Positions 1-64,000 of a DNA stretch of 64,000 nucleotides are shown here, in pieces. A program made the translations under genes and the position numbers. Under the pieces are notes generated by a model. The model ran no database searches. It had not been told where the DNA came from and saw nothing but the letters and a program-made list of their open reading frames with translations. The stretch is taken from contig JAXDGL010000008.1 in the NCBI GenBank assembly GCA_034665065.1, positions 319,412 to 383,411 of the forward strand, given 5' to 3'. The DNA comes from Thermoanaerobaculia bacterium. GTDB taxonomy: Bacteria; Acidobacteriota; Thermoanaerobaculia; Gp7-AA8. Position 1 is the first letter of the stretch; each line of letters begins with the position of its first letter.

Positions 1-79
1 GGTTTCGTCAGTGCACGATCATTCGTCGAGCCACCTGGCCAAACGGCGCCTGACCACTTCGTGCTCCATGTAGGTGCGC

Positions 80-760
80 CTACGGGCGTTGTTGCCCTCT
101 CCGCGCCACGATCGACATGAACTCCTGGCGCGTTCGTTCATCGCTGCGGAACTCGCCGCGCAGCACGTTGGTCTCCATGAACGACGATTCCTGCTCCACG
201 CCGCGCATGACCATACACATGTGAATGCCGCCCATCCAGACGGCGATGCCGCGTGGCTCCAGAATCCGCTCGATCGTATCGGCCACGTCGTGGGCGAGAT
301 GCTCCTGCGACTGCAAGCGCCGCATGTGCACTTCGACGATGCGCGGAATCTTCGACGCGCCGATGATCATCGTCTCCGGAATGTAGCCGACGATGAAATG
401 GCCGAAGAACGGCAGGATGTGATGCGCGCAGAGCGTCTTGTACGTTCCGCCGATCACGACGAGGTTCTGGCACTGCTCGTCTGCCGCCGAACATGCTTTG
501 CGAAAAAGCGTCGTCAGTTTCTTGATGTCGGTGTAGTCGTAGCCGCTCGTCATCGTCACGAGCGACTCCGCCCATCGCCGCGGCGTGTCGCGAATGTTCT
601 CGTCTTCCATGTCGACGTGCAGAAGTTTGAGCGCTTCGCGAAGGTGATGTTGTAGCCGCTCGCGATCGACGGAAGGCCGCGGCATCGCCAGCAAGCGATC
701 CTCGACGATCGCTTCAACCTCTGGCTCGATGATGAGATCTGTAGGGAGTTGGCTCTTCAT
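80..760 (-). CDS. folE: GTP cyclohydrolase I
   Basis: 226-aa ORF with the conserved FolE C-terminal core (…GGIHMCMVMRGV…, HHILPFFG). Complete, stop at 80. Confidence 0.85.
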   Translation of the reverse strand: MKSQLPTDLIIEPEVEAIVEDRLLAMPRPSVDRERLQHHLREALKLLHVDMEDENIRDTPRRWAESLVTMTSGYDYTDIKKLTTLFRKACSAADEQCQNLVVIGGTYKTLCAHHILPFFGHFIVGYIPETMIIGASKIPRIVEVHMRRLQSQEHLAHDVADTIERILEPRGIAVWMGGIHMCMVMRGVEQESSFMETNVLRGEFRSDERTRQEFMSIVARRGQQRP

Positions 761-819
761 ATCGTGAGAGAGTTTACGTGATATATCGTTTTACAAGCCT
801 AAGTTTGTTAAAGTAGTAA

Positions 820-850
820 TTGACAACTGAATGAGCGTTCATTCATACTC
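820..850 (+). promoter_or_regulatory. sigma70-like promoter with embedded palindromic operator
   Basis: AT-rich upstream region. TTGACA at ~820-825, a CATACT/TACTCT -10 candidate at ~843-850, and a perfect inverted repeat TGAATGAgcgTTCATTCA (~828-845) between them. Followed by an AAGGAG RBS and the ATG at 917. Confidence 0.4.
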
Positions 851-916
851 TCTTTCGCGCTGTCTTACCGCGGCGGAATGAATCGTGTAATCAGCCCCAG
901 CCGAAGGAGTTTTCAA

Positions 917-2821
917 ATGGCCGAAGTCAAATCACAGGGTGCCGTCGATGCGATGGATGTCGCCGAGGGTGCGCGCGAGACCGAGTGGGAAAAGCCGTCG
1001 TTTGTTGGGGATCTTTTTCTCGGCAAACTCAATCTCGATCTGATTCATCCGTTCCCCGAGCAGCCGGAAGCGGATCGCGCAGAGGCCGATGATTTTCTTG
1101 CGCGCATGGAGCGATTCCTCGCGGAGAACGTCGATGCAGAGAAGATCGATGAACAGGGCGAATACGACTACTCGCTCTTCGACGGACTGAATCAACTCGG
1201 CGCCTGGGGCATGAAGATCCCGAAAGAATATGGCGGCCTTGGATTCAGCGCCACGAACTACAACCGCGCCATCGGACTCGTCGCGACGTGGTGCGGATCG
1301 ACGGTGGCCTGGCTTTCCGCGCATCAGTCGATCGGCGTTCCGCAGCCGCTCAAACTCTTCGGTACACCCGAGCAGAAGAAAAAGTATCTGCCGCGTCTCG
1401 CCAACGGAGCGATCTCCGCGTTTGCCTTGACCGAGCCGGGCGTCGGATCGGATCCGGCTAAGATGGAGACGACAGCAACCAAGTCACCCGACGGCAAGGG
1501 CTGGATCATCAACGGCCACAAGCTCTGGTGCACAAACGCCACGAAGGCCGAGCTTCTCGTGGTCATGACGCGTACCGCTCCGAAGATCGTCAACGGCAAA
1601 GAGAAGAAACAGATCACAGCGTTCATCGTCGAGACGAACAGTCCAGGGTTTTCGATCGAGCATCGCTGCCAGTTCATGGGGCTGCGCGGCATCGGCAACG
1701 CCCTGATCAAGTTCGACAACGTCTACGTTCCGAATGAGAACCTCCTCTGGGGAGAAGGCCTCGGACTCAAGCTCGCGCTGATCACGCTGAACACAGGTCG
1801 CCTCACGATTCCTGCCGGTTGTGCTGCGGCGGGGCGAAAGATGGTCGACATCGCCAAGGACTGGTCGAATGAGCGCGTGCAGTGGGGCGCTCCAATCGGC
1901 AAGCATGAAGCCGTGGCAGCGAAGATCGCCTGGATGGCGTCGCACACGTTCGCGATGGAAGCGATCGTCTGGCTGACGTCCGGTCTCGCTGATCGCGGCA
2001 ACGTCGATCTGCGGCTCGAAGCGGCGATGGCGAAACTCTTCAACACCGAAGTAGCGTGGACGATCTCCGATCACCTCGTGCAGATCCGCGGCGGACGCGG
2101 ATATGAAACGTCGCAGTCGCTGCGCGCACGTGGCGAGAAAGCCTATCCGGTCGAGCGGATCATGCGCGACATGCGCATCAACCGCATCTTCGAGGGCACG
2201 AGCGAGATTCAGCACCTCTTCATCGCCCGCGAGGCAGTCGATCCGCACATGAAGCGCGGCTTCAAGATCCTCCAACCCGAAACCCCGACCGGCGAAAAGA
2301 TCAGCGCCGCGGCGAAAGCGGGCCTGCACTACGCCGGCTGGTATCCGTCGCGCTACCTCGGCTGGTCGCGTTTCCCGAAGTTCAGCGAGTTCGGCAAGCT
2401 GACGGGACACATGGGCTACATCGAGCGCACGTCGCGCCATCTCTCGCGCTCGATCTTCCACGCAATGATGCGCTTTCAGGCGAAGCTCGAGCGCAAGCAG
2501 ATGGTGCTCTTCCGCATCGTCGACATCGGCACGGACCTCTTCGCCATGGCTGCAGCAATCAGCTACGCCACGATGCTCGCCAAGAAAGGCGGCGCCGAAA
2601 AGAAGAACGCCGTCGACCTCGCCGACGTCTTCTGCCGCGAAGCGCGCATGCGCATCGACGCGAACTTCCACAATCTCTTCACCGATCACGATGACGCGGC
2701 CTACAAGCTCGTGATGAACCTACTCAAGGGCGAGTTCGACTGGTTCAAAGGCCAGGTCGTCGAAGAGCCTGTGATGCCGACTCCGGAACAGATCGAAGAG
2801 GCGATGGCGAAGCTGGCGTAA
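917..2821 (+). CDS. long acyl-CoA dehydrogenase (~634 aa, FadE-like)
   Basis: ACAD family motifs (GLRGIGNALIKFDNVYVPNENLLWGEGLGLKLALITLNTGRL; C-terminal FEGTSEIQ). The ORF track starts at 878; the ATG at 917 has a strong AAGGAG RBS 10 nt upstream. Confidence 0.85.
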   Translation: MAEVKSQGAVDAMDVAEGARETEWEKPSFVGDLFLGKLNLDLIHPFPEQPEADRAEADDFLARMERFLAENVDAEKIDEQGEYDYSLFDGLNQLGAWGMKIPKEYGGLGFSATNYNRAIGLVATWCGSTVAWLSAHQSIGVPQPLKLFGTPEQKKKYLPRLANGAISAFALTEPGVGSDPAKMETTATKSPDGKGWIINGHKLWCTNATKAELLVVMTRTAPKIVNGKEKKQITAFIVETNSPGFSIEHRCQFMGLRGIGNALIKFDNVYVPNENLLWGEGLGLKLALITLNTGRLTIPAGCAAAGRKMVDIAKDWSNERVQWGAPIGKHEAVAAKIAWMASHTFAMEAIVWLTSGLADRGNVDLRLEAAMAKLFNTEVAWTISDHLVQIRGGRGYETSQSLRARGEKAYPVERIMRDMRINRIFEGTSEIQHLFIAREAVDPHMKRGFKILQPETPTGEKISAAAKAGLHYAGWYPSRYLGWSRFPKFSEFGKLTGHMGYIERTSRHLSRSIFHAMMRFQAKLERKQMVLFRIVDIGTDLFAMAAAISYATMLAKKGGAEKKNAVDLADVFCREARMRIDANFHNLFTDHDDAAYKLVMNLLKGEFDWFKGQVVEEPVMPTPEQIEEAMAKLA

Positions 2822-2844
2822 CGTGGAACGCATATAATCGGCGC

Positions 2845-4065
2845 ATGCTCAGCTCGCCCACGCCGCTTCTGCGGCGCGTAGCCATCGAGAATTTCAAGAG
2901 CATCGCAAAGTGCCGCGTAGATCTCGCTCCGCTGACGATCCTCGTCGGGCGCAACGGTTCTGGTAAGAGTAACTTTCTCGACGCACTGAAATTTGTTGCC
3001 GACGCGCTTCAGACGTCACTCGATCACGCGATCCGAAGCCGAGGAGGTATCGACGATGTGCGCCGTCGAAGCACCGGCCATCCCCGAAACTTTGGGATAC
3101 GTCTGGAGCTTCTTCTTCCAAACCTTCATAGGGCGGACTTCACATTCGAGATTGCCTCTCGTCCCGGAGGATCGTTCGCCGTAAAGAACGAAGAGCTTAA
3201 TGTAGTTTCGCCGAGCGGCTCGAAAACGGCAAATTATCACCGCGAGGAAAGGAGGGTTTCTTCCGAGAGCCATACAACAATGCCTCCTGTGCTCGACGAC
3301 CGCCTCTTTCTCGTCAACGCCGCTGGCCTTCCGGAATTTAGGCCCGCATATGATGCCCTCGTTGCGATGGGTTTCTATAACCTTGATCCCGAAGCGATGC
3401 GGGAGCCGCAGGCACCCGACGCTGGAGAGTTGTTGCATCACGATGGAAGTAACATTGCCAGCGTAGTGGGACGTTTGTCGGCACATCCGTCGGACGTTTT
3501 AGCTCGGATCAGTGACTACCTCCGGCACATTGTTCCTGCCGTCGAAAGTCTAGAGCGAGCACCTCTTGGACCGCGCGAGACGTTGCAGTTTTTGCAGAAG
3601 GTAAAAGGCTCTAAGTACCCGTGGCGTTTCTATGCCTCCAGTATGTCGGACGGCACGCTTCGGGCTCTCGGCGCGCTTGTCGCGGTTACACAATTTGCGG
3701 AAGGCGCACAGACGGTGCGACTAGTTGGTATAGAGGAACCTGAAACCGCACTTCATCCTGCCGCCGCTGGAGCGCTTATGGATGCCTTAAGGGAGGCGAC
3801 GAAACACACTCAGGTGATTGTGACCACGCATAGTGCCGATCTGCTTGATCAAGTCGATATCGATCGTGACGGGCTGCTGGTTGTCGTGTCGACAGACGGC
3901 GTCACCAGAATCGCCCCGGCGGATGAAGCTAGTATCAACGTTGTTCGTGAGCATCTCTACTCAGTCGGTGAACTGCTGCGAGCGGATCAACTTGTCCCCG
4001 ATCCTACAAGTCTCGAAGAACAGGATCAGCTGGAGTTGTTCTCAACCGGCACCGCGGCCCAATGA
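2845..4065 (+). CDS. ABC/OLD-type AAA ATPase (AAA_21/AAA_15-like)
   Basis: Walker A VGRNGSGKSNFLDAL near the N-terminus. Walker B/D-loop region RLVGIEEPETALHP and TTHS near the C-terminus. Architecture matches ATPase subunits of OLD/PARIS/AbiL/Gabija-like systems. Confidence 0.8.
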   Translation: MLSSPTPLLRRVAIENFKSIAKCRVDLAPLTILVGRNGSGKSNFLDALKFVADALQTSLDHAIRSRGGIDDVRRRSTGHPRNFGIRLELLLPNLHRADFTFEIASRPGGSFAVKNEELNVVSPSGSKTANYHREERRVSSESHTTMPPVLDDRLFLVNAAGLPEFRPAYDALVAMGFYNLDPEAMREPQAPDAGELLHHDGSNIASVVGRLSAHPSDVLARISDYLRHIVPAVESLERAPLGPRETLQFLQKVKGSKYPWRFYASSMSDGTLRALGALVAVTQFAEGAQTVRLVGIEEPETALHPAAAGALMDALREATKHTQVIVTTHSADLLDQVDIDRDGLLVVVSTDGVTRIAPADEASINVVREHLYSVGELLRADQLVPDPTSLEEQDQLELFSTGTAAQ

Positions 4066-4649
4066 GCCGCTTGGCCGTCTTCCCGATCGTCGAAGGGCAC
4101 GGCGAAGTCGAGTCGATTCGCACTCTGGTTACGCGCATCTGGACGGAACTTCTCCATCAGGACTACGTAGTTGTCTCGCGTCCTTTGCGCATTCCTCGGT
4201 CGAAAATCACGAAGAGCGCCGAGATTCGCCGGGCTGTAGAGCTCGGCCGCCGGAAGTTGCAATCCGAGCTCACGGATCGCCGACTGGTCCTTGTACTTTT
4301 CGACGCAGACAATGATTTGCCGTGCAGGATTGCGCCCCAGGTTCGCTTGCTTCTGCCTGACCCTGGAATCGACGTCAGCATCGTGGTGGCCAATCTGGAA
4401 TACGAGACGTGGTTCGTCGGTGCCGCAGAGTCGCTGAGCGACTTCATCGATGTGCCAGCTCATGTTCCCGATTCACCTGAGACAGAGCGGTGCCGCAAAG
4501 GTTGGGTCGAGCAACGAACGAAGTCAGGGCGATACAGCGAAACGATCGACCAGCCGAGGTTCACTGCTCGGATGGATCTCATCGCCTGTCGCAGACGGTG
4601 CCCTTCGTTCGACAAATTATGCCGTGAGCTGTTCGCTTACACCGTTTAA
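4062..4649 (+). CDS. TOPRIM-like (DUF4276-type) partner protein
   Basis: 195 aa. Start overlaps the ATPase stop (ATGA, translational coupling). Conserved Glu in FPIVEGHGE and LVLFDADND (DxD) resemble a TOPRIM catalytic core. Family assignment is from memory of DUF4276-like proteins. Confidence 0.65.
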   Translation: MSRLAVFPIVEGHGEVESIRTLVTRIWTELLHQDYVVVSRPLRIPRSKITKSAEIRRAVELGRRKLQSELTDRRLVLVLFDADNDLPCRIAPQVRLLLPDPGIDVSIVVANLEYETWFVGAAESLSDFIDVPAHVPDSPETERCRKGWVEQRTKSGRYSETIDQPRFTARMDLIACRRRCPSFDKLCRELFAYTV

Positions 4650-4870
4650 TCCCGAATCTTTTCTTCGTCATCCGCCGTCTCGCTTCCCTTGTACGTCGCC
4701 AGACAGTCGCCGCACAACATGTCGCTGTTGTTGTCGCCGGGTGCGGGAACGAAGCCGTCACGCTGCACGACTTCGAGGAAACAGGCCGTGTACTCCTCAG
4801 GCATCTCACCGCGAACGCTCGCGGTTCGGCCGCAGTCGCGGCATCGAAGGAGCGTCTGCCCTTCCATCAC
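4646..4870 (-). CDS. small zinc-ribbon protein
   Basis: 74 aa with CRDCGR…CGDC (two CxxC pairs). Its start overlaps the stop of the upstream peptidase gene by 4 bp (ATGA). Confidence 0.45.
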   Translation of the reverse strand: MMEGQTLLRCRDCGRTASVRGEMPEEYTACFLEVVQRDGFVPAPGDNNSDMLCGDCLATYKGSETADDEEKIRD

Positions 4871-6582
4871 TTTTCTCCGGCCGCGGGAAAGACGGGTGTG
4901 ATGTCGACGGGGATGTCCTTCAGCGTCGCGTTGACTGCGGCCATCTCCGGCGTTTCCTTTCCGTAGCGATCGAGCAGCGCTTTCGCGCGCGGATAGTCAC
5001 CCGTCGCTTCGATCGTCAACAGTTCCGTGGCGAGATCGCGGACTGCGTCGCGCGATTTCGCGAAGTCGACGGTGAAGCGGCCGCCCGCGATCGGCGTGAC
5101 CGCGCCTTTCTCGCGCAGCCAGTTCCACTGAATCGCGGTACCGCGTCCGTGCGCTTCTCCGACTCCGAATCGTGTCGAGCGGAACATGAGGCCGGCGTAG
5201 GTCGCCAGCAGTTGGCGTTCATTGAAGGCAGTGACGAGTCCGTGCTGCTGTGCATAGAGAAGATTCCAGACGCCGAGAACGTCGGCCTTGCACTCTTCGA
5301 CGGTCGAGAAAAGCTCTTTGAGCGGGATGCGTACCTCGACGCGTTTGCCGTCCGCTTGCGTCAGGAATCCTGGCCCGAGGCCGTGGGAGAGCTCGTGGAA
5401 GAGAACGTGATTGAAGAACGCATCGAACGAGACGAGACTTTGCAGCGACGAATCGAGCACGCGCGCGGCGATCGGCTTGCCGCTCTGCCGGAACTTGGCA
5501 TCCATCACGTTCTTGAGCAGGACTTTCTTCGAACCTTTCTTCTCGCGCACCACTTCGTCGTTCGGCAGATTGAACGCCGCAGTCTGCACGCCGTTGCGCG
5601 CGTCGCCGGCGGTGTAGAGCTCCTGCACGACTTTGATCGGCGACTCGCTGCCGCGGTTGGGATTCTTGTACTGCTCCGGCTCCGGCAGATTCTTCTCCAT
5701 GTCCGGAAGCGCCTTCGCATACGCGGCGAGCTTCGCGCTTTCGGGTTTATCGACGACGGTCACGAACGACTCGTACGACGCTTTGTAGTTGAAGAGATTG
5801 TCTTCGTAGACTTCGTACGGACCGATGACGACTTCGATGTTGCCGGCGAGGTCCATCCAGGCCATGTCACTCTCTCGATAGTTGTCGGAGAGCAGCGCGT
5901 CGGCGCGGGCGGAGAGAAAGCGCTTCAGCGTTGCATCGGTCGTGATCGCCGCGGCCTCGCGAAGATTTTGCGCAGCCGGCTTCAGGTAGTCAGCGTAGTA
6001 GGCGGCGTACGGAATGCCGACGAGGTTCGTACCATCGCGCCGGACGACGGCGAAGAGTCCCTCCAGCTCCTCCTTCTGCGATGGATGCGCGGCAACGTAG
6101 CGCTCGAATTCATCCTTCGTGATGTCGGACGGATAAAACGCGGCGCCCGGCGGCTTCGCGCCTGCGGTTCCGAAAGGCGCGATGAACGGCTCGTCGCTCT
6201 TCAATCGGTCCCAGCGGCCTTTGTTGGCGATGAAGTAGTCGAGAGCCGCTTTCTGGAGTGGCCCTCCAGCGCTGGCATCGCCGAGCTTTTTCAGAAGCAG
6301 CGGATTCTCTTCGCTGACCTGTCGCCAGTAGATCTCCTCGATTTGCTTCGACGCCTCGATCAGCTTGGCCACGACCTGACGCTCATTGTCATTGAGCAGC
6401 GCGTGGTCGTAGTCGATGACCGTGCGCGGAAGCTGGGCCATGCGCTGCGCCGTATCGGGCGCGATCGGGGATGACGCAGCCGCCGTTGATGGTGTTGCCG
6501 CCGGAGCGGTTGACGTCGGAGTGGTTGCTGTCTGGCACGCCGTGGCGGCGGCAGCAATGAGGAGGATCAGTCGTTTCATCAC
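4867..6582 (-). CDS. secreted/lipoprotein HEXXH zinc metallopeptidase (DPP-III/M49-like)
   Basis: N-terminal signal with lipobox-like …AATACQ, a Thr/Ala/Pro-rich linker, and an FHELSHGLG HExxH motif. 571 aa. Confidence 0.7.
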   Translation of the reverse strand: MMKRLILLIAAAATACQTATTPTSTAPAATPSTAAASSPIAPDTAQRMAQLPRTVIDYDHALLNDNERQVVAKLIEASKQIEEIYWRQVSEENPLLLKKLGDASAGGPLQKAALDYFIANKGRWDRLKSDEPFIAPFGTAGAKPPGAAFYPSDITKDEFERYVAAHPSQKEELEGLFAVVRRDGTNLVGIPYAAYYADYLKPAAQNLREAAAITTDATLKRFLSARADALLSDNYRESDMAWMDLAGNIEVVIGPYEVYEDNLFNYKASYESFVTVVDKPESAKLAAYAKALPDMEKNLPEPEQYKNPNRGSESPIKVVQELYTAGDARNGVQTAAFNLPNDEVVREKKGSKKVLLKNVMDAKFRQSGKPIAARVLDSSLQSLVSFDAFFNHVLFHELSHGLGPGFLTQADGKRVEVRIPLKELFSTVEECKADVLGVWNLLYAQQHGLVTAFNERQLLATYAGLMFRSTRFGVGEAHGRGTAIQWNWLREKGAVTPIAGGRFTVDFAKSRDAVRDLATELLTIEATGDYPRAKALLDRYGKETPEMAAVNATLKDIPVDITPVFPAAGEK

Positions 6583-6603
6583 ACTCTCCTTCAGAACGCG
6601 GGA

Positions 6604-7254
6604 TTGTACGTGAGCCGAACGCTCTGCTATCGTCAGGCCACTTCCAGCCGAGGTTCTCTATTGATCATCGAGTGCACGAGCTGTCACGCGCGGTATCAGT
6701 ACGACGAGGACCGCTTCGACCGGAAGCCGGTGAAGAAGATCAAGTGCGCCAAATGCAGCACGGTGTTCGAGATCCAGAATCCTGCGTTCGCCGAGAAACC
6801 GGAGCCGTCCACCGGTGAGTCGACGTTCGCGCGGCGCGAGGAGACCCGCACGCGCGCGCCCGAACCGAAAGAGACGAAGGAGACGACCGAGGAGTCGCGC
6901 CTCCCGGATCGCGGCACCGGTCCGCGGCCAGCACAACCACAGTTGCCAACGGGCAGGCGCATTTCGATCGCCGTCATCGCCGGGACGGACGCCGGGATGG
7001 TGTATCGAGTAGAGAAGCCGCGCATCACGATCGGACGCGCCGGCGCCGACTTGACCATCAACGACGGCGAGGCGTCGCGCCAGCATGCCGCGATCGAAGT
7101 GCGCGACACGGTCATCACCGTCGAGGATCTGAAGTCGACGAATGGAACGCTGATCGACGGCGAGAGGATCATCCAGCCGGTCGAGCTTCAGGACAAGGCG
7201 GAGTTCCAGATCGGCGGCACGACGCTGATGCTGATCATGACGGACGATGGGTGA
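6604..7254 (+). CDS. FHA-domain protein with N-terminal MJ0042-type zinc ribbon
   Basis: CTSCHARYQYDE…KCAKCSTVFE zinc ribbon. C-terminal FHA domain (ITIGRAGADLTINDGEASRQHAAIE…STNGTLIDGERI). The likely true start is the TTG at 6661 (MIIECTSCH…). Confidence 0.8.
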   Translation: MYVSRTLCYRQATSSRGSLLIIECTSCHARYQYDEDRFDRKPVKKIKCAKCSTVFEIQNPAFAEKPEPSTGESTFARREETRTRAPEPKETKETTEESRLPDRGTGPRPAQPQLPTGRRISIAVIAGTDAGMVYRVEKPRITIGRAGADLTINDGEASRQHAAIEVRDTVITVEDLKSTNGTLIDGERIIQPVELQDKAEFQIGGTTLMLIMTDDG

Positions 7255-7537
7255 TTGATTGCGCTTCGCGCGTTGTCGGTTGTCGGTTGGTTGCGCTTCG
7301 CGCGTTGTCGGTTGTCGGCGCTTCGCGCCTTTTCTAGAACGATCCTGCCCCGTCTTGGGCGGCGAGTATTCCAAGCATGAAGAGTTCGATCAGCTCCCGA
7401 ATTCGACACTGGCGCAGACAACGCGCGAAGCGCAATCAACCGACAACCGACAACGCGCGCAGCGCAATAAGACAACGCGCGAAGCGCAATCAACCGACAA
7501 CCGACAACGCGCGAAGCGCAACAAGCGCAGCGCAATA
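7255..7537. repeat. composite direct+inverted repeat of a ~36-bp GC-rich unit
   Basis: Unit TTGATTGCGCTTCGCGCGTTGTCGGTTGTCGG occurs twice in direct orientation (7255-7328) and twice as reverse complement (7419-7537). Can fold into a long hairpin with a ~90-nt loop. Confidence 0.8.
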
Positions 7538-7553
7538 CCGATACACTCTCCGC

Positions 7554-8345
7554 GTGGACGCACTCCGCACGCTCTATCGCTATCGCCAGCTCATCGCGGC
7601 GCTCACCGCGCGCGATCTGAAGGCGCGGTACCGCGGCTCGATCCTTGGCTTTTTTTGGTCGCTGGCCAATCCGCTGCTCCTTCTGGCCGTCTATACGATC
7701 GTCTTCACCTTCTTTTTTCCGTCGAGTCTCATTCATCCCTATCCGTTGTTTCTCTTCTCCGGAATCCTGCCGTGGACCTTTTTCTCGGCGGCGGTACTCG
7801 AGTCGACGTCGGCGATCTCTTCGAACGCGGGGCTGATCAAAAAGGTGATGTTTCCCGCGGAGGCGCTGCCCTTGGTGACGGTGGCATCGCATCTGGTTCA
7901 CTTCGTTCTCGCCATGCCCGTCCTTTTGCTGGCCACGCTTGGCTTCGCGCTGCATGGCGACATTACGATCACCATGAACATCCTACTGGTGCCGCTGCTC
8001 ATGATTCTGCAGACGCTCTTCGTCGCCGGCATCGCCATGACCGTGTCGTCCGCGTCAGTGCTCTTTCGCGATCTGCGCGACATCCTCACGAACCTGATGC
8101 AGCTCGGATTCTTCGTGACGCCGATCCTCTTTCTGGTCGACCGCGTTCAGTCGCGCCCTCTCCGTGCGCTGCTGCGGCTCAACCCGATGACGCCCTTCGT
8201 CGTCTCGTATCAGGACGTGCTTTTCTTCGGACATCTGCCGGGCATCGCCGACATTCTGCTGATCCTCACGTACGCATTCGGATCGCTGGCGATCGGCGTG
8301 ATGGTGTTCGGCAGGCTGCGCGACACGCTGGCCGAGGCAATCTAG
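7554..8345 (+). CDS. ABC-2 type transporter permease (Wzm/KpsM-like polysaccharide exporter)
   Basis: LRTLYRYRQLIAALTARDLKARYRGSILGFFWSLANPLL is the typical ABC-2 N-terminus, followed by six predicted TM helices. The ORF track starts at 7377 inside the repeat region; the GTG at 7554 is the likely start. Confidence 0.8.
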   Translation: MDALRTLYRYRQLIAALTARDLKARYRGSILGFFWSLANPLLLLAVYTIVFTFFFPSSLIHPYPLFLFSGILPWTFFSAAVLESTSAISSNAGLIKKVMFPAEALPLVTVASHLVHFVLAMPVLLLATLGFALHGDITITMNILLVPLLMILQTLFVAGIAMTVSSASVLFRDLRDILTNLMQLGFFVTPILFLVDRVQSRPLRALLRLNPMTPFVVSYQDVLFFGHLPGIADILLILTYAFGSLAIGVMVFGRLRDTLAEAI

Positions 8346-8406
8346 CGGGCGCAACTGATCGCCGACGACTCACAGGAAGACCGCAACTCAAGCGGCTTCC
8401 GCGTCG

Positions 8407-8606
8407 AAAATGTTGAATGTTGAATGTTGAATGTTGAATGTTGAGTGTTGATCGTGCGCCGCCATCCTCCGTTCGTTCAACACTCAATACTCATCATTTA
8501 CAATTTAATGAATCCAACATTTAATATCCATCATTTAACATACAATATTAACATCCGCCATTTAACACTCAACATTTAACATTCAACATTCAACATTCAA
8601 ATGTTC
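8407..8606. repeat. AT-rich imperfect palindrome built from TTGAATG heptamer arrays
   Basis: 5x tandem TTGAATG (8409-8445) and its reverse complement CATTCAA x3 (8580-8606) flank a ~120-bp AT-rich core carrying repeated CATTTAACA-like motifs. Sharply lower GC than surrounding DNA. Confidence 0.8.
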
Positions 8607-8749
8607 GCTGAACCAGAATCATCGTTCTGCGCGAAGATTCTCAGCATCCAAGGTACAGCCGGCCTGGAAGACGCTTCGGCGCCGGCAACGGAACGACGAA
8701 CCCCCGCTCCCCACACCCATCCCGTATCATGTCGCGCCGCGGAGGTCGA

Positions 8750-10372
8750 ATGTCCAGACGTCTCCTCTGTTTCTCGTTCTTACTTCTTCTCGTTTCGCTT
8801 CCGGCTCTTGCCGACTCGCCGGGCGTGTACGCAATCACGGGTGGCACGATCCACCCGGCCAGCGGGCCGGAGATTGCGAACGGCGCGGTGATCATTCGCG
8901 ACGGTCTGATCGAATCGGTGGGCTACGCGGTGGCCATCCCGCTCGACGCCACGGTCATCGACGTGAAAGGGGGCCACATCTACCCCGGCCTCATCGATGC
9001 GATGACGTCGCTCGGTTTTCCAAGTGCGAGCGCGCCACGACGACGCGGTGGTGGGGGAGCAGCGGCGCGCGCGCCGGCAGCCGATCCGTTGCCCGAAACG
9101 GGGCCGTCGTTTCTCGCCTTTCGCGAGGCGAAGCTCTCCGACGATGACGTCGACGCCAAGCGCGCCACCGGCGTGCTGACGATCGTCACCGCACCTTCGT
9201 TCGGCATTTTTAACGGCCAGGCCGTCGCGCTGAACCTCGGCGGCGGGACGATGGAATCGCGCGTCGTTCGCAATCCCGCATGGCAGCAGATCTCGTTCAA
9301 TCCGCGGCCCGCGTGGACGTATCCCGATTCGCTGATGGGCGTGATCTCGTACATCAAACAGACGCTGCTCGACGCGCAGCAGCACGCGGTTGCGAAGTCG
9401 ATTTACGACAAGAATCCGGCCGGCTACAAACGTCCTGACGAGAGTCCATCGCTCGACGCCCTCGGCTCCGTGCTGCGCCGCGACGTGCCGCTCCTCTTCG
9501 TCGCCGACAGCGAGTTGATGATCCGTCGCGCCGAAGCAATCGCCAAAGAGTTCAACGTGCGGCTGATCATCGCCGGCGCGCGGCAGGGCTACAAGATCGC
9601 CGATGAGTTGAAATCGATCGGCGCGCCCGTGCTGGTCTCGACGAAATGGCCCGTCGCGCCGGCGGAGAAGGAGGATCGCGACGAGCAACCGCTGCGCGTC
9701 ATCCGCGACCGTCAGCTCGCGCCGACCACTCCCGCGGTGCTGGCAAAGAGCGACGTGCTCTTCGCGCTCGTCAGCGGTGCCGGGAAGACCGGCGACTTCA
9801 TTCCCGGGATACGCAAAGCGATCGAGAACGGGTTGTCTGCGGACGACGCGTTGCGCGCCACGACGATCAACGCAGCGAAGATCGCCGGCATCGACCGGCA
9901 GCTCGGATCGCTCGATCGCGGCAAGATCGCGAACATCGTCATCACCGACAAGCCGATCTTCGACAAGGAAGCGAAGGTGAAACGGATCTTCATCGACGGC
10001 CGCGAATCGAAAGTAGCTGTCGAGGATGAGAAAAAGAAACCGAGTGGCGGGACGGCGACGGCGGGAGCATCGGCGTCGAGCATCGACGGCAGTTGGAGCT
10101 TCATCGTCAAGACCACCGCCGGCGACGCGAACATCTCCGCGACTCTGCGCGTCGAGAATGGCCAGATCAGCGGCACGTTCTCCGGCGACCGCGGCTCCGG
10201 CAGCATCGGCAACGGAACGTTCGACGGCACGACGGTCGAGTTTTCGATCGCCGGCCGCGGCAAGGAAGAGGCGGGCGACTGGCTGTTCCACGGCACGCTG
10301 CACGGCGCGAACATGGAGGGAACTGTAGCGACGACGCTCGGCACGTTCCCGTTCACGGGGAGTAAGAAATGA
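8750..10372 (+). CDS. secreted amidohydrolase-family protein (paralog 1, metal-binding HxH replaced)
   Basis: Signal peptide [21 protein letters not shown]. Amidohydrolase fold motifs ([17 protein letters not shown]; C-terminal [13 protein letters not shown]). The canonical HxH after the GLID motif is absent. Confidence 0.8.
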
Positions 10373-10416
10373 AAATCATAAAAGACGTTGTCGGTTTTCG
10401 GTTGTCAGTTGTCTGC

Positions 10417-10566
10417 CATTCCGAGCCCGGCGGCGCCCCGGAGGGGCAAAGTACGGCGAGGAATCCCCTGCCGTTCGCCTCTACCGCCGCCCGCCCTTCG
10501 TTTCAAGAAGGGGATTCCTCGCCGCGCTCCACCCCTCCGGGGTTTCGCCGGCTCGGAATGACAGCG
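10417..10566. repeat. MITE-like palindromic element, family A copy 1
   Basis: Termini CATTCCGAGCCCGGCG … CGCCGGCTCGGAATGACAGCG. Inner inverted pair GAGGAATCCCCT/AGGGGATTCCTC. Related copies at 13401-13460 and 28873-29082. Confidence 0.8.
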
Positions 10567-11940
10567 ATGCCGCTGCTCCTCGCAGTTGCAGCGTTTGCGC
10601 AGACAACTCCTCCAACCAACGACATCCTCATCCGCGACGCGACGATCCTCACGATTACGCATGGCAAGATCGAGCATGGATCGATCCTCGTGCATGGCGG
10701 GAAGATCGCCGCGGTCGGCGGGAATGATCGCGTGACGGCGCCGGCGAATGCGACGGTCATCGACGCTGCCGGCAAGTTCGTGATGCCCGGCATCATCGAC
10801 ACGCACAGCCACTCCGCGGTCGAAGGAAGCGTCAACGAAGTCTCGCTGCCGAACACCGGGATGGTGCGCATCGGCGACGTTCTCACCAACGAAGACATCG
10901 ACGTCTATCGCCAGCTCGCCGGCGGGACGACGACGGCGCTCGTCCTGCACGGCTCGGCGAATCCGATCGGCGGCCAGTCGCAGATCGTGAAGTGGAAGTG
11001 GGGACATCCCATCTCCGAATGGCCGGTCTCCGATGCCCCTCGCACGATCAAGTTCGCCCTCGGCGAGAATCCGAAGTCGTCGAACTTCCGGCCGCCGCCG
11101 GGGATCCCTGCGCAATACCCGCAGACGCGCATGGGCGTTGAGGAAGTCATCCGCCAGTCGTTCACCGATGCGAAGGATTATCTGGCGCGATGGGACGACT
11201 TCGACGCGCGCAAGAAGCGTGGCGAGAATCCCATTCCGCCGCGGCGCGATCTCCTGATGGAGACCATGGCCGACATCCTACGCGGCAAGATTGACGTCCA
11301 CTCGCACTGCTACCGCGCCGACGAGATCATGATGCTGCTCAATGTCTCCGACGAGCAGGGCTTCAAGATTCGCGAGCTGCAGCATGTGCTGGAAGGCTAC
11401 AAAGTGGCGAAGGAGATCGCCGCGCACGGAGTCGGGGGCGGCACGTTCATCGACTGGTGGGGATTCAAGGCCGAGGCCTATGACGCGATTCCGTACAACG
11501 TGGCGCTGATGGATCGCGCCGGCGTGCTGACGTCCGTGAACTCAGACTCAGGCGAGCTGGCGCGGCATCTCAATCAGGACGCCGCGAAAGCGATGAAGTA
11601 CGGTGGACTGTCGGAAGAAGAAGCGCTGAAGCTCTGCACACTCAACGGCGCGAAACAGCTCCGGCTCGATCATCGAATCGGATCGGTCGACGTGGGCAAG
11701 GACGCCGATCTCGTGATCTGGAACGGCCATCCGCTGTCGGCGTACTCGCGCGTCGAGACGACGCTCGTCGATGGCGAGATCGTGTTTGACCGCCAGCGCG
11801 ATCTGGCCATGCGCGCGCAATTAGCCGCGGAAAAGAAGGATCGTTTGAAGAAAGAAGCGGACGACGAAGCAAAGAACAAGAAGCCATCGAAGCCCGGCAA
11901 GAGCGACGAAGAGACGAAGCCGGAGGCAACCAATGATTAA
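10558..11940 (+). CDS. secreted amidohydrolase (paralog 2, intact HxH)
   Basis: Signal peptide [29 protein letters not shown] metal-binding motif. C-terminal [15 protein letters not shown]. The ORF-track N-terminal extension (10369-10557) is translated MITE sequence. Confidence 0.85.
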
Positions 11941-13282
11941 CCTGGGACCGCGGGCGTCCCGCCCGCATTCGACGCCTCCAGTGCTGAGATTGATAGTCGC
12001 GCTTCTCCTCGCCACATCGGCTTACGCGCAATCGGTCATCCCGAACAGTCCCGGCAAGAAACCGACCTTCGCCATCCGCAACGCCACGATCGTTCCGGTG
12101 ACTTCGCCGCCGATCGCGAACGGCACGATCGTCTTCGCCAACGGCGTCATCACGGCCGTCGGCGCCAACGTCACCGTTCCCGCGAACGCGACCGTCATCG
12201 ACGGAACGGGCCTCTTCGTCTATCCCGGTCTCATCGACAGCGGCTCGCATGTCGGACTCGAAGAGATCAGCGCCGTTCCCGGCACCGTCGACACCGCGGA
12301 GTTGGGCGATATCAATCCGAATGCGCGCGCCGAGGTTGCGGTGAATCCGCATAGCAACGTGATACCGGTGACGCGCGTGAACGGAATCACAACTGTCGTC
12401 AGCGAGCCTGAGGGAGGCATCATCTCCGGCTCGTCGGCGATGATCCAACTCGCCGGATGGACGCCGCAGGAGATGACGCTCAAGGCGCCGCTGGCGATGC
12501 ACATCCACTTCCCGCGCTTGCGGACCAATGCGTTCGACGAAGTTCCGCAGGATGAAGAGGCCACGAAAGAAGCGGCGAAGAATTACACGAAACAGATCGA
12601 CAAGCTGCGCGACACGTTGCGCGACGCGCAGGCATACGGGCGGGCATCCGCGGCGCGCACGAATCATCCAGAGATCAAGCGCGTCGATCGCGATTTGATG
12701 CTCGAAGCGCTCGTTCCGGTCGTCGAAGGACGCGAACCGGTGGTGATGCACGCGAACCTGGAGCGCGATATCCGTGCGGCGATCAAGTTTGCCGATGAAT
12801 TCAAATTGAAAGTGATTCTCGCTGACGCCGAAGATGTGGCGAAGGTCATTCCCGAACTGAAGTCGCACAAGATCCCGGTGATTCTCGGGCCGATCCTCTC
12901 GATGCCGCCGCGCGAAGACGATCCGTACGATCTCGTCTACGGCAACGCCAGGACGCTGTTCGACGCGGGCATTCCGTTCGCGATTCAGTCGCTCGATGCG
13001 CACAACGCGCGCAATCTACCGTATCAGGCCGCTGCGTGCGCGGCGTTCGGGTTGCCGAAAGAGGAAGCGTTGCGCGCGGTGACGATCGCGCCCGCGCAGA
13101 TTTTCGGGATGGCCGATCGAATCGGATCGCTGGAGGCGGGGAAGCTGGCGAACATCATCGTCACGGACGGCGATCCGCTGGAGATCGTTACGCACGTGAA
13201 GCGGCTGTTCATCGGCGGGGAGGAGATCTCGCTGGAGACGAACCAAACGTTGCTCTACGAGAAATTCAAGGCGAGGCCGTGA
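11933..13282 (+). CDS. secreted amidohydrolase-family protein (paralog 3, HxH degenerate)
   Basis: Overlaps paralog 2 by 8 bp. [15 protein letters not shown] (SH instead of HxH). C-terminal [16 protein letters not shown]. Confidence 0.8.
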
Positions 13283-13298
13283 AGCCTCTCGGCGGTCA

Positions 13299-13386
13299 CC
13301 AGTGATCAGTGATCAGTGATCGGTGGTCAGAAAGTCAGGACGCTGGATAGCGATTCCTGATCTGGTCACTGATCACTGATCACTTG
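13299..13386. terminator. hairpin of inverted AGTGATC heptamer arrays
   Basis: AGTGATCAGTGATCAGTGATCGG … CTGGTCACTGATCACTGATCACT, immediately after the amidohydrolase 3 stop. Confidence 0.55.
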
Positions 13387-13400
13387 ATTGTCGCTTCGTG

Positions 13401-13460
13401 GGCGGAGATTCCTCGCCACCCGCCGCTCCGCCCGCTCGGAATGACAGCGAGAATGACAGC
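13401..13460. repeat. family A MITE half-copy
   Basis: GGAGATTCCTCGCC…CGCTCGGAATGACAGCGAGAATGACAGCG matches the right half of the family A element. Confidence 0.6.
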
Positions 13461-13497
13461 GCAAAATTCGGCGCGCTGCGTGTGAGAGATCGTGTCG

Positions 13498-13632
13498 TCA
13501 GCGATAGATCATCGCCGCTGTCGCCGAGATGATGAGCGACGCGGTCCAGAGGATCGTGAATACACGCCACGATTGCCGGCCGCTGCGTAGATCGAACGAT
13601 GTTTCGCTAACGAACTGCTTGATCTGGGTCAT
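13498..13632 (-). CDS. 44-aa hydrophobic peptide (hypothetical)
   Basis: Not in the ORF track (<60 aa). MTQIKQFVSETSFDLRSGRQSWRVFTILWTASLIISATAAMIYR. A GGAGAA RBS lies 6 nt upstream, directly downstream of the 13672-14007 gene on the same strand. Confidence 0.3.
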   Translation of the reverse strand: MTQIKQFVSETSFDLRSGRQSWRVFTILWTASLIISATAAMIYR

Positions 13633-13671
13633 CTGACGTTCTCCGGGCTCGCGGTTTTGCACATCTCATGC

Positions 13672-14007
13672 TCAGTTGTTGACGGTGTTGAGTGGATTGA
13701 CCGGAGCGGTCTGCTCTGGCTCCGAGGTTTGCGCCTGTTGGATGGGAACCGTGCGAGTGCCGAACGCGTCGATCGGCCACACATCGAGCGGCAGCGTGCG
13801 TCCGTTGGCGGCGAGGTAGACCGTCTCGCTCGTGAGCAATTCGATCGAGCCATTCGCAGGGATCGCGAAGCGCTCGCCGGCGTAGGTGAACATCGCGCCG
13901 GGCGTTCCCACGAACTTGTACGAGACGGTTCCTTTGTGGCAGACCGGGGCGGCGACTGGCGCGTGGTGGAGGAGGGCGGCGAGGGTGATTGCGTGCAGGA
14001 TGTTCAT
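13672..14007 (-). CDS. small secreted hypothetical protein
   Basis: Signal peptide MNILHAITLAALLHHAPVAAPV. ~111 aa after the internal Met. The longer ORF-track version starts at 14037. Confidence 0.5.
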   Translation of the reverse strand: MNILHAITLAALLHHAPVAAPVCHKGTVSYKFVGTPGAMFTYAGERFAIPANGSIELLTSETVYLAANGRTLPLDVWPIDAFGTRTVPIQQAQTSEPEQTAPVNPLNTVNN

Positions 14008-14169
14008 GCCCTGGACATACTCCAAGGGCGGTACCATGCAAGAATCTCAGTAGAATCAACGACTTAGTAAATCGTGCGCGATTTGAACGTCGCGAAATCA
14101 GACAGAGTGTCCTGATATCGTACGGTGAGAGATTCGCCTGATCGCGTGTATAGTCCGCCCAGTTCTTTC

Positions 14170-14335
14170 CCAATTTCTCTGAGTCAGTGAACGGGAAGCC
14201 GGTGTGATGCCGGCGCGGCCCCCGCCACTGTGACCGGCGACAACTCGCTCCACGATAGCCACTGCATCTACCGATGCGGGAAGGCGGCGCGACGAGGATG
14301 ACCCGGAAGCCAGGAGACCGGCTGGCTCGGAACCC
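14170..14335 (+). ncRNA. cobalamin (AdoCbl) riboswitch
   Basis: GGGAAGCCGGTGTGATGCCGGCGCGGCCCCCGCCACTGTGACCGG … GGGAAGGCGG … B12 box GAAGCCAGGAGACCGGC, directly upstream of the btuB-like receptor. Confidence 0.8.
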
Positions 14336-14371
14336 ACTTTTGATTCTCTTCTTCGGAGGGAAGGAGTCGTC

Positions 14372-16204
14372 ATGAAGCGTGTTCTCGCTGCGTCTCTGCT
14401 TTTTGCTGTTTCCTCGTTCGCTCAATCCACCCCACAACCCGTAACCATCAACGACCAGATCGTCGTCACTGCCTCGTCGTTACCGGAGACCTTGCAGGTC
14501 ACTCCTGCCGCTGTCAAGGTCATCACGCGTGCCGACATCGCCGCGCGCGCCGCGCGCGATGTCGCCGACGTTCTTCGCGAAGTTCCCGGCCTCGTGCTCG
14601 CGCGCAGCGGCTCGCCCGGCAAAGCGACCTCGCTCTTCACGCGCGGCGCGGCGTCGACGCAGACGCTCGTCCTCTGGAACGGGATCGCGTTGAACAATCC
14701 CTATTTTTCCGGCTACGACTGGGGACGTTTTTCGACCGCCGGCGTCGAACAGATCGAAGTCGTACGCGGACCCTACTCCGCGCTGTACGGTTCAGAAGCG
14801 ATGGCGGGAGTGATCAACGTATTGACCGCGCCGCGCACGAGCGCCGTTCATGGCGACTTCGAGAGCGGTAGCCATGGCTTGCGCAATGCCGCGCTCAACG
14901 CGACGTACGCCGCGGAAACGATCCAGGCCGCCGGCAGCTACGAGCATCGCGCCGATGATGGTTTCAACGCCAATGACGATTTCCGCCAGAACAGCGCCGG
15001 CGCGAACGCGAAATGGATTCCGTCCGACTCCTTTTCCATCGGCGCTTCCGGCCGCCACACTTCCTACGACCTCGGCATCCCCTTCAACACAAATGCCGCA
15101 GGCACCGCACTCGTGCCGAGCCTCGATCGCCGTCAGAGCGGGACGGAGACGCAGATCGCCATTCCGGTTAGTCTGACGCTCGGCCGCTTCATCAGCGATC
15201 TGACGCTCTCCGACAATCATCGCCGCGATGATTTCTCCGATCCTGCCGATCCGTTCACGACATCGACGTCGACCGATGCGAAGACGCGCCGCGCACGCTT
15301 GACGACGCGGTTTGTTACATCGGTAGGTACGATCGTCGCCGGCGGCGAGTACGAGCGCGACCTCGTCAGCGACGTCACCAACTACGGTCCGAATTTTCTC
15401 GCCAAGCGGCGCACCGATCACTCCCTCTTCATCGAAGACCGCTATTCGCATCCCATCAGCCAGACCACGCACTTCGAGCTCAGTGCCGGCGTCCGGCGCG
15501 ACCGCTTCGATACGTTCGGTGGACAGACGTCACCGCGCGTCGCCGCGGCCATCGTTCGAGGAACGACGAAATGGCGCGCCGCCTATGGCACCGGCTTCCG
15601 CGCTCCCTCCCTCGGCGAGTTGTACTACCCGTTCTTCGGTAACGCCGCGCTGAAAGCGGAGTCCAATCGAAGCTATGAGATCGGCTACGACGCGCCGATG
15701 GGACGCGACGGACTCTTCTCGCTGACATACTTCAACAGCCGTTACCGCAATCTCATCACCTTCGATCCCGTCACGTTCATCTCGCAGAACATCGGACGCG
15801 TGCGCGCCGACGGCGTCGAGGTCGGGATCACCAATCAGGTGAGCGCGAACGTCTACACCGCCTTCAGCTACACGTACCTGCATCGCGACGAAGATGAGAA
15901 GACCGGCCTGCGCCTGCTCCGCCGCCCGAAGCACTCCGGATCACTGGCGACCGGCTATCGCAACGGCGCGATCGACACGAACATCGCCATCCTCCGCACC
16001 GGCGAGCGCGACGACTCGCAAGCCGTTCTTCCATTCGGCCGCGTAACCAACAAGTCCTACACGACGATCGACGTCAACGTGCAATACCACATGGCGCACG
16101 TCTCCCCATTCGTAAAGATCGAGAACCTGCGCAACACGGCGTACCAGGAAGTCGTCGGCTACGCATCGCCGGGGCGAAGAGTGATCATCGGCGTGAAGTT
16201 CTAA
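14372..16204 (+). CDS. btuB: TonB-dependent outer-membrane cobalamin receptor
   Basis: Signal peptide, TonB-box/plug region (DQIVVTASS…VVRGPYSALYGSEAMAGVINVLT), C-terminal beta-barrel ending in F. Preceded by the B12 riboswitch. Confidence 0.85.
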   Translation: MKRVLAASLLFAVSSFAQSTPQPVTINDQIVVTASSLPETLQVTPAAVKVITRADIAARAARDVADVLREVPGLVLARSGSPGKATSLFTRGAASTQTLVLWNGIALNNPYFSGYDWGRFSTAGVEQIEVVRGPYSALYGSEAMAGVINVLTAPRTSAVHGDFESGSHGLRNAALNATYAAETIQAAGSYEHRADDGFNANDDFRQNSAGANAKWIPSDSFSIGASGRHTSYDLGIPFNTNAAGTALVPSLDRRQSGTETQIAIPVSLTLGRFISDLTLSDNHRRDDFSDPADPFTTSTSTDAKTRRARLTTRFVTSVGTIVAGGEYERDLVSDVTNYGPNFLAKRRTDHSLFIEDRYSHPISQTTHFELSAGVRRDRFDTFGGQTSPRVAAAIVRGTTKWRAAYGTGFRAPSLGELYYPFFGNAALKAESNRSYEIGYDAPMGRDGLFSLTYFNSRYRNLITFDPVTFISQNIGRVRADGVEVGITNQVSANVYTAFSYTYLHRDEDEKTGLRLLRRPKHSGSLATGYRNGAIDTNIAILRTGERDDSQAVLPFGRVTNKSYTTIDVNVQYHMAHVSPFVKIENLRNTAYQEVVGYASPGRRVIIGVKF

Positions 16205-16270
16205 TCTGCGTTTATCTGCGACATCTGCGGAACAGCTTTTATCCGCAGATGAACGCAGATTTACGCAGAT
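16204..16270. terminator. ATCTGCG-repeat hairpin
   Basis: ATCTGCGtttATCTGCGacATCTGCGG…CCGCAGATgaaCGCAGATttaCGCAGAT directly after the btuB stop. The same motif family recurs at 38241-38300 and 44090-44176. Confidence 0.6.
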
Positions 16271-16532
16271 GGAACCCTGGGAACGCGGGCGTCCCGCCCG
16301 CCGAGTGACATATACGGCCTGCATGAACGCATCGCCGCGGAACGCTGGCGTCTCGCCGGCTGGCCCGGCGCGCGTCCTCGCCGCCGAATGGTGAAGTTTG
16401 CGCCGGCGTTGTGTTACCAGCGAGAGATTCGGCAGCGAGACGCAGCCGATCCAGCCGGCGGGGACGCCAGCGTTCCGCCGCGTAAACTTGCGTTCGCGGT
16501 AGGTGTCACAGCGGGCGAGACGCCCGCGTTCC
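16268..16532. repeat. nested GC-rich palindrome (GGGAACGCGGGCGTCCCGCCCGC family)
   Basis: Outer arms CCCTGGGAACGCGGGCGTCCCGCCCGCC (16272-16300) and GCGGGCGAGACGCCCGCGTTCCCAGG (16505-16530). Inner arms at ~16340-16370 and 16448-16480. The same motif recurs at ~11945. Confidence 0.6.
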
Positions 16533-16678
16533 CAGGCTCACGCTGGCCATGCCATCGCCTCCGCGAGTCCTGGCAACGCGGCCGACAACTTCGTCGATGC
16601 AGGTGCCGGCGATCCCGTCCAGCTCGGGGGCCAGCACGCCGCTGACGCCGTCTCCGCGAGCTGCGCCAGAAGTACTGC

Positions 16679-16861
16679 GTGACACAGCGACAGCTCTCCT
16701 TCGCGACGGGACTCACCGAGGGATACATCAGCAACATGGAGAGAGGCCTGAAGGTACCCAGTCTCACCACGATCCTCCGCCTCGCTGTGGCCCTTGGCTG
16801 CAAGGTAAAGTTAGTGTCGATCTTCGACAAGACCGACCTGCCGGCGATCCTTCCGAGATGA
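16679..16861 (+). CDS. XRE-family HTH fragment (possibly truncated)
   Basis: 60 aa, LSFATGLTEGYISNMERGLKVPSLTTILRLAVALG. This is helices 2-5 of an HTH_3 fold; helix 1 is missing. Lower-GC neighbourhood. Confidence 0.4.
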   Translation: MTQRQLSFATGLTEGYISNMERGLKVPSLTTILRLAVALGCKVKLVSIFDKTDLPAILPR

Positions 16862-16961
16862 TCACTCTTGTTGCCGTTCACCGTCCCACCAATAATGATT
16901 AGCCGCTGCCGAACTCATAGCTGGCTCGCACGACGCGTCGCTTTCCGCGATAATCCATGTT

Positions 16962-17921
16962 GTGATGGACACCCTCGAAGATAAGGCGCGCATCCTGCTG
17001 GAGGCCGCCGAACAGGCCGGCTGGTCCGATGCACCAAGCATTGTTCAGAGAGTTAAAGGCCTTCAACGCGGGATTCCGGCGGAAGATGAATTGTCCGTCA
17101 TCCTACACTGGCTGGGACGCTGCAAACTAGTACACAAGTTAGATCAGACGCAATACCCTGCAACGTCTCGTGCGCAATGGCGAGTTCCCGACCTGCTCGC
17201 TTTTTTCGATTACGGCGGTCATACAGTTCCTGTGCTGATCGAAGTCAAGCGTACGAAGCGAGACAAGCTAAAGTGGAAGCGCCAATATCTTGAGAGCCTC
17301 CAGTCGTATTCCGAAGCCGTCGGAATCCCTCTCTTAATCGCGTGGAAGTTCGCGTCGCTGTGGTGCTTGTTCGAGCCGTGTCACTTCCGGCTCGCTCATA
17401 CCAATCTCCACGCCAGATTCTTAGATGTCATGCCTCACACGTTAATGAGTGTCCTGGCGGGCGACTTTTCCTTTGCCCTTCATCCCGGGGTCGCGTGGCA
17501 TCTGCACTGGCGCAAGTTAAAGAACACCGGTCCCCAAGGCTGGCATCTTCAGGTTGAACGATCGTACGTGACCAACGTGGCTGGTAACGAAGTTCAATCT
17601 GCACCAGGCATTTTGCCGCTCCTCGCGTGCTTTCCAAATTACTCCGAACATAGGCATACACGAACACATATCCATCAAACGTTCACGGTACCAAGTGGTG
17701 GGGCCGCCGAATTCGCCCACCGTTGCCTCAGTCAACTCGTCGCCGTGTTCGGCGGCCGCGATAGACCGAAGAGCTGGCGCGCGTATCTTCAAGGCACGCG
17801 GCTGCCCACGCTCGCCGAAAACTTCCACGACACCGTTCATAACCTCGGTTCCGGATTTGTACATCACCTTTTCCGCGTCAGACCCGTCGCCACTCCCGCG
17901 TTCTTGCCGAGGTCGGGCTAA
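16962..17921 (+). CDS. hypothetical protein, possible PD-(D/E)xK nuclease-like
   Basis: 319 aa. Markedly lower GC than flanks. PDLLAFFDYGG…VLIEVKRTK resembles a D…E-x-K nuclease core. Confidence 0.5.
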   Translation: MMDTLEDKARILLEAAEQAGWSDAPSIVQRVKGLQRGIPAEDELSVILHWLGRCKLVHKLDQTQYPATSRAQWRVPDLLAFFDYGGHTVPVLIEVKRTKRDKLKWKRQYLESLQSYSEAVGIPLLIAWKFASLWCLFEPCHFRLAHTNLHARFLDVMPHTLMSVLAGDFSFALHPGVAWHLHWRKLKNTGPQGWHLQVERSYVTNVAGNEVQSAPGILPLLACFPNYSEHRHTRTHIHQTFTVPSGGAAEFAHRCLSQLVAVFGGRDRPKSWRAYLQGTRLPTLAENFHDTVHNLGSGFVHHLFRVRPVATPAFLPRSG

Positions 17922-18092
17922 CTCCTCGGAGCATCCGGTCGCGTGCTTTCGTTGGCCCGGCGCCCGAGCCGCCTTGCGCAGCAGCCGGCGCGCTACTCTG
18001 CACTGCCGCATGAAGGAACGCGGCGGCTGAGCGAAAGAAACGTTCGCCATGCTAGCCGTTCGCGCACAAATCGTGCTTCGCCATCCCTCGCC

Positions 18093-19871
18093 ATGGCGAA
18101 AAACACCTCTGACTTCCTGATCGAACGTCTCAACGCCTGGGGCGTCAAGCGCGTTTATGGCTATCCCGGCGATGGCATCAACGGCATCCTCGGCGCGCTT
18201 GATCGCGCGGATGGCGCTATCGACTTCGTCCAGGTGCGGCATGAAGAGATGGCGGCGTTCATGGCTTGCGCGCACGCCAAGTTCACCGGGGAAGTGGGCG
18301 TCTGCATCGCCACGTCGGGGCCGGGCGCGATTCATCTGCTCAATGGTTTGTACGATGCCAAGCTCGATCATCAGCCGGTCGTGGCGATCGTCGGGCAATC
18401 GTCGCGGCTGGCGATGGGTGGGAGCTATCAGCAGGAAGTCGATCTGCAAACGCTCTTCAAAGATGTGGCGAGCGAGTATTGCCAGACTGCGATGGCGCCC
18501 GGCGCGGTGCGGCACCTCGTCGATCGCGCCATCCGCATCGCGCTGGCCGAGCGCTCCGTCACCTGCATCATCATTCCCAACGACGTGCAGGAAGAGCCGT
18601 GGGAGGATCCGCCGCACGAGCATTCCACGATTCACTCCGGCGTTGGTTACTCGAGTCCGCGCATCATTCCGGCTAACGAAGACCTGCACCGCGCCGCCGA
18701 TGTTTTGAACGCCGGCAGCAAGGTGGCGATGCTCATCGGCGCCGGGACCTTTCGCGCGATGGACGAAGTGATCGAAGTCGCCGATCTTCTCGGCTGCGGC
18801 GTCGCCAAAGCGCTCCTCGGCAAGGCCGCACTCCCCGATGATCTCCCATTCGTCACCGGATCCATCGGCCTCCTCGGCACGAAGCCGAGTTGGACGATGA
18901 TGTCGGGCTGCGACACGCTGCTGATGGTCGGGTCGAGTTTTCCGTATCCCGAATTCTTGCCCGAGGATGGGAAGGCGCGCGCGGTGCAGATCGACATCGA
19001 CGGACGGCAGCTCTCGATTCGCTATCCGATGGAGGTCAACCTCATCGGCGACAGCAAAGAAACGTTGCGCGCACTCATCCCGCTTCTGCAGCGAAAGAGC
19101 GATCGTAGTTGGCGACAAATGCTTGAAGATGCCATTCGCGAATGGTGGGAAGTGATGGACGCGCGCGCGATGGACGACGCCGTGAATGGCATCAACCCGC
19201 GGCGCGTGTTTCACGAGCTGTCGCGGCGGCTGCCTGACAACTGCATCCTCTCCGCCGACTCCGGCACCACCGCGAGCTGGTACGCGCAACATCTTCGCTT
19301 CCGCCGCGGCATGATGGGATCGCTCTCCGGCAATCTTGCCACGATGGGACCCGGCGTGCCGTACGCGATCGCCGCAAAGTTCGCGTTTCCGGAGCGCGTG
19401 GCCATCGCCTGCTGCGGCGACGGCGCGATGCAGATGAACGGGCTGGCCGAGTTGCTCACGGTGGCGAAGTATTGGAAGGAGTGGTCGAATCCGCGGCTCG
19501 TCGTCTGTGTCCTCAACAACCACGACCTCAACATGGTGACGTGGGAAGAACGCGTACTTGCCGGAGATAAGAAGTTCGAAGCGTCGCAGAACGTGCCGGA
19601 ATTCAACTACGCGAAGTTCGCCGAGTCGATCGGATTGCGCGGCGTTCGTGTCGAAGATCCGGAGCGTGTTGGCGCAGCGTGGGACGAGGCGCTGTCCGCG
19701 GACCGGCCTTGCATCCTCGATTTCCGCACCGATCCGGACATTCCTCCGCTGCCGCCGCACATCACGTTCGAGCAGGCGAAGAATTTTGCATCAGCAGTTC
19801 TTCATGACCCCAGCCGCAGCGCGATCATTCGCAATGCGATGAAGCAGTTGATGGATTCGTTCAGTAGTTAG
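18093..19871 (+). CDS. poxB: pyruvate oxidase / pyruvate dehydrogenase (quinone)-like TPP enzyme
   Basis: Strong collinear similarity to E. coli PoxB from memory (N-terminal GVKRVYGYPGDGINGI, GPGAIHLLNGLYDA; TPP-binding GDGAMQMNG; C-terminal EQAKNF). The ORF track's upstream extension (17943) is not supported. Confidence 0.85.
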   Translation: MAKNTSDFLIERLNAWGVKRVYGYPGDGINGILGALDRADGAIDFVQVRHEEMAAFMACAHAKFTGEVGVCIATSGPGAIHLLNGLYDAKLDHQPVVAIVGQSSRLAMGGSYQQEVDLQTLFKDVASEYCQTAMAPGAVRHLVDRAIRIALAERSVTCIIIPNDVQEEPWEDPPHEHSTIHSGVGYSSPRIIPANEDLHRAADVLNAGSKVAMLIGAGTFRAMDEVIEVADLLGCGVAKALLGKAALPDDLPFVTGSIGLLGTKPSWTMMSGCDTLLMVGSSFPYPEFLPEDGKARAVQIDIDGRQLSIRYPMEVNLIGDSKETLRALIPLLQRKSDRSWRQMLEDAIREWWEVMDARAMDDAVNGINPRRVFHELSRRLPDNCILSADSGTTASWYAQHLRFRRGMMGSLSGNLATMGPGVPYAIAAKFAFPERVAIACCGDGAMQMNGLAELLTVAKYWKEWSNPRLVVCVLNNHDLNMVTWEERVLAGDKKFEASQNVPEFNYAKFAESIGLRGVRVEDPERVGAAWDEALSADRPCILDFRTDPDIPPLPPHITFEQAKNFASAVLHDPSRSAIIRNAMKQLMDSFSS

Positions 19872-19925
19872 TTGTAGTCTTTCAGTAAATACGTCGATGA
19901 ACTGCGGGTACCGCGGAAGAATCCG

Positions 19926-21701
19926 ATGATGACAACTGATCTGGCCGTTGCGCTTCGAAAAGACGGGTACAAAGCTGCATGGTTCGCCATCGCCATCCTC
20001 GCCGCGCTTCCGTTGCGTGCACAGACTCCGCCGACGGATGTTCTCCTCGATCAGATCGCGGGACTGGTCGACCGCGGCAAGGTCAATGTGCAGGTCGATC
20101 TGCAGGCCGGGCGCGCCGCGATCACTCCTGAATGGACGCTTGAAGTCGCCGGAACGCCGCAGGCCAGCCTCGCCATCGAAGCGGATCAGGGGCGGGTACG
20201 GCGCGTCGACATCGCGGTGACCGGCGGCGAGTTGCTGATCGAGGGCAGAGGTCTGCGGCCTCAACTTTCAATCGAAGGCTTTCGCTTCGAAGAGGGAAAA
20301 GGAATCACGGAGGCACGTTTTCGCGGCCGAGGGATATGGAGGCCGGTCATTGGGCTTTTCCGGACACTGGCTGGACCGGCGCTGCGCCATCTGGAGATCC
20401 CTACCGACATCAAATCGATTCTTCGCGGCGATCTCTTCACGTCGAAGAAAAGCTCGAGCGGAAGCACCGACTCATTTCTCGGGCTTGTCCGCGAGGTGCA
20501 CATCAACAACACAGAGTTCGTGGCATTCGCCGGCTATCCGCTCGGCATCGGAGAGACGATCGATTTGCGAACGGCTGCGCATCCCAGCTCGGGAACGGCG
20601 CTCCGTGCGGCGATCGACAAGGCGACGTTCCGCCCCGCGCGCGATGGACAACCGGCCCAATTCGAAGCCGATGGCCGCATCGACGGCGAGATCGAGAATG
20701 GCTCGGTAGCCTTCGTCGGCAGCCGCTGCACGTTCTCGCACGGTGAGCTGAAGGAAGGCGCATTCCATGCGTCATCGAGCAAGGACGGCAAGCCGGAAAC
20801 ATCCTTTTCCGCCACCGCTCTCACTCTCGATCTCACCTCGGGAGAATTCCGGTGGCCGGGCGGACCGAAGATCGGCGTGGACGCGCCGTCGCACTTCGCC
20901 GTTCGATCGCTTCACGTGCGTCCCGATGGACGCTACTCCGGTATCGTCGACGCCGCGTTGTTCGGAAAGGTCGGAGCCATCGAGCGCGCGGGAACGATCG
21001 TGTCCGCAAGGGACATCGAGTTGCGCACGCACGGAGCGACGATCGCCGACGGGAAAGCGACCGGCGACGTGACGGTTGCCTTCCAGTACCGCCTCGACCA
21101 CAAGCTCGTCGTCCGTTACCCGGTCCAGGAATTAGGCGAACGGCAGGTACCGCTGGAGCTTCAAGGATCCTTCGCCGCTGATTTCCATTTCAAGGATGCA
21201 GGAGGCGATGAAGGGGAAGTCACCGGTGCCTATCAGTTCACGATGCCGTGGGCGCCGGTCGAGAAGGCTGCGTTCGAAGTGCTGCGCGCGCGATGGCGGA
21301 AAGACATCGCGCCGGCTATTCGCGAAGTCGACTTCGTGATCGAGCCGAAGCGTTTCGGTCCCTGCGGGCGCGATTGCTTCCTTCTCGATGTCGTGCTGAC
21401 CGCCGAAAAGCCAAAGAAGAAAGGGTTTCTTTTTCAGCAGATCTGCAACGCGGAAGGGAAAGCAGCGCTGGTGGTCGACACGCCAAGCCGCAGTCTGCGC
21501 CTGAGCAATCTTCAGGTCGAGCCGCGATGCGAGGGCGTCTTCGGCATGTTGGTCGATTTTGCCGCGCCGTTTCTGATGAAGAGCTACAGCGACGTAACGC
21601 TCCTGCAGATGCCCGCCGATCTCCCCTTCACCATCGAGTCCGTCGGCACGGGCACAGACTCGATCTCCATCGGCGGAAAAATCGCGTTTGCGATGAAGTA
21701 G
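19926..21701 (+). CDS. secreted hypothetical protein
   Basis: 591 aa. Signal peptide AWFAIAILAALPLRAQ. No recognisable catalytic motifs. Confidence 0.55.
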   Translation: MMTTDLAVALRKDGYKAAWFAIAILAALPLRAQTPPTDVLLDQIAGLVDRGKVNVQVDLQAGRAAITPEWTLEVAGTPQASLAIEADQGRVRRVDIAVTGGELLIEGRGLRPQLSIEGFRFEEGKGITEARFRGRGIWRPVIGLFRTLAGPALRHLEIPTDIKSILRGDLFTSKKSSSGSTDSFLGLVREVHINNTEFVAFAGYPLGIGETIDLRTAAHPSSGTALRAAIDKATFRPARDGQPAQFEADGRIDGEIENGSVAFVGSRCTFSHGELKEGAFHASSSKDGKPETSFSATALTLDLTSGEFRWPGGPKIGVDAPSHFAVRSLHVRPDGRYSGIVDAALFGKVGAIERAGTIVSARDIELRTHGATIADGKATGDVTVAFQYRLDHKLVVRYPVQELGERQVPLELQGSFAADFHFKDAGGDEGEVTGAYQFTMPWAPVEKAAFEVLRARWRKDIAPAIREVDFVIEPKRFGPCGRDCFLLDVVLTAEKPKKKGFLFQQICNAEGKAALVVDTPSRSLRLSNLQVEPRCEGVFGMLVDFAAPFLMKSYSDVTLLQMPADLPFTIESVGTGTDSISIGGKIAFAMK

Positions 21702-21850
21702 GTCCTCGTTGGCGGATACTGCGTGTGGGACGTACCGAATCGCGGATCGCCCGACACGATCGATGCGCTTGACCGCTGCACGTTCGTCTGCCGCTGGGAG
21801 TTAAGCGGAGTGCCGCTCCATCTCGGACGCCATCCGAGTTTTCTTCGCGT

Positions 21851-21880
21851 CCTCCGCGTCTCCGCGTGAAACGGTTTTGA
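21851..21880. repeat. family C repeat (CCTCCGCGTCTCCGCGTGAAACGGTTTTG)
   Basis: Same ~30-mer recurs at 27131-27183 (as a full palindrome) and 36238-36270. Confidence 0.7.
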
Positions 21881-21893
21881 CTCTCTCGAAACG

Positions 21894-24797
21894 TCACGGC
21901 GGCCCGAACAGATCCTCCGGGATCTCAACGCGCGGCAGCTCTACGGAAACGCGCAGCGGGAGCGCGATGGGTGGCTCGACCTTCAGGCCGAGCGCCGAGA
22001 CAGACGGCGTCTGAATCTCTCGCTTGACTGCGATTCGCGGCTCGGTGCCGATCCGGATGGCGCTGCTCATCTGCAAGGGCACGAGGGTGGCGCGCGACAG
22101 CGCATGGAACGCGTCGTCGAGCGCGCGTCGTTGCGAGGACGGCATCGCGCCGAACGCAGCGACCGGCATCGGATGCGGCGACGTCGTGTGTACGATGCGT
22201 AAGTCTTTCGCATGATCGGCGAGCAATGGGTTTGATTCAGAAACGAGCGCGGCGTCCGTCCGGCCGTAGAGCGCGTTCGCGAGCGCGGTGAGATCGTCGG
22301 CGACGCGATTCGTTACGGTGACGCCGTCATCGCCGAGGGAGTCGACGGCGCTGATCATCTTGCCGCGAAGGTCGGGAAGAGATTTGGCAATGCTGCGGAC
22401 AGGAACGACGACGACGCGGCGGTAGGTCGTCCGGCCATCGCGGCTGAGGGTGTAGCGCGGCGTGAATCCACCATAGAGAAACTCCGGATTGGCGATCACG
22501 ACACCGACACTCTCGCTGTTCGCTTTGATGAACGCCCGCGCATCGTCGGCGCGGCGGAAGAGCTCCGTCTTCAGCGGGAGGGACGAGGCCGCGGCCAAGC
22601 TGTTGACGATCGCTGTGGCCCCCTCGGCGAGCTTCTTCTCGTTCTCCGCCGGTGAGTCGGGAAGGAACACGACGACTGTGAGCCGCTGCTGCGGCGCGCT
22701 CGCGTCAATCGGCAGGGATGACTCCTCGACTGGCTGCGCCGCCTCCAGATTCTTTTTCGCCATCGCTGCGAGTGGAGCGGGAAGATCGCCTGCGATTGCG
22801 CGCGTCAGCGCATCGCGCGCGGGAGCCTCCGAACCTGCGACGAGATCGGCGGTGCCGCGCAGAAACAGTGCGATCGATCGCTGTCGATCGCCCGTGGCGT
22901 TGATGCGATCGGCGATTTGCCGCGCGCGTCGCGCGGCCGCTTCGTCCTGCCGTGCGACTGCTTGATCGAGATCGGCCGCCGCCTGCGACAGAAGCGCGAT
23001 CGTCAGCGATTGACGGGCGCGGGCGCAGACGTCGGCCGCCGGGCCCAGAACGAGCTCGAGTGACGGACCGCGAGAGTTTCCCCACCCCGATGGCCTATCG
23101 CAACGGATCGCCGACAGCAAATCCGCTGTATCGTCATATCGCTTGTCCGCCATTGCCACTTCGCCTGCTGCGAGCGCAACTTCGTTCCAGTCAGCAAATG
23201 CCTTGTGCGCGGCCGCAAGGTGCGGTGACGCTTCAGGATTTCGTCCCACTTGCCACAGCAGGATGCCTGCATCGCCACGCGCAACCGGCGACGCACTCTG
23301 CGCGAGCGTTCGCGCCGCAGTCTCACGTTTCCCATCCAGCGCCTCGAGAACGGCGGTAACGTCCGGACTCGTGGCGTGCAGCGCGCGAAGCGTCGATGCA
23401 TTCGGATTCTGACGAGCATTGATGATCGCCAGCTCGTTGCGCAGCACTTCGCGTCTCGGTTCGCGCGCCAGAAGCGATTCGATCGCGGCGCGCTCTCCGG
23501 CGAGATCGTTGGCGTCGCGTGCAACCAGCGCGCGCTCGAGGGTCACGACCTTATTTGAAGGCGCCGCCGCTTGCGCGCGATCGAGGAGCGATTTCGCGTC
23601 GTCGAGGCGTTTGTCATGTCGCGCCATCCGGCCGAGGAGGAGCAGCGATTCGGCGTCGTTGGCGTCGAGTTTCAGAGCGTCTTCGAGTGACGCACGAGCT
23701 CCCGATTGATCGCCGCGCGCGAGCTGCGCACGTCCGAGGATCCGCAGCGCGGCGCGCTTCGAATCGGCGTCGAAATGCGGCATCCCGTCGTGCAACCACT
23801 TGATCGCCTCGTCGTGTCTCGCAGCGCGAAACGAAATCGTCCCGAGGTGCAGATAGGCCAGCGGCAGCGTCGCGTCGCTGGCGAGCGCTTTCTTGTACTC
23901 CTCCTGCGCGCGATCGTTCTTCCCTGTGGTGAAGAAAAGAAAACCGAGGTTGTAGTGCGCGGCGGTGGTGTTCTCGAGGCCGGCGGATTTCTGATAGGCG
24001 TCGATGGCCTCGTTCCACTTGCTCTGTTTGAGATAAATCGCGCCGAGGTTCGCGTAGGCGCGGGCGTGGATGGCCTCGACCGGTTGATGCTTCGCGAAGG
24101 CCTGATCGATCGGAGCCAGCGCCATGTGATAGGCGTCGAGCGCTTCGTCGTAGCGGCCGGCCTCGAACAGAACGGCGCCGAGGTTGTAGTAAGCGCGCAG
24201 CATCTTCTTGTCGAGATCGAGGGCTTTTCGGAACGCGGCGATGGCCTCGTCGTTTCGGGAGAGCGCGACGAGCAGATTGCCGCGGCTGAACTGGTATCTG
24301 GCGTCGTCGGGTGCGAGTTGCGTCGCCTGGTTGATCGCGGCGAGCGCATCGTCGTTGCGATTCAACGAGCGGAGAATCGTGGAGCGCAGGGCATGCGACG
24401 CGGCGTCGCGCGGGCTCTTCTCGATCGCCGAGTCCACGTACTTCAGCGCGTCTGCATGTTTGCCGAGCTGCTGTGCGGCCGCGGCTGCGTTCGAAAAAAG
24501 CGCGCGGTCGGACGCACCGTTGGCGATTCCGTGAAGGAACACTTCGTACGCCTCGGTCGTCTTTCCACGCTCGAAATAGATCGCGCCGAGGTTCATGTAG
24601 GCCGACGACAAGGACGGCGCGACCTCGATGACGCGCCAGTAGGCCGCGATGGCGTCATCGAAGCGCTTGGCGTCGCGCGCGCGATCGGCGTCTTCCATCA
24701 GACTGCGCGCGACTTCGGGCATTTCCTGCGCGCGCGCTGCCGGTGCGAGCATCGCAATCGCGATCAAAGCCGTGGCGAGGATGCGGTTCAGCATCAC
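21894..24797 (-). CDS. large TPR-repeat protein (secreted)
   Basis: 967 aa. Signal peptide. More than 10 TPR-like units (AYxNLGxxYxxxGxxxEAxxxYxxAL). Confidence 0.85.
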
Positions 24798-25489
24798 ACT
24801 CCGGCCATCGACGCGGCGATCGACTGAAAAATGCCAAGCCCGTCGCTGTTGCCGAGCAGCGCCTCGGCGCAGCGTTCCGGATGCGGCATCATCCCCAGCA
24901 CGTTGCGGCCCTCGTTGCAGATGCCTGCGATGTTCCGCGACGATCCGTTCGGATTCGCTTCACGCGTGAGGCGTCCCTCGGCGTCGCAATAGCGAAAGAT
25001 CACCTGACGATTGCGTTCGAGCGCATCGAGCGTGGCGTTATCCGCGAAGTAGTTCCCTTCGCCGTGCGCGATCGGCATGCGCAGGATTGCGCCGCGCTCG
25101 AGCTCGCAGGTGAACGGAGTGTCGGTCTCTTCGACGCGCAAAAAAACTTCGCGTCCGAGAAAGCGGAGATGCTCGTTGCGCATCAACGCTCCCGGCAGCA
25201 GTCCCGCCTCGGTGAGCACCTGAAATCCGTTGCAGATGCCGAACACGAGACCGCCACGATCGGCGTGCGCGCGAATCGGCTCCATCACCGGCGCGAACTT
25301 CGCCAGCGCGCCGGCGCGAAGGTAATCGCCGTACGCGAAGCCACCGGGAACGATCACGCAGTCGGCGCCGCGAAGGCCGGTCTCCTTGTGCCAGAGCACG
25401 TCGACGTCCGCGCCGAGGAGGTCGCGCGTGACATGAACCGCATCGTGATCGCAGTTCGAGCCGGGCAGGAGGACGACGCCGAATTTCAT
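24794..25489 (-). CDS. purQ: phosphoribosylformylglycinamidine synthase subunit PurQ (glutaminase)
   Basis: [16 protein letters not shown]…GICNGFQVL…MPHPER class-I glutamine amidotransferase triad context. Confidence 0.9.
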
Positions 25490-25556
25490 GCAGCGTTGAT
25501 TCTATGCGGAGGGTGATGACGTGTCATGCGCGGCGGGGAGGACGGGTGCGCAGTTC

Positions 25557-25748
25557 CCTGTCATCCTGAGCCGCCGATGTCCCGGCAGGGGCTGAGGACG
25601 GTCGAAGGACCCCTTCTTCGTGCCATGATTCTTTCCGCCGCCGCCCCTTCAACCAATTAGGGGGTCCTTCGACCGTCCTTCGCCGCCGGGCACGTACGGC
25701 GCGAGAGCAAAGAGTTGAGCGGGCGGCTTCGGCGGCTCAGGATGACAG
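25557..25748. repeat. MITE-like palindromic element, family B copy 1
   Basis: Termini CTGTCATCCTGAGC … GCTCAGGATGACAG. Inner arms GGTCGAAGGACCCC / GGGGGTCCTTCGACC. Second copy at 33621-33804. Confidence 0.8.
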
Positions 25749-25783
25749 CATCGGTGGGCGGCGCGGCGGAAAGTCCTGAGTAC

Positions 25784-26860
25784 TTACTTCGCTACTGCCG
25801 CGCGCGGCGCTTTATAAATCGTCAGGAATCCGGCGCGGTCGGTGACGATCACCGTGTTGCTCTTGCGGTCGTAGGCCATGGCGTAAGCAGCAACGCCGTA
25901 GAGCGAGGCGGGAGTCACGCGGCGGTTGCCGCCGGCAAAACCGCCATTCGCGGCGCAACGGCGCTCGGCGAAGAGGAGCAGGTCGGATGACGCGAGTGCG
26001 GCGATCTGCGCGCCGCTGCCTTCGGGGAGGCAGATCGAGTCGCTGCTGGTGAGATCGCCGAAGTCGATGGCCATGCGCATCTGACCGTTGGTTCCCGCGG
26101 CCATCTGCTTCACCGGCTTCCCGACGCTGATCGCTTTCTCGAACAGCGATCCGCGGCTGAGCGCGACCAGCGCCTGGTCATTCGCGGCGAAGAGCGCTTC
26201 CTCGATCGTCTTATCGGTTTGCAGCGGCTCGCGCGCAAGCTCGGCGAACGTTGTCGTGTCGTAAAGCGCGACCGAGGTTGCCTTCGTGTTGCCGAAGTCC
26301 TCGGTCGCGACGACGGCGAGCAACGAACCGTTCGCGCTCGCGGCGATCGCCATCGGATCGTCGAGGTTGATCGTGTGCAGCTCTTTTTCACCCTCGGCGT
26401 CGTAGACATGAACGTGGCGGCCGAGCGTGTAGAGATACCGTCCCTTCGGATCGGGAAGCGCGTCGCGGATTGGTTCTCCCTCGGTCGTGATCTCGCGGCG
26501 CACGGCGAGATCGGGAAGCGAGAGGATCGTCGTGCTCTCGTCGCTGCCGTTGGCGATGTAGAGGCGCGTGCCGGCGGCGTTGATGCGCATCGTTACCAGC
26601 TCTTTGGTCGAGGCGATGTCAACGGAGTCGAGCACGAGTCGCTGTTTGACGGCGCCCGTTTTCGGATCGATGGCCACGACTGCCTGCGGTTTGGCCACGC
26701 CGGCGTAGATCGTGCCGTCGTTGCCCACCGCGACGCCGTGCGGATCGCCGGGAAGCTCCCAGCGCTTGACGATTTTCTGGTCGCGCGTGACGACGGACGT
26801 GAGCGGTTGCGCGGCGAGAGGAATCGCCAGCGCGAGAAGCAGCGCGACGCTACTCGTCAA
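25784..26860 (-). CDS. YVTN/NHL-type beta-propeller protein (secreted)
   Basis: Repeated …GVAVGNDGTIYAG… / …RLYIANGSDES… beta-propeller blades. Signal peptide VALLLALAIPLAAQ. The start (TTG/GTG) abuts purS, so the exact start is uncertain. Confidence 0.65.
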   Translation of the reverse strand: MTSSVALLLALAIPLAAQPLTSVVTRDQKIVKRWELPGDPHGVAVGNDGTIYAGVAKPQAVVAIDPKTGAVKQRLVLDSVDIASTKELVTMRINAAGTRLYIANGSDESTTILSLPDLAVRREITTEGEPIRDALPDPKGRYLYTLGRHVHVYDAEGEKELHTINLDDPMAIAASANGSLLAVVATEDFGNTKATSVALYDTTTFAELAREPLQTDKTIEEALFAANDQALVALSRGSLFEKAISVGKPVKQMAAGTNGQMRMAIDFGDLTSSDSICLPEGSGAQIAALASSDLLLFAERRCAANGGFAGGNRRVTPASLYGVAAYAMAYDRKSNTVIVTDRAGFLTIYKAPRAAVAK

Positions 26861-27098
26861 TCGTGTACGAAAAATTCTCGATGACGGTGTTGGCGAGCAG
26901 CCGCTCGCACATCTGGCGAAGCTGGCGTTCGATTTCTTCGCGAGGCTGACCACTGTCTGCAAGCGTGACCCGAAACAGCTTGCCGGCGCGCACATCTTCC
27001 ACCCCTGCGAATCCAAGCGTGCTCAGCGAATGCTGGATCGCCTTTCCCTGCGGGTCGAGGACGGATGGCTTGAGCTCGACGATGACGGTGGCTTTCAT
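26850..27098 (-). CDS. purS: phosphoribosylformylglycinamidine synthase subunit PurS
   Basis: 82 aa. MKATVIVELKPSVLDPQGKAIQHSL…RVGKLF PurS signature. Confidence 0.85.
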   Translation of the reverse strand: MKATVIVELKPSVLDPQGKAIQHSLSTLGFAGVEDVRAGKLFRVTLADSGQPREEIERQLRQMCERLLANTVIENFSYTIDE

Positions 27099-27130
27099 GT
27101 GGTGATGATATCTCTCACAAAAGAGGAACG

Positions 27131-27183
27131 GTCACGCGGAGACGCGGAGACGCGGAGGGAAGTGCTCCGCGTCTCCGCGTGAA
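27131..27183. terminator. family C perfect palindrome
   Basis: TCACGCGGAGACGCGGAGACGCGGAGggaagtgCTCCGCGTCTCCGCGTGA between convergent/divergent genes. Confidence 0.6.
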
Positions 27184-27256
27184 AGCCTTTGCGGTTGTGT
27201 TAACCAACGAACACCCACACCGTATTAGCTCCCGAGTTTTCAATTCGGAGGGTTCC

Positions 27257-27763
27257 ATGAACGAAGTATTCATTCTGATTCCAATCGTCATCTCCATCGG
27301 CTTCTTTGCGATGGTGGCATTCATCGTTTGGGCCGCGACGAGCGCGAAGAACCGGCGCGCGGCGCTCCAGGCAGATGTCCAGACGCGTCTCATCGATAGG
27401 TTCAGCAACGCGCCGGAGTTCGTCGATTTTCTCAACTCGGATACAGGCAAGCAGTTCCTGACCGGCGTCGACAAGATGCCGCAACTGATGGCGCGCGACC
27501 GCATCATCGGCGGCGTTTCCCGCGGCGTGATCATCATGCTCCTCGGCGCGGCCTTCATCGCCATCTGGATCGCCGACAGCAACATCGACTTCATGTACCC
27601 CGGCTTCATCCTCATGGGACTCGGCATCGGGTTCTTCATCTCGACGCTGGTCTCGCTCAAAATGTCGCAGAGATTCGGACTGATCGGCGACGATACGCCG
27701 ACGCCGCGCGAGATCGTGAACCAAAGGCTCGACCGCCGTGATGCGACGGAAACGCAGGCGTGA
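27257..27763 (+). CDS. membrane protein (hypothetical)
   Basis: GGAG RBS. Predicted TM segments (IPIVISIGFFAMVAFIVWAA; IIMLLGAAFIAIWIA; FILMGLGIGFFISTLVSL). First gene of a sigma/anti-sigma operon. Confidence 0.6.
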   Translation: MNEVFILIPIVISIGFFAMVAFIVWAATSAKNRRAALQADVQTRLIDRFSNAPEFVDFLNSDTGKQFLTGVDKMPQLMARDRIIGGVSRGVIIMLLGAAFIAIWIADSNIDFMYPGFILMGLGIGFFISTLVSLKMSQRFGLIGDDTPTPREIVNQRLDRRDATETQA

Positions 27764-27848
27764 GGCGGACGTGTTCGTGGAAAATGCCCTGACCTCGCCG
27801 TTCGGAGCCTCCGTGCAAACGGCGGCTCCGCAACGGCCTCAACGACCG

Positions 27849-28346
27849 ATGGACGAACCAGCATTCGAGGCCTTCTATCGCAAGACGGCCGGAGGTATCT
27901 GGTCGTACATCTATCGGATGACGGGCGACGCGGCGATGGCGGACGATCTGCTGCAGAAAACGTTCTTCAAGTTCATCCGCAGCAATCCGGGGATCACGGA
28001 TGAGGATCACCTTCGCCGCTACGTCTACAGGACTGCGACGAATCTCGTCTTCGATCATTTCCGCGAGACGAAGCGGGAACGGACGCGCGCGCTCGATTGG
28101 ATTCCTGCCGAGGCGCGGCCGGATCGGAGCGATTTGCGGAATGACATGGCGCGCGTCTTCGCCGATCTGAAGCCGCAGGAGCGCGCGCTGTTGTGGCTGG
28201 CGCATGTGGAAGGAAATTCGCACGAGGAGATCGCCGAAGCGATCGGCGTAAAATCGAAGAGTATTAAGGTGATGCTTTTTCGTGCACGAAAACGGCTCGG
28301 CGAGATGTTGACGAAGAAAGGTCTGGCACCGGAGGTGACGCGATGA
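27849..28346 (+). CDS. ECF (sigma-70 family) RNA polymerase sigma factor
   Basis: Region 2 (DLLQKTFFKFIR…YVYRTATNLVFD) and region 4 (LKPQERALLWLAHVEGNSHEEIAEAIGVKSKSIKVMLFRARKRL). Confidence 0.85.
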   Translation: MDEPAFEAFYRKTAGGIWSYIYRMTGDAAMADDLLQKTFFKFIRSNPGITDEDHLRRYVYRTATNLVFDHFRETKRERTRALDWIPAEARPDRSDLRNDMARVFADLKPQERALLWLAHVEGNSHEEIAEAIGVKSKSIKVMLFRARKRLGEMLTKKGLAPEVTR

Positions 28347-28828
28347 CGGCGGAATGCGCATTCGAAGCGAACGTCCTCGACGCGGTCGCAAACGGTTCGT
28401 GGACGGAATCACTGCGCGCGCACGTCGCGTCGTGCGATGACTGCGCGGCGGCGGCCACGGTGGGTCCATGGTTGACGCAATTCGCGGGAATCGACGAGCG
28501 CGAGCACATTCTTCCCGATCCCGCAGTGTTGTGGCTGAAAGCGAAGTTGCTTCGTACCAGCTCGGCGGTCGAGCGGGCGTCGCTGCCGATCACGCGGCTT
28601 CAGATCGCGGCGTATCTGATCATCGCCGCCGGCTGGGCCGCGATCCTGACGTGGAAATCGAGCGCGCTTCAGGCCTGGATCGACCACCTCTCCCCCGGCC
28701 ACATGATCCTCGGCGCGACCGGTGCGCAAGCGAGCGCGTCGATCTCGATCAGCGTGCTCATCGCCGTCATCGCCCTGGCGTCAGCGACCGTCGGTGTGGC
28801 CATGCACACGATTCTGGCGGAGGAGTGA
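28343..28828 (+). CDS. anti-sigma factor (zinc-finger, membrane-anchored)
   Basis: 4-bp overlap with the sigma gene. HVASCDDC (HxxxCxxC zinc anti-sigma motif). A TM segment follows (IAAYLIIAAGWAAILTW). Confidence 0.7.
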   Translation: MTAECAFEANVLDAVANGSWTESLRAHVASCDDCAAAATVGPWLTQFAGIDEREHILPDPAVLWLKAKLLRTSSAVERASLPITRLQIAAYLIIAAGWAAILTWKSSALQAWIDHLSPGHMILGATGAQASASISISVLIAVIALASATVGVAMHTILAEE

Positions 28829-28872
28829 ACGTGAATCGTGAGACGCGAGCAACGCTGACTCCTCGCGCGTTT

Positions 28873-29082
28873 GTCATTCCGAAACGGCGAAACCGCGGGG
28901 GCGGACAGGGCGGTGGGAGCGGTGGAGCACGGAGAGGAATCCCCTGACGCTGGCCATGGCTTCGCTTCGTAGGCGGGGGATTTCTCATCGTGCTCCGCCG
29001 CTCACACCCGCCCTCCCACCCCCGCGGTTCCGCCGATTCGAAATGACAGCCGTGTTTGATCGGCCCTTTCGAAATGACAGGC
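28873..29082. repeat. MITE-like palindromic element, family A copy 3
   Basis: GTCATTCCGAAACGGCGAAACCGCGGGGG … CCCCCGCGGTTCCGCCGATTCGAAATGACAGC (+ second TTTCGAAATGACAGG tail). Inner GAGGAATCCCCT / GGGGGATTTCTC. Confidence 0.8.
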
Positions 29083-29115
29083 GGTGGCTGATCCACATAG
29101 AGGCGACGCTGCCCG

Positions 29116-29862
29116 TCAGAACGTCGCCCACAGCAGTACGCGCTTGAACGTGTAGAAATACGGCCGGTGCTCACCGAGCTGTTTGACCAGTCGCTCGGTG
29201 TACTGAGCGAGAAACTCTTCGTAGCGTTCGTCTGCGAGCGCTTCGCGATACGGCGTCAATGTCGAGCCCTTCGTCCATTCGACGACATCACGCGTTGACG
29301 GCAGCACGTGGCCGTAGACCTGAAGCCGCACGTGTTGCCGCGCGAAACCGATGTGATGCAGCAGCGAGGCATAGCGCTCGGGTAGCAGCACGTTGACTGT
29401 GCGCGGCTCGATGCCGAACGACGCCGCGAGCTCGGCGGCGATGCGATGCGAAGGATGATCGTGATTCGCAGGCATCTGCACGGCGATCTGTCCATGCGGC
29501 GCGAGAAGAGCGGCGAGCCTTGTGAAGAGACGCACGTGATCGCCGATCCAGTGCAGCGCAGCGTTAGAGAAGACGAGATCGAATGGACGATCAGCGACGA
29601 AGCCCTCGATCTTGCCACGCTGGAAGTGCAGCACTTCGGAGTCGAACGAATTCGATTTCAATAGCATCGTCTCCGAGCTGTCGATCCCGATCGTCTCCTC
29701 GGCGGCGAGATTTTCGTGCAGCGCGCGCGTCAGCTCGCCCGTGCCGCAACCGAGGTCGACGACGCGCATGCGTGGCCGCCGCTCGATCAGCGCGACAAGA
29801 TCGTGAAACGGCAGCGCGCGCTCGTCTTTGAATCGTTCGTATTGCGTTGGATCCCAGCTCAC
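29116..29862 (-). CDS. tam: trans-aconitate 2-methyltransferase
   Basis: VSWDPTQYERFKDERALPFHDL…VVDLGCGTGELT (SAM-binding) …FDLVFSNAALHW. GTG start overlaps the upstream gene stop (GTGA). The remainder of ORF 29116..31026 is an Arg-rich artefact. Confidence 0.8.
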   Translation of the reverse strand: MSWDPTQYERFKDERALPFHDLVALIERRPRMRVVDLGCGTGELTRALHENLAAEETIGIDSSETMLLKSNSFDSEVLHFQRGKIEGFVADRPFDLVFSNAALHWIGDHVRLFTRLAALLAPHGQIAVQMPANHDHPSHRIAAELAASFGIEPRTVNVLLPERYASLLHHIGFARQHVRLQVYGHVLPSTRDVVEWTKGSTLTPYREALADERYEEFLAQYTERLVKQLGEHRPYFYTFKRVLLWATF

Positions 29863-32747
29863 CTCAAGTGATCCCAATTCATGATCGCGTTCGTGACCAG
29901 CGCGTAGCTGCCTTGCGTGTTCTGACGCCACATCGGATTGTTGGCGAAGAGGAGGATGTGGCCTTTGCCGCGCGGACAATCGATGACGAGCGGTTTGCCG
30001 GCGATCTCGTCCCCGCCTTCGAGCATGCCGGACATCAAGAGTTGGTCCGCTTGCTTCGCGAACGACACGATGACGCGCGGCCGATCCTCGGCGCGGATCT
30101 GTGCGTAGTCGGAGTTCCATGGCGCGTCTTCGGGCGTTTGAAATCCTTCCTCGCCTGGCGCCGGCTTCGGACGTTCCGGCATCGGCGTGAAGGTGCGGCC
30201 TTGCGCGATGTCGGGATCGTTCTTGCCGCCGCGCCCACTCGGACGTGACTCCGGTGGTGGCGCATTCTGACCGACCTGGAAAATTGGCGATCCGGCGTAG
30301 TAGACCGGCATCGTGTCGTCGTAGCCGGCGGCGATCGGACTCTTTTTGTCGGTGATCGATGCGAGAAGGATCGTGCCCGGCGCGCGCAGTTTCTGCGGCT
30401 CGATCACGCGGACCCATCGCGCCAGTCCGTACTGCACGGCCCAGACCGACGTGTCGCGCGCGGTGATCAGCAGGCCGCCCTCTTCGACGAAGCGCGTCAG
30501 GTGATCGACGCCGGAGAGGCCGAGGCCGGGACGCATGTCGTCGGTTTCGTCGATGCCGCCGAGGTTTGGCGTGATCTCGGTCTTGTGCCACGGAAGAGGA
30601 GGGCCGGGTGGAAGGCCGTTCACGATCTCTGCGGATGAGTTGGAACCGCCTGTCGGCGCGAAGAGGATGACGTCGAACTTCTCGCGGAGATTCGCCGCCT
30701 TCGCCACTTCCTGCGTCGAGATGTAGGTGAAGGGGATGCCCAGCGATTCGAGTCCGAGGCGGAACCATCCTTCGTCCTGCGTGCGAAGCCAGGTGTGAAG
30801 GATGGCGATGCGGGGAAGGTGGAGCTCGTGCGTCTTCGTTGCGGCGGCGGCCGCTGCGGTCGCGACGACCGAGCCCGCGGCGTACTTCCTTGTTCCCGAT
30901 GTGAATGCCTCGTCCGCGATGAGCCAGCGAGCCTTGGGTGCAGCCCAAACAGCGCGCGCAACGCTGGTGTCCGCGGCGTTTTCGAGAATCAGCGGCGATG
31001 AGCTCTCGGGCGTTGATCCGCTCCACGCATGCATCGGAACTTTGAGCACGTCGGGATTCGCGACGCGTTTGAAGTCGACGTTCTTGAGATAGCCGAGCGT
31101 CCAGCCGGTATCGTCGTACACCTTCTCGTCGCTGCGGACGTATTGAATATCGAGCATCGCGTCGGCGAGGCGCGAGTAGGGCTGATCCATGCGGACGATG
31201 AAGCTGCCCTTTGCGAAGGTGATTGGGGCGTTTGGATCGGGCTTGGGTGCACGTAGGTCGGACTCTCCAGTCCGACTCTTTTCCGGCGTCGCTTCAGAAG
31301 TCTGTCGGACTGGAGAGTCCGACCTACGTTCCGCGGAGGCTTCAGGTTTGGGCGCTGGCGGCGGCCAATTCGCAGCCACACTGAATGGCGCATCAGACTG
31401 CTGTACTTCGACTCCGTGCGTGCGTAGAAGATTCATCAGATCGGTGAGCTGACCTTGTCGTTTCTGCGCGCCGTCGAAGACCCATGCTGCGGGACCTTCG
31501 TTCGCCGCTTTGGCCATCGAGCGCTTGCCGAGCAGGTAGAACTGATCGAGGAAATGCTGACGTCGATCGGCGAAGTCGGAGAGCGCGAGCAGCAGTCCGC
31601 TCTGCTGATAGTTGATGTTGTTGCGCAGCGACCACTTCACGGTGCTGAGGGGCGGATTGGGTCGGAACCAGGCGCGGTCGCTCTGTCCGCGCACGACGCG
31701 GTCGGCCGTGATCGGAAAGCGATTGCCGAACGTCTCGTAGAAACGGCCGATGGCGTTGTGTCCCTGGCCGGCCCACATCATGTAGTTCGGGGCCCAGCCG
31801 TCATAGAAGCCGTACGTCCAGACGCCAGGCAGTCCGCGTTTGGTCAGCTCCTGCACTTCATGCCACGCCATGCGCTGCCACTCATCGATGACGAGCGGAT
31901 CGAGCGATGGGTTGTACGGACCGGTGCCCGTCGAGATGTAGAGAAACGGCACCGACTCGTGAAGATCGTGGATGACCTGCGGGTGGAACTCGAAGAACGT
32001 ATGCAGCACGTTGCGGCTGAGCGCGAGGGCGAGGCCGAGGTTGTCGCGATTGTTGTCGTGGGCAACGTAGTGGCCCCAGTAGACGAGTGGAGGAACGGGA
32101 CGATTCGGATTGGCGTCGCGCCAGCGGGCGAGATCGACCTGACGGTCGCGGCCATCGACTTCGACGACGGGCGTGATGAGGACGATGACGTTGTCGCGGA
32201 TCTTGCGAATCAGCGGCGAGTCTTCGACGGCGAGACGATACGCGAGCTCCATCAGCATCTCGGGGCTGCCAGTTTCCGGCGAGTGAATCGAGCCGGTCAT
32301 GTAGTAGATCGGCTTGCCGGTGGCGATGAGCTTCGATGCGTCGTCATCCGTCAGCGTGCGCGGATCGGCGAGTCGTTTGGTGACGTCACGATAGCGATCG
32401 AGATGCGCGATCGTCTCGTCGGAGGCGACAGCGACGGCGATCATCTCGCGTCCTTCTTCACTCTTGCCGATCGAGAACACTTTCACGCGCGGTGACGCCG
32501 ACTCGAGCGCGCGCATATAGCGGTTCACATCCTGCGAGTAGGTGAGGTGGCCGTCCGCTCCCGCGATGTAGCCGAAGAATTTCAACGGTGTCGGCACGCG
32601 CGACGAAGCCGGCAGGTGATCGACCATCTCGGTCGTGAACTGCGGTCCGGTCGTGAACTGCTTGATCTGCCGCGTGTAGTCGGCGTCGTTCTGTTGCTGC
32701 GCAACGGCCGTTGTGGCGAAGAGAATCGCGAGTGCGAAGCGTTTCAA
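29859..32747 (-). CDS. M14-family zinc carboxypeptidase-like large secreted protein
   Basis: 962 aa. Signal peptide. M14 core context (…YYMTGSIHSPETGSPEM…VYWGHYVAHDNNRDNLGL…HDLHESVPFLYISTG). Confidence 0.8.
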   Translation of the reverse strand: MKRFALAILFATTAVAQQQNDADYTRQIKQFTTGPQFTTEMVDHLPASSRVPTPLKFFGYIAGADGHLTYSQDVNRYMRALESASPRVKVFSIGKSEEGREMIAVAVASDETIAHLDRYRDVTKRLADPRTLTDDDASKLIATGKPIYYMTGSIHSPETGSPEMLMELAYRLAVEDSPLIRKIRDNVIVLITPVVEVDGRDRQVDLARWRDANPNRPVPPLVYWGHYVAHDNNRDNLGLALALSRNVLHTFFEFHPQVIHDLHESVPFLYISTGTGPYNPSLDPLVIDEWQRMAWHEVQELTKRGLPGVWTYGFYDGWAPNYMMWAGQGHNAIGRFYETFGNRFPITADRVVRGQSDRAWFRPNPPLSTVKWSLRNNINYQQSGLLLALSDFADRRQHFLDQFYLLGKRSMAKAANEGPAAWVFDGAQKRQGQLTDLMNLLRTHGVEVQQSDAPFSVAANWPPPAPKPEASAERRSDSPVRQTSEATPEKSRTGESDLRAPKPDPNAPITFAKGSFIVRMDQPYSRLADAMLDIQYVRSDEKVYDDTGWTLGYLKNVDFKRVANPDVLKVPMHAWSGSTPESSSPLILENAADTSVARAVWAAPKARWLIADEAFTSGTRKYAAGSVVATAAAAAATKTHELHLPRIAILHTWLRTQDEGWFRLGLESLGIPFTYISTQEVAKAANLREKFDVILFAPTGGSNSSAEIVNGLPPGPPLPWHKTEITPNLGGIDETDDMRPGLGLSGVDHLTRFVEEGGLLITARDTSVWAVQYGLARWVRVIEPQKLRAPGTILLASITDKKSPIAAGYDDTMPVYYAGSPIFQVGQNAPPPESRPSGRGGKNDPDIAQGRTFTPMPERPKPAPGEEGFQTPEDAPWNSDYAQIRAEDRPRVIVSFAKQADQLLMSGMLEGGDEIAGKPLVIDCPRGKGHILLFANNPMWRQNTQGSYALVTNAIMNWDHLR
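31251..31329. repeat. perfect intragenic palindrome inside the M14 peptidase CDS
   Basis: ACGTAGGTCGGACTCTCCAGTCCGAC …31-nt loop… GTCGGACTGGAGAGTCCGACCTACGT. Translated in-frame as …RRSDSPVRQTSEATPEKSRTGESDLRAP…. Confidence 0.75.
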
Positions 32748-32901
32748 GGAGACTCCTTTTTGCGGCTGCGGGAGTAGCGAAGGGACTGCGGCCGCGGCTT
32801 CGGTGCTGGGGTGCGGTCCGCGACGCGAGACAGAGCTTATCGAGTTACAGCCCGCATCGAAAGGAATCGTTGCCGTCGTCCGAACGCCCGCAGATCATGA
32901 C

Positions 32902-33522
32902 TTACATCAATATGCCATTCCTCACGAAATCTGAGAGATCCTTGATGATCTGCGCAGCGGGCTTTCCGAAGGGCTCGGGGACGTTGAAGAGAATCTCGAT
33001 CGTGAAGTAGTTGAAGAAGACGCGCGAGGTGATCAGGAGAGCGGCAATCGGCGTGACCGACGGGCGAAGGCGTTGCTTGATGGTGCCGAGTGCTTCTTCG
33101 CCGACGAAGGCACCGAAGCGCTGGCCGAGGCCGCCGTAGAACCTGCGGATGTGTGTTCCTTCGAATTCGATGACGTCGACGAAGATCAGTGCGAAGTAGG
33201 GCTTGAACTCGCGGATGGAGTCGCGCGCGGCTAGTCCGAGCTGCTCGATATTGTCGGGAAACTGTCCGATCGATAACGCGCGCGTGTAGGGATAACGCTT
33301 CGTTTCCGTGATGCTCCAGAACTCGTCGAGCAGCGAGCGGAAGATCGACTCTTTGTCGGGGAAGTGATGGTAGACATTCCCGGTAGAGATTCTCGCTTTC
33401 TCGGCGATCTCGCGCACGGTTGTGGCGCGAAATCCCTGATGGGAGAACAACTGCAGCGCGGCGTCGAGCACCTGCCGCCGGCTGCGCTCCGACTTCTCCT
33501 CTCGTTGCATGGGCACCTGCAA
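32902..33522 (-). CDS. TetR-family transcriptional regulator
   Basis: N-terminal HTH RRQVLDAALQLFSHQGFRATTVREIAEKARISTGNVYHHF. Confidence 0.85.
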   Translation of the reverse strand: MQVPMQREEKSERSRRQVLDAALQLFSHQGFRATTVREIAEKARISTGNVYHHFPDKESIFRSLLDEFWSITETKRYPYTRALSIGQFPDNIEQLGLAARDSIREFKPYFALIFVDVIEFEGTHIRRFYGGLGQRFGAFVGEEALGTIKQRLRPSVTPIAALLITSRVFFNYFTIEILFNVPEPFGKPAAQIIKDLSDFVRNGILM

Positions 33523-33620
33523 TGATGACTGTCCGCGCGAAGGATAGGTTCAAAACGATGGCGCGCGTTAGTCCATCGCATTAATAGACGGACGCGTTGT
33601 TGGGTTTTCACACATCCAAA

Positions 33621-33804
33621 CTGTCATCCTGAGTCGCCGAAGGACACGAAGTGCCGGAGGACGATCGAAGGACCCCCTGCTTCGCCGCGACGGTCTTGTT
33701 GCGTCGCGTTTAGAGCAATTGGGGGGTCCTTCGACCGACCTTCGCCGCGATGCCTGCCGGTGCATGAGCAGAGTGGAGGCGCGGCTCGGCTGCTCAGGAT
33801 GACA
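33621..33804. repeat. MITE-like palindromic element, family B copy 2
   Basis: CTGTCATCCTGAGTCGCCG…GATCGAAGGACCCCC…GGGGGGTCCTTCGACC…GCTCAGGATGACAG. Collinear with the copy at 25557-25748. Confidence 0.8.
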
Positions 33805-33869
33805 GTGTCGAATGGCCGCGCTCTTGGTGGAACACCTCGCCTCTCCCTCCCTGTTCTAAACTCCGACTC

Positions 33870-36002
33870 ATGTCCATTCACGCGCGTGTCGACGCGCTCC
33901 TCGGGCGGCTCGCTTCCACGCCGCAGTTTCCCACGCAGGGTCAGACGATTTTCGTCGACCTCGAGCGTCAGGAAGTGCGGCGCGCCTACATCCCCCTCCG
34001 CGTCGTCGAATCGCTCCTCGGCGGTCGCGGCGTGAACATGTACCTCCTCCACAACCTGCTCGATGAGACGCTCGATCCGATTCATCCTCACATTCCGCTG
34101 ATCTTCGGCACCGGCATCCTGACCTCGATGGTGCCGTCGGCGTCGCGCGGCAATGTGACGTCGTGGTCTCCTGAGTCGCGCGTCCTGATGGATTCGAACG
34201 CCGGCGATTACTTCCCGTCGTTCATGAAGCTCAATGCGATCGATCACCTCGTGCTCTACGGCAAAGCTGCGAAGTGGACGCTGCTTCATTTCGAGGGGAA
34301 CGAGCCGAAGTTCATCGACGCCGCGCCGTGGGTCGGTCTCGACAACATCGATCTTCGCGAACGGATCGCCGCAGATTTTCACGGGGTCGAAGGGAAGGAC
34401 TACGGACTCGCTGCGATCACGACCGCGGGCGAGAATCTCGTCCTCTGCTCCGGCATCATGGCCGGTCCGAAAGCCATCTACGCGCGCGGCGGTCCGGGCG
34501 CAAAGATGGGCGGACTGAATCTAAAAGCAGTTTTGATTCAGGGGCGTGCCGCCGATCTCACCACCGCGCGTCCGCACAAACTGCGCAATCGCGACGTCGC
34601 GCTCAAGCTCCTCTCGACATCCGTCGTCAAGAACGCGCTGAAGAAACGCGGTACGCCATTCCTCTACAAACCCTCGCGCATGCTCGGCGCGATGGGAACG
34701 AAGAACAACCAGGAGACGACGTGGACCGATAAGCTCGACGCCGAGAACATCGACCCGTACCGTCCCGGGATGGAGGGTTGCTTCGCCTGTCCGGTGAATT
34801 GCCGTCCGCTGAATGACATGAGTGGGGGTGGGGAGTGGGGAGTGGGGAGTGGGGAGTCTTCTGTGCGGGAGTCGGGAGTCGGGAGTCGGGAGTCGGAGAG
34901 AGAAACCTTCGTCCACTCAGTGCGTGAACAGAAAGCAGAACTAGAGAGCGGAGAGCGTGAGAATGTTGACGCGCTGCATTCCGCTCCGACCCTCGACTCC
35001 CGAAAACCGACTCCCGCGCCAGACAAATACATCAAAGGCGACGGCCCCGAGTACGTCACGCTCGGCAAGTTCGGACCGAACATCGGCATCAGCGAAGTCA
35101 CGCAGGTTCTTCGTCTCAACAACATCTGTAACGACCTCGGGCTCGATACCGCGTCCGCTGGATCTGCGATCGCATGGGCGATGGAGCTGTATCAGCGTGG
35201 CATCATCACAATCGAGCAGACGAAGCTCGATTTGACGTGGGGCAACTACGACGTGATCGAGCAGTTGTTGTTCATGATCGCGAAACGCGAGGGGATCGGT
35301 GACGCCATCGCTGATTCGTCGCAGGCCGTGGCCAACGGCAAGTATCCCGCTGAAGCGCTCGACTATCTGATGGCGGTGAAAGGACTGACACAGAGCGATC
35401 CTCACGACGCGCGCATTCTCAAGGCGTTCGCGCTCGGACTCGCCGTTGCCACGCGCGGGATGGATCATCTTCGCAACCGCGTCACGCTGGAGATCAACGC
35501 CAAAATCAACGACTCGCCGGATTTCAAAGCGGAGTTGTATGGCGGCGCCGTGTCCGCGGAGCCGAACAGCTACGAAGGCAAAGAGATCGCTGTCCGCCGC
35601 TGCGAGAACATCTACGCGGTCGGCGATTCGGTGGGCATGTGCCGATTCACGACGAAGCTCTTCAACTCGCCGTCGTTGCCGGGCTATCCGGAGTTCGTCG
35701 ATCAGGTGGCGAACGTCACCGGCATCGAGCTGACGAACGAACAGATCGACCACATCGGATTAAACGTCATGGGCGTCGAGCGTCTCATCAATCAGAAGAT
35801 CGGCGTGACGCGCGCGGATGACACGCTGCCGAAACGCTGGTTCGAAGAAGCAATCGGGGTCGGTCCGTACAAGGGCGAGAAAATCGATCGCGGCGAGTTC
35901 GACAAGATGCTCTCGCGCTTTTACGAGATCTCGAACCTGACCGCGGAAGGCCTGCCGAAGCCGGAATGGCGCGAAGAGCTCGAAGAGGTTCTGGCGTCAT
36001 GA
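33870..36002 (+). CDS. aor: aldehyde:ferredoxin oxidoreductase (tungsten/molybdopterin AOR family) with ~70-aa in-frame repeat-derived insertion
   Basis: AOR N-terminal domain. 4Fe-4S Cys motif GCFACPVNC. AOR-like C-terminal domain. 710 aa, versus ~600-aa AORs recalled from memory. Confidence 0.85.
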   Translation: MSIHARVDALLGRLASTPQFPTQGQTIFVDLERQEVRRAYIPLRVVESLLGGRGVNMYLLHNLLDETLDPIHPHIPLIFGTGILTSMVPSASRGNVTSWSPESRVLMDSNAGDYFPSFMKLNAIDHLVLYGKAAKWTLLHFEGNEPKFIDAAPWVGLDNIDLRERIAADFHGVEGKDYGLAAITTAGENLVLCSGIMAGPKAIYARGGPGAKMGGLNLKAVLIQGRAADLTTARPHKLRNRDVALKLLSTSVVKNALKKRGTPFLYKPSRMLGAMGTKNNQETTWTDKLDAENIDPYRPGMEGCFACPVNCRPLNDMSGGGEWGVGSGESSVRESGVGSRESERETFVHSVREQKAELESGERENVDALHSAPTLDSRKPTPAPDKYIKGDGPEYVTLGKFGPNIGISEVTQVLRLNNICNDLGLDTASAGSAIAWAMELYQRGIITIEQTKLDLTWGNYDVIEQLLFMIAKREGIGDAIADSSQAVANGKYPAEALDYLMAVKGLTQSDPHDARILKAFALGLAVATRGMDHLRNRVTLEINAKINDSPDFKAELYGGAVSAEPNSYEGKEIAVRRCENIYAVGDSVGMCRFTTKLFNSPSLPGYPEFVDQVANVTGIELTNEQIDHIGLNVMGVERLINQKIGVTRADDTLPKRWFEEAIGVGPYKGEKIDRGEFDKMLSRFYEISNLTAEGLPKPEWREELEEVLAS
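34822..35028. repeat. intragenic heptamer-array palindromic element (GGGGAGT / CGGGAGT arrays)
   Basis: GGGGAGT x4, CGGGAGT x3, then inverted CTCCGACCCTCGACTCCCGAAAACCGACTCCCGCG. Translated as MSGGGEWGVGSGESSVRESGVGSRESERETFVHSVREQKAELESGERENVDALHSAPTLDSRKPTPAP inside the AOR. Confidence 0.75.
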
Positions 36003-36226
36003 TCACTGTCCGACTGCCGGAGCCGCTTCGCGAAGGCCGCAGCGAAGTGATGACGATGAATGCCGCATCCATCGACGAGATCATCGCCCGGCTCGATCTT
36101 GCCGGCGACCGCGATGAGCTCTTCAACTTTGCCGTGAATGGCGAGCTGATTCTGCACGGCGAGAAAAACGTCGTGCTGAAGAACGGTGACGAAGTGGAGA
36201 TCGTCGTTGCCTTCGCAGGCGGGTAA
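35999..36226 (+). CDS. moaD: MoaD/ThiS-family sulfur-carrier protein
   Basis: 75 aa ending …VVAFAGG (C-terminal Gly-Gly). Start overlaps the AOR stop (ATGA). Confidence 0.75.
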   Translation: MITVRLPEPLREGRSEVMTMNAASIDEIIARLDLAGDRDELFNFAVNGELILHGEKNVVLKNGDEVEIVVAFAGG

Positions 36227-36237
36227 CCTCGCTCCGC

Positions 36238-36270
36238 GCCCTCCGCGTCTCCGCGTGAAACGGTTTTGGC
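36238..36270. repeat. family C repeat copy
   Basis: CCCTCCGCGTCTCCGCGTGAAACGGTTTTGG. Confidence 0.7.
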
Positions 36271-36304
36271 CTGAACCGCCTCGCCCCAGATAAACTTCAC
36301 AGCG

Positions 36305-37561
36305 ATGACCACCTTCCAGACTCCACGCGACGGCGAGCGGATGATCGCGGTCGAAGAGGCGCAGGAGCGCGTGCTCGCGGAAGTGGAGACGCTGAGCGTT
36401 GATGACGTGGCGTTCATCGACGCTCATGGCCGCGTGCTCCGCGAAGATGTTCACGCCACGTACGACATTCCGCAGAAGGACAACACGGCAATGGATGGCT
36501 ACGCGGTGCGCGCGGACGACATCGCGGCGGCGACGGCCGACGCGCCGGTGTCGCTCAAAGTCATCGAAGATCTCCCCGCAGGAACTGTGGCCACGCAAAT
36601 CGTCAAACCGGGCACCGCCATTCGCATCATGACCGGCGCGCTGATGCCTGACGGCGCCGACACGGTCGCGCACGTCGAGATCACCGATGCAGGCAGCGAT
36701 GTCGTCCGAGTCTTTCGTCCGATGCGGCGTGGCGTGAACATCCGCAAGCGCGGCGAGGACATGCACACCGGCGATGTCGTGCTGTGCGACGGCACGCCGA
36801 TCCACGCAGCGGAAGTCGGCGTCCTGGCGAGCGTGCAGAGGGCGAGTGTGCGCGTGGGGCGTCGTCCGACCGTAGCGATTCTTTCGACGGGCGACGAGAT
36901 CATCGACATCGGCGACGCCGTCACTCCGGGCAAAGTCGTGAATTCGAACTCGTACTCGCTCGCGGCGCTGGCGCGGGAGGCGGGCGCGATTCCCCGAATG
37001 ATCGGCATCGTGCGCGACACGCGCGAGGCCACCATCGCCGCCATCGAGTCGGCGCTCGAATCGGATTTCATCATCTCGTCGGGCGGCGTTTCCGTCGGTG
37101 CCTACGACTTCGTGAAAGACGCGCTCGACGCACTCGGCGCCGAGACGAAGTTCTGGCAGGTGGCGATGAAGCCCGGCAAGCCGGTCGTGCTCTCGCGGCT
37201 TCGCGGCCGGCTCTACTTCGGCCTGCCCGGAAATCCGGTCTCCTGCATGGTCTCCTTTCTTTTGTTCATCGCGCCGGCGATTCGGAAGGCGATGGGGCAG
37301 AAGGAGAATCTGCTTCCGCCGATTGTGCGGACGCGCGTGCTGGCATCGCTGAAATCGCGCGGCGACCGGCGCAACTACATGCGCGTACGCGTCGCCGCGC
37401 GTGACGGCGAGCTCGTCGCGCAGCCGATGACGTCACAAGGCTCCGGCGTCTCGACATCGATGGTGCAGGCAAACGGCCTCGTGATCGTGGAGACCGGGGT
37501 CACCGCAATCGAGGCCGGAACGCTCGTGCCGACGGTGCTGGTCGGACCGGTACAGTCGTAG
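36305..37561 (+). CDS. moeA: molybdopterin molybdotransferase MoeA
   Basis: MoeA N-terminal, MPT-binding (GD…ILSTGDEI…SGGVSVGAYD) and C-terminal domains. Start may be the internal Met at 36341. Confidence 0.85.
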   Translation: MTTFQTPRDGERMIAVEEAQERVLAEVETLSVDDVAFIDAHGRVLREDVHATYDIPQKDNTAMDGYAVRADDIAAATADAPVSLKVIEDLPAGTVATQIVKPGTAIRIMTGALMPDGADTVAHVEITDAGSDVVRVFRPMRRGVNIRKRGEDMHTGDVVLCDGTPIHAAEVGVLASVQRASVRVGRRPTVAILSTGDEIIDIGDAVTPGKVVNSNSYSLAALAREAGAIPRMIGIVRDTREATIAAIESALESDFIISSGGVSVGAYDFVKDALDALGAETKFWQVAMKPGKPVVLSRLRGRLYFGLPGNPVSCMVSFLLFIAPAIRKAMGQKENLLPPIVRTRVLASLKSRGDRRNYMRVRVAARDGELVAQPMTSQGSGVSTSMVQANGLVIVETGVTAIEAGTLVPTVLVGPVQS

Positions 37562-37714
37562 GATCCCGCGATAACGGGCAACTTCGACGATCACGTTTGG
37601 GAGCTCTCGATCACGACAGCACTCGCATAGACAGCACTCCCTGTATGGCTGCGAACTGAAGGCTACGCTGATCGGGTGTGGCGTTTTTTTTGAGAAAACA
37701 GCGTGGAGCGATTA

Positions 37715-38128
37715 TCAATCGCGGCGATTAGCGAAAAGCGCGGGTGCGACCACCCACGCGATCAGCAGCACGCAACGCAATCCTCCGTGATCGGGCGAGC
37801 CGAGGAGCGCGAACCATTGATGCCCGGAGCTCATTCTCATGATGATCTCTGTGGCGATCCCGAACAGGAGCCATGCTGTCCCCGTAAGAAGGGCGTGATC
37901 GAGTGTGGCCTCGTGTGTGGCAAATCGAATGTACGTTGCTGCGGCTGCAACGATCGCAAGTACCTCGAGGACGACGCATGCCACCGGCATGGTCGCGCTC
38001 GTCGACTGGTGGATGCTGGCGACCAGCACTGCTGCGATGATCCAGAATACGAATACGAGCACCGCCCTCAGTGCCGCATTCAGTTTTCGCGGTGTAACGC
38101 GCGCCTCCGAGCGAGTCAAGGTCGTCAT
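37715..38128 (-). CDS. membrane protein (hypothetical)
   Basis: Internal Met start MTTLTRSE… gives ~137 aa with 3-4 TM helices. The ORF-track N-terminal extension runs through the island inverted repeat and is unlikely. Confidence 0.5.
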   Translation of the reverse strand: MTTLTRSEARVTPRKLNAALRAVLVFVFWIIAAVLVASIHQSTSATMPVACVVLEVLAIVAAAATYIRFATHEATLDHALLTGTAWLLFGIATEIIMRMSSGHQWFALLGSPDHGGLRCVLLIAWVVAPALFANRRD

Positions 38129-38240
38129 ACCGGCCTCCTGACGTACGCAACAGAAGGCGTACCGGGGCCTCGTAAGGAAGTGCGAAGCAGGGTACGGATA
38201 ACTCGTTAAGAGTGGGTTAAGAGTTTCGAAAGGGGCGCGC

Positions 38241-38334
38241 GTCCGCAGATTACGCAGATGTTCGCAGATGAAGATTGATTCCAATCTGCGTCAATCTGGG
38301 TAGTGGTCTAGTTTGACCGAAGGTTTGTAACATG
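38241..38334. repeat. left terminal inverted repeat of the 5.9-kb lower-GC island
   Basis: CCGCAGATTACGCAGATGTTCGCAGATGA…CTGGGTAGTGGTCTAGTTTGAccgaaggtTTGTAACATG. The reverse-complement partner lies at 44038-44176. Confidence 0.7.
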
Positions 38335-38622
38335 TTTGCGGGTACGCCATCACTACCTCAATTCACGGGAAAGCTCTTCGTTCGCGAGTCTGACGAACGT
38401 CTCGACTACGACACTCCGCAGTTGATCCGCGACGCGCTGCACGATCTGGCCTTCGATGTCGTGGTAGAGCCCCTGCTGTTCTTCGTCATCGCCCCGGCCA
38501 GTTCATGATTCCGGTTTCAGAGCAGGCGTCAGTCATCGCTCCAACATTTGCCGAAAGACGAAACCATTCGTCCGCGAATCTCTCGCCGTGCTCGCGCGTG
38601 ATCACATCGACGATATCCAAGC

Positions 38623-38883
38623 TCATTCCGTCTCCCTGCTCTCCAGAACGGCGACATAGACCGCTTCGTCAGCTCGCGACAGCTCAAACAGTTCCACGAT
38701 GTAGACGGGACGAGAGAGCATTTCGGAAGCGGTTTCCGCAAGGGCGATCATGAGGCGGCGTGTTGGCTCACACTCACCCCCGCGCAACCGCCGAAACTGC
38801 GAAGGGCTGATCCCGGCGCGCTTCGCGAACACAGAACCCCTGACACCACACGCCCGCATGAAACGCATCGAACCGCGTCGCAC
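38623..38883 (-). CDS. XRE-like HTH regulator (divergent from 39004 gene)
   Basis: VFAKRAGISPSQFRRLRGGECEPTRRLMIALAE resembles an HTH_3 helix-turn-helix. Confidence 0.45.
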   Translation of the reverse strand: MRRGSMRFMRACGVRGSVFAKRAGISPSQFRRLRGGECEPTRRLMIALAETASEMLSRPVYIVELFELSRADEAVYVAVLESRETE

Positions 38884-39003
38884 GGCGTTCCTTTATGCGG
38901 CGCTCCCGGCGCTCTGGCATCGGCCACGTTTTCCTTTGCACACCGATAGCATGTCACACTCATAGCATGACTAGCAACAGGAACATGGACGCACACTCAA
39001 AGC

Positions 39004-39231
39004 ATGGCTGTTCGTCCGGTCGAGAAGTTCGCCGCGCACCTTCGCGAGTTGCGCGAGAAGCGTGGACTCTCGCAGACGAAGCTCGCGGAGCTGGCCGGGC
39101 TCAATCGGAACTACGTCGGCGACGTGGAACGCGGTCGCCGGAATCCATGCTTCGATAACATCATCAAGCTGGCCGAGGGGTTGAACGTCTCGCCATCGGA
39201 ACTCTTCCGGCCATTTGACAAACGGCGGTAG
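39004..39231 (+). CDS. XRE-family HTH transcriptional regulator
   Basis: LRELREKRGLSQTKLAELAGLNRNYVGDVERGRRNPCFDNIIKLAEGLNVSPSELF is the canonical HTH_3. Confidence 0.8.
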   Translation: MAVRPVEKFAAHLRELREKRGLSQTKLAELAGLNRNYVGDVERGRRNPCFDNIIKLAEGLNVSPSELFRPFDKRR

Positions 39232-39249
39232 CGAACCGATACTCCCTTT

Positions 39250-39516
39250 ATGCCAAAGGGGTCAAGCAAGCGCCCGAAGAAGCGCGAGGACGAAGCGCAG
39301 GCCGCCGTCCGCGTCATGAACACGATCGCCGCGAGGTCTGAGGCGGACGCGCTCGATGATGCACCGGTTGAGATCACTGACGCCATGCGCGCCGCTGCCG
39401 CCGCGTTCGGGCGCATGGGCGGAAAGATTGGCGGACCGGCGCGAGCGGCGAGCATGAGCGCGAAGCGGCGCTCCGAGATCGCCAAGAAAGCTGCGCGTGC
39501 GCGTTGGCAAAGGTAG
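39250..39516 (+). CDS. hypothetical small basic protein
   Basis: 88 aa. Lys/Arg-rich ends. 18 nt downstream of the XRE gene. Confidence 0.4.
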   Translation: MPKGSSKRPKKREDEAQAAVRVMNTIAARSEADALDDAPVEITDAMRAAAAAFGRMGGKIGGPARAASMSAKRRSEIAKKAARARWQR

Positions 39517-39656
39517 CCCGCTCGGATCAAGGCAAGCGAGGTTACCGGAGTCGTTAGGGTGAGTGCTAAAGTGTAGGCGAGCAAAGACACGAAAACCGGC
39601 TGGCAGGTCGGTCGTGCGAAGTTACGTGAGGGGCAATCGAGCGTGGAGATCTTGCC

Positions 39657-40247
39657 ATGCCGATGTTTGCTTGTCAAAGCAGTCCAGGATCATCAAGTCA
39701 ACCGATTGCAGCGTACGGGTTCCCAATGCCGCTCGCCGAAAGTGATATCAAAGAGCTGTTGAGCTTTACCTACATGCGGGCCATCGCCGCAAGGGCTGGG
39801 TTCCGCGTCAATCATCCGTACCCTGACCGCCAACATGATGACTTGCAAATCGACTCGTGCGGTCGATTAGAGCCGGACGGCTGGAGTGCAGCGCGCATCG
39901 ATTTTCAGGTCCGAGCAACAACCACGATCCCCCTTGCTGATGGCGGCGAATTCGGATTCCAGGTCGAAAGGTCTCTGTATGATGACCTTCGGGATGATAG
40001 GCGCTGCGCACCTTTGTTGCTGGCTGTCTTCATAATGCCGCCGAACCCCGAGCAATGGCTGAGCGCTACTGCCGCCGAACTGATCACACGCCACTGCGCC
40101 TATTGGGGCAACATTAAGGGCGCGCCGCCTATCGAGGCAGAGTCTCGCGTCCTACACGTCAAACGCGCCAACACACTCACGGCGGCTTCGCTAACCGATT
40201 TGATGAGGATCGCCGGACGGCGGCAGGAGATTGGCGATGCTTTATAA
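39657..40247 (+). CDS. DUF4365-like hypothetical protein
   Basis: 196 aa. Lower-GC codon usage. Loose resemblance to the DUF4365 family (recalled). Confidence 0.5.
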   Translation: MPMFACQSSPGSSSQPIAAYGFPMPLAESDIKELLSFTYMRAIAARAGFRVNHPYPDRQHDDLQIDSCGRLEPDGWSAARIDFQVRATTTIPLADGGEFGFQVERSLYDDLRDDRRCAPLLLAVFIMPPNPEQWLSATAAELITRHCAYWGNIKGAPPIEAESRVLHVKRANTLTAASLTDLMRIAGRRQEIGDAL

Positions 40248-41367
40248 AGGTCTGCCGGTCGACTCCCTGAAGCATGTCAATTACATTGCCGTGCGCAATT
40301 ACATCAAGAGCCGTGGCTGGACCAGGATCGGTAACGGCACAGGCACGGCATTGTTTCGCTCTCCGAGCGATCCAGATGCTGAAGTACTCTTGCCTCTGTC
40401 GAAGATGTTCTCTGACTATTCGATGCGCATAGGAGATCTGATCCTAGCGGTGTCGGAAATCGAACAGATTCCCCCGGTACGGTTGATGGCTGATCTACTG
40501 TTGCCGCCCAGCGATATATTGCGTTTCAGTGTTCAAGCGACGGACACGTCTAGCGGTACCGTGCAATTCGACAGCGGCATGGATTTGTACGCCGGTATTC
40601 GCACAGCAATGCTAAGTTCTGCGAGAGCCGCCGAACATCCCGAGAAATATTTCGAGCGCCTAAAGGATTCGGACGACTTTGTGTCGCAGTGCCGACTTGG
40701 ACAGACGGAGTTCGGCAGTTTTACCGCCACGTTTGTGTGTCCTGTTGAGGCGCTGCCTGAAATCGACGTGCAGCCTGATCTCTTCGCTGATTTAGCACAC
40801 GCGCCGACTGCTAGAGAACCATTCGCGCGCAAAGTCACGCGGACACTCATGCAGGCTGTCGCTATCGTCGCTAACGCCATTGCAAATGATACCGTGGCTG
40901 ATTTGATTGCCTCGACAGGGCCGGTTAGCGCGAATCTATGTGAAGCGTTGTTAAGGATGGAGCCGGTACAGGACGGTCAATTGACAGTCGCCTCAAGCTG
41001 GGCGCGTGTATTGATTCCACCGGCCGATACCGCTGCTTATGTTGTAATACCAAAAGAATACTTCGGTCCCATTGCGGAGATCGCGACTGCGCTTCGTCCT
41101 TCAAAGGAACCAAAGGATGCACCTTTCGTAGGCAAGGTCATTACGTTGGCCGGACAGGAGCACGATGGCGAGCTGTCCGGTCCAGTGACACTTTACATCT
41201 TGACGGATGACGAGCCGGTCCGCGCTCGGGTGAGTCTGAGCCACGATGACTATATGAAAGCTTACGACGCGCACGGTAGAATGACGGCGGTTTCTATTAC
41301 CGGGAAATTGAAGCGCGCCTCACGATCGGCTGAGATCATCGATTACACCGATTTCAAACTTGTTTAG
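40231..41367 (+). CDS. hypothetical protein (partner of 39657 gene)
   Basis: 378 aa. Overlaps the upstream gene by 17 nt. No recognisable motifs. Confidence 0.55.
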   Translation: MAMLYKGLPVDSLKHVNYIAVRNYIKSRGWTRIGNGTGTALFRSPSDPDAEVLLPLSKMFSDYSMRIGDLILAVSEIEQIPPVRLMADLLLPPSDILRFSVQATDTSSGTVQFDSGMDLYAGIRTAMLSSARAAEHPEKYFERLKDSDDFVSQCRLGQTEFGSFTATFVCPVEALPEIDVQPDLFADLAHAPTAREPFARKVTRTLMQAVAIVANAIANDTVADLIASTGPVSANLCEALLRMEPVQDGQLTVASSWARVLIPPADTAAYVVIPKEYFGPIAEIATALRPSKEPKDAPFVGKVITLAGQEHDGELSGPVTLYILTDDEPVRARVSLSHDDYMKAYDAHGRMTAVSITGKLKRASRSAEIIDYTDFKLV

Positions 41368-41586
41368 TAGCTCGCTATCCACGTCCTGTCCCTCCCATAT
41401 CGATTCCGCTTTCGGTGTGCGTTGGTCCCTGTTGGTCCAAGGCCGGTCCAGCCACCTGCGAGAGCGTGGCGTGACGCACCGACAGCAGCCGCCGTGTGTT
41501 ACGATCCTGTCGGGCGGTAGTGGCGACTGATCATCGTTCCGACGCCGGACAGCTCGCGCCCGGTCCGCCCGAAGTGCGTTCCTAGC

Positions 41587-42435
41587 GTGGGCAGGAGCGC
41601 GAGCGTGAGCGTGAAACGACGGCGGAAGAGTGCGCGCGCAGACGAGTCTCTCGCCGATTTACAAAGCACCGATCCCTTCGCAGATATCGACTTTATCTCC
41701 TCGCAGCTATGCAATGAGCGATCAGGATGGAGCGACCCGCCCGCCGAAGACATCGTTACTCTGCAAGTGTCAAGGACGGTCCAAGCCTCCTTCAGCACTC
41801 GCGCGTTAGTTGCCGGCTTAATGGTCGGATTTGACGACATTCTTAGCACTTCGCCACGCGGTTCCGAGTTCGAAGCATCACTCCGCGAGTTAATGAGTCG
41901 CCGCCCCGACCTCTCGGAGAGCGAAGCGCGCACAGCCCGCCTAAAGCTGCACGCAGCCGCTGTCCAAATTTTCACCTCCGAGGCGGCCAGAGCATTTGAG
42001 CAGTTGATTCCACAGTTGCTGAGCCTCGCTGTCACCGTTGCCGTCGCCGCAGCAGAGCCGATTGCGGCTGAAGCCGCGCAGGGGTATCAGCCTCGGGACA
42101 TTAAGACCGGCGAGAGAATACGTTTCACGTTTCCCAAAGAGAGAAAGATCGAGTGGCGCGAGGGAATCTTGCGAGACACAGAGAGTGAAATCCGGAAGAT
42201 CCTCGGGAAGCTTAAAAGCTCTCCAGGGGCAAAAGGTACCGCAACGCGCGACCTTCACGCCTTTCAGCGGCGCGAGGAAGTATTTGCTCGTGAGAAAGCG
42301 AGCGGCAAGAGCGACCGACTCGCGTGGACGGCGGCGAAGGCTACCGTGCAGAACGAATTCCCCAAGCTACGCAAAGAAGCTACCTATGAAACTGCTATGA
42401 GGCGCGGTAGGCGGATCGCTCCCCCGAAGAAATAG
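41587..42435 (+). CDS. hypothetical protein
   Basis: 282 aa. Competes with the antisense ORF 41499..42035. The plus-strand ORF is favoured by length and codon bias. Confidence 0.4.
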   Translation: MGRSASVSVKRRRKSARADESLADLQSTDPFADIDFISSQLCNERSGWSDPPAEDIVTLQVSRTVQASFSTRALVAGLMVGFDDILSTSPRGSEFEASLRELMSRRPDLSESEARTARLKLHAAAVQIFTSEAARAFEQLIPQLLSLAVTVAVAAAEPIAAEAAQGYQPRDIKTGERIRFTFPKERKIEWREGILRDTESEIRKILGKLKSSPGAKGTATRDLHAFQRREEVFAREKASGKSDRLAWTAAKATVQNEFPKLRKEATYETAMRRGRRIAPPKK

Positions 42436-42718
42436 AGGAGAGTAATTCATCGCCCCATCTAATCCCGCCCGCACAATTCTTGCCCCCATCGAAAGCAAAG
42501 AATCTTCTATCCGATATTGCTCGCGCAGAAATGGCGTGCTTCACTCAGCTCCACAAGCCGAAGCCTGTTTGCGGCGGGGGGAAAGGAGTTGATGTGCATG
42601 AGAAGACTGCAAGCCGTCCGCGTTCTGGTCACCGACGCGGAGAGCGGCCAGAAACACGAACGCCGTCTCGGGTAGTTGCTTGACCGGCAACCGAGACGGC
42701 GGGTGGTGATCCTGCGAT

Positions 42719-42795
42719 GCTCCCGTAGCTCAATCTGGACAGAGCGGCGGTCTACTAAACCGACGGTGTGGGTCCGAGTCCCACCGGGAGCGCCA
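42719..42795 (+). tRNA. tRNA-like gene with atypical anticodon (parses as ACU)
   Basis: Cloverleaf: acceptor GCTCCCG/CGGGAGC, D-arm GCTC-AATCTGGACA-GAGC, anticodon arm GCGGT-CTACTAA-ACCGA (G27·A43 mismatch), T-arm GTGGG-TCCGAGT-CCCAC, discriminator G, CCA. The short variable loop is inconsistent with Ser. Confidence 0.55.
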
Positions 42796-42906
42796 ATTCT
42801 ATTCGCACGCGGGCTGCCGGTCCAGCGGTAGCTCGATATTGTTACATCTTCAATCTTCACCCCTCAAGCATTGACGTTCTGACCCCTCAAGCATATATTT
42901 TCTTAC

Positions 42907-43791
42907 ATGAACAAACTCTCCAGTGACGCCCGCGCCCGCATCATCATGGCTCTGATCGAAGGCAACTCGATCGCGTCTACGTGCCGGATGACGGGCGCGG
43001 CAAAGATGACGGTGCTGAGTCTCATCCGCGAAGTCGGCACCGCATGCGCCGCGTTCCATGACGCGGTTGTGCGCGACCTCGCAACGGAGCGCGTGCAGGC
43101 CGACGAAGTATGGTCGTTCTGCGGCATGAAGCAGAAGAACGTCCCTGCCGACTTGCAAGAGACGGTCGGCATCGGCTCGATCTGGACGTGGACGGCGCTT
43201 GATGCGGACACGAAGCTGATGATTTCTTGGCTGGCGAGTAACCGTAGTGCGGAAGCTGCGAACGCGCTCCTCGCTGACCTCAAGTCCCGCACGTCGGCAT
43301 CGAACGAAATCCAAATCTTCTCGGATGGACTGGCGTAGTACATCGATGCGGTCCGGCAGAGCTTCGCACCCGGTGAAGCGAACCTTGGTCAAGTCGTGAA
43401 AACCTACGAAACCAGTAGTCCGCAGCCGGGCATGAATCCGAACAGTGCGGCGAGTAGGTATTCACCGGGACGCCTGCTCTCGATCGAGAAAACTGCACCT
43501 CTCGGCACGCCGGACATGAAGCACGTTTCGACCTCGTTCATGGAGCGGTTCAACCTCACGCTCCGCATGCAGAACCGGCGCTTCACGCGCCTGACGAATG
43601 GCTTCTCAAAGAAGTTCGAGAACCATTGCCACATGCTTGCAATGACGATGGTTTACTACAACTTCTGCCGGAAGCATCAGTCACTGAAGGGCCGGACGCC
43701 CGCGATGGCGGCGGGACTTACCGAGTATCGTTGGACGGCGGCGGATCTGCTGTCGCTGGAGATGTGGAGCGCGGCGGAAGCGGCAGCCTAG
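42907..43791 (+). mobile_element. IS1-family DDE transposase interrupted by a single in-frame TAG
   Basis: Recalled similarity to E. coli IS1 InsA HTH (ARIIMALIEGNSIASTCRMTG) and InsB (DEVWSFCGMKQKN; …IFSDGLA*YIDAV…; ERFNLTLRMQNRRFTRLTNGFSKKFENHCHMLAMTMVYYNF). ORFs 42907-43338 and 43396-43791 share a frame; the TAG at 43336-43338 is the only interruption. Confidence 0.75.
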
Positions 43792-44037
43792 CGCAGCCGC
43801 TTGCGCAGCTCACGCCGTATCTGATCCGCTATTTCGTCATCAGACTTCCCATGGTCTACGACGAACTCCACCAACGGATCACGGAGGATATGCACGTGCC
43901 ATTCGTTATTCGTTTGGCTGCCAACGATGCTCCATAGCGCGGTTACGCCGAATTCACCCTCGACAATAGGTTTCGCGATGGCCGTCAATTTGGATTGCAT
44001 GATTGTGGAGGGGTCGCTGGCCCCCGTTCCCTACCCC

Positions 44038-44176
44038 ATGTTACAACTTCCACTTCAAACTAGACCACTACCCAGATGTGTGCAAATGGACGGTTTCATC
44101 TGCGCCGATGTTGGTCCGCGACACAGGTGTATGCAGAGGAAGGGCTTATCTGCGAACATCTGCGTCATCTGCGGAT
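44038..44176. repeat. right terminal inverted repeat of the island
   Basis: CATGTTACAActtccactTCAAACTAGACCACTACCCAG…ATCTGCGAACATCTGCGTCATCTGCGG is the reverse complement of 38241-38334, with a ~50-nt indel. Confidence 0.7.
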
Positions 44177-44865
44177 CAAACTGGTTCGGCGATGAACCGG
44201 TAGCCAACCCATGGCTCGGTCACGATGTATTGCGGCTCGGAGGGATTGGGCTCGATTTTCTTACGCAGTGAGCTCATGTGAACGCGCACGGTGTCGGCGC
44301 TCGTGCTTGGAGCGGAGCGCCAGACGCGGGCGATGATCTGCTCGATGAACATCGGCTTCCCCGCGTTTGTGGCGAGCAGCTCCAGCAGTGAGAATTCGGT
44401 CGGGGTGAGGCGCACTTCGCGGTCGTCCTGCACAACTCGGCGGCGTTCGAGGTCGATGGTCAGGTCCGGAAACGCGAGAGTGGTCGCGGTGGGCGTCGTG
44501 GTCCGGCGGAGATGGGCGCGGACGCGGGCCAGGAGCTCGGCCATGGAGAAGGGCTTGGTCACGAAGTCGTCGGCGCCGAGGTCGAGGGCTCGGACTTTGT
44601 CGGCATCGGCGCCGCGGACGGAGAGCACGATGATGGGTATTCGCGATGTTGCGCGAATGCCGGCGATCAAATCGAATCCGTCCGAGCGCGGCATGGCAAG
44701 ATCGGTCAGTACGAGATCGGGCGCCTGCGATTGAAACGCGCCTATCGCTTCGCTTCCGTCGGCCGCGGTCGATGTCGTGTAGCCGGCTGCGCGGAGTTCT
44801 TTCGACAGCGATTCGCGAATGGCGGGATCGTCGTCGGCGATGAGAATCACGTTCGAGATGGTCAT
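44176..44865 (-). CDS. OmpR/KdpE-family response regulator
   Basis: Receiver domain (ILIADDDPAIRESL…DLVLTDLAMP) and winged-helix output (RLTPTEFSLLELLATNAGKPMFIEQII…VWG). Confidence 0.9.
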   Translation of the reverse strand: MTISNVILIADDDPAIRESLSKELRAAGYTTSTAADGSEAIGAFQSQAPDLVLTDLAMPRSDGFDLIAGIRATSRIPIIVLSVRGADADKVRALDLGADDFVTKPFSMAELLARVRAHLRRTTTPTATTLAFPDLTIDLERRRVVQDDREVRLTPTEFSLLELLATNAGKPMFIEQIIARVWRSAPSTSADTVRVHMSSLRKKIEPNPSEPQYIVTEPWVGYRFIAEPV

Positions 44866-46352
44866 GAAGATTCCTCGCCTGTGAGTAATGCTGCGGGAAG
44901 ATCGATGCGCGCGATGGTACCGCCGCCCGGCCGCGGTGCCAGTCCAATGCTGCCGCCGTTTGCCGCGGCAAGGCTGCGCGCGATCTCCAGCCCCAGTCCG
45001 CGCTGGGCAACGTCGGCGGTCTCCGTTGCCACGTTGCCATCAGCGTCGACGACGCCTGGCGGGAGCCCAGGTCCGCGATCGAGAATCTCGATGCGCACTT
45101 TCTCGTGATCGAGTGGATGATTGCGCGCCACGAGCTCGATCGGTGCCGCGGCAGGAGAAACGCGGTGGGCGTTTTCGAGGAGGTTGACCAGAATCTCCAG
45201 CGCCAGTGAGGGATCGACGTTGGCGTCGGCGCAGTCAGGCTCGACGTGCAGCGTGATCGGGCGTGCGCTGAAGACGATCGGCAGGTTTTCGCGCACGGCG
45301 CGAAAGAGATCGGCGGGAGGTGTCGGCTCGCGCCGCGGTTTTGCTTTTCCAGCTTCGAGCCTCGCCATCGCCAGCAGGTTGTCGATGCGCCGCCGCAGGC
45401 GCGCGGTCTCTTCCGCAATTGCCGCGGCATCTTCGAGGAGCTCCGGATCGGCACCGGCACGGCGGCGAATCGACTCGGTGCGGATCGTCACGGCAGTGAT
45501 CGGCGTGGTGAGATCATGCGAAATGGCTCGAAGAAGTGATGTCTTGAGCGCTTCGCTTTCGCGCAAGGCCTGGACGTGCGCGTTCTCTTCGATGAACCGT
45601 TCACGCTCGACTGCCAGGGCCACAAGGCGCGATGCGGATTCCAGTGCCTGCTTCGATGCTTCGGTTCCGCGGGCGACCAGCGCTCCGGTGGTCTTGCCGC
45701 CGACGATGAGCGGGAGATAGACATCGCGGCCCAGAGGCGACGGAAACTCCAAAGGCTCCTTGTGCCGGCCCACGCCGGCGATCAGGTCTTCGATCTCCTC
45801 CGGCTTGTCGCCGATCCAGGAGATGACGTTCTGCCGGAAGGGGCTGCCATCGAAGAGGACGAGTCCTCCGCCGCGCGCGCCGAGGAGTTGCAGGGCACGG
45901 CCGGCGGCTTCGCCGAGCGCGCCGACGCGGTTGGAAGCAGTGAAAAGGTCGATGCTCAATCCGTAGAGCGTCTCCAGCTCCATGCGCCGCTGCTCCGCCT
46001 TCTCCGCCTGGACACGCGCCGCGACGACAAGGCGGTTCACGGTGACGGATGCGATGAGAAATGACGCAAGCGCGAACCAGTTGGCCGGGTTCTCGATCGT
46101 GAATGTGTAAAGCGGCGGAAAAAAGAAAAAGTTGTAGCAGAGGGTGGCGATGACCGAAGAAACCGTTCCGGCCAGCAGTCCGCCCCACACGGAGATCAAC
46201 AGGACGACGATGAGGTAGGCGAAGCCGATCGTGCTTGGGTTCAGCCCGAGGGCGCTGCCAGCGGCGGTGACGAGAGCGAGCGATCCCAGCGCTCCGGTCC
46301 AGATGCTCACCTGTCTGGTTTGGCGGATCATGCGGGAAACAGTGAAACACAA
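44862..46352 (-). CDS. sensor histidine kinase, KdpD C-terminal-like (DUF4118-GAF-HisKA-HATPase)
   Basis: 4 TM helices, GAF-like segment, H-box LRAISHDLTTPITAV, HATPase G-boxes (ILDRGPGLPPG; GLGLEIARSLAAANGGSI). Lacks the KdpD N-terminal sensor domain. Confidence 0.85.
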   Translation of the reverse strand: MCFTVSRMIRQTRQVSIWTGALGSLALVTAAGSALGLNPSTIGFAYLIVVLLISVWGGLLAGTVSSVIATLCYNFFFFPPLYTFTIENPANWFALASFLIASVTVNRLVVAARVQAEKAEQRRMELETLYGLSIDLFTASNRVGALGEAAGRALQLLGARGGGLVLFDGSPFRQNVISWIGDKPEEIEDLIAGVGRHKEPLEFPSPLGRDVYLPLIVGGKTTGALVARGTEASKQALESASRLVALAVERERFIEENAHVQALRESEALKTSLLRAISHDLTTPITAVTIRTESIRRRAGADPELLEDAAAIAEETARLRRRIDNLLAMARLEAGKAKPRREPTPPADLFRAVRENLPIVFSARPITLHVEPDCADANVDPSLALEILVNLLENAHRVSPAAAPIELVARNHPLDHEKVRIEILDRGPGLPPGVVDADGNVATETADVAQRGLGLEIARSLAAANGGSIGLAPRPGGGTIARIDLPAALLTGEESS

Positions 46353-46360
46353 GGACTAGC

Positions 46361-46445
46361 GATGGGCGATGAACGATGAACGACGAGGGTGAAGGATGAA
46401 CGACGAGGCTACATGATCGTTAGTATGCGTTCATCCTCACCCCGC
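46361..46445. repeat. palindrome of GATGAACGA units
   Basis: GATGGGCGATGAACGATGAACGACGAGGGTGAAGGATGAACGACG…CGTTCATCCTCACCC in the divergent intergenic region. Confidence 0.55.
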
Positions 46446-46500
46446 CTCGGTTCCTGGAGTCCTGGACTAATGTCGATACCTTTGTCTATACTATTTGTTC

Positions 46501-46740
46501 ATGAAGGAGAGGGCAAAGATTTTCCAAAACGGAGGAAGCCAGGCAATCAGGCTTCCGAAGTCCTGCCGCTTTGATGACGGCCAGCATGAGGTGCTCGCCA
46601 AGCGTGTTGGCCGCCGTGTCATCCTGGAAGTGGCCGATGAGTGGACCGACGACTTTATCGCGGCGCTCGGCGCATGGAAAGAGTCGATCGAGAGGCCCCG
46701 TTCTCGGAGCATTTCAAAACTGAGAGATCCATTTGAATGA
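46501..46740 (+). CDS. vapB: VapB antitoxin (AbrB/SpoVT fold)
   Basis: MKERAKIFQNGGSQAIRLPKSCRF… is the AbrB-type swapped-hairpin N-terminus. 4-bp overlap with vapC. Confidence 0.8.
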   Translation: MKERAKIFQNGGSQAIRLPKSCRFDDGQHEVLAKRVGRRVILEVADEWTDDFIAALGAWKESIERPRSRSISKLRDPFE

Positions 46741-47135
46741 GCCTGGCGTTCATGCTCGACACCGATACCGTGAGTTTCGCCTTGCGCGGACAAGGGCGGG
46801 TCGGCACCGCTATCCTCAAGCACCGTCCTTCTGATCTCTGCGTGAGTGTTATCACTGTGGCCGAGTTGCGTTACGGCGCGACGCGGCGCAAGTCGGCAAA
46901 GCTGCATGAGCTGATCGGCACATTTACGCGCAACGTGGAAGTCGTGCCATTTGATGACCCCAGTGCTCTGGAATTCGGACGCATCGCCAGCCATCTTGCA
47001 GATGCCGGTTCACCAATCGGCGAGCTCGATACCCTGATTGCTGCACATGCGATGAGCCTTGATCTGACACTCGTTACGAACAATGGGAAGCATTTCGGGC
47101 GCGTGCCGGGACTGAGGCTTGACAACTGGTTGTAG
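46737..47135 (+). CDS. vapC: VapC PIN-domain toxin
   Basis: MLDTDTVSF…ITVAELRYG…LDTLIAAHAMSLDLTLVTNN conserved PIN acidic residues. Confidence 0.85.
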   Translation: MSLAFMLDTDTVSFALRGQGRVGTAILKHRPSDLCVSVITVAELRYGATRRKSAKLHELIGTFTRNVEVVPFDDPSALEFGRIASHLADAGSPIGELDTLIAAHAMSLDLTLVTNNGKHFGRVPGLRLDNWL

Positions 47136-47320
47136 CCGGCGCCTACCATCGCTGCCGACCGAGGCGCGAGACCAATCGTTGCCGTTTCATCACGCCGGTT
47201 CCGTGCAGCTGCGAATCGAGCCCGGACATTTTTTCGATGAATCTGGCACCATTGCATCCAATCGTTCATCGTCGATCGTAAGTCTGCCGGTACGCAAAAC
47301 AACTTGAAGAGGAGATTTCT

Positions 47321-47683
47321 ATGAATAGCCGTGATCTTGCCCGTTATCTCGTACTCGGTGGTGTCGTCGCCGGCCTGACCGCCGGAACCAATCTGCGTGC
47401 CGGCCAGACGAAGTCGTCCGCGCTTTCGCTCAACCAGTCGTCGCAGGCCGTGAAGATGGCCGACACTGCGAAGGCTGCTGACAAGCACGCCTGTAAAGGC
47501 CTCAACGGCTGTAAGGGCCAGGGCGCCGACGGCAAGAATGAATGCAAAGGCCAGGGTTCCTGCGCGTCGAAGGAGTACAAGCACGACTGCGCCGGCCAGA
47601 ACGCCTGCAAGGGCCAGGGCGCTGGCGGCAAGAACGAGTGCAAAGGCAAGGGCGGCTGCGCCGTTCCGCCGAAGGCGTCGTAG
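47321..47683 (+). CDS. Cys/Gly/Lys-rich secreted RiPP-precursor-like protein (bufferin-like, 8 Cys)
   Basis: Signal peptide, then two half-repeats CKGLNGCKGQGADGKNECKGQGSCA / CAGQNACKGQGAGGKNECKGKGGCA (8 Cys). Immediately upstream of a DUF692/MNIO gene. A rho-independent hairpin follows (CCGGGGACGGGCgaatGCCCGTCC). Confidence 0.65.
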   Translation: MNSRDLARYLVLGGVVAGLTAGTNLRAGQTKSSALSLNQSSQAVKMADTAKAADKHACKGLNGCKGQGADGKNECKGQGSCASKEYKHDCAGQNACKGQGAGGKNECKGKGGCAVPPKAS

Positions 47684-47721
47684 TAGTTCCGCTCCCGGGG
47701 ACGGGCGAATGCCCGTCCTTT

Positions 47722-47862
47722 GGGGTGGGGAGTGGGGGTGAAGTTAGAAGGGTGAAGAGTGAAGAGTGAAGAGTGAAGGGTGAAGAGTGAAAGTAAGACA
47801 ACTAATCCCTCTTCACACTTCACACTTCACTCTTCACACTTCACCCCTACTCCTCACCCCCA
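47722..47862. repeat. heptamer-array palindrome (GGGGAGT / GTGAAGA arrays)
   Basis: GGGGTGGGGAGTGGGGGTGAAG…GTGAAGA x5 … inverted TCTTCAC x4 …CCCCTACTCCTCACCCCCAC. Lies between the precursor gene and the MNIO gene. Confidence 0.75.
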
Positions 47863-47869
47863 CAAAACC

Positions 47870-48859
47870 ATGAATCGATTCCAACTTCCTGACCTTGGTA
47901 TCGGCATCGGCCTGAGGACCGTGCATTACGCGCACATCCTCGACAACGATCCGGCCATCGACTGGTTCGAAGCGCTCTCTGAGAACTATCTCGATACTGG
48001 TGGCCGTCCGCGTTACGTGCTCGAGAAAATCGCGGAGCGCTATCCGATCGTTCTGCACGGCGTGTCGATGTCGATCGGCGGAACCGATCCGCTCGACTTC
48101 GACTACCTTCGCAAACTGAAAGCGCTGGCACGTTCCGTCAATGCGCGCTGGATCTCCGATCATCTCTGCTGGACTGGAGTCAGCGGCCGCAACGTACACG
48201 ATCTGCTACCGATGCCTTACAACGAAGAGTCGCTTCGTCACACCGCGGAGCGCGTGCGGACCGTTTCCGAATTTCTGGAGACGCCGCTCGTCGTCGAGAA
48301 TCCATCGTCGTACGTCGAGTTCAAAGCATCGACGATGACGGAGTGGGATTTTCTCGCCGCGCTGGGCGAGCAGAGTGATTGCGGCTTGCTCCTCGACGTG
48401 AACAACATCTACGTCAGCTCGTTCAATCACAGTTTCGATCCGAATACCTACGTCGACGCGATCCCCGCCGACCGCGTCGTACAGGTTCATCTCGCCGGCC
48501 ACGCCAATCACGGTACGCACATCATCGACACGCACGACAACTTCGTGATCGACGAGGTGTGGCAGCTCTACGCACGCGCTAGCGCACGCATCGGCAATGT
48601 CTCGACGCTGATGGAGTGGGATGCGGATATCCCCGATTTCGAGACGGTGCATGCCGAGGCGCGGAAGGCGGAGGCGTTTCGTGAATCGGGGAGTGGGGGG
48701 TGGGGAGTGGGGAGTGGGAGAAAAGGCGATACGCTCCAAGCTGCGATCGCCGAGTCGCAAGTAGAAGACTCAGCGCCCGCCGAAACTCCGGTCCTCTTAT
48801 CCCCGAAACCCGACCACCGACATGCGACTCCCGCAACAGAGGCTCCCCTTGCCATCTGA
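47870..48859 (+). CDS. DUF692 / MNIO family enzyme (MbnB/BufB-like) with repeat-derived C-terminal extension
   Basis: MNRFQLPDLGIGIGLRTVHYAHIL…DWFE…ENY xylose-isomerase-like TIM-barrel signature of DUF692. The C-terminal ~55 aa (…ESGSGGWGVGSG…SPKPDHRHATPATEAP) is encoded by a GGGGAGT-family repeat (48686-48850). Confidence 0.85.
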   Translation: MNRFQLPDLGIGIGLRTVHYAHILDNDPAIDWFEALSENYLDTGGRPRYVLEKIAERYPIVLHGVSMSIGGTDPLDFDYLRKLKALARSVNARWISDHLCWTGVSGRNVHDLLPMPYNEESLRHTAERVRTVSEFLETPLVVENPSSYVEFKASTMTEWDFLAALGEQSDCGLLLDVNNIYVSSFNHSFDPNTYVDAIPADRVVQVHLAGHANHGTHIIDTHDNFVIDEVWQLYARASARIGNVSTLMEWDADIPDFETVHAEARKAEAFRESGSGGWGVGSGRKGDTLQAAIAESQVEDSAPAETPVLLSPKPDHRHATPATEAPLAI

Positions 48860-49661
48860 TCTCGCGCTGGCGCCGTTGCAGGAATGGATGCAGGCCGTCG
48901 TGACGCATCCCGGTGACGTGCACGACGCTGCCAAAGCGGCGGCGATCGATATCGACTCGATTGTGCTGCCGTCGAAAACGTTGCAGCCGCTGCAGCGCGT
49001 TGGCATCTATCACAGCATGTATTTGCTGCGGATGATCGAAGCGCTTGAGATCGATTACGCCGCGCTCGCGCATTTCATCGGCGGGCACGCGTTCGGGCAT
49101 CTCGTGTCCGACTACGTACAGCGCTTTCCATCCCGAAGCTGGACGTTGAACCGGCTCGGCGATCATCTCCCCGAGTTCATCGCCGGCTCGACGATGAAGC
49201 GGCGTGTGTTTCTCTCCGAGATGGCGCGGCTGGAGCTGGCGATGACGCATGTGTTCGAGGCGGAGGAAGCCGAAGCACTGCCGGCGGACGCGATCGGTGC
49301 GGTGCCGCCGGACAAGATCGAGACGCTTCGCTTCACGCCGATTCCCGGACTCCGGCTTCTGGAATTCGGGTACCAGATCAACGACGCGTTTCAGTCGTGG
49401 CGCGAAGAACGCGTCGTCACACCGGTGCGCGGGAAATCGTGGCTTGCCGTTCATCGACGCAACTACGCCGTCTTTCGCATGCCGCTCTCGAAGGAGGCGT
49501 TCGCATTTCTCGACGCACTCATTTCTGGCGAGACGATCGGTGGTGCGATCATGATGTTTCGCCGCCGGTTTCGGCGGATGCCAGAACAGCAGGAGCTTTT
49601 CGGCTGGTTCCGCGACTGGAGCGAGGCGGGACTCTTTGCAGCAATCGACGCCACCGGATAG
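48822..49661 (+). CDS. DUF2063-family protein (MbnC/BufC-like)
   Basis: 279 aa. Overlaps the MNIO 3' end. LQEWMQAVVTHPG… N-terminal region typical of DUF2063 partners of DUF692. Confidence 0.7.
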   Translation: MRLPQQRLPLPSDLALAPLQEWMQAVVTHPGDVHDAAKAAAIDIDSIVLPSKTLQPLQRVGIYHSMYLLRMIEALEIDYAALAHFIGGHAFGHLVSDYVQRFPSRSWTLNRLGDHLPEFIAGSTMKRRVFLSEMARLELAMTHVFEAEEAEALPADAIGAVPPDKIETLRFTPIPGLRLLEFGYQINDAFQSWREERVVTPVRGKSWLAVHRRNYAVFRMPLSKEAFAFLDALISGETIGGAIMMFRRRFRRMPEQQELFGWFRDWSEAGLFAAIDATG

Positions 49662-49670
49662 GAGAACGCG

Positions 49671-50147
49671 ATGATCGGCAAGCTGGTGCAGTGGTACGAC
49701 GTGGTCATGTCGCGCGGATTCGACAAGCTCCGCAGTCCTCTGCTGCTCGCGCTTCGTTTGATCTTCGGTTGGGGACTCTTCCAGACCGGTAAGGGCAAGC
49801 TGGAGAACATCGACCGTTTCACCGACTTCCTCACACATCTTCACATTCCAATGCCGGGTTTCAACGCGCACTTCGTGGCGACACTCGAATGCGCCGGCGG
49901 TTTGCTTCTGCTCATCGGCCTGGCTTCGCGACTGATCGCGATTCCTCTGACGATCAACTTCATCGTTGCGTACCTCACCGCCGATCACGAGGCGCTTGTG
50001 GGGTTTTTCAAAGATCAGGAAGCGTTCACGAGCGCGGCGCCATTTCTTTACCTGCTCGTTTCGCTGATCGTGCTCGCGTTTGGTCCCGGACTCTTCTCGC
50101 TCGACGCGCTCATCCGGCGCGTTTTTCTGCGCCGCCGGACGGCCTGA
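49671..50147 (+). CDS. DoxX-family membrane protein
   Basis: 4 TM helices (LLALRLIFGWGLFQTGKGKL…). Last gene of the operon. Confidence 0.8.
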   Translation: MIGKLVQWYDVVMSRGFDKLRSPLLLALRLIFGWGLFQTGKGKLENIDRFTDFLTHLHIPMPGFNAHFVATLECAGGLLLLIGLASRLIAIPLTINFIVAYLTADHEALVGFFKDQEAFTSAAPFLYLLVSLIVLAFGPGLFSLDALIRRVFLRRRTA

Positions 50148-50205
50148 GCGGCGACTCACCTATTGGCCGTCAAGCCGTTCGAGAACGTCCGGGCGCATTT
50201 CGGGC

Positions 50206-50691
50206 TCACTCGGCGTCGATGCAGAGGTTCGTGTTGGTGGTGACGGCAGCCGGTGCTTCCTCGATCAGCCGGCGTGCGCCGGCGAAGCGCCGCGCCCAAT
50301 GCGTGGCATTCAGCGAGGCGATGGCGACGCCGTGCCGCGCGGCGTGAACGAAATGCCCGCCGCCGATGTAAATGCCGACATGCGAAATTCCTCGAAGGCG
50401 GCCTCCGTGAAAGAAGACGAGATCGCCCGCTATCAGCTCCTCGCGTGCGACGGCGCATCCCTGCTTGAATTGGCGCGCCGCCGTTCTCGGCAACGCGACA
50501 CCGACGACGCGAAATGCGCGCTGCACGAGCGCTGAACAATCGAGTCCCTTCGGCGAATCGCCGCCGAGCCGGTACGGGAAGCCGGCAAACGTTCTGGCCA
50601 TCTCGACGACCATCGTCGTGGCCGGCGCGGCTCCGGTCGATTGCGCTGATGCAGTCGTCGTCACACCGCACGCCAGAAATAAAACCAGCAT
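50206..50691 (-). CDS. NlpC/P60 (C40) peptidase lipoprotein
   Basis: Internal start MLVLFLACG (lipobox). YRLGGDSPKGLDCSALVQRAF…GDLVFF…ISHVGIYIGGGHFVHA carries the Cys/His catalytic motif. Confidence 0.7.
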   Translation of the reverse strand: MLVLFLACGVTTTASAQSTGAAPATTMVVEMARTFAGFPYRLGGDSPKGLDCSALVQRAFRVVGVALPRTAARQFKQGCAVAREELIAGDLVFFHGGRLRGISHVGIYIGGGHFVHAARHGVAIASLNATHWARRFAGARRLIEEAPAAVTTNTNLCIDAE

Positions 50692-50694
50692 CAG

Positions 50695-51099
50695 CACGAG
50701 CGATGAAGATTGCCTGCTTCTCTCACGCGGGCGGCTGACACAACGATGGCGGCACTCGCCGCAGTTGAATAGATGCGCGGTCACGAGACTCCCCGCTCCG
50801 GTGAACACGAGAACGGTCTCCGCCGGCCCGTGCAGAAGCAACCTGCTTCCGATGATCGCGGCCAGCCCGGCGCCGATGCCGATCCGCGGAAGCAATGCGC
50901 CATTGCGGCGGAACGACGCGCGTATGGCGGAGAGGCCGATGAGCAGGGAAATGCCGGCGATCCATGTCTCGGCGGTTTCGCTGTGCTTCGCGGCCGCCGG
51001 AAGCGAAACGAGAATCAACGGCGTGGCCAGACAGTGAATGGCGCAGAGGATGGATACTGCAGCTCCGGCGCGGTCGATCCTCGTCTGCGATGTTTGCAC
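50695..51099 (-). CDS. MerC-like membrane domain (in-frame with the NlpC/P60 gene, no intervening stop)
   Basis: ILCAIHCLATPLIL…FNCGECRHRC. Paired Cys motifs at both ends of a 4-TM segment, as recalled for MerC mercury transporters. Confidence 0.4.
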
Positions 51100-51415
51100 T
51101 CAGTCCACCTCCGGATTCGAGTGGCAGACGGTATTGGACCAGCGCTCGTCTTCGCCAGCGATTCTCTGCCTGTGCGCAAAAAGCATCGATGAGAGGTCGT
51201 TCCGGTTCAATCAGCGGTACGAGCAAGCTCCCGGCTCCGTCCGCTTAGCCGCTGGTCTCGCAAGACGGACGTGATACTGCATGCAGCACGATGCTACAGC
51301 GAAGTACCGCGGCCCGAGTGGCAGTCGTTCCGGTGTGATTGCCGTTCACCGGGTGAATGGTTCCATTCATTGAAAAACGCTCTTACCACGCGGACGGCGC
51401 GGGCATCGTGCGCGG

Positions 51416-53605
51416 ATGTACCAATCGACGCGACGTTTCCTCCCTCTCACTCTTCTCACCTTTCTTCTCGCCGGATCACTTTTTGCGCAGACCTCCGGGA
51501 CTCTGACCGGCAAAGTTACGACGGGCGCCGGCGCACCGGTCGCCAGTGTGGACGTTCAGCTCGTCGATCTGCGACGCAGCACGACGGCTGACACATCCGG
51601 CGCGTATCGATTCGACGCCGTTCCGCCCGGCCGGCACCTCGTGCAGGTGGTCAGCGCACGCGCCGGCACTTCGGTGCGCCAGATCGATACCTCTGGCGCG
51701 AACACAACGCTTGACGTCGTCCTCGACCTCGCCGTTCACCGCGAGGAAATCGTCGTCAGTGCCACCGGCGGTCCACAGATGGCCTCGGAAGCTGCGCAAC
51801 CGGTGGACGTCATCTCCGGCACCGACCTTCAGGCGCGACAGCAGCCGACCCTCGGCGAAACGCTGGCCAATGAGCCTGGCGTTTCCTCAACCGGATTCGT
51901 CCCAGGCTCCAGCCGTCCGCTCATCCGTGGCCTCGGCGGCGACCGCATCCGCATTCTGGAGGATGGCATCGGCACCGGCGACGCGTCGAACGTCAGCCAG
52001 GATCACAACGTCACGATCGATCCGGTCAACGCCCGCAGCATCGAGATCGTGCGCGGACCGGCCACGCTTCTCTACGGGAGCAATGCCATCGGCGGCATCG
52101 TCAACGTTCTCGATGATCGCGTTCCCACCAGCGCGGCGAAAGGGATCAACGGCTCGGTAGACCTGCGCGGCACCTCGAATGCGCATGAGCGCAACGGCGA
52201 GATCTCGTTGGACGGCGGCAGCGGCATGTTCGCCTGGCACGGCAATTACGGACAGCGGAAGACCGGAGACTACGACACGCCGATCGGCAAGCTGTTCAAC
52301 AGCGATATCGACGCGAAGAACGGTGCCCTCGGCGCGTCGCTCGTCGGCGCCAAAGGCTTTCTTGGGCTCGCCTACAGCGGTTACGACACGAACTACGGCG
52401 TCTCGAATGCCGGACCGGGCGTTGAGCCCGAGGAAGTCGTGCGCATCGACATGCGAAACCGGAAGTGGGACCTGCGCTCCGAGCTCGAAGGCGGCGGTGG
52501 TCCGTTCAGCCGCTACCGCTTCCGCTTCGGACGGTCGGATTACACGCACTCCGAGGTCGCCGACGGCAATACGAACATCACGTTTCACAACAAGTTCAAT
52601 GAAGGCCGCCTCGAGGCGACGCAGCAGGCGTTTGGCGCGCTCACAGGCTCGATGGGTGTGCAATTCTCGAAACGCGATTTCTTTACCACCGGCGAAGAGC
52701 TTCTTCCGCCGACCCTGACGAAGAACATGGCAGCCTTCATCTTCGAGGAGGCGGGGAAGGGCACGTGGCGTTTGCAGTTCGGCGGGCGCTTCGAGAATCA
52801 GAAGGTGAATGTTGCGTCGGACGAACTGCCGGACCGCAGGTTCAACGGTCTGTCAGGCTCGGGCGCGCTTGTATACGTGCCGAACGCCGGCTACTCGGCG
52901 TCGTTGGCGCTGTCGCACTCGGTTCGCGCCCCGGTAGCGGAGGAGCTGTATTTCCGCGGCGCGCATGAGGCGACGTTCCAGTTTGAGATCGGCGATCCGA
53001 ACCTTCGCAAAGAAACGTCGAACGGCCTCGATCTTTCCTTTCACAAGCGTACCGGCATGGTGACGGGGACGGTCAGCGTCTACGCGAATCGCTACAACGG
53101 CTACATCTTCCAGGATCCCACCGGCGACGAAGAGGAAGGCTTTCCGGTATTTGTCTTCGCGCAGCGCGATGCGAAGTTCAACGGTGCGGAAGGTCACGCC
53201 GACATCTCGCTCTATCACACGGATCCGAATCATCTGGCGCTGGAGATCACCGGCGACTACGTTCACGCCGGCCTGTCGAATGGCGGAGGTCCGATCCCGT
53301 TCATTCCGCCTGCTCACCTCGGCGTCGGCCTGCGATTTCAGGGAGAAGCGCTCTATTTGCTGGCCGAGGCGCGGCATGCGGCGAAACAGGATCGCGTAGC
53401 GGACTTCGAGACGACCACCCCCGGGTACACGCTCCTGAACGCGGCGATCGGCTACCGGTTCTTCGCCGGCAATACCGTCAGCGATGTCATGTTGCGCGGA
53501 AGCAATCTGACCGACAAGCTGGCCCGCAACCACGTCAATCCGCTCAAGGACGCAGTGCCGCTGCCGGGCCGCGACATCACGTTGTCATATCGACTCACGT
53601 TCTGA
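51416..53605 (+). CDS. TonB-dependent receptor with N-terminal carboxypeptidase-regulatory-like domain
   Basis: Signal peptide. CarbopepD_reg (GTLTGKVTTGAGAPVASVDVQLVD…), plug (IEIVRGPATLLYGSNAIGGIVNV), barrel ending LSYRLTF. Confidence 0.85.
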   Translation: MYQSTRRFLPLTLLTFLLAGSLFAQTSGTLTGKVTTGAGAPVASVDVQLVDLRRSTTADTSGAYRFDAVPPGRHLVQVVSARAGTSVRQIDTSGANTTLDVVLDLAVHREEIVVSATGGPQMASEAAQPVDVISGTDLQARQQPTLGETLANEPGVSSTGFVPGSSRPLIRGLGGDRIRILEDGIGTGDASNVSQDHNVTIDPVNARSIEIVRGPATLLYGSNAIGGIVNVLDDRVPTSAAKGINGSVDLRGTSNAHERNGEISLDGGSGMFAWHGNYGQRKTGDYDTPIGKLFNSDIDAKNGALGASLVGAKGFLGLAYSGYDTNYGVSNAGPGVEPEEVVRIDMRNRKWDLRSELEGGGGPFSRYRFRFGRSDYTHSEVADGNTNITFHNKFNEGRLEATQQAFGALTGSMGVQFSKRDFFTTGEELLPPTLTKNMAAFIFEEAGKGTWRLQFGGRFENQKVNVASDELPDRRFNGLSGSGALVYVPNAGYSASLALSHSVRAPVAEELYFRGAHEATFQFEIGDPNLRKETSNGLDLSFHKRTGMVTGTVSVYANRYNGYIFQDPTGDEEEGFPVFVFAQRDAKFNGAEGHADISLYHTDPNHLALEITGDYVHAGLSNGGGPIPFIPPAHLGVGLRFQGEALYLLAEARHAAKQDRVADFETTTPGYTLLNAAIGYRFFAGNTVSDVMLRGSNLTDKLARNHVNPLKDAVPLPGRDITLSYRLTF

Positions 53606-53608
53606 GCG

Positions 53609-53923
53609 ATGGCCGAGGTCCAGGGCGTCTTCGAGCAAGCCGTGTTGATCGCGGTGGCGACCCTGGACCGCGAGTCGTCGGGTGCAACGATCGTTGCCGC
53701 GGTGCGCGAGCGGCTGCAACGCAACGTGCACTCCGGCTCGGTACACAGCACGTTGCAACGGCTGGAACAGAAGCAGTTGATCACGTCGCGGAAGGGCGCG
53801 ATGCCCGACCGCGGCGGCCGGCCAAGACGTTATTTCGCGGTCAACGAAGAGGGCATTCGCGCGTTGCGCCGCGCGAAGGTGGAGATCCAGCGAGCGTGGG
53901 GCGATTTCGTCGCGGAGCGATAA
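53609..53923 (+). CDS. PadR-family transcriptional regulator
   Basis: IAVATLDRESSGATIVAAVRERL…GSVHSTLQRLEQKQLITS…RRYFAVNEEGIRAL matches the PadR winged-helix pattern. Confidence 0.6.
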   Translation: MAEVQGVFEQAVLIAVATLDRESSGATIVAAVRERLQRNVHSGSVHSTLQRLEQKQLITSRKGAMPDRGGRPRRYFAVNEEGIRALRRAKVEIQRAWGDFVAER

Positions 53924-54171
53924 GGGATCGCGCGCGGACTCAACTTCCGGTGGGTCTCAGGATCGGAGCGGGGTAGCTCGGAACAATCGTCGCAGTAACA
54001 ATCGTGAGCCGTGATTCAACGCCTGGCGAATCAGCATCCGATCGAAGCGATGGAAATCTCGGCGGTCTCGTTCTCGACTTCTTCGAGCGGCTTTTATCAC
54101 GCCGGCATTCTGACAAATCAAACCCGGCGCGATGGGGACTTTGTGCTCAAACTACCGGCTTTCGTCGGGCA

Positions 54172-54951
54172 TCACAGCCGCAGCAGCCGCTCGCGCAGCA
54201 GCCGCGAATGAAAGCGGCTCGTTTGCAGCTCCTGTCCGTTGGATAGCAGCAGCACGAAGGTTCCGCCGGGCATCGGCGTGGCTTTGGTGATCGTGTTGAT
54301 GTTCGCCAGCGTGCCGCGGCTCAGGCGGATGAACTCTTCGCGATCGAGCCGCGCTTCGAGATCCTTCAAACGATAGGAGATCGTGTGCTTCACGCCGCGA
54401 ATGGTCGTCAGATGCAGCAGCTCGCCGTCGGCGATCACGGAGGCGACCTCATTGACCGGCACGAGCACGATCTCGTTCTTGCGGCGGACCGGAATGCGCC
54501 GTAACGGACCCGCGCTCGTGGCCTCGAACGCGCTTGCGGCTGTGCGGACATTCTTCACGGCCGCTGCGCGGGCATCATCGCGATCGAGGCGGTCGATGGC
54601 GCGGCTCACCGTTTCGCGCAGGCGCGCGGCATCGACGGGCTTGAGGAGATAATCGACAGCATTCAGCTCGAAGGCGCGCACGGCGTATTCGTCGTAGGCT
54701 GTTACGAACGCGATCATCGGCATCAAGCCGCGCTTGATGAGGCGCACCACGCCGATGCCGTCGACTTCCGGCATCTGCAGATCGAGTAGCGCCAGATCGG
54801 GTTTCTCGCGCTCGATCAACTCGACCGCAGCCGCTCCGTCCGTGGCCTCTCCGACGATCTCGACGTCGTGGAAGCGCCGCAGCATCGACAGCAACAGAGA
54901 TCGCGCCGGCCTCTCATCATCGGCGACGATCACGCGCAACCGGTCTCTCAT
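54172..54951 (-). CDS. LytTR-family response regulator
   Basis: Receiver domain (VIVADDERPARSLL…DLALLDLQMPEVDG) plus LytTR DNA-binding domain (…LHLTTIRGVKHTISYRLKDLEARL…FIRLSRGTLANI). Confidence 0.9.
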   Translation of the reverse strand: MRDRLRVIVADDERPARSLLLSMLRRFHDVEIVGEATDGAAAVELIEREKPDLALLDLQMPEVDGIGVVRLIKRGLMPMIAFVTAYDEYAVRAFELNAVDYLLKPVDAARLRETVSRAIDRLDRDDARAAAVKNVRTAASAFEATSAGPLRRIPVRRKNEIVLVPVNEVASVIADGELLHLTTIRGVKHTISYRLKDLEARLDREEFIRLSRGTLANINTITKATPMPGGTFVLLLSNGQELQTSRFHSRLLRERLLRL

Positions 54952-56750
54952 GCGCGCCTCGCGATCGGGAGGAGGATCTCGGCGCGCGTTTCGTCAGCCG
55001 TAGCGACGAGCGTCAGACTGGCGGCATCGCCGTACTGATGGCGCAGGCGCGCATCGAGGTTCGAGAGCCCTACGCCCTGCTGCCGGCCGCGGATGATGTC
55101 CGACTCGGTCGCCCGAGCGCCGCTGTTGCGGACAGTAATCGCCAGGATGTCGCCGTCGGAGCGGCTCTCGATGCTGACGCGCCCGCCGCTTCTGCAGTTG
55201 GCGATGCCGTGCTTGATGGCGTTCTCGACGAGCGGCTGGATCATGAGCGCCGGCACGCGGATTCCCCGCAGCTCGCCGGGGACGTCGATGTCGATGCGCA
55301 GTCTTTCTTCGAAGCGTGCGCGCTCGATCTCGAGATAGGCGCTGACCAGGTCGATCTCGTCGCCGAGCGTGGTGGCGGCATCCGCGGAACGGAGGACACC
55401 GCGCAGCAACGCCGTCAGCTTCATCAGCGTTCCGTGGGCGCGCGTTGGCGAAGTCTGGATGAGGTAGCCGATCGTGTTCATGGCGTTGAAGAGGAAGTGC
55501 GGATTCACCTGCGCGCGAAGCGCTCGCAACTCGGCTTCCGTGGCCAGCCTGCTTTGTTGATAGCGCTCGCGCTCGAGCCGGATGGTGTCGATGCGGCGCG
55601 CCGCCAGCAGTGCCATATTCTCGAGCATGGCCAGATCGTCGGAGAGCAAACGACGGCCCCCGGCAAGCGGACCAATCACGAGCGCATAACGCGGCGGCTC
55701 CGTCGTCCGAATGGACATCACGTCGTCACCGGCATCGAGACCCTCTTCGATCCATCGCATCTCATCGGCTGCCAGCGGCGACCGCAATGCATCGGCGAGA
55801 GCATTCATCACCGCAGGCGGCTCTTCCAGCGCACCCAGGGATTGATCGAAATCCTCGCGAAGGCGTTTGTAGTCGACGCGATGCAAGACGACGCGATCGA
55901 CGATCCACGCGGCTCCTCGGCACAACGGTGGATAGAGGAGGGCCAGCCCGGCCCAGAGAATTACGGAGACGCCGACCGCGACCGGATCGCTGCGGAAGTC
56001 ATGCTGCGCGAGGAGTGGCACTTCCACGCCGACGTACAGCCCCGAGGCGATGGCGACGAGCGCGAAGAGGGCGATGGCGCGCTTCAGAAAAAGATCCGCC
56101 AGCGCGAATCGGAAGTCCTGGTAGAGGATCGCGAAAATCAATGGGATCGATGCGTGATGTCCCGCCAGCTCGATGAACCACGATTCCGTTGCACCTTCGC
56201 GGTGACTGAGATGCAAGGCAGAGACAGCGAAGACCGCCAGCGCGACGATCGACCAGCCGCGCGCCGAACCGGTTCGGCGGCGTGTCAGCAGAAAGAGCGG
56301 AATCGTCAGCGCGAGGTAGAACCAGGTGAGTGTCTGCAGAGCGACAACCGAAGGCACTGGCGCGCCGCTGGAAGCCGCTCGGAACATGAGCGTTTCGGCA
56401 ACGGTGCTGATCGCATACGAACCCCAGACGATCGCGGCCGCGGTTCGGCGATGACGCGCCTCCGACTGCGATCGGAGGACGGTGTGGACGACGACAGCAG
56501 GCAGAAACCCGAGGGCGCTGTACGCCGTCGCGATCAGAAAAGGGGATGCGTCGCCGCCCGCGAAGTCGCGAATTCCGAATGCGGCGAGGCCGCTGACGTT
56601 CCAGATGAGTCCGAGGATTGCTGTGACGAGCGGAAGGCGATCGTCGCCCACGCGCCGCCGCACGACCAGCGCGAAGAGCATCGCGTAGAGCGCTGCGCCG
56701 GTCAGGAAGCCAATCAGGTGCACCAGTGCGGCGACGTTGTGGGGCGGCAT
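54948..56750 (-). CDS. LytS-type sensor histidine kinase
   Basis: Multi-TM N-terminus. H-box NPHFLFNAMNTI (His_kinase/LytS type). HATPase (ENAIKHG…GVGLSNL). 4-bp overlap with the RR gene. Confidence 0.85.
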   Translation of the reverse strand: MPPHNVAALVHLIGFLTGAALYAMLFALVVRRRVGDDRLPLVTAILGLIWNVSGLAAFGIRDFAGGDASPFLIATAYSALGFLPAVVVHTVLRSQSEARHRRTAAAIVWGSYAISTVAETLMFRAASSGAPVPSVVALQTLTWFYLALTIPLFLLTRRRTGSARGWSIVALAVFAVSALHLSHREGATESWFIELAGHHASIPLIFAILYQDFRFALADLFLKRAIALFALVAIASGLYVGVEVPLLAQHDFRSDPVAVGVSVILWAGLALLYPPLCRGAAWIVDRVVLHRVDYKRLREDFDQSLGALEEPPAVMNALADALRSPLAADEMRWIEEGLDAGDDVMSIRTTEPPRYALVIGPLAGGRRLLSDDLAMLENMALLAARRIDTIRLERERYQQSRLATEAELRALRAQVNPHFLFNAMNTIGYLIQTSPTRAHGTLMKLTALLRGVLRSADAATTLGDEIDLVSAYLEIERARFEERLRIDIDVPGELRGIRVPALMIQPLVENAIKHGIANCRSGGRVSIESRSDGDILAITVRNSGARATESDIIRGRQQGVGLSNLDARLRHQYGDAASLTLVATADETRAEILLPIARRA

Positions 56751-56835
56751 TCGAGTTGATTATGACGAGAAGGTTCCGACCTGCAAGGCGAGGCCGGTGA
56801 ATGGTTGGTTTCGGGTGATGAATGGTTGGATCTTG

Positions 56836-56998
56836 CGGTTGCGCGGTTGCGCGGTTGCGCGGTTGCGCGGTTGTGAGGTTACGGAGTTGCGAGGTTTCTG
56901 AGTAGATCCTTCGCAGCAACCCAGCAACCCAGCAACCCGGCACCTCAGCACCTCAGCAACCAACAACTCAGCAACCGCGCGAGACCGCAACCCACTGC
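56836..56998. repeat. imperfect palindrome of GGTTGCGC octamer arrays
   Basis: GGTTGCGC x4 + GGTTGTGAGG… then inverted CAGCAACC x3, CAGCACCT x2…. Confidence 0.7.
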
Positions 56999-57027
56999 AT
57001 TCTGTTATCGTCGCGCTCTCTCCTCGA

Positions 57028-57125
57028 GGAGGCGAATGGGGTCTGGTGGCTCCCGCGGTCTTCAAAACCGTTGTTTCGGCGCGGAAGCGTCGAAGGGTCG
57101 GTTCGATTCCGACGCGCCTCCGCCA
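57028..57125 (+). tRNA. selC: tRNA-Sec (selenocysteine, anticodon UCA)
   Basis: 98 nt. Acceptor GGAGGCG(A)/GCGCCTCC, 6-bp D-stem with 4-nt loop (GGGGTC-TGGT-GGCTCC), anticodon loop CTTCAAA (UCA), long variable arm, T-arm GTCGG-TTCGATT-CCGAC, discriminator G, CCA. Confidence 0.8.
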
Positions 57126-57527
57126 TCTAAAACCCTCGCTCCCAAGTCGTCAGAACCCTAGTCTCCCTCGACGTCACCTGAGGCTCGGCGCTGCCTTCGC
57201 TGCGAGCGCTTAATCGCAAAATAACCTTCCGTTCGCCAAAACTTAATCCCCATGGTCCGCAAACGGCCTCACTATGACCGATGTGTGGTTGTGTGTCCAT
57301 TTTTATATAGTATTTTTGGAAACTAGTCCTTAAGTTCATTCTGATACTGCTGCCGTAATAACGCACGTATCTATATGAAAATAAAGGACTTGCACTTTTT
57401 AAACGAACTGCTACAGTGCCCTCCCCAAAGTCGACACGATCGGCTTAGGTCCAATCCAAATAACTCACGAAACCCCTGTAAAAGGTCATCGCGCCTGCAT
57501 CTGGCGCTACCCACAAAAGGAACCCGA

Positions 57528-60500
57528 ATGAAACGAGCTCTTCCCTTTCTTCTTTTGTCGCTTCTTCTCGTCGGATCGCTCGATGCCGCGCCAGGTCGCC
57601 GCCACAAGAAAGTGGCGCAGTCCGAGGTTACGGTGGAGGCGGAGGTGGAGGCAGGCAAGGCGCTTCGTGCCGCCGTTGGCGAGAGGGAGAGGAAGTCGAA
57701 TGAGGATACGGGTACCATCGTAGCCAAGCCGGTGCCGATTCCGTTTGGACCCCCGATTGAGCTGCAACTGAAGCGCGCTGACAGCCGCAAGTTCGATCTG
57801 CGCTCCCTCCCAAGGACGCAGCCGGTACAACAGGAGCGCGCGGAGCTTCCGGAGCCGGCGTTCCACCCTGTCACCGTCCAGGCGACTGGTGTTCCGCCGA
57901 CGGCCAATCTGCCCGCTGTGCCTCTTCCATCGGCTCCGGCGCCACCGCCGATCGCAGTCTACGAGGGGCTCGATCGTTTCAATTGGGGAGCCGGCAGTCC
58001 TCCCGATACGAATGGTGACGTCGGTCCGAACAACTACATTCAGACCGTCAACTCCTCGATTGGCGTGTACCGGAAGTCCGACGGCTTCCAGCAGGCGGCA
58101 TTCACGTTCAACACGTTCATGAGCCAGGGCAACTTCGGCAATCTGTGTGACACCAACAATTTCGGCGATCCGGTCGTCCTCTACGACACATTCGAAGACC
58201 GCTGGATCATCACGGACTTCGCGTTTGTGCTCGACGGCGGCGGCAATGTGGTCGCTCCTGCCTACCAATGTTTCGCTGCCTCGATGACTGGCGATCCGGT
58301 CGCCGGCGGGTGGAACTTCTACTCCATCCAGATCTCGGATGCTCTCAACGATTATCCGAAGTTGGGCATCTGGCCGGACGGTCTTTACATGTCCGCGAAC
58401 ATGTTCACCTTCGGCGCCGGCTCCGCGTTCACGAGCGCCCGCGCCTGGGCCTTCAACAAGGCGCAGATGTATGCCGGAAGCCCGACCGTGAAGGTGGTCT
58501 CCTTCAACATTCCCGGCGGCGATTTCACGGTCATCCCCAGCAACGCACGCTTGCAGACAGGCACGCCGCCACCCGGGCGTCCCAATCTGTTCACCTCCAG
58601 CTGGCTCTTTACGAACGCTCTGACCGTCTATCAGTTCCACGTTGACTGGAACAGCATTTCGCAGTCGACGTTCACGGGCCCGGATACACCCATTGCCGCT
58701 ACGAGCTGGCCGAACGCTGCCGTCGCGAACGCCGCGCAGCCGGGTACGGCTACGCTCCTCGATGTCCTTCAGATCCGCGCCATGGTGCAGAACCAGTACA
58801 CGAACTTCGGCGGCACCGAGTCGTTGTGGATCCCTCATACGGTTCGCCGAGGAAATACGAGTGGATTCGCTGCGCCGCGCTGGTACCAGGTGAACGTCAC
58901 CGGCGGCGCGGTCAACCCTGCTATCCCACAAGCGGCGACGTGGGATCCGGACAATGCCAACGTCGTCAATCGCTTCATGCCCAGTCTGGCGCTTGACCGG
59001 GCCGGGAACATGGCCATGGGCTACAGCACCTCGAGTGGGACGGTCTTTCCCTCGATCATGTATGCGGGCCGGCTGGCAGCCGATGCGGTCAATACCTTCA
59101 GCCAGACCGAGCAGACGTTCTTTACCGGCACCGCTTCACAAACAGGTACGACTCGATGGGGTGACTACAGCGCTATGACGCTCGACCCGGACGGTTGTAC
59201 GTTCTGGTACACGACCGAGTATGCAAATCCGGCGGACCAGACCTTTAATCATCGCTGGCTGACCAAGTTCGGCTCGATCGGAGCATTCCCCGGATGCACC
59301 CCGGTTGGAGCGGGTGGTACGGTTTCCGGTACGGTGACCGCCGCGGCCGGCGGCGCGCCAATCAGCGGCGTCACGGTGCAGTTGGGCGCGGGGCGTTCGA
59401 CGACCACTGACGGCTCGGGCAATTACTCGTTCACCAGCATTCCCGCGGGCACCTACCCGACGATAACCGCGAGCAAACCAGGATTCGTCTCAGGATCCGC
59501 GTCGTCGATCGTCGTCACTGACGCCGGCACCACGACGCAGAACTTTTCGCTGGCCGCTGCTGCGTCGAGCTCCTGCCTCACCGACACCACACAGTCCGAT
59601 TTCTTGACTGGCGTTACTTCCGCAACCGTCGACATCAACACATCTCCCGGCGACGTCACATTGTCCAATGCACCGACCTCTGACCAGGCGAACACCGCCG
59701 GCACGACAACCGGAACCGGCTTTGGCACCCCTGCCTGGACCGGTCAGACCTTCATCGCGGGAGTCAGCGGTCTACTCGTGAAAGCCGATGGCCAGCTCTT
59801 CTGCAACGGTTGCGGCGCGACACCTCCGGACCTCACGCTTTCCCTCCGCGCGACTTCGGCTGGTTTGCCGACAGGCGCTGATCTCGCCACCGCGACGGTC
59901 CTCGGTGCGCAGTTTGCCAGCGGTGCGTCCGTCCTCTTCACGGCGACCTTCGGCTCGCCGGTCTCGATCACTTCCGGAACGCAATACGCTCTGGTCCTGC
60001 GGCCGGTCTCCGCTCCGGCGGGCTCCGGCTATTTCTGGATTCGCTCTTCGCCGAGCACGTACACCAACGGTTCGCGTGTTCTGTCGGCCGACAGCGGCGG
60101 CACATGGTCCGCCGATACCACGCGCGATTACAACTTCAGAACGTACGTTCAGGTCGGCTATGCAGCAGCAGGCAACTTCGTGTCGTCTCCCAAGGATTCC
60201 AATCCGGGAGGCGGACTGACGCCGATCTGGTCGACGTTCTCATGGAACGGTTCCACTCCCGCGAATACATCGTTGCAGTTCCAGCTCGCCGGATCGAATA
60301 ACGTCAACGGACCGTTCAACTTCGTCGGACCGGACGGCACCGCGGGAACATTCTTCACGACCTCACCGGCGCAGCTCTCGCCCCAGTTCTACAACTTCCG
60401 GTTCCTCGAGTACAAGGCATTCCTTGCCACCACCGATCCCAACGTCACGCCCACGCTCAGCGACGCCACCACCTGCTTCAACGACGTCGATTGCAGCAGT

Positions 60501-62930
60501 ACGGCGGCTACGATCACGCCAACACCGGCAGCGGTCTGCACAAACTCGACCGGCAATACCGCCGCTGGTCCGGCTGGCATGATCTCTTACGCATGGGGCA
60601 TTGCCAACGGCACGATCACCTCCGCGACGAACATGCAGAGCATCACCTATACGGCCGGTGCGTCTGGTAGCGTCACGTTGAATCTCACCGTCACGGCAGC
60701 AAACGGATGCATCATCTCCGGCTCGACGCCGGTTACGATCAACCCTATACCGGCCACACCAACGATCACCGCGGGCGGGCCGACGGCATTCTGCAGCCCC
60801 GGCAGCGTCACGCTCACATCGAGCAGCGCTTCGGGTAACCAGTGGTACCTCAACGGAAACCCGATCGGCGGCGCCACGAACAACACCTATGTCGCCACCG
60901 CATCGGGTAACTACACGACCGTTGTCACAGCGCTCGGCTGCAGTAGCGCGGCCTCGAATTCCATCGCTGTGACCGTCAACCCGATCCCGGCCACGCCCAC
61001 GATCACTCCCGGAGGAGCGACGACGTTCTGCGCCGGCGGAAGCGTGACGCTGACGTCGAGCAGCGCAAGCGGCAATCAGTGGCTGCTCAACGGCAATCCG
61101 ATCGGCGGTGCCACGAACACGACGTACAACGCGACGGCCAGCGGCAACTACACGGTCACCGTGACGACGAGCGGCTGCACCAGCGCGCCATCATCGGCAA
61201 CGACCGTGACCGTGAACCCGATCCCGGCCACGCCCACGATCACTCCCGGAGGAGCGACGACGTTCTGCGCCGGCGGAAGCGTGACGCTGACGTCGAGCAG
61301 CGCAAGCGGCAATCAGTGGCGGCTCAACGGCAATCCGATCGGCGGTGCCACGAACACGACGTACAACGCGACGGCCAGCGGCAACTACACGGTCACCGTG
61401 ACGACGAGCGGCTGCACCAGCGCTCCGTCTTCGGTCACGACCGTGACGGTCAACCCGCTTCCGGCCACACCGACGATTACACCCGGAGGCCCGACGACGT
61501 TCTGCGCCGGTGGCAGCGTGACGCTGACCTCTAGTAGCGCGTCCGGCAATCAGTGGTATCTGAACGGCAACCCGATCGGCGGTGCCACGAATACAACGTA
61601 CTCCGCCACCGCCTCAGGCAGCTACAAGGTCGTCGTGACGGCAAGCGGATGCAGCAGCGCTCCATCGGCGGCCACGAATGTAACTGTCAATCCCAACCCC
61701 AACGCCACGATCACGGCGCCGGCCAGCGCGGCAACAGGGTCGACCGGCAACATCGCCTCCGTCGCCAACGCCGGAGTCGGCGCCACCTATAACTGGAGCA
61801 TCACCAACGGCACGATCACGGCGGGCACGGGCACCAACAGCATCACCTTCACTGCCGGCGCGGTGGGAACGTTGACGCTCAACGTCACCGTGACTACGAG
61901 CGCCGGTTGCAGCGACGCCAAATCGGCCAACGTCAACGTCGTCGTTCCACCCGTGACCGTAACCTCGGTGTCGCCGACCGGCGGCACGATCGCAGGCGGC
62001 TCGGCAGTGACGATCAACGGGACAGGCTTCGCCAGCGGTGCGAGTGTCACCTTCGGAGGAGCGACGGCGACGAATGTCGCTGTTGTCAGCGCCATCAAGA
62101 TCACGGCCAGGACTCCAGCCCACGCGCTTGGCGCCGTCAACGTGACGGTGACGAACGTCGATACGACGAGCGGCACGCTCGTCGCCGGCTATCTCTACAA
62201 GGCCCAGCAATTTGATCCGAACAACGACGGCACGATCACCTCGTCGGACATTTTCTATCTTGTGAACTACCTCTTCCTTGGCGGTCCCGCGCCGAGCGCT
62301 GCGGCGGGTGTGTTGTCAGGTGATGCGAACGGCGATGGAGTTGTCAACGCGTCCGATATTTTCTACCTCGTGAACTATCTCTTCCTCGGCGGCCCGCGGC
62401 CTAACGCGGTTCCGACTCTGACGCCTTCCGCTCTTTCGGCGGGCACGACGGAGACGGGCGCGATCGAGGGCTCGATCACGCTTGGCAAACCGTTGCAGCG
62501 CAACGGCCGCTACGTCGTCCCGGTCGTGATGTCGATCGTCCCGGGCTCGATCACCCCGCAGTCGATGGCGTTGCGCGTTCACTTCGACGGGGAAGGAAAC
62601 GTCGGTACTGTGTCCGTTCGTAAAGCAGGTGCGGCGAATGATCTTGCAGTGCCGTTTGAGATCGCGCGCAACGTGGACAACGATCTGTCTTACCTTGTTT
62701 CCTATGGCGGGCTGAATCTTGGACAAAGCCGTTCGGCGGTCGTCGCCGAAATCGAGATCGATTCGGTGGACGGAGCCGTAGGTCTCAGCATCGATCCGCA
62801 GTTGACAATGATCGGCGATCAAGCCGGCCAGGAATCGGCGACGGTTGCGAATGGAAAGCTTCAGGTCAAGGGCGCATCGATTGGCAAGACCCTCATGAAA
62901 CCGAATGCGCATGGAAACGAAGTGAATTAA
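57528..62930 (+). CDS. giant secreted multi-domain protein with Ig-like tandem repeats, a dockerin module and a C-terminal cohesin-like domain
   Basis: Signal peptide MKRALPFLLLSLLLVGSLDA. 5 near-identical ~80-aa repeats (PIPATPTITPGGATTFCAGGSVTLTSSSASGNQW.LNGNPIGGATNTTY.ATASGNYTVTVTTSGC). Dockerin duplicated segment DPNNDGTITSSDIFYLVNYLFLGG / DANGDGVVNASDIFYLVNYLFLGG. Confidence 0.8.
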   Translation: MKRALPFLLLSLLLVGSLDAAPGRRHKKVAQSEVTVEAEVEAGKALRAAVGERERKSNEDTGTIVAKPVPIPFGPPIELQLKRADSRKFDLRSLPRTQPVQQERAELPEPAFHPVTVQATGVPPTANLPAVPLPSAPAPPPIAVYEGLDRFNWGAGSPPDTNGDVGPNNYIQTVNSSIGVYRKSDGFQQAAFTFNTFMSQGNFGNLCDTNNFGDPVVLYDTFEDRWIITDFAFVLDGGGNVVAPAYQCFAASMTGDPVAGGWNFYSIQISDALNDYPKLGIWPDGLYMSANMFTFGAGSAFTSARAWAFNKAQMYAGSPTVKVVSFNIPGGDFTVIPSNARLQTGTPPPGRPNLFTSSWLFTNALTVYQFHVDWNSISQSTFTGPDTPIAATSWPNAAVANAAQPGTATLLDVLQIRAMVQNQYTNFGGTESLWIPHTVRRGNTSGFAAPRWYQVNVTGGAVNPAIPQAATWDPDNANVVNRFMPSLALDRAGNMAMGYSTSSGTVFPSIMYAGRLAADAVNTFSQTEQTFFTGTASQTGTTRWGDYSAMTLDPDGCTFWYTTEYANPADQTFNHRWLTKFGSIGAFPGCTPVGAGGTVSGTVTAAAGGAPISGVTVQLGAGRSTTTDGSGNYSFTSIPAGTYPTITASKPGFVSGSASSIVVTDAGTTTQNFSLAAAASSSCLTDTTQSDFLTGVTSATVDINTSPGDVTLSNAPTSDQANTAGTTTGTGFGTPAWTGQTFIAGVSGLLVKADGQLFCNGCGATPPDLTLSLRATSAGLPTGADLATATVLGAQFASGASVLFTATFGSPVSITSGTQYALVLRPVSAPAGSGYFWIRSSPSTYTNGSRVLSADSGGTWSADTTRDYNFRTYVQVGYAAAGNFVSSPKDSNPGGGLTPIWSTFSWNGSTPANTSLQFQLAGSNNVNGPFNFVGPDGTAGTFFTTSPAQLSPQFYNFRFLEYKAFLATTDPNVTPTLSDATTCFNDVDCSSTAATITPTPAAVCTNSTGNTAAGPAGMISYAWGIANGTITSATNMQSITYTAGASGSVTLNLTVTAANGCIISGSTPVTINPIPATPTITAGGPTAFCSPGSVTLTSSSASGNQWYLNGNPIGGATNNTYVATASGNYTTVVTALGCSSAASNSIAVTVNPIPATPTITPGGATTFCAGGSVTLTSSSASGNQWLLNGNPIGGATNTTYNATASGNYTVTVTTSGCTSAPSSATTVTVNPIPATPTITPGGATTFCAGGSVTLTSSSASGNQWRLNGNPIGGATNTTYNATASGNYTVTVTTSGCTSAPSSVTTVTVNPLPATPTITPGGPTTFCAGGSVTLTSSSASGNQWYLNGNPIGGATNTTYSATASGSYKVVVTASGCSSAPSAATNVTVNPNPNATITAPASAATGSTGNIASVANAGVGATYNWSITNGTITAGTGTNSITFTAGAVGTLTLNVTVTTSAGCSDAKSANVNVVVPPVTVTSVSPTGGTIAGGSAVTINGTGFASGASVTFGGATATNVAVVSAIKITARTPAHALGAVNVTVTNVDTTSGTLVAGYLYKAQQFDPNNDGTITSSDIFYLVNYLFLGGPAPSAAAGVLSGDANGDGVVNASDIFYLVNYLFLGGPRPNAVPTLTPSALSAGTTETGAIEGSITLGKPLQRNGRYVVPVVMSIVPGSITPQSMALRVHFDGEGNVGTVSVRKAGAANDLAVPFEIARNVDNDLSYLVSYGGLNLGQSRSAVVAEIEIDSVDGAVGLSIDPQLTMIGDQAGQESATVANGKLQVKGASIGKTLMKPNAHGNEVN

Positions 62931-62948
62931 GACGGCAAGAGGAAAGAA

Positions 62949-63629
62949 ATGAACGATCACGTCATTGCAATGAAGATTCGTCGTGCAGCCATCCTTGTCG
63001 CCGTGGCCGCTCTGCTATGCGCTCCTGCCGCATGGCCGGCGGTGCTCACACCCGATTCGGTCACGGTGGCAACCGTCAACGGCCCGCAGTACTCGCAGGT
63101 CGACGTGCCTGTGTACATTCGCGATCTCTCAGGAACTCCTCTGGGTCTGGACCAACCACCGGGGTCGCGCATCCAGGCATACAGCCTTACCGTGAACTAT
63201 TCGCCGGCGTCGGCGGTGCAATCGATCAGCTTTTCGAGAGCGGGCATTACGACGCCGCTGACACCAGCATTTGAAAGCAGTCCTTCCAGCGCTGGATCGA
63301 TCTCGCTGCTCGATTCTTTTCAGGAGTCGACCAATCCCATTCCGTTCACACTCAATGCAGCCGCACCGGGAAACCAGGTGGCTCATCTGCTGGTCACGCT
63401 CGCTCCTTCCGCTACGCCAGGCACGGTCATCACGCTGACGCTCGACCCCACGCTCACCCAGCTCTCTAACGACAGCGGCACGACGTCGGAGTCGACAACG
63501 GCGGCCACGCTCACTCTCGTCAATGGCGCGATCACGGTCGTCCCTTCGGTTCCGGCGATGTCGCACACCCTCCTTCTGTTGCTGGCTGTTTCTCTGGCAT
63601 TCATCGGATCGCGTATCATCCGCTTCTAG
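62949..63629 (+). CDS. cohesin-like protein with C-terminal hydrophobic anchor (PEP-CTERM-like tail)
   Basis: Signal peptide. VDVPVYIRDLSGTPLGLDQPPGSRIQAYSLTVNYSPASAV resembles the cohesin beta-sandwich start. C-terminal VPSVPAMSHTLLLLLAVSLAFIGSRIIRF. Confidence 0.6.
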   Translation: MNDHVIAMKIRRAAILVAVAALLCAPAAWPAVLTPDSVTVATVNGPQYSQVDVPVYIRDLSGTPLGLDQPPGSRIQAYSLTVNYSPASAVQSISFSRAGITTPLTPAFESSPSSAGSISLLDSFQESTNPIPFTLNAAAPGNQVAHLLVTLAPSATPGTVITLTLDPTLTQLSNDSGTTSESTTAATLTLVNGAITVVPSVPAMSHTLLLLLAVSLAFIGSRIIRF

Positions 63630-63708
63630 TCATCCCACTTTGCGTGTGCGGCCCGGATTCTCGTCCGTGCCGCACATCGTCGTATGTCACCAATTCCCAG
63701 GACACCTC

Positions 63709-64000
63709 ATGACCTCGAAGCAATCCCCCGCGGTGCTGTTGCTGTTGATTTTTCTGGTACTGATCACGGCGTTCGCTGCCTTGCCGGCATCAGCGCAGGA
63801 CGCGGTGACGATCGGCACGGTCACCGCGAGCGGCAACACGGTCGATGTTCCGGTCTACATCCGCGACGCTTCAGGCACGCCGTTGGGCCTCGATCAGCCG
63901 GCGGGGTCGCGTATCCAGTCGTTCAGCATCACGGTGAACTATTCTCCGTCGTCGGCGGTACAGGCGGTCAGTTTCTCGCGAGCGGGAATCACATCGTCGT
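63709..64000 (+). CDS. cohesin-like paralog (partial, runs off window)
   Basis: VDVPVYIRDASGTPLGLDQPAGSRIQSFSITVNYSPSSAVQAVSFSRAGIT is near-identical in motif to the 62949 gene. Confidence 0.6.
   Translation, partial: MTSKQSPAVLLLLIFLVLITAFAALPASAQDAVTIGTVTASGNTVDVPVYIRDASGTPLGLDQPAGSRIQSFSITVNYSPSSAVQAVSFSRAGITSS

Follow-up and report, generated by a model that had tools for sequence, protein, structure and literature searches.

A stand-alone chromosomal copy of the candidate anti-phage module HEC-01 in a soil Thermoanaerobaculia bacterium

Two adjacent genes in a 64,000-nt stretch of contig JAXDGL010000008.1 (the window), from a soil bacterium of the Thermoanaerobaculia (Acidobacteriota), are assigned here by profile matching to HEC-01, a catalogued candidate anti-phage module of which they are a stand-alone chromosomal copy. 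HEC-01 (Hma-embedded candidate 01; PADLOC-DB v2; Payne et al., bioRxiv 10.1101/2024.01.29.577857) has the same architecture as our pair, an ABC ATPase gene followed on the same strand by the gene for a small TOPRIM-like DUF4276 protein, and has in common with it a predicted OLD-like acidic metal site. Both products had been deposited as 'hypothetical protein' (MEA2163414.1 and MEA2163415.1). These entries can now be annotated with confidence as HEC-01A and HEC-01B, which extends the candidate defence family to soil Acidobacteriota. HEC-01 is widespread: database searches returned more than 7,000 close homologues of the ATPase and more than 1,100 homologues of the DUF4276 protein, and the DUF4276 partner has about 2,800 cluster representatives at 50% identity. 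Since the family had already been named, the pair is less novel than a first reading implied; it adds no new kind of system, and the finding is correct but ordinary.

Both proteins match HEC-01 models end to end

In a scan of the PADLOC-DB protein models, as opposed to a run of the full PADLOC pipeline, the ATPase matched model PDLC04178 with an E-value of 4.8e-157 (521 bits; residues 1–400 on profile positions 1–395 of 399), and the DUF4276 protein matched model PDLC04196 with an E-value of 5.1e-55 (residues 5–190 on profile positions 3–188 of 197). Twelve HEC-01A/B models were matched at E <= 1e-30, and our pair corresponds to one particular pair of sub-models among them, PDLC04178 with PDLC04196. 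Because both HEC-01 models are matched end to end, we regard the gene pair as a member of HEC-01. The next-best system models on the ATPase were much weaker: AriA (2e-30), AbiLi (4.9e-25), mad3 (7e-25) and Old (3e-23). The initial annotation of this DNA had suggested a PADLOC check and had proposed a candidate PARIS/AbiL/split-OLD-like module. Its outline, an ABC ATPase with a separately encoded TOPRIM-like DUF4276 protein that follows the general logic of PARIS, AbiL and OLD, is supported by the architecture. The family placement has to be changed, however: the pair shares that logic but belongs to HEC-01, to which the model scan assigned both proteins, and not to PARIS, AbiL or OLD.

The two genes form a single unit under purifying selection

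The ORF list places the HEC-01A gene at positions 2845..4065 of the forward strand (406 aa, ATG start) and the HEC-01B gene at positions 4062..4649 of the same strand (195 aa, ATG start). As had been noted at the outset, the two reading frames overlap by an ATGA stop/start sequence, read from the sequence at 4062..4065 (+), which indicates translational coupling of the two genes. In 19 of 19 loci from several phyla, the two genes overlap by 4 nt or 1 nt or are separated by a gap of no more than 10 nt. Pairwise identities of HEC-01A and HEC-01B are correlated across 13 loci (r = 0.93), and comparison with an 85%-identical relative gave a dN/dS of about 0.07 for both genes. Taken together, HEC-01A and HEC-01B show strict pairing, tight coupling and co-evolution, both are under purifying selection, and the catalytic motifs of both are intact and conserved.

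A putative -10 hexamer, TATAAT, was read from the sequence at positions 2833..2838 (+). It lies 6 nt before the start codon of the ATPase gene, a distance suggesting that the transcript is leaderless or nearly so, given the promoter function that we infer for the hexamer. In all six pair-carrying loci of the Thermoanaerobaculia lineage, a TA(T/G/C)AAT hexamer ends 6–11 nt before the ATPase start, and the remaining spacer sequence around it has diverged among these loci. The conserved hexamer was detected by locus comparison only and not by the consensus scanner, which called no full sigma-70 promoter around the pair.

HEC-01A has the motifs and modelled fold of an ABC-type ATPase

Both PF13304 and PF13175 matched HEC-01A in profile searches; in Pfam, AAA_21 was matched at 2.9e-30 over the full profile and AAA_15 at 1.5e-22. 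The Pfam label of AAA_21 mentions a type IV toxin–antitoxin (TA) toxin. In the translation, GRNGSGKS occupies residues 35–42 and IEEPETALHP occupies residues 296–305. The ABC motifs comprise a Walker A motif (G35-x4-G40-K41-S42), a Q-loop (Q189), a signature motif (S268-x-G270), the Walker B and catalytic residues E297-E298 and an H-loop (H329), and all of the residues named are invariant in 37 HEC-01A homologues. When an AlphaFold2 (AF2) model of the protein (pLDDT 86) was used in Foldseek searches, its nearest matches were PtuA, Rad50 and SMC heads, with E-values of about 1e-13. Judged by its motifs and its model, HEC-01A is a full-length ABC-type (AAA_21/AAA_15, Rad50/SMC-head-like) ATPase with a complete ABC motif set on a predicted ABC fold.

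HEC-01B is a predicted TOPRIM-like nuclease

HEC-01B matched the Pfam DUF4276 profile over positions 1–191 of 192 (1e-10; 42.6 bits against a cut-off of 30.2), and no other TOPRIM-family model of Pfam matched it. The motifs IVEGHGE and LFDADND lie at residues 9–15 and 79–85 of the translation. In the AF2 model (pLDDT 93), strands β1 (3–10), β2 (35–38), β3 (73–81) and β4 (104–110) alternate with helices, and three of the strands have acidic residues at their C-terminal ends: E11 after β1, D81-A82-D83 after β3 and E113/E115 after β4. Within the family, E11, D81 and E115 are invariant, E113 is conserved in at least 90% of members and position 83 is D, E, H or N in at least 70%. The C-terminal helical region is also conserved and ends in a PSFDKLCREL motif.

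A Foldseek search of the PDB with the HEC-01B model returned nothing at E <= 1e-3, in a comparison that is non-discriminating for this protein, with generic Rossmann-like folds scoring equally high. The best match of the HEC-01B family profile among all PDB chains was a glycosyltransferase at a not meaningful E-value of 1.9, and an hhalign alignment against P2 Old gave a probability of 0.4%, a value that is uninformative with a single-sequence template and a query Neff of 2.6. DUF4276 has been placed in the Toprim superfamily, with Mad4 as a homologue (PMC12065111), and the definition of HEC-01 itself pairs an ABC ATPase with a TOPRIM protein that has an OLD-like metal site (bioRxiv 10.1101/2024.01.29.577857). 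HEC-01B has what its model and conserved residues suggest is a TOPRIM secondary-structure layout, and we predict that it is a metal-dependent nuclease. The four motifs quoted in the initial annotation (GRNGSGKS, IEEPETALHP, IVEGHGE and LFDADND) are all present in the translations, and the profiles it had named, PF13304 and PF13175 for the first gene and DUF4276 for the second, matched as predicted. Its proposal would have suffered had the second protein lacked a TOPRIM-like fold or conserved acidic residues; the predicted layout is that of TOPRIM and the acidic residues are conserved.

The pair is accessory at a variable chromosomal site

An acyl-CoA dehydrogenase gene (878..2821, +) flanks the pair on its 5' side and an M49 peptidase gene (4867..6582, -) on its 3' side, with a Cys-rich ORF of 74 aa (4646..4870, -) between the HEC-01B gene and the M49 peptidase gene. 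We compared the junction of the two flanking genes in 80 related loci of soil Thermoanaerobaculia type that carry an orthologous acyl-CoA dehydrogenase (80–96% identity). The site was empty in 45 loci and held other cargo in 15. Three loci carried the pair, as divergent HEC-01 alleles (45–65% and 49–53% identity), and all 24 loci with the most similar acyl-CoA dehydrogenase (92–96% identity) were without it. The pair is accessory and has a patchy distribution at a variable chromosomal site. This series of empty, occupied and alternatively filled versions of one junction also provides matched flanks for the study of gain and loss. Insertion of a cassette between unrelated metabolic and peptidase genes, as the initial annotation had supposed, agrees with these flanks and with the empty site in most close relatives, and the same empty sites run counter to the conserved core genome that it had named as an objection. 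Synteny in loci L015 and L019 had led us to consider the pair as core genome tied to the acyl-CoA dehydrogenase gene, a reading that we rejected because 45 of the 80 orthologous loci are empty sites.

The pair is nevertheless syntenic in at least three diverged relatives, and within part of the lineage it seems to be inherited stably. Stable synteny, together with amino-acid divergence similar to that of the flanks in three relatives, strong purifying selection and the ordinary chromosomal genes around the pair, could be taken to mean that the two proteins form a housekeeping complex for DNA repair or nucleic-acid processing (a nuclease with a RecF/Rad50-SbcCD-like ATPase) that resembles defence modules by chance. 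The presence of Rad50 and SMC heads among the nearest solved folds of the ATPase and partial matches of Pfam SMC_N and NCBIfam RecF point in the same direction. However, the pair is absent from 77 of the 80 loci with orthologous flanks, including all 24 of the most similar ones, the alleles found at the same site are highly divergent, and synonymous divergence of the pair exceeds that of its flanks (pS 0.61–0.63 versus 0.42–0.47). Moreover, the ATPase carries no coiled coil or other SMC/Rad50 hallmark beyond the head, and no NCBIfam repair equivalog comes near its cut-off. We therefore consider a housekeeping role very unlikely.

In other lineages the pair also lies between unrelated genes, as in an uncultured Planctomycetales MAG, Thiodictyon, Rhodospirillaceae and further contigs, and IS elements flank it on a Streptomyces plasmid. 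Mobile elements seldom carry the pair: it was found in 3 of 72,556 plasmid records and in 1 of 50,697 phage records (this last one unverified), and a pattern scan of IMG/VR found no DUF4276 relatives. The surroundings of the pair do not form a defence island: no other defence genes, integrase or repeats were found flanking it in the window, where a search for direct or inverted repeats marking a transposon or integron-like cassette gave only short chance matches.

The other cargo at the junction includes radical SAM/SPASM, patatin and secreted proteins and is not recognisably defensive. Its sole PADLOC match was that of a radical SAM protein, which also has a SPASM domain, to pVip models (3e-12, over the radical SAM core). 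We rejected the junction as a dedicated defence hotspot because none of the alternative cargo matched PADLOC models meaningfully. The synonymous divergence of the pair above that of its flanks, together with three allele classes (45–85% identity) at one chromosomal site, hints at a different kind of hotspot. The acyl-CoA dehydrogenase/M49 junction of soil Thermoanaerobaculia might be an integrase-free and repeat-free recombination hotspot, in which anciently diverged HEC-01 alleles, each with its own leaderless-type promoter, are held as a presence/absence and allelic polymorphism and alternate with other cargo such as the radical SAM/SPASM gene. We regard this as doubtful; if true, the pattern would point to a defence locus that is exchanged through homology of its flanks and is under balancing or diversifying selection.

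Proposed function of the HEC-01 pair

By analogy with characterized systems, we favor with moderate confidence a role for the pair as an ATPase-gated nuclease module that defends against phages or mobile elements. It is from PARIS, OLD, Gabija and Septu that we infer the complex, the nuclease activity with its substrate, the trigger and the defence phenotype. Both proteins would be made in fixed proportion from one transcript, which probably has a promoter to itself and is leaderless or nearly so, and would assemble into a complex. The ATPase could then act as sensor and switch, its ATP-dependent head engagement answering a phage or foreign-DNA cue, and would license or release the Mg2+/Mn2+-dependent TOPRIM nuclease. 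The nuclease, in turn, would cut either the invading DNA or an RNA of host or phage, for instance tRNA, and cutting would stop phages or mobile elements from propagating, perhaps through abortive infection. Independently of the hotspot reading, it is possible that the DUF4276 nuclease cleaves tRNA, as in PARIS, rather than DNA.

Published evidence for a defence phenotype of other HEC-01 representatives is mixed. In the defining study, a HEC-01 representative protected against none of the phages tried (bioRxiv 10.1101/2024.01.29.577857); elsewhere, a HEC-01 cluster gave E. coli B protection from one or more of the phages T4, T5 and T7 (PMC12881386). The former result would suit a selfish addiction or toxin–antitoxin-like module, in which a TOPRIM toxin restrained by the ATPase is kept by post-segregational killing or genome stabilization rather than by net phage protection, or a module that targets plasmids or other mobile elements instead of phages. 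Also consistent with this are the compact, translationally coupled two-gene layout, the wording of the Pfam AAA_21 label, and the patchy distribution with no enrichment near other defence genes, a lack that the HEC-01 authors remarked for most of their candidates (bioRxiv 10.1101/2024.01.29.577857). On the other hand, the protection by one HEC-01 cluster argues against it, the ATPase keeps all of its catalytic ABC motifs, which speaks for an active switch and against a passive antitoxin, and the studied pairs of ABC ATPase and nuclease (PARIS, Septu and Gabija) are defence systems. The two readings overlap, since abortive-infection systems often behave like toxin–antitoxin pairs, but we consider addiction or an exclusive action on other mobile elements unlikely and retain defence by an ATPase-gated nuclease as the preferred function.

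[quoted passage not shown]

Membership in PARIS, AbiL, OLD/Gabija or MADS was rejected because the pair carries no DUF4435, RloB, fused-TOPRIM or mad4 signature. MADS3-4 and AbiL have been grouped with systems that combine an ABC ATPase with a TOPRIM protein (PMC11464382), and the mad3-mad4 genes of MADS encode the same domain pair as found here, Mad4 being a DUF4276 homologue (PMC12065111) and Mad3 an AAA_15/21 ATPase. However, the MAD3 equivalog NF047739 scores only 115 bits on our ATPase against a cut-off of 420 (PADLOC mad3, 7e-25), no mad4 model is among the matches of HEC-01B, and other MADS genes, e.g. the methyltransferase, are not adjacent to the pair, whose neighbors are metabolic. 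These partial mad3/MAD3 matches and the Mad4 homology, together with the discovery of HEC-01 embedded in Hma (helicase-methylase-ATPase) loci (bioRxiv 10.1101/2024.01.29.577857), raise the prospect that the pair is an orphaned piece of some larger system, for example of an Hma system with an embedded cassette or of MADS (its mad3-mad4 portion), and is non-functional or needs partners encoded elsewhere. Hma embedding is the discovery context of HEC-01 and not a requirement for membership, and its authors admitted as candidates only those commonly found outside Hma (bioRxiv 10.1101/2024.01.29.577857). The copy described here, in an acidobacterial MAG, lies outside Hma; an acyl-CoA dehydrogenase gene and an M49 peptidase gene flank it, no helicase or methylase is nearby in the window, and every independent locus examined has the pair on its own among unrelated genes. 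With the low dN/dS also arguing against decay, an orphan fragment is highly improbable, and we continue to treat the pair as a stand-alone HEC-01 module.

The OLD-family proteins (P2 Old, BpOLD), Gabija GajA and AbiL also combine an ABC ATPase with a TOPRIM nuclease. In Old and GajA these are fused in one polypeptide, whereas our pair consists of two separate ORFs, and the matches of Old and GajA models to the ATPase are confined to its N-terminal P-loop and its Walker B region. Gabija also needs the UvrD-like GajB, but no helicase gene adjoins the pair. In AbiL, the ATPase AbiLi is accompanied by AbiLii, an RloB-type (PF13707) partner (PMC12065111), and HEC-01B has no RloB match. The closest solved folds to the ATPase are those of Septu and retron-associated PtuA (Foldseek E-values of 4e-14 to 1e-11), with TM-scores of only 0.42–0.50; PtuA is about 100 residues longer than HEC-01A, and its partner is the HNH nuclease PtuB, not a TOPRIM protein.

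PARIS (AriA/AriB) resembles the pair in having an AAA_15/21 ABC ATPase and a separately encoded TOPRIM nuclease specified by co-evolving genes. AriB, however, is a DUF4435 TOPRIM protein of roughly 35 kDa, whereas HEC-01B is a 22-kDa DUF4276 protein, which has no PF14491 match and no match to an AriB PADLOC model at E <= 1. AriA models matched the ATPase at 2e-30 and 2e-24, the best with 105 bits versus the 521 bits of HEC-01A, and the better of the two covers the same stretch as Pfam AAA_21 (30–335 on 1–304 of 304) and seems to describe the domain in general. No AriA chain was found at E <= 0.001 in a PDB sequence search with the ATPase or among its 50 best Foldseek matches. In contrast to PARIS, the HEC-01 family is rare on phages and satellites. 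PARIS still offers the best mechanistic template for the pair: AriA scaffolds AriB and releases it upon sensing a trigger.

A translationally coupled gene pair of the HEC-01 family

The two open reading frames proposed in the initial annotation were found on the forward strand exactly at 2845..4065 (gene 1, 406 aa) and 4062..4649 (gene 2, 195 aa), overlapping in the ATGA read at 4062-4065 (+). All of the motifs quoted for them are present in the translations, namely GRNGSGKS (residues 35-42) and IEEPETALHP (residues 296-305) in the gene 1 product, and IVEGHGE (residues 9-15) and LFDADND (residues 79-85) in the gene 2 product. The flanking genes were also as described: an acyl-CoA dehydrogenase gene (878..2821, +) with its stop codon 23 nt short of gene 1, and an M49 peptidase gene (4867..6582, -), with the addition of a 74-aa Cys-rich ORF (4646..4870, -) between gene 2 and the peptidase gene. 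GC content is 0.555-0.59 across the pair versus ~0.59-0.65 in the flanks, a shallow dip only. The exact deposited proteins, MEA2163414.1 and MEA2163415.1 from a Thermoanaerobaculia MAG, are labelled hypothetical proteins, and both can now be annotated.

Against Pfam, gene 1 matched AAA_21 across the whole profile (2.9e-30) and AAA_15 (1.5e-22), while gene 2 matched positions 1-191 of the 192 of DUF4276 with 42.6 bits (gathering score 30.2), the families named beforehand. PADLOC-DB models placed both proteins end to end in HEC-01, a catalogued candidate anti-phage system (gene 1, HEC-01A model PDLC04178, 4.8e-157; gene 2, HEC-01B model PDLC04196, 5.1e-55). Models of other system families were much weaker (AriA 2e-30, AbiLi 5e-25, mad3 7e-25, Old 3e-23), and AriB, mad4 and RloB-type models gave no match to gene 2 in the PADLOC-DB scan. 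No model reached its cut-off in an NCBIfam scan; assignment to MADS was rejected because MAD3 scored 115 bits where 420 are required and mad4 did not match gene 2. As judged from sequence, the pair agrees with HEC-01 in every sequence-level criterion, which makes it a further member of a known candidate family; its novelty is low. The family is large, with more than 7,274 ATPase homologues at E <= 1e-10 among the matches listed and 2,768 cluster representatives (50% identity) matching the DUF4276 profile at E <= 1e-3. The best 150 of these 2,768 are all stand-alone proteins or fragments of ~130-250 aa, mostly ~200 aa.

Conserved residues and predicted folds

Among 37 ATPase homologues, Walker A residues G35, G40, K41 and S42, Q189, the signature S268-x-G270, E297-E298-P299-E300 and H329 are invariant. 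The gene 1 model (pLDDT 86) shows an ABC head without a coiled coil, and its nearest solved folds are PtuA (Septu, retron Ec78/Eco7), Rad50 and SMC heads (E ~1e-13 to 1e-11). In the ATPase of the 85%-identical relative L015 (8784-10004), three positions with at least 90% conservation across the family are changed: G38E within Walker A (GRNESGKS), D269Y within the signature motif, and W260F. With an unaltered core G-x4-GKS and a low dN/dS, these changes are probably tolerated.

For gene 2, 42 DUF4276 homologues (49-85% identity) share invariant E11, G12, G14, D81, A82, E115, W117 and F118, together with a C-terminal block of S182, F183, D184, L186, C187 and R188. Conservation is at least 90% at E113 and at least 70% at D83, the second Asp of the 'DxD', where some homologues have E, H or N instead. 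In the AlphaFold2 model (pLDDT 93), the order is β1(3-10)-α-β2(35-38)-α-β3(73-81)-α-β4(104-110), with E11 right after β1, D81-A-D83 right after β3 and E113-x-E115 after β4. This predicted succession of elements along the chain and the residue placement correspond to the TOPRIM arrangement with its acidic residues, as had been proposed. As to specific similarity to established TOPRIM domains, neither a sequence search of PDB chains nor an hhalign comparison of gene 2 with P2 Old was informative, and Foldseek with the model returned no PDB match at E <= 1e-3.

The two genes as a unit

In all 19 loci compared, which span several phyla, the DUF4276 gene lies closely behind the ATPase gene, with a 4-nt overlap (ATGA/GTGA), a 1-nt overlap or a gap of at most 10 nt. 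Pairwise identities of the two proteins are correlated (r = 0.93, 13 loci), showing co-evolution. Compared with L015, dN/dS is 0.07 for both genes; the pair is thus under purifying selection and functional rather than decaying. This value also speaks against an orphan fragment of Hma or MADS, as does the fact that the pair stands alone in every locus examined, and we regard that origin as very improbable. In the same comparison pS is higher for the pair (0.61-0.63) than for the flanks (0.42-0.47), a hint that the alleles are older or were replaced laterally, although weaker codon bias could also be the cause.

A putative -10 hexamer, TATAAT, is located at 2833-2838 (+), ahead of the ATPase ATG at 2845. 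Each of the six Thermoanaerobaculia-lineage loci that carry the pair has a TA(T/G/C)AAT hexamer ending 6-11 nt upstream of the ATPase start codon. This newly recognized conservation suggests that the cassette has its own promoter and that its mRNA is leaderless or near-leaderless.

The pair is accessory at a variable junction

In L015 (1.45-Mb contig) and a second metagenomic relative, L019, the pair lies at the same place and in the same gene order as in the window (GTP cyclohydrolase I, acyl-CoA dehydrogenase, ATPase, DUF4276, M49 peptidase, FHA protein), with protein identities broadly like those of the flanks. This synteny suggested a core-genome reading, which was rejected after a survey of 80 metagenomic loci with an orthologous dehydrogenase (80-96% identity). 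The junction was empty in 45, defined as no more than ~330 nt (in most cases 10-100 nt) between the dehydrogenase stop and the small ORF, M49 or FHA gene; 15 had another insert of 0.5-5 kb, three (L067, L090 and L101) had the pair, and in 17 the contig ended too early or the locus was rearranged. In the three loci that have the pair the alleles are strongly divergent (ATPase 65%, 45% and 64% identical; DUF4276 53%, 49% and 49%), although the dehydrogenase identity there is 81-84%. The pair is missing from every one of the 24 loci whose dehydrogenase is most similar (92-96%). It is thus an accessory element of patchy distribution, the empty sites being new evidence on this point. A housekeeping repair complex is contradicted by the 77 of 80 loci without the pair (including the 17 ended or rearranged) and is very unlikely.

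The commonest other insert is a radical SAM/SPASM gene; further inserts encode a patatin-like protein, a DUF676 plus Kelch protein, and secreted proteins of no assigned family. A PADLOC scan of this cargo found nothing recognisably defensive except a generic radical SAM match to pVip models (3e-12), so the junction is a variable spot and not a dedicated defence island. The 74-aa ORF (4646-4870, -) has CxxC...CxxC motifs and no Pfam match; its start overlaps the M49 stop and its stop the DUF4276 stop. It is kept in many relatives (46-86% identity; including L032, L036, L037, L046, L069 and L078), and in several a 485-540-aa radical SAM/SPASM gene follows directly downstream on the same strand, in the exact place of the HEC-01 pair in the window. 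The small ORF and this gene may encode a peptide and its maturase. None of the junctions examined had both the radical SAM gene and HEC-01.

As initially claimed, the pair sits between unrelated genes in the window. It does so in other lineages too, where its flanks are, for example, GFO_IDH / semialdehyde dehydrogenase, glycosyltransferase / thioesterase, or TIR_2 protein / CoA-binding protein. In L023 (5107-6525) and L024 (401-1819), loci of an unrelated lineage, a 472-aa TIR_2-domain protein is encoded directly upstream of the pair, the only defence-like neighbour among all contexts examined. In L015, a BrnT/BrnA toxin-antitoxin pair (13028-13557) lies just past the FHA gene, ~2.4 kb from the HEC-01 pair; the window has no counterpart at that position. 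The window shows no integrase, transposase or flanking repeats by the cassette. The pair is rare on mobile-element records, occurring on three of 72,556 plasmid records and, among 50,697 phage records, on a single scaffold marked 'UNVERIFIED' that also carries the ATPase; an IMG/VR pattern scan found no relatives. A Streptomyces plasmid copy is flanked by IS elements.

Other features of the window

The remaining genes are those of an ordinary chromosome (TonB-dependent receptors, TPR proteins, peptidases, aldehyde oxidoreductase, histidine kinase). A tRNA at 42719-42795 (+), above the Rfam threshold (59 bits) and with an encoded CCA end, was labelled tRNA-Ser, anticodon ACT, by ARAGORN. Its body is a 77-nt class-I form with a short variable arm and the anticodon loop CU-ACU-AA. 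Bacteria seldom use an A34 anticodon for AGY/AGR codons; the gene could be tRNA-Arg(UCU)- or Arg(ACG)-like with an altered anticodon, or a MAG consensus error. A TonB-dependent receptor gene (14372-16204) directly follows a cobalamin riboswitch (14168-14340, +; 113 bits) and is probably a B12-regulated uptake gene. The segments 56835-56976 and 57028-57125 (+) hold a tRNA-Sec gene preceded by two opposed 8-nt repeat arrays (GCGGTTGC x7.8 and CAGCAACC x8). Tandem repeats of 32 and 54 nt form two blocks of opposite orientation (7255-7328 and 7416-7525), which lie right before ORF 7377-8345 and overlap its start, and yield repeated 'RQRAKRNQPTTDNARSA' peptides in ORF translations. An intergenic stretch of low GC (8409-8600; 0.46-0.48) is made up of heptamer repeats, AATGTTG x6 and the inverse CAACATT x12. 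A 1,851-aa protein with CarboxypepD_reg, Ig-like, PKD, TIG and dockerin domains is encoded at 57375-62930 (+); within its gene, a 237-nt tandem repeat (60739-61666) has 3.9 copies of 83% identity.

Proposed function and relation to known systems

The best-supported reading, which we consider reasonably probable by analogy, is that the pair encodes an ATPase-gated nuclease that would defend the cell from phages or other mobile elements. We infer a complex in which the ABC ATPase would dimerise, cycle on ATP and sense an infection cue as trigger. It would govern the DUF4276 TOPRIM nuclease either in the manner of PARIS (sequester-and-release) or in that of OLD and Gabija (activation within the complex), and the nuclease would then cut DNA or RNA in a metal-dependent manner, with defence as the expected phenotype. 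We consider it unlikely that the pair acts as an addiction or toxin-antitoxin-like module, or against plasmids. Overall, the initial interpretation of a candidate defence ATPase with a TOPRIM-like partner is supported.

The published definition of the candidate system HEC-01 ('Hma-embedded candidate 01') pairs an ABC ATPase with a TOPRIM protein whose metal site is OLD-like, and the representative tested gave E. coli no protection from any phage tried (bioRxiv 10.1101/2024.01.29.577857). A later study reported that E. coli B was protected by one HEC-01 cluster from at least one of T4, T5 or T7 (PMC12881386). DUF4276 was independently put in the Toprim superfamily, with Mad4 of MADS as a homologue (PMC12065111), and MADS3-4 and AbiL have been grouped with the ABC ATPase plus TOPRIM systems in work on PARIS (PMC11464382). 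The proposal of a PARIS/AbiL/split-OLD-like module holds in outline, since the pair has the ATPase plus TOPRIM logic common to all three, but their defining features are missing: the pair lacks the DUF4435 domain of PARIS and the RloB domain of AbiL, and its ATPase and TOPRIM protein are separate ORFs, whereas in OLD they are fused. Gabija differs in its GajB, which is not present with the pair.

Follow-up and report, generated by a model that had tools for sequence, protein, structure and literature searches.

Between an ABC-2 permease gene and an amidohydrolase operon of a Thermoanaerobaculia bacterium lies a short, AT-rich stretch filled with repeats, which raises the question of what kind of element it is, how it came to lie there and whether it acts on its neighbours. 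The original prediction, made for the 64-kb stretch of DNA that we refer to as the window, offered three readings of it: a multi-site regulator-binding array, an iteron cluster of a replication or partition site, or a non-autonomous element. From its repeat structure, predicted folding, synteny and distribution, we somewhat favour the view that it belongs to a class of intergenic palindromes, which would be shaped by slippage and by copying from arm to arm and would have a structure-based role.

Architecture and predicted folding of the element

The presence of an AT-rich, mirrored repeat region between the two genes was borne out by TRF and by an inverted repeat of 37 nt at 97%. The reported collapse in GC content was also found, with values of 0.26–0.35 vs. 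0.61 for the whole window, and is mainly due to the fact that the repeat unit AATGTTG itself has a GC content of 29%. By sequence reading and TRF, the element comprises 192 nt (8409–8600) and shows a strict 7-nt periodicity. Its 5′ arm on the plus strand (8409–8451), which was delimited by sequence reading, TRF and an inverted-repeat search, consists of five AATGTTG units followed by the variant unit AGTGTTG and was scored by TRF as 6.1 copies of period 7 with 97% matches. The original prediction counted five tandem TTGAATG heptamers at this side; the array is real, but that register contains four perfect copies plus TTGAGTG. The arm is followed by a GC-rich, non-repetitive loop of 24 nt (TCGTGCGCCGCCATCCTCCGTTCG; 8452–8475, no strand assigned), as defined by sequence reading and folding, and then by an array of about 18 copies of the reverse-complement unit CAACATT, which extends over 125 nt (8476–8600) and includes at 8580–8600 the three perfect CATTCAA heptamers expected at the right side. 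The term palindrome holds for the inverted arms, but the element is asymmetric, with 6 units at the left vs. about 18 at the right.

The right array consists of three parts, all given for the plus strand. An inner 3′ stem (TCAACACTCAATA; 8477–8489) was recovered from the MFE structures and the inverted-repeat search as the partner of 8439–8451, and its CACTC compensates the GAGTG of the left-arm variant. It is followed by decayed CAACATT units (8490–8563; TRF and fold), which form a large bulge at the 3′ side and differ from the unit mostly by C-to-T changes. These units are the source of the CATTTAACA motif, whose copies had been taken for a separate core; they turned out to be right-arm units in the identical 7-nt register. 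The outer 3′ arm of 37 nt (8564–8600; inverted-repeat search and fold) is 97% complementary to 8413–8449, which represents the best inverted repeat of the region, and in an alternative register shifted by one unit, 8569–8597 pairs with 8409–8437. For 8515–8600, TRF reported either 12.4 copies of CAACATT at 65% matches or a period of 14 at 76%, as well as a 41-nt tandem duplication (1.9 copies) that lies among the decayed units of the right array. In the window copy, therefore, only the 37-bp stem is kept, and the remaining right array is decaying towards AT.

No other AATGTTG locus is present in the 64-kb window, and the 14-mer TTGAATGTTGAATG occurs 11 times with up to 2 mismatches, always within 8413–8600 and nowhere else in the window (0.21 occurrences expected by shuffling; none of 100 shuffles reached 11). 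Because this strictly periodic, mirrored array belongs to a repeat family, as described below, it is more than the unique low-complexity remnant that the original prediction had set against its own readings. A metagenome misassembly as the origin of the palindrome was judged unlikely, because the left arm is 43 nt long, the right array consists mostly of unique decayed units, the whole element is identical in a JGI contig (L001), and the end of the right array (from 8571 onward) is identical, together with the following DNA, in the independent assembly L002.

Folds were computed on 8395–8615 for RNA of both strands and for DNA and compared with shuffled sequences. The RNA of the plus strand yielded −67.7 kcal/mol (z −9.5), that of the minus strand −76.7 kcal/mol (z −7.0) and the DNA −39.4 (z −6.6), and no shuffle reached the native stability in any of the RNA or DNA folds. 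The predicted structure is two-tiered, with an outer stem of 29–37 bp, an inner stem of 13 bp (8439–8451 with 8477–8489) and an 83-nt bulge of decayed units. According to these models, a near-perfect stem of 29–37 bp can be formed on either strand.

Neighbouring genes and the synteny breakpoint

Upstream of the element lies an intact gene for a wzm-like ABC-2 permease of 263 aa (7554–8345, plus strand, GTG start), whose homologs contain PF01061 and have names of permeases for polysaccharide/LPS export. The element begins 63 nt downstream of its TAG stop codon (8343–8345). In every close homolog locus compared (L148–L156), wzm is directly followed by the gene for the wzt ATPase, with a glycosyltransferase gene also following, whereas neither of these genes nor mglA was found in the 64-kb window. 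The sequence is homologous to the wzm loci up to 8347, 2 nt past the stop codon, and to the amidohydrolase loci of relatives (L003/L011) only from 8702, as defined by a BLAST boundary; the palindrome is therefore contained in 354 bp of DNA without counterpart. The left junction DNA (8348–8408) has no homolog among the relatives compared, and the right junction DNA (8601–8701) has none in relatives and is unlike the local MITE-like elements (no strand was assigned to either). A MITE origin of the junction DNA was considered and rejected, since neither 8346–8408 nor 8601–8701 showed significant similarity to these local elements.

Collinearity with the 5.9-Mb chromosome of a relative extends rightward from 8702. 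The first 18 nt of this DNA (CCCCCGCTCCCCACACCC; 8702–8719, plus strand, left end given by the BLAST boundary) are what is left of the 3′ arm of an older GGGGAGT/ACTCCCC hairpin, as recognized by comparison with L003, L007, L012, L014 and L016. The 5′ arm of this hairpin was lost at the synteny break, and the right breakpoint falls within the older GGGGAGT palindrome. The adjoining block ATCCCGTATCATGTCGCGCCGCGGAGGTCGA (8720–8749, plus strand) is conserved in 16 relatives and contains a possible −10 region (TATCAT) and Shine-Dalgarno sequence (GGAGG) of the amidohydrolase operon, whose first gene (8750–10372, plus strand, ATG at 8750) codes for a protein of 540 aa with a signal peptide and is the downstream neighbour of the element. 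As judged from these alignments, the junction is the result of an event that joined two synteny blocks, orphaned wzm from wzt and cut the older hairpin.

A gene for an mglA-like GTPase lies upstream of the amidohydrolase gene in the relatives and is oriented divergently to it. The spacer between the two genes is bounded by conserved sequences, TTGACT-N17-TACGCT at the mglA side and CCCGTATCAT...GGAGG at the amidohydrolase side, which we infer from their sequences to be core promoters. The palindrome within this spacer is built from GGGGAGT units in L003, L007, L012, L014 and L016, from GGGAGTC/GGTGTCG in L004, L005, L009 and L013, from GGTTGTC in L008, L015 and L017, from GTTGCTNN in L006 and from GTTCCTCG in L021, and it is missing from the spacers of L010, L018, L019 and L022. 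Spacer units are linked by a series of single substitutions (GGGGAGT > CGGGAGT > CGGGTGT > CGGTTGT), and wherever the unit was swapped between genomes at this spacer, both arms had switched together. An AATGTTG array is present at this site in L011 and in the window and absent in L003–L006; in L011, it appears as an (AATGTTG)5 array nested inside a GGGGAGT palindrome. The loop at 8452–8475 weakly resembles that of the L011 array (CCATCC..CGTTC). Because L011 carries such an array at that site without any rearrangement, the AATGTTG array is probably older than the join, and a palindrome cluster that served as a fragile site seems likelier from these comparisons than an array made by repair.

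Related palindromes in the lineage, in metagenomes and in phages

The distribution of such arrays was assessed in a census that combined TRF arrays of period 5–12 with a local search for reverse-complement partners and covered the window and 22 related loci (about 420 kb) from Thermoanaerobaculia and other Acidobacteriota MAGs, whose amidohydrolase relatives share 60–89% identity. It yielded 152 arrays, of which 100 are intergenic, and 70 of these 100 have a period of 7. An inverted partner at a distance of up to 350 nt was recorded for 83 of the 152 arrays vs. none of 152 in a reversed-but-not-complemented control. These arrays make up 53 distinct palindromes with many different 7–8-nt units, although the counts overstate their independence because a few sites account, through their orthologs, for many of the 53. 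The 5′ arm contains more G than C in 45 of the 53.

Within the window, TRF and the census identified five sister palindromes (no strand assigned). The nearest (7255–7525), between an FHA gene and wzm, is a composite of GTTGTCG units and GCGCTTCGCGC mini-hairpins. Two others consist of heptamers, namely (CAGTGAT)4, loop, (ATCACTG)3 at 13300–13384 and (GTGAAGA)n, loop, (TCTTCAC)n at 47736–47846, and two are built from 8-mer units, namely (ACGCGGAG)3, loop, (CTCCGCGT)2 at 27134–27180 and (GCGGTTGC)n, loop, (CAGCAACC)n at 56835–56992, the latter 36 nt upstream of tRNA-Sec. Units other than AATGTTG recur at several sites of the window, and sister elements begin 13–18 nt past stop codons. One-sided arrays are also present in the window. 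Over 20.4 kb, the JGI contig and the window differ only in a single mismatch and in an additional 32-nt unit that the JGI contig carries in the left arm of the 7255–7525 palindrome; here, slippage is seen directly. Mobile DNA is found in close association with some of these palindromes: L017 contains two MITE-like copies of about 285 nt (83% identity) inside two different GTTGTCG palindromes, a related copy in L015 also lies within a hairpin loop, and a 153-nt MITE-like palindromic element occupies window positions 10414–10566 directly 3′ of a (GTTGTCG)4 arm. Palindromes are also located between divergent genes. The design of the class is the same throughout: a tandem array of 7–8-nt units, a short unrelated loop and a tandem array of the reverse complement.

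When (TTGAATG)3 was searched for as an exact match, at least 120 metagenome contigs were returned, and the GC contents of those listed range from 34 to 68%. An inverted partner within 300 nt is present at 53 of the 120 listed loci, with 35 pairs being convergent as in the window and 18 in the opposite, divergent orientation. The convergent copies show stereotyped arms of about 5 units, short, variable and GC-rich loops and unrelated flanks, and many of them contain one TTCAATG variant unit, which is mirrored by CATTGAA. They often start a few nt past a stop codon, an adjacency that was scored with an ORF heuristic and is used only qualitatively, because the lack of stop codons in a C-rich strand makes this heuristic noisy. 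The hairpins of opposite orientation carry A-tracts and T-tracts resembling bidirectional intrinsic terminators. Among 18 convergent hairpins with 595 paired positions, we counted 10 compensated double variants vs. 0.54 expected if the arms were independent. Four orthologous pairs of loci share 88–100% identity in the arms, 60–72% in the loops (with length changes) and 71–87% in the coding flanks and differ by 1–2 in their unit number; near-identical contigs of the gut type contain 3 vs. 4 units. Another 157 period-7 arrays were recorded on the listed TTGAATG contigs, 67 of which are paired.

The TTGAATG pattern is also present in 41 stretches of viral contigs. Several copies each are found in the genomes of one phage lineage, where, as an exception to the unrelated loops of the soil copies, the loop is conserved. 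At 18 aligned boundaries, neither a target-site duplication nor conserved termini beyond the arrays were evident. Flank complementarity, taken as a sign of TTGAATG hairpins nested in older stems, did not differ significantly from that of cross-locus controls (p = 0.15), and such nesting is shown only by L068, L085 and L011.

Formation, possible roles and comparison with known systems

For the intergenic palindrome class that we favour, the arrays would grow, shrink and stay homogeneous through slipped-strand mispairing. The arms may stay complementary by intrastrand template switching or hairpin-directed correction, because each arm would template the other in the folded palindrome, and the instability of long perfect palindromes probably sets a limit to their length. 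Any role would then be exerted via structure rather than sequence. The DNA may extrude a cruciform, whose arms should melt easily because of their GC content of 29% within a GC-rich genome, and read-through RNA from wzm would contain a long stem-loop that may block or be cleaved. Through the cruciform or the read-through stem-loop, the element could therefore act as an insulator between the orphan wzm unit and the amidohydrolase operon, which has its own conserved promoter-like block. Such palindromes may, moreover, be fragile and receive insertions of mobile DNA. The action of the element is probably restricted to that of a generic cruciform or stem-loop and of a fragile site. The lack of strand bias, the occurrence in spacers of divergent genes, the MITE-like elements in loops and the change by one 32-nt unit all appear to support dynamics at the DNA level.

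Several observations do not fit easily into this model. Slippage and structure do not account for the prevalence of a 7-nt period or for the polarity bias (45 of 53 in the census; 35 vs. 18 in the metagenome loci), and the likeness to the Geobacter units GTTGCTYN, TCTCCGTS and MTYCTGA is not predicted by purely local slippage. The higher conservation of arms than of coding flanks, the 5-unit arms and the multiple copies with a conserved loop in compact phage genomes could mean a selected function or a mobilising or binding factor, and the 24-nt GC-rich loop together with the 83-nt bulge would, as modelled, hinder cruciform extrusion of the window copy. A dedicated machinery has to be kept in mind because of the period-7 dominance, the convergent polarity, the arm length, the units recurring across phyla and the phage copies with a conserved loop. 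It would belong to a cross-phylum system working in a 7-nt register on a limited repertoire of units common to Acidobacteriota, Geobacter, Xanthomonas, Bacteroidetes-type genomes and phages, a proposal that we consider doubtful. This machinery could be, e.g., a transposase acting on single-stranded DNA, a binding protein that advances in heptamer steps or a polymerase that extends both 3′ ends with repeats during break repair. If true, it would explain the period of 7, the convergent polarity, the arm length, the mobile DNA in loops and the rearrangement junctions.

Two further explanations are unlikely in our view but account for part of the data. In one of them, the element is a mobile, non-autonomous hairpin of the REP/MITE type that was inserted upstream of the amidohydrolase operon and whose arms could serve as terminal inverted repeats for a trans-acting enzyme, e.g., a single-strand-DNA transposase of the Y1/RAYT type. 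The stereotyped arms of about 5 units, often with the one TTCAATG/CATTGAA variant, at unrelated loci of many contigs and genomes, and their recurrence on phage contigs, where several copies with a conserved loop are found on single contigs, make the non-autonomous element the closest of the three original readings. The presence or absence of the array at the orthologous site (L011 and window vs. L003–L006), the nesting of the L011 array in an older hairpin and the units common to Geobacter, whose sites lie at fixed distances from IS elements, point in the same direction. However, no duplication is evident at the 18 aligned boundaries, nor are there conserved termini beyond the arrays, the loops of soil copies are unrelated and diverge fast between orthologs, and the arm length varies by whole units. 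Moreover, the series of single substitutions at the spacer fits evolution in situ, no transposase was identified, and the nesting test was non-significant (p = 0.15). The other explanation, which we regard as similarly unlikely, places the function in the RNA, as a terminator, attenuator, 3′-end stabiliser or RNase III site of the wzm transcript. The distance of 63 nt to the wzm stop codon and of 13–18 nt in sister elements, the frequent contact or overlap of TTGAATG hairpins with the stop codon of a neighbouring gene, the terminator-like A- and T-tracts of the oppositely oriented copies, the very stable RNA fold and the occurrence in phages, which suggests a function, are consistent with it, as is the fact that most of the GGGAATC repeats of Xanthomonas are transcribed (PMC4692102). 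Against this, no intrinsic terminator was called at 8409–8600, where the AT-rich stem is followed by ATGTTCGCTG and not by a T-tract, and the signal scan returned one promoter-like match at chance level. Among 22 palindromes between co-directional genes, the sense fold was more stable in 10 and the antisense fold in 12, with 70 vs. 86 G-U pairs, so a strand-specific RNA role is unsupported. The same design also occurs between divergent genes with promoter-like blocks, where a terminator would be needless, and Rfam returned no family at gathering score for the element, the matches at E ≤ 1 being sub-threshold eukaryotic miRNA-precursor hairpins.

The element may also be functionless debris, i.e., a slippage-prone microsatellite with an accidental inverted copy at a rearrangement repair scar, which appears quite unlikely. 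Its location inside 354 bp of novel junction DNA, the decay of the right array towards AT and the hypervariability of the class would agree with this; the excess of inverted partners (83 of 152 vs. 0 of 152 in the control), the covariation of the arms and the spread of the family over at least 120 contigs with a stereotyped arm length show that the inversion did not arise by accident, although the element may still be neutral. It is improbable that the arrays are bound by a nucleoid-associated or regulatory protein, such as IHF/HU as proposed for Geobacter, or in 7-nt steps by a single-strand binder of the cold-shock type. The strict periodicity and inverted symmetry, the position upstream of an operon, the higher conservation of arms than of loops, the similar units in distant phyla and the binding of one heptamer per protein reported for CspB (PMC4679880) would be in line with this proposal. 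Nevertheless, one design with many unrelated units is found within a single genome, the unit was replaced at an orthologous site, arm variants are compensated across the arms and not purged, and the proximal right array has decayed, so the regulator array originally put forward is disfavoured. The AT-richness and the repeats are the only features pointing to an iteron cluster of a replication origin or partition site, a reading that is effectively refuted: iterons are usually about 17–22 bp long vs. inverted arrays of 7-nt units here, the neighbours are wzm and amidohydrolase genes, no rep, par or dnaA genes are located near the element, and no GC-skew switch was seen. In addition, the DNA past 8702 is chromosomal and collinear with relatives, and similar elements occur every few kb.

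The lineage provides a rich natural experiment, with dozens of palindromes of many units, lying within a few tens of kb. It includes unit swaps with complementary arms, copy-number changes between near-identical sequences, mobile elements in loops and a copy located on the very breakpoint by which a transporter gene was orphaned. If the arms do co-evolve because each is copied from the other in the hairpin, the way in which palindromes change in uncultured soil bacteria can be read from these loci. The elements also have practical consequences, since they break metagenome assemblies (L002 ends within the array), mislead gene callers (the starts of two ORFs were extended through hairpins here) and mimic regulatory arrays.

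The closest counterpart in design is known from Xanthomonas, where about 185 mostly intergenic (GGGAATC)n arrays of typically about 4 units are present per genome, and in 70–75 cases per genome two arrays are located close by, convergent and on opposite strands (Rehm et al. 2015, PMC4692102). These authors discuss stem-loops, cruciforms and G-quadruplexes, report an elevated variability of the flanks and note that heptamer repeats are over-represented in bacterial intergenic DNA, without explanation (PMC4692102). The element studied here shares with them a heptamer array (6.1 copies), a reverse-complement array close by, an intergenic position (8345–8750), the potential to form a stem-loop or cruciform and hypervariability between related species. 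Whereas the G-tract unit of Xanthomonas forms G-quadruplexes in vitro, AATGTTG contains no run of G and cannot do so; the sister elements with GGGGAGT units would have the necessary G-tracts. Moreover, one unit dominates per genome in Xanthomonas vs. many units in this lineage, and the phylum differs.

Paired sites on opposite strands with four GTTGCTYN, three TCTCCGTS or five MTYCTGA units were described in Geobacter metallireducens, for which the authors propose binding of IHF/HU and describe a fixed spacing to IS elements (Aklujkar et al. 2009, PMC2700814). They resemble the palindromes reported here in having 3–5 tandem units of 7–8 nt, opposite-strand pairs, variable spacing and several unit classes per genome, but AATGTTG is not among the Geobacter units, as compared by the published consensus. 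Matches or near-matches to this consensus are found here in L006 (GTTGCTGA), at window positions 21842, 27134 and 36232 (TCTCCGCG) and in L013 (TTCTGAT), a likeness of units that is a lead rather than a test.

Unpaired heptamer arrays occur in Beggiatoaceae and Bacteroidetes, with TAACTGA as the unit, and in cyanobacteria, with units such as GGGGA(C/T)T (MacGregor 2015, PMC4679880). They resemble the present class as intergenic tandem heptamers of several unit families, with a patchy distribution across phyla and variable copy numbers, but are mostly unpaired direct arrays and often located just 5′ of start codons. The heptamer repeats of cyanobacteria are known as STRR, and L083 and L036 contain (CAACATT)n arrays of the gut type that are nearer to this STRR/TAACTGA type than the window element is. 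REP/BIME elements and MITEs such as Correia elements likewise form dispersed palindromes outside genes and have conserved stems. They are often found downstream of stop codons and are targets of IS insertion, and a part in mRNA stability, termination and supercoiling has been proposed for them. REP elements are described as imperfect palindromes of 20–40 nt with a 5′ GTAG/CGTC tag and an associated RAYT transposase (in part, PMC3733652), but the element reported here measures 192 nt, its arms begin with AATG and it lacks such a tag. MITEs share internal sequence and have target-site duplications, whereas the soil copies in our set have unrelated loops, and no duplication was evident at the 18 aligned boundaries. 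A literature search found no paper on such elements in Acidobacteriota. Inverted tandem arrays of heptamers or octamers forming intergenic palindromes are thus a kind of element that had already been noticed and left unexplained, and what is new here is the unit AATGTTG and the lineage that carries it.

The wzm locus and its flanking DNA

The wzm permease gene (window 7554-8345) is intact, yet orphaned. All close relatives have wzt, coding for a protein with ABC_tran and Wzt_C domains, and then a GT2 gene downstream of wzm, and neither of these is present in the window. The synteny break falls 2 nt past the wzm stop codon, with window 8346-8701 representing the region after the gene. Before wzm lies a composite palindrome (window 7255-7525, corresponding to positions 8474-8776 of L001, the JGI contig covering the same region), which is built from GTTGTCG units and GCGCTTCGCGC mini-hairpins resembling UUCG tetraloops. 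A 32-nt unit of its left arm is present in three copies in the JGI contig vs. two in the window, which is the sole length difference between the two over 20 kb. An ATG-initiated ORF (7377-8345) reads across the right arm of this palindrome; the real start of wzm is GTG 7554, not ATG 7377.

Further features were recorded elsewhere in the window. Window 2845-4065 strongly matches HEC-01A, a candidate defence protein of PADLOC (E 5e-157). After it, at 4383-4649, comes a fragment of 88 aa whose similarity is confined to the C-terminal half of HEC-01B, so that the B gene appears truncated. Because the acyl-CoA dehydrogenase and FHA genes are only 245 nt apart in the wzm-wzt locus L149, the HEC-01 block and a peptidase M49 gene represent extra DNA of the window compared to this locus. 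A cobalamin riboswitch (14168-14340, 113 bits) is located upstream of a TonB-dependent receptor gene.

MITE-like elements and further repeat arrays

MITE-like palindromic elements with related termini were found within or immediately adjoining heptamer hairpins, at window 10387-10566 and 13390-13465 as well as in two loci from a set consisting mostly of related loci with the amidohydrolase, L017 (9586-9870 and 14496-14780) and L015 (14513-14790). The termini begin with TGCCATTCCGAGCC in the window and with TGTCATTCTGAGCG in L017, and a 153-nt window copy is kept at the identical site in L006, L011, L014 and L016 of the same set. The JGI-annotated start of the second amidohydrolase (10369) runs across both the array and the MITE-like element; its true start is likely ATG 10567, which opens onto a signal peptide.

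Inverted arrays of a 10-mer, CGCAGATGAA / TTCATCTGCG, are present at window 16203-16271 and 38244-38298 and in L004 (17523-17593), L008 (18812-18877), L009 (10955-11023) and L012 (17311-17694). Because this unit is conserved across genomes, unlike the heptamer units, the arrays may represent a different type of site, e.g., a putative protein-binding site or terminator.

G-rich heptamers occur as (GAGTGGG)5 followed by (GAGTCGG)4 at window 34820-35017 and as (GGGGAGT)4 at 48688-48718, with weak or no inverted partners. A crude gene caller assigned these arrays to ORFs, which is probably wrong, and the GGGGAGT arrays could form G-quadruplexes. Two other repeats look like coding repeats. One, at 60739-61666, is a tandem repeat of 237 nt with 3.9 copies and 83% matches; the other, at 47513-47654, has a 33-nt unit that encodes a Gly/Cys-rich motif.

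Related arrays in other genomes and known repeat families

A phage lineage with a GC content of about 0.46 carries the TTGAATG hairpin in several copies per genome with a conserved loop, TTGCCTAACGGACTCAAyGGCGyTAGCCTAA (viral contigs L164, L167, L170, L172, L173, L180 and L190; metagenome contig L047), and an A-run and a T-run border part of these copies. Unpaired (CAACATT)3-4 arrays are located directly 5' of start codons and are followed by an A-run in lower-GC metagenome contigs (L083, L111, L124, L126, L141, L036, L065, L090, L102 and L133), which are in part from the human gut and were taken to be Bacteroidetes-like. Their copy number differs between near-identical strains, and they resemble the TAACTGA 5'-leader repeats of MacGregor 2015 (PMC4679880).

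The window also contains arrays of one octamer, TCTCCGCG / ACGCGGAG, at three unlinked sites (21842-21867, 27134-27180 and 36232-36256). The class 2 consensus of Geobacter, TCTCCGTS (PMC2700814), differs from this unit at a single base. A second octamer, GCGGTTGC/CAGCAACC, resembles the Geobacter class 1 unit GTTGCTYN (PMC2700814) and forms a palindrome at 56835-56992; a tRNA-Sec gene (57028-57121; Rfam, 71 bits) lies 36 nt downstream of this palindrome.

Follow-up and report, generated by a model that had tools for sequence, protein, structure and literature searches.

Two ATG codons in the same frame could open the second amidohydrolase gene of the locus studied here. One, at position 10369, lies at the very end of the preceding gene, and the other, at 10558, lies inside the terminus of a palindromic repeat. 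The original prediction was that the repeat donates the start codon. Which of the two is the start, and what becomes of the repeat between them, was examined in the window (the whole 64-kb stretch of Thermoanaerobaculia DNA that was analyzed) and by comparison with related loci. We conclude that the true start of gene 2 is most likely 10369 and not 10558. Judged from sequence, the repeat would most likely be translated as disposable extra length of a signal peptide.

Gene order and the start of gene 2

The features of the junction, all on the + strand, are as follows.

8729–10372, +, gene 1, a putative exported amidohydrolase (from the ORF list and translation); its TGA stop, 10370–10372, overlaps the gene 2 start
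10357–10362, +, Shine-Dalgarno (SD)-like GGGGAG, 6 nt 5' of ATG 10369
10369–10371, +, most likely start codon of gene 2, conserved and coupled (ATGA overlap with the gene 1 stop), from the comparison of loci
10369–11940, +, gene 2, amidohydrolase of 523 aa, open straight through the repeat
10384–10412, +, left-arm half copy of a palindromic repeat from a second family (GTTGTCGG type), which would be translated in the gene 2 frame
10413–10564, +, A-family palindromic repeat (MITE/REPIN-like), 152 nt, in frame; recognized by inverted repeats, family copies, hairpin and orthologous copies
10413–10427, +, left terminal inverted repeat of the pair, CTGCCATTCCGAGCC
10550–10564, +, right terminal inverted repeat of the pair, GGCTCGGAATGACAG, read as (R)L-G-M-T
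10558–10560, +, element-borne in-frame ATG inside the right terminus, base-paired in the predicted hairpin
10567–10599, +, putative signal-peptide hydrophobic core and A-F-A motif (from the translation and from the aligned h-region and AxA-Q/E motif of orthologues)
11933–13282, +, gene 3, amidohydrolase; its start overlaps the gene 2 end, and its leader holds a short in-frame GC-rich palindrome

The synteny of genes 1 and 2 is kept in all Thermoanaerobaculia loci, and in L081 and L082 the neighboring gene carries the Pfam domains Amidohydro_1 and Amidohydro_3. Homologues of gene 2 (75–91% identity) carry PF01979 and PF07969. The gene 2 ORF of the window is full length and free of frameshifts, with 85–93% identity to its orthologues; the closest locus among GTDB representatives shows 93% protein identity. 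It had been claimed that the element fills the whole intergenic space behind gene 1. No such space exists: TGA 10370–10372 overlaps ATG 10369, the element begins 41 nt later, and 10384–10412 belongs to a different repeat family: L006, L008 and L014 have an element at this site whose left arm it matches.

As ATG 10369 overlaps the gene 1 TGA and follows a GGGGAG motif, translation of gene 2 would be coupled to that of gene 1. The same GGGAG-N6-8-ATGA context was found in L015, L006, L018, L081, L082 and L065, and in every analyzable locus, with or without an insertion, an ATG stands at −1 relative to the gene 1 stop. Aligned by inspection, the gene 2 leader corresponds to the MKR-h-AFA/(Q/E)(D/N) pattern of the orthologues (the slash marks the cleavage site). 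Its own predicted cleavage site precedes QT and was placed, likewise by inspection, between 10599 and 10600.

The A-family element and its other copies

The existence of the repeat family and its boundaries were borne out by terminal inverted repeats, further copies and a hairpin. The terminal inverted repeats of the element at 10413–10564 are 15 nt long and 93% complementary, and the inner arms (10427–10469 and 10509–10551) are 43 nt long and 81% complementary. The hairpin has a predicted energy of about −100 kcal/mol (−100.2), and folding of the 241-nt region gave −121.9 kcal/mol (z = −6.4). ATG 10558 was also correctly recognized as part of the element and in frame with the amidohydrolase, and it is missing in orthologues that lack the element. 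However, this ATG and the 18 nt upstream of it are paired in the predicted hairpin, with a mean P(unpaired) of 0.09 over 10538–10570. The sequence before it, GCCGGCTCGGA, is fully paired and has no GGAG-type motif at 5–10 nt. A scan of 8500–13700 for promoters of the sigma-70 type found none, and terminator-like sites in the same interval occurred at chance level. Searching Rfam returned no match at the gathering threshold, and the hits on the element at E ≤ 10 were generic hairpin/miRNA families far below that threshold. The built-in translation start proposed for the family consists of an ATG that is present but has neither an SD-like sequence nor a sigma-70-like promoter.

The window holds four full A copies, including 10413–10564, and one fragment; the others are as follows.

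13399–13459, +, right-half fragment of A with GAATGACAGCGA tandemly duplicated, intergenic
25558–25748, unstranded, full A copy, intergenic
28871–29049, unstranded, full A copy, intergenic, between convergent ORFs
33621–33805, unstranded, full A copy, intergenic, between divergent ORFs

The sequence GAATGACAG occurs three times in the window against 0.49 expected, and the 16-mer element end, with up to three mismatches, nine times against 1.31 expected; these ends are the paired ends of full copies, the end of the half copy at 13447 and the tandem duplicate at 13451–13459. The reported recurrence of the terminal motif is confirmed for copy ends including 13447 and 13451–13459, but the stretches at 29040–29049 and 29071–29081 read GAAATGACAG, a one-base variant. 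Whether copies sit at gene starts has a divided answer. In the window, no copy apart from 10413–10564 does so, all the others being intergenic, and the ORFs that open at their terminal ATGs reach at most 82 codons, none coinciding with a gene-sized ORF. In related genomes, by contrast, all 14 copies found in leaders have their ATG in frame. They represent about nine independent events and lie just before the hydrophobic core of what are, by sequence, exported proteins.

A nhmmer profile recovers A copies with E values of 1e-31 to 1e-39, and exact 26-base matches were found on more than 120 metagenome contigs among the matches listed. The copies are 83–191 nt long, contain no transposase gene, and are mostly intergenic, often adjoining gene ends. 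All full copies have the same termini, reading CTGTCAT(T/C)C(C/T)GAGC; the GTAG or CGTC tag of a REP head is absent. A long hairpin is formed, with two related motifs, ATTCCGAGCC and ATTCCTCGCC, in each arm. In a small sample examined by inspection (10413, 25558, 28871, 33621, L024, L178 and L188), no flanking direct repeat indicative of a target-site duplication was seen. A full-text literature search with the A terminal sequences returned unrelated primers only, and a search for palindromic repeats of Thermoanaerobaculia found nothing relevant.

Some copies lie within genes. In-frame copies were found in the genes for PolA and a molybdopterin oxidoreductase, and UvrA probably has one as well, so read-through of the A family seems to be tolerated elsewhere. 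Two copies adjoin native starts with the ATG in frame, at an ABC_tran_2 gene in L188 (MTD-M...) and an MCP gene in L178 (MTAR-M...). As cases in which the terminal ATG alone could serve as the start, both are ambiguous, each having a native-looking ATG 3–4 codons downstream. Where long ORFs open at the terminal ATG (L006, L020, L120, L190 and others), they run antisense or out of frame and have no Pfam hits. Among the copies checked, no clear case was found in which the terminal ATG is the sole possible start of a real gene.

Leaders of genes 2 and 3 across loci

The gene 2 set comprises 61 analyzable loci, namely the window and related Thermoanaerobaculia loci, all from metagenome assemblies. 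Because many of them share ancestry, they amount to about 10 or more independent events in gene 2, to which those of gene 3 are added. The ATGA overlap and an SD-like motif are present in 61 of 61 gene 2 leaders. Without an insertion, the leader consists of MKR, a hydrophobic core and AFA; 28 leaders are of this plain kind, with lengths of 63–93 nt, an example being L018, and one such leader reads MKRFLVFAFAFATASAFA/DTV. In these orthologues the start corresponds to ATG 10369 and not to 10558. The ORF extension to 10369, described as a translation of the repeat, is no artefact of ORF finding, since every insertion-free orthologue uses this ATG and it is present in all 61 leaders.

Leaders longer than 110 nt make up 30 of the 61 and contain repeats of unrelated types, which form 10 or more clusters by sequence. 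All 61 gene 2 leaders (63–867 nt) have a length divisible by 3 and are free of stops. The gene 2/gene 3 junction provides an independent replicate, at which 68 of 68 leaders are in frame, 19 of them longer than 110 nt. Such retention of the frame across insertions indicates purifying selection. Orthologous A copies occupy the gene 2 site in L002, L009, L081, L007 and L005, which with the window makes six loci; the alignment gaps between the ATGA start and the terminal ATG (9, 15, 36, 39, 3, 9 and 33 nt) are all divisible by 3. Two apparent out-of-frame exceptions proved to be of another kind. In L065, a 1-nt indel lies in the gene 1 tail and the ATGA and frame of gene 2 are intact, while L037 has a tandem triplication of the SD and ATGA junction and no repeat insertion. 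A closed frame upstream had been considered for P0005 and P0042, both called from the terminal ATG; in each, the reading frame from the ATGA start proved to be open and in phase. Gene 1 differs in having intergenic DNA upstream, and in many loci repeats sit 5' of its start codon; a clear insertion between its start codon and hydrophobic core was seen only in L033.

The insertion-bearing leaders also bear on the suitability of internal starts. In 9 of 49, no internal ATG, GTG or TTG would give a signal peptide of 14–45 aa, and 30 of 49 have no internal ATG at all. Lysine or arginine occurs in residues 2–5 of 77 of 77 plain leaders, versus 0 of 14 A-copy leaders if these began at the terminal ATG. 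With a start at the terminal ATG, L030 and L041 (gene 3) and L034 and L082 (gene 2) would have only 5–11 residues before the cleavage motif. In L030 and L041, the hydrophobic core is itself derived from the repeat. The n-region is longest in L004, where it would reach about 270 residues.

Probable read-through of the element and alternative explanations

We consider it probable that the element is an in-frame insertion, similar to the Rickettsia palindromic elements (RPEs), in the n-region of a cleavable signal peptide and that gene 2 starts at 10369. Translation would begin at this ATG, after GGGGAG. The A repeat (152 nt) and the half copy of the second family would have inserted directly behind the opening codons of gene 2, in the stretch between the positive N terminus and the hydrophobic core of a Sec-type signal peptide. 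Read through in frame, the repeat would lengthen the n-region of the pre-protein by about 60 residues, and its last codons, F-R-R-L-G-M-T, would set arginines beside the hydrophobic core. After export, the whole leader would be removed at AFA/Q, so that the insertion would cost the mature enzyme nothing. Because overlapping genes leave no intergenic DNA, insertions would accumulate at this site as well as between genes 2 and 3, and only in-frame, stop-free insertions would survive. Since the frame is kept and some leaders have no internal start, we infer that the element is translated. Some observations speak against read-through. With about 66 residues, the n-region would be unusually long, a stem of ~60 bp would have to be melted by the ribosomes, and some automatic annotations pick the terminal ATG (P0005 and P0042–P0047). 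In addition, the bias toward the L-x-M-T frame, seen in 14 of 14 leader copies, is also predicted by a model in which the terminal ATG is the start or a back-up start. The other stop-free frame, A-R-N-D, is not intrinsically closed, being open and used by internal insertions elsewhere (L144 and L160).

It could be argued that the element is effectively 5' untranslated, that initiation of gene 2 takes place at 10558, the terminal ATG, or at ATG 10567, and that the frame to 10369 is incidental. The ATG is indeed borne by the element, in frame, and directly followed by a hydrophobic stretch; it is in frame in all 14 leader copies, some gene callers choose it, and in L188 (ABC_tran_2) and L178 (MCP) a copy adjoins a native start and has its ATG in frame. 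However, every leader copy has a conserved in-frame ATG upstream of it, and donation of the start would leave unexplained why 61 and 68 leaders stay in frame and stop-free from ATGA despite unrelated repeats and many indels. The terminal ATG is sequestered in a stem of −100 kcal/mol without an SD-like sequence, its product would lack the K/R n-region of the plain leaders (77 of 77), and L030, L041, L034 and L082 would be left with too few signal-peptide residues and without most of the hydrophobic core. Moreover, nine leaders with other repeat types have no internal start. We regard this explanation as very unlikely. A variant, in which 10369 is the normal start and ribosomes melt the hairpin so that the terminal ATG is exposed as a secondary or fail-safe start, also appears unlikely. 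It would account for the fact that leader copies use the L-x-M-T frame without exception (14 of 14, from about nine independent events), where about one half is expected because the A-R-N-D frame is open and used in internal insertions, and the ATG is kept in six of six orthologous copies. However, compatibility of the peptide explains the bias equally well, R-R-L-G-M-T placing arginines and hydrophobic residues beside the core and A-R-N-D an acidic residue. The shorter product would have no positive n-region, and the ATG is lost in the gene 2 copy of L041 (LLLGTIAT).

A different proposal is that the host uses the hairpin as a signal between genes 1 and 2, to stabilize or process the mRNA, to slow translation, or to bind a protein as REP/BIME do. 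This is compatible with read-through, which would then be a side condition, and in our judgment it is rather unlikely. The conservation of the arms was unexpected. Across the six orthologous copies they are 90% identical, compared with 70% for adjacent third codon positions and 65% for the loop, and a stem is predicted in all six. Arm divergence is nearly flat over the codon positions (7%, 9% and 13%), which points to constraint at the nucleotide level and rules out selection on the peptide as the cause. Yet compensatory changes affect only 6 of 54 pairs, and many breaks are one-sided. In the close relatives L015 and L018, this position is taken by an entirely different repeat or is free of one, so no particular structure is required. 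Uniform arms could also result from ectopic gene conversion among the many copies in the genome, and no Rfam family matches. That the insertion turned gene 2 into a pseudogene, or that it is an assembly artefact, is extremely improbable. A repeat-derived 5' stretch of 190 nt often signals disruption, but the ORF is full length without a frameshift and 85–93% identical to its orthologues, five independent assemblies have the same element in the same position, and the preserved frame shows purifying selection.

Comparison with known repeat systems

The closest parallel to read-through of the A element is offered by the RPEs, which, as Ogata et al. (2000) are cited in PMC10969869, are palindromic elements of about 100–150 bp with many copies that occur in frame in protein-coding genes and are read through. 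Shared with them are the in-frame palindromic insert in genes and the existence of orthologues without the insert. The A family differs in its unrelated sequence, in its host (Thermoanaerobaculia, Acidobacteriota) and in that most copies are intergenic. Its insert also falls outside the mature protein, in what would be a cleavable signal peptide, and insertion is recurrent at one site across many orthologues. In Yersinia pestis YPO1552, an enterobacterial RU-2 (ERIC-like) repeat forms part of the predicted signal peptide, and the signal peptides of relatives are unrelated to it (Delihas 2007, PMC2759123). There, too, the N terminus of an exported protein carries an in-frame fusion to a small mobile palindromic repeat. 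However, that case is a single locus without comparative evidence for selection on the frame, whereas the present one involves more than 40 insertion-bearing leaders of two genes in an overlapping-gene context and, in L030 and L041, extends to the hydrophobic core.

According to Morelle et al. (2003), as cited in PMC3184786, the Neisseria REP2 and Borrelia IR repeats carry a promoter, a ribosome-binding site (RBS) and an ATG. The A family resembles them in having an initiation codon within the repeat that is placed before ORFs, but its ATG is buried in a stem, without an RBS-like sequence or sigma-70-like promoter, and every leader has an in-frame start upstream. In architecture, the A family is like the REP/REPIN elements mobilized by RAYT and MITEs such as Correia, being non-coding, 80–190 nt long and composed of two inverted arms that form a long hairpin. 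Unlike the REP superfamilies with GTAG or CGTC tags mentioned in PMC3733652, it ends in CTGTCAT...ATGACAG. Terminal inverted repeats, small size and many copies would fit a MITE, but a target-site duplication was not visible at the copies inspected.

Implications for gene annotation and genome evolution

Gene calls in these repeat-rich uncultured Acidobacteriota are inconsistent, some opening at the ATG of a repeat and others at the true coupled start. Such cases are settled by the rule that emerged from the comparison of loci, namely that the start overlaps the preceding stop as ATGA and the frame is never broken. The n-region of a cleavable signal peptide appears, from the leaders compared, to tolerate between 20 and about 270 inserted residues if the frame is kept. 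This would extend the RPE phenomenon of Rickettsia to another phylum and to a specific region of the protein. It would also suggest that selfish palindromic repeats accumulate, and are sometimes co-opted, where packed operons leave no non-coding DNA.

More speculatively, signal-peptide n-regions encoded where genes overlap in Thermoanaerobaculia may be recurrent, filtered landing pads for several palindromic repeat families. The A end, R-R-L-x-M-T, might then be a pre-adapted signal-peptide sequence, its ATG perhaps a back-up start, and the hairpin a maintained module that, for example, tunes the coupling of genes 1 and 2. We put this forward only tentatively, its last part being based on the 90% identity of the arms against 70% at synonymous sites. 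In some genes (L030 and L041), the A end supplies the hydrophobic core.

The A element and its family

The A element is a palindromic repeat recognized by its inverted repeats, its hairpin fold and its family copies; further copies in the window were located with its terminal 16-mer and nhmmer.

10413-10564, + strand: A element, palindromic, 152 nt
13399-13459, + strand: right-half A fragment
25558-25748, strand not given: full A copy with paired ends
28871-29049, strand not given: full A copy with paired ends
33621-33805, strand not given: full A copy with paired ends

Complementarity is 93% between the terminal inverted repeats (CTGCCATTCCGAGCC and GGCTCGGAATGACAG) and 81% between the inner arms (10427-10469 and 10509-10551). 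Folded alone, the element reaches −100.2 kcal/mol, and the surrounding 241-nt region −121.9 kcal/mol (z = −6.4 against shuffles). With three mismatches or fewer allowed, the window contains 9 occurrences of the terminal 16-mer, where 1.3 would be expected, and an nhmmer profile found every A copy of the window (E = 1e-31 to 1e-39). Exact hits to a 26-base right-arm pattern were present in more than 120 metagenome contigs among the matches listed. No Rfam family matched the A element, and a literature text search for its terminal sequence returned no paper with relevant context. A third palindromic repeat (CAGTGATCAGTGATCAG... / ...CTGATCACTGATCACT) lies downstream of gene 3, within 13283-13460, and is followed by the right-half A copy, whose end, GAATGACAGCGA, is duplicated in tandem (13439-13459).

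Probable read-through of the element from an overlapping start codon

The original prediction was that an intergenic MITE donates the start codon, ATG 10558, of gene 2 (amidohydrolase, 10369-11940). The element and its family are real, and it can be read directly from the sequence that ATG 10558 belongs to the right terminus of the element and is in frame with the amidohydrolase. However, there is no intergenic space for the element to fill: the TGA of gene 1 (8729-10372) at 10370-10372 overlaps ATG 10369 in an ATGA arrangement, with a GGGGAG motif 6 nt upstream of that ATG. The frame that opens at 10369 meets no stop codon as it crosses a half copy of another repeat (10384-10412), the entire A element and the hydrophobic core, and continues into the mature enzyme. 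This half copy, GACGTTGTCGGTTTTCGGTTGTCAGTTGT, corresponds to a left arm from a second family of palindromes (GTTGTCGG type, with peptides GVGSRESGVG...TPDTRHPTP), which occupies the same leader site in L001, L003, L006, L008, L010-L014, L064 and L065 (L numbers denote related genomic or metagenome loci). A 10-nt perfect complement to this arm is found at 10599-10608, past the hydrophobic core.

The protein homologues of gene 2 (75-91% identity; Thermoanaerobaculia/Acidobacteriota; Pfam Amidohydro_1 and Amidohydro_3) are of two kinds, one with a plain, ordinary signal peptide (e.g., MKRLLVFAIALVAASAFA/EN) and one in which the hydrophobic core is separated from the first residues by repeat-like peptides belonging to several unrelated types. 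We fetched 80 genomic loci and analyzed the gene 1/gene 2 junction at the DNA level; 61 leaders, from the window and related Thermoanaerobaculia loci, were analyzable. All 61, including 28 plain ones of 63-93 nt, start with an ATG overlapping the gene 1 stop, and all 61 are stop-free and divisible by three in length. The extension of the open reading frame to 10369, which had been taken for a translation of the MITE, is thus no artefact of ORF finding. Thirty of the 61 leaders exceed 110 nt, and by sequence their inserts form at least 10 clusters. The longest, 867 nt in L004 (3188-4054), encodes 289 residues derived from nested and tandem repeats and is still in frame and stop-free ahead of the hydrophobic core. 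When the six loci with an orthologous A copy are aligned, the gaps that fall between the overlapping ATG and the terminal ATG (the ATG in the right terminus) measure 9, 15, 36, 39, 3, 9 and 33 nt, each divisible by three.

Two apparent exceptions were resolved on inspection. The one-base indel of L065 sits in the gene 1 tail and leaves the gene 2 ATGA and frame intact, and in L037 the SD and ATGA junction is triplicated in tandem (3750-3940; units of about 90 nt), with the third copy giving the gene 2 start (MTNALR..., compare MRNALR... in L047). For the metagenome proteins P0005 and P0042, called from the terminal ATG, the same frame is likewise open all the way from the ATGA start; their short calls are the choice of the gene caller. 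In the close relative L015 (91% amino acid identity), the "empty" leader holds ATTGTCATCACAGCG (3975-3990), which looks as if the A element's outermost ends (TGTCAT and CACAGCG) had been joined and may be the footprint of an in-frame excision or deletion.

The same pattern is replicated at gene 3, an amidohydrolase gene whose start likewise overlaps the stop of gene 2. All 68 gene 3 leaders are in frame, 19 of them longer than 110 nt with repeats, and in-frame repeats accumulate at this junction just as in gene 2. A-type copies are present in L024 (MVRRTF-CHPEP...SSRLRMT-AFLALALAALQLSA/QS), L038, L041 and L030. The window's own gene 3 leader (11933-12040) carries a short GC-rich palindrome, GGGACCGCGGGCGTCCC, not present in plain orthologues (MKTKLF...). 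The conserved mature N-terminus SVIPN of gene 3 (window positions ~12033-12044 and many loci) is encoded by GTCATCCCGAAC, whose likeness to the A-family left terminus GTCAT(C/T)C(C/T)GA is probably a coincidence. Gene 1, in contrast, has intergenic DNA upstream, and in many loci repeats sit 5′ of its start codon; short, uniform signal peptides are the rule, and a clear insert within the leader was seen only in L033. The N-terminus of gene 1 (8729-8800) has a short duplication, shared with the close relatives L002, L005, L019 and L081, because of which two in-frame ATGs precede the hydrophobic core.

Is the terminal ATG a start codon?

Several observations argue against initiation at ATG 10558. 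In the predicted stem, every base of this ATG and of the preceding 18 nt is paired, with a mean P(unpaired) of 0.09 across 10538-10570; the ATG has no SD-like motif in front of it, and no sigma-70-like promoter was found in the region around the element. Residues 2-5 include K/R in all 77 plain leaders of genes 2 and 3, but would do so in none of the 14 leader copies if these were initiated at the terminal ATG. In L030 and L041 (gene 3) and L034 and L082 (gene 2), the hydrophobic core is encoded by the A-element right arm (...VLSCFVAALLSMT), and such a start would leave only 5-11 residues before the AQ motif. In the two gene 3 cases, the cores (VLSCFVAALLSMT, SCFVALLLSMT) come from translation of an A-type repeat's right arm, repeat DNA that apparently has been co-opted as signal-peptide core. 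Among 49 insertion-bearing leaders, 30 lack an internal ATG and 9 lack any internal ATG, GTG or TTG able to yield a signal peptide of 14-45 residues; with no usable internal start, the sequence implies that the repeats inserted there would have to be translated. ATG 10558 is therefore most likely not the start codon of gene 2.

It might nevertheless be argued that the terminal ATG acts as a back-up start, which it could conceivably do, since the right terminus is read as L-x-M-T, with the ATG in frame, in all 14 leader copies (about nine independent events in genes 2 and 3). The bias is real, because the terminus's own TGA closes just one of the alternative frames, and the remaining one, A-R-N-D, is open and used in internal insertions (L144, L160). 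We attribute it mainly to peptide compatibility, as R-R-L-G-M-T sets arginines and hydrophobic residues beside the core and A-R-N-D an acidic one. In the wider metagenome sample, the A family often lies directly against gene starts, but L188 (ABC_tran_2, with a native-looking ATG 2 nt past the A terminus, MTD-M...) and L178 (an MCP, MTAR-M...) are ambiguous as start donation. Of the proposed repeat family with a built-in start, it holds that the element carries the ATG and that this ATG is in frame and recurrent.

We consider it probable, from sequence comparison, that the element was inserted in frame in a translationally coupled gene, within the cleavable n-region of its signal peptide, and is read through. 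A survivorship filter would be the simplest reading: repeats would land widely, and where genes are packed into an operon and overlap, the n-region would be the sole tolerated landing site, provided that the frame is kept. Throughout an entire bacterial class such insertions recur at junctions of overlapping genes, and the arms of the orthologous A copies are conserved.

Conservation of the arms and comparison with known repeats

In an alignment of 10413-10564 with five orthologous copies, the arms of the six A copies have a mean identity of 90%, compared with 70% for the third positions of codons in the adjoining coding region and 65% in the A-element loop. Arm divergence over codon positions is nearly flat (7%, 9% and 13%), and together with the high identity this indicates that the arms are constrained or homogenized at the nucleotide level, possibly through selection on the hairpin, through a binding site, or through ectopic conversion between copies in the genome. 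Only 6 of 54 pairs show compensatory change.

The 140 A termini of the metagenome sample are mostly intergenic. Copies that keep the reading frame open were found inside PolA (DNA polymerase I; L125) and a molybdopterin oxidoreductase (L150); UvrA in L095 is a probable third case, in which the upstream in-frame translation looks non-genic. In L129 and L135, an A terminus lies N-terminal to a small membrane protein with an in-frame start upstream (DUF4149 match weak and sub-threshold). In having copies in frame within real genes, the A family is like the Rickettsia palindromic elements, for which in-frame intragenic repeat behavior has been described (PMC10969869), and the present case belongs among such RPE-like repeats, an already known kind. 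Start donation would instead resemble the Neisseria REP2 repeat, in which a promoter and an RBS accompany the ATG (PMC3184786); the A family shares only the ATG.

The window also contains a cobalamin riboswitch (113 bits; 14168-14340) upstream of an open reading frame at 14372-16204, a tRNA-Sec (57028-57121) and another tRNA (42719-42792).
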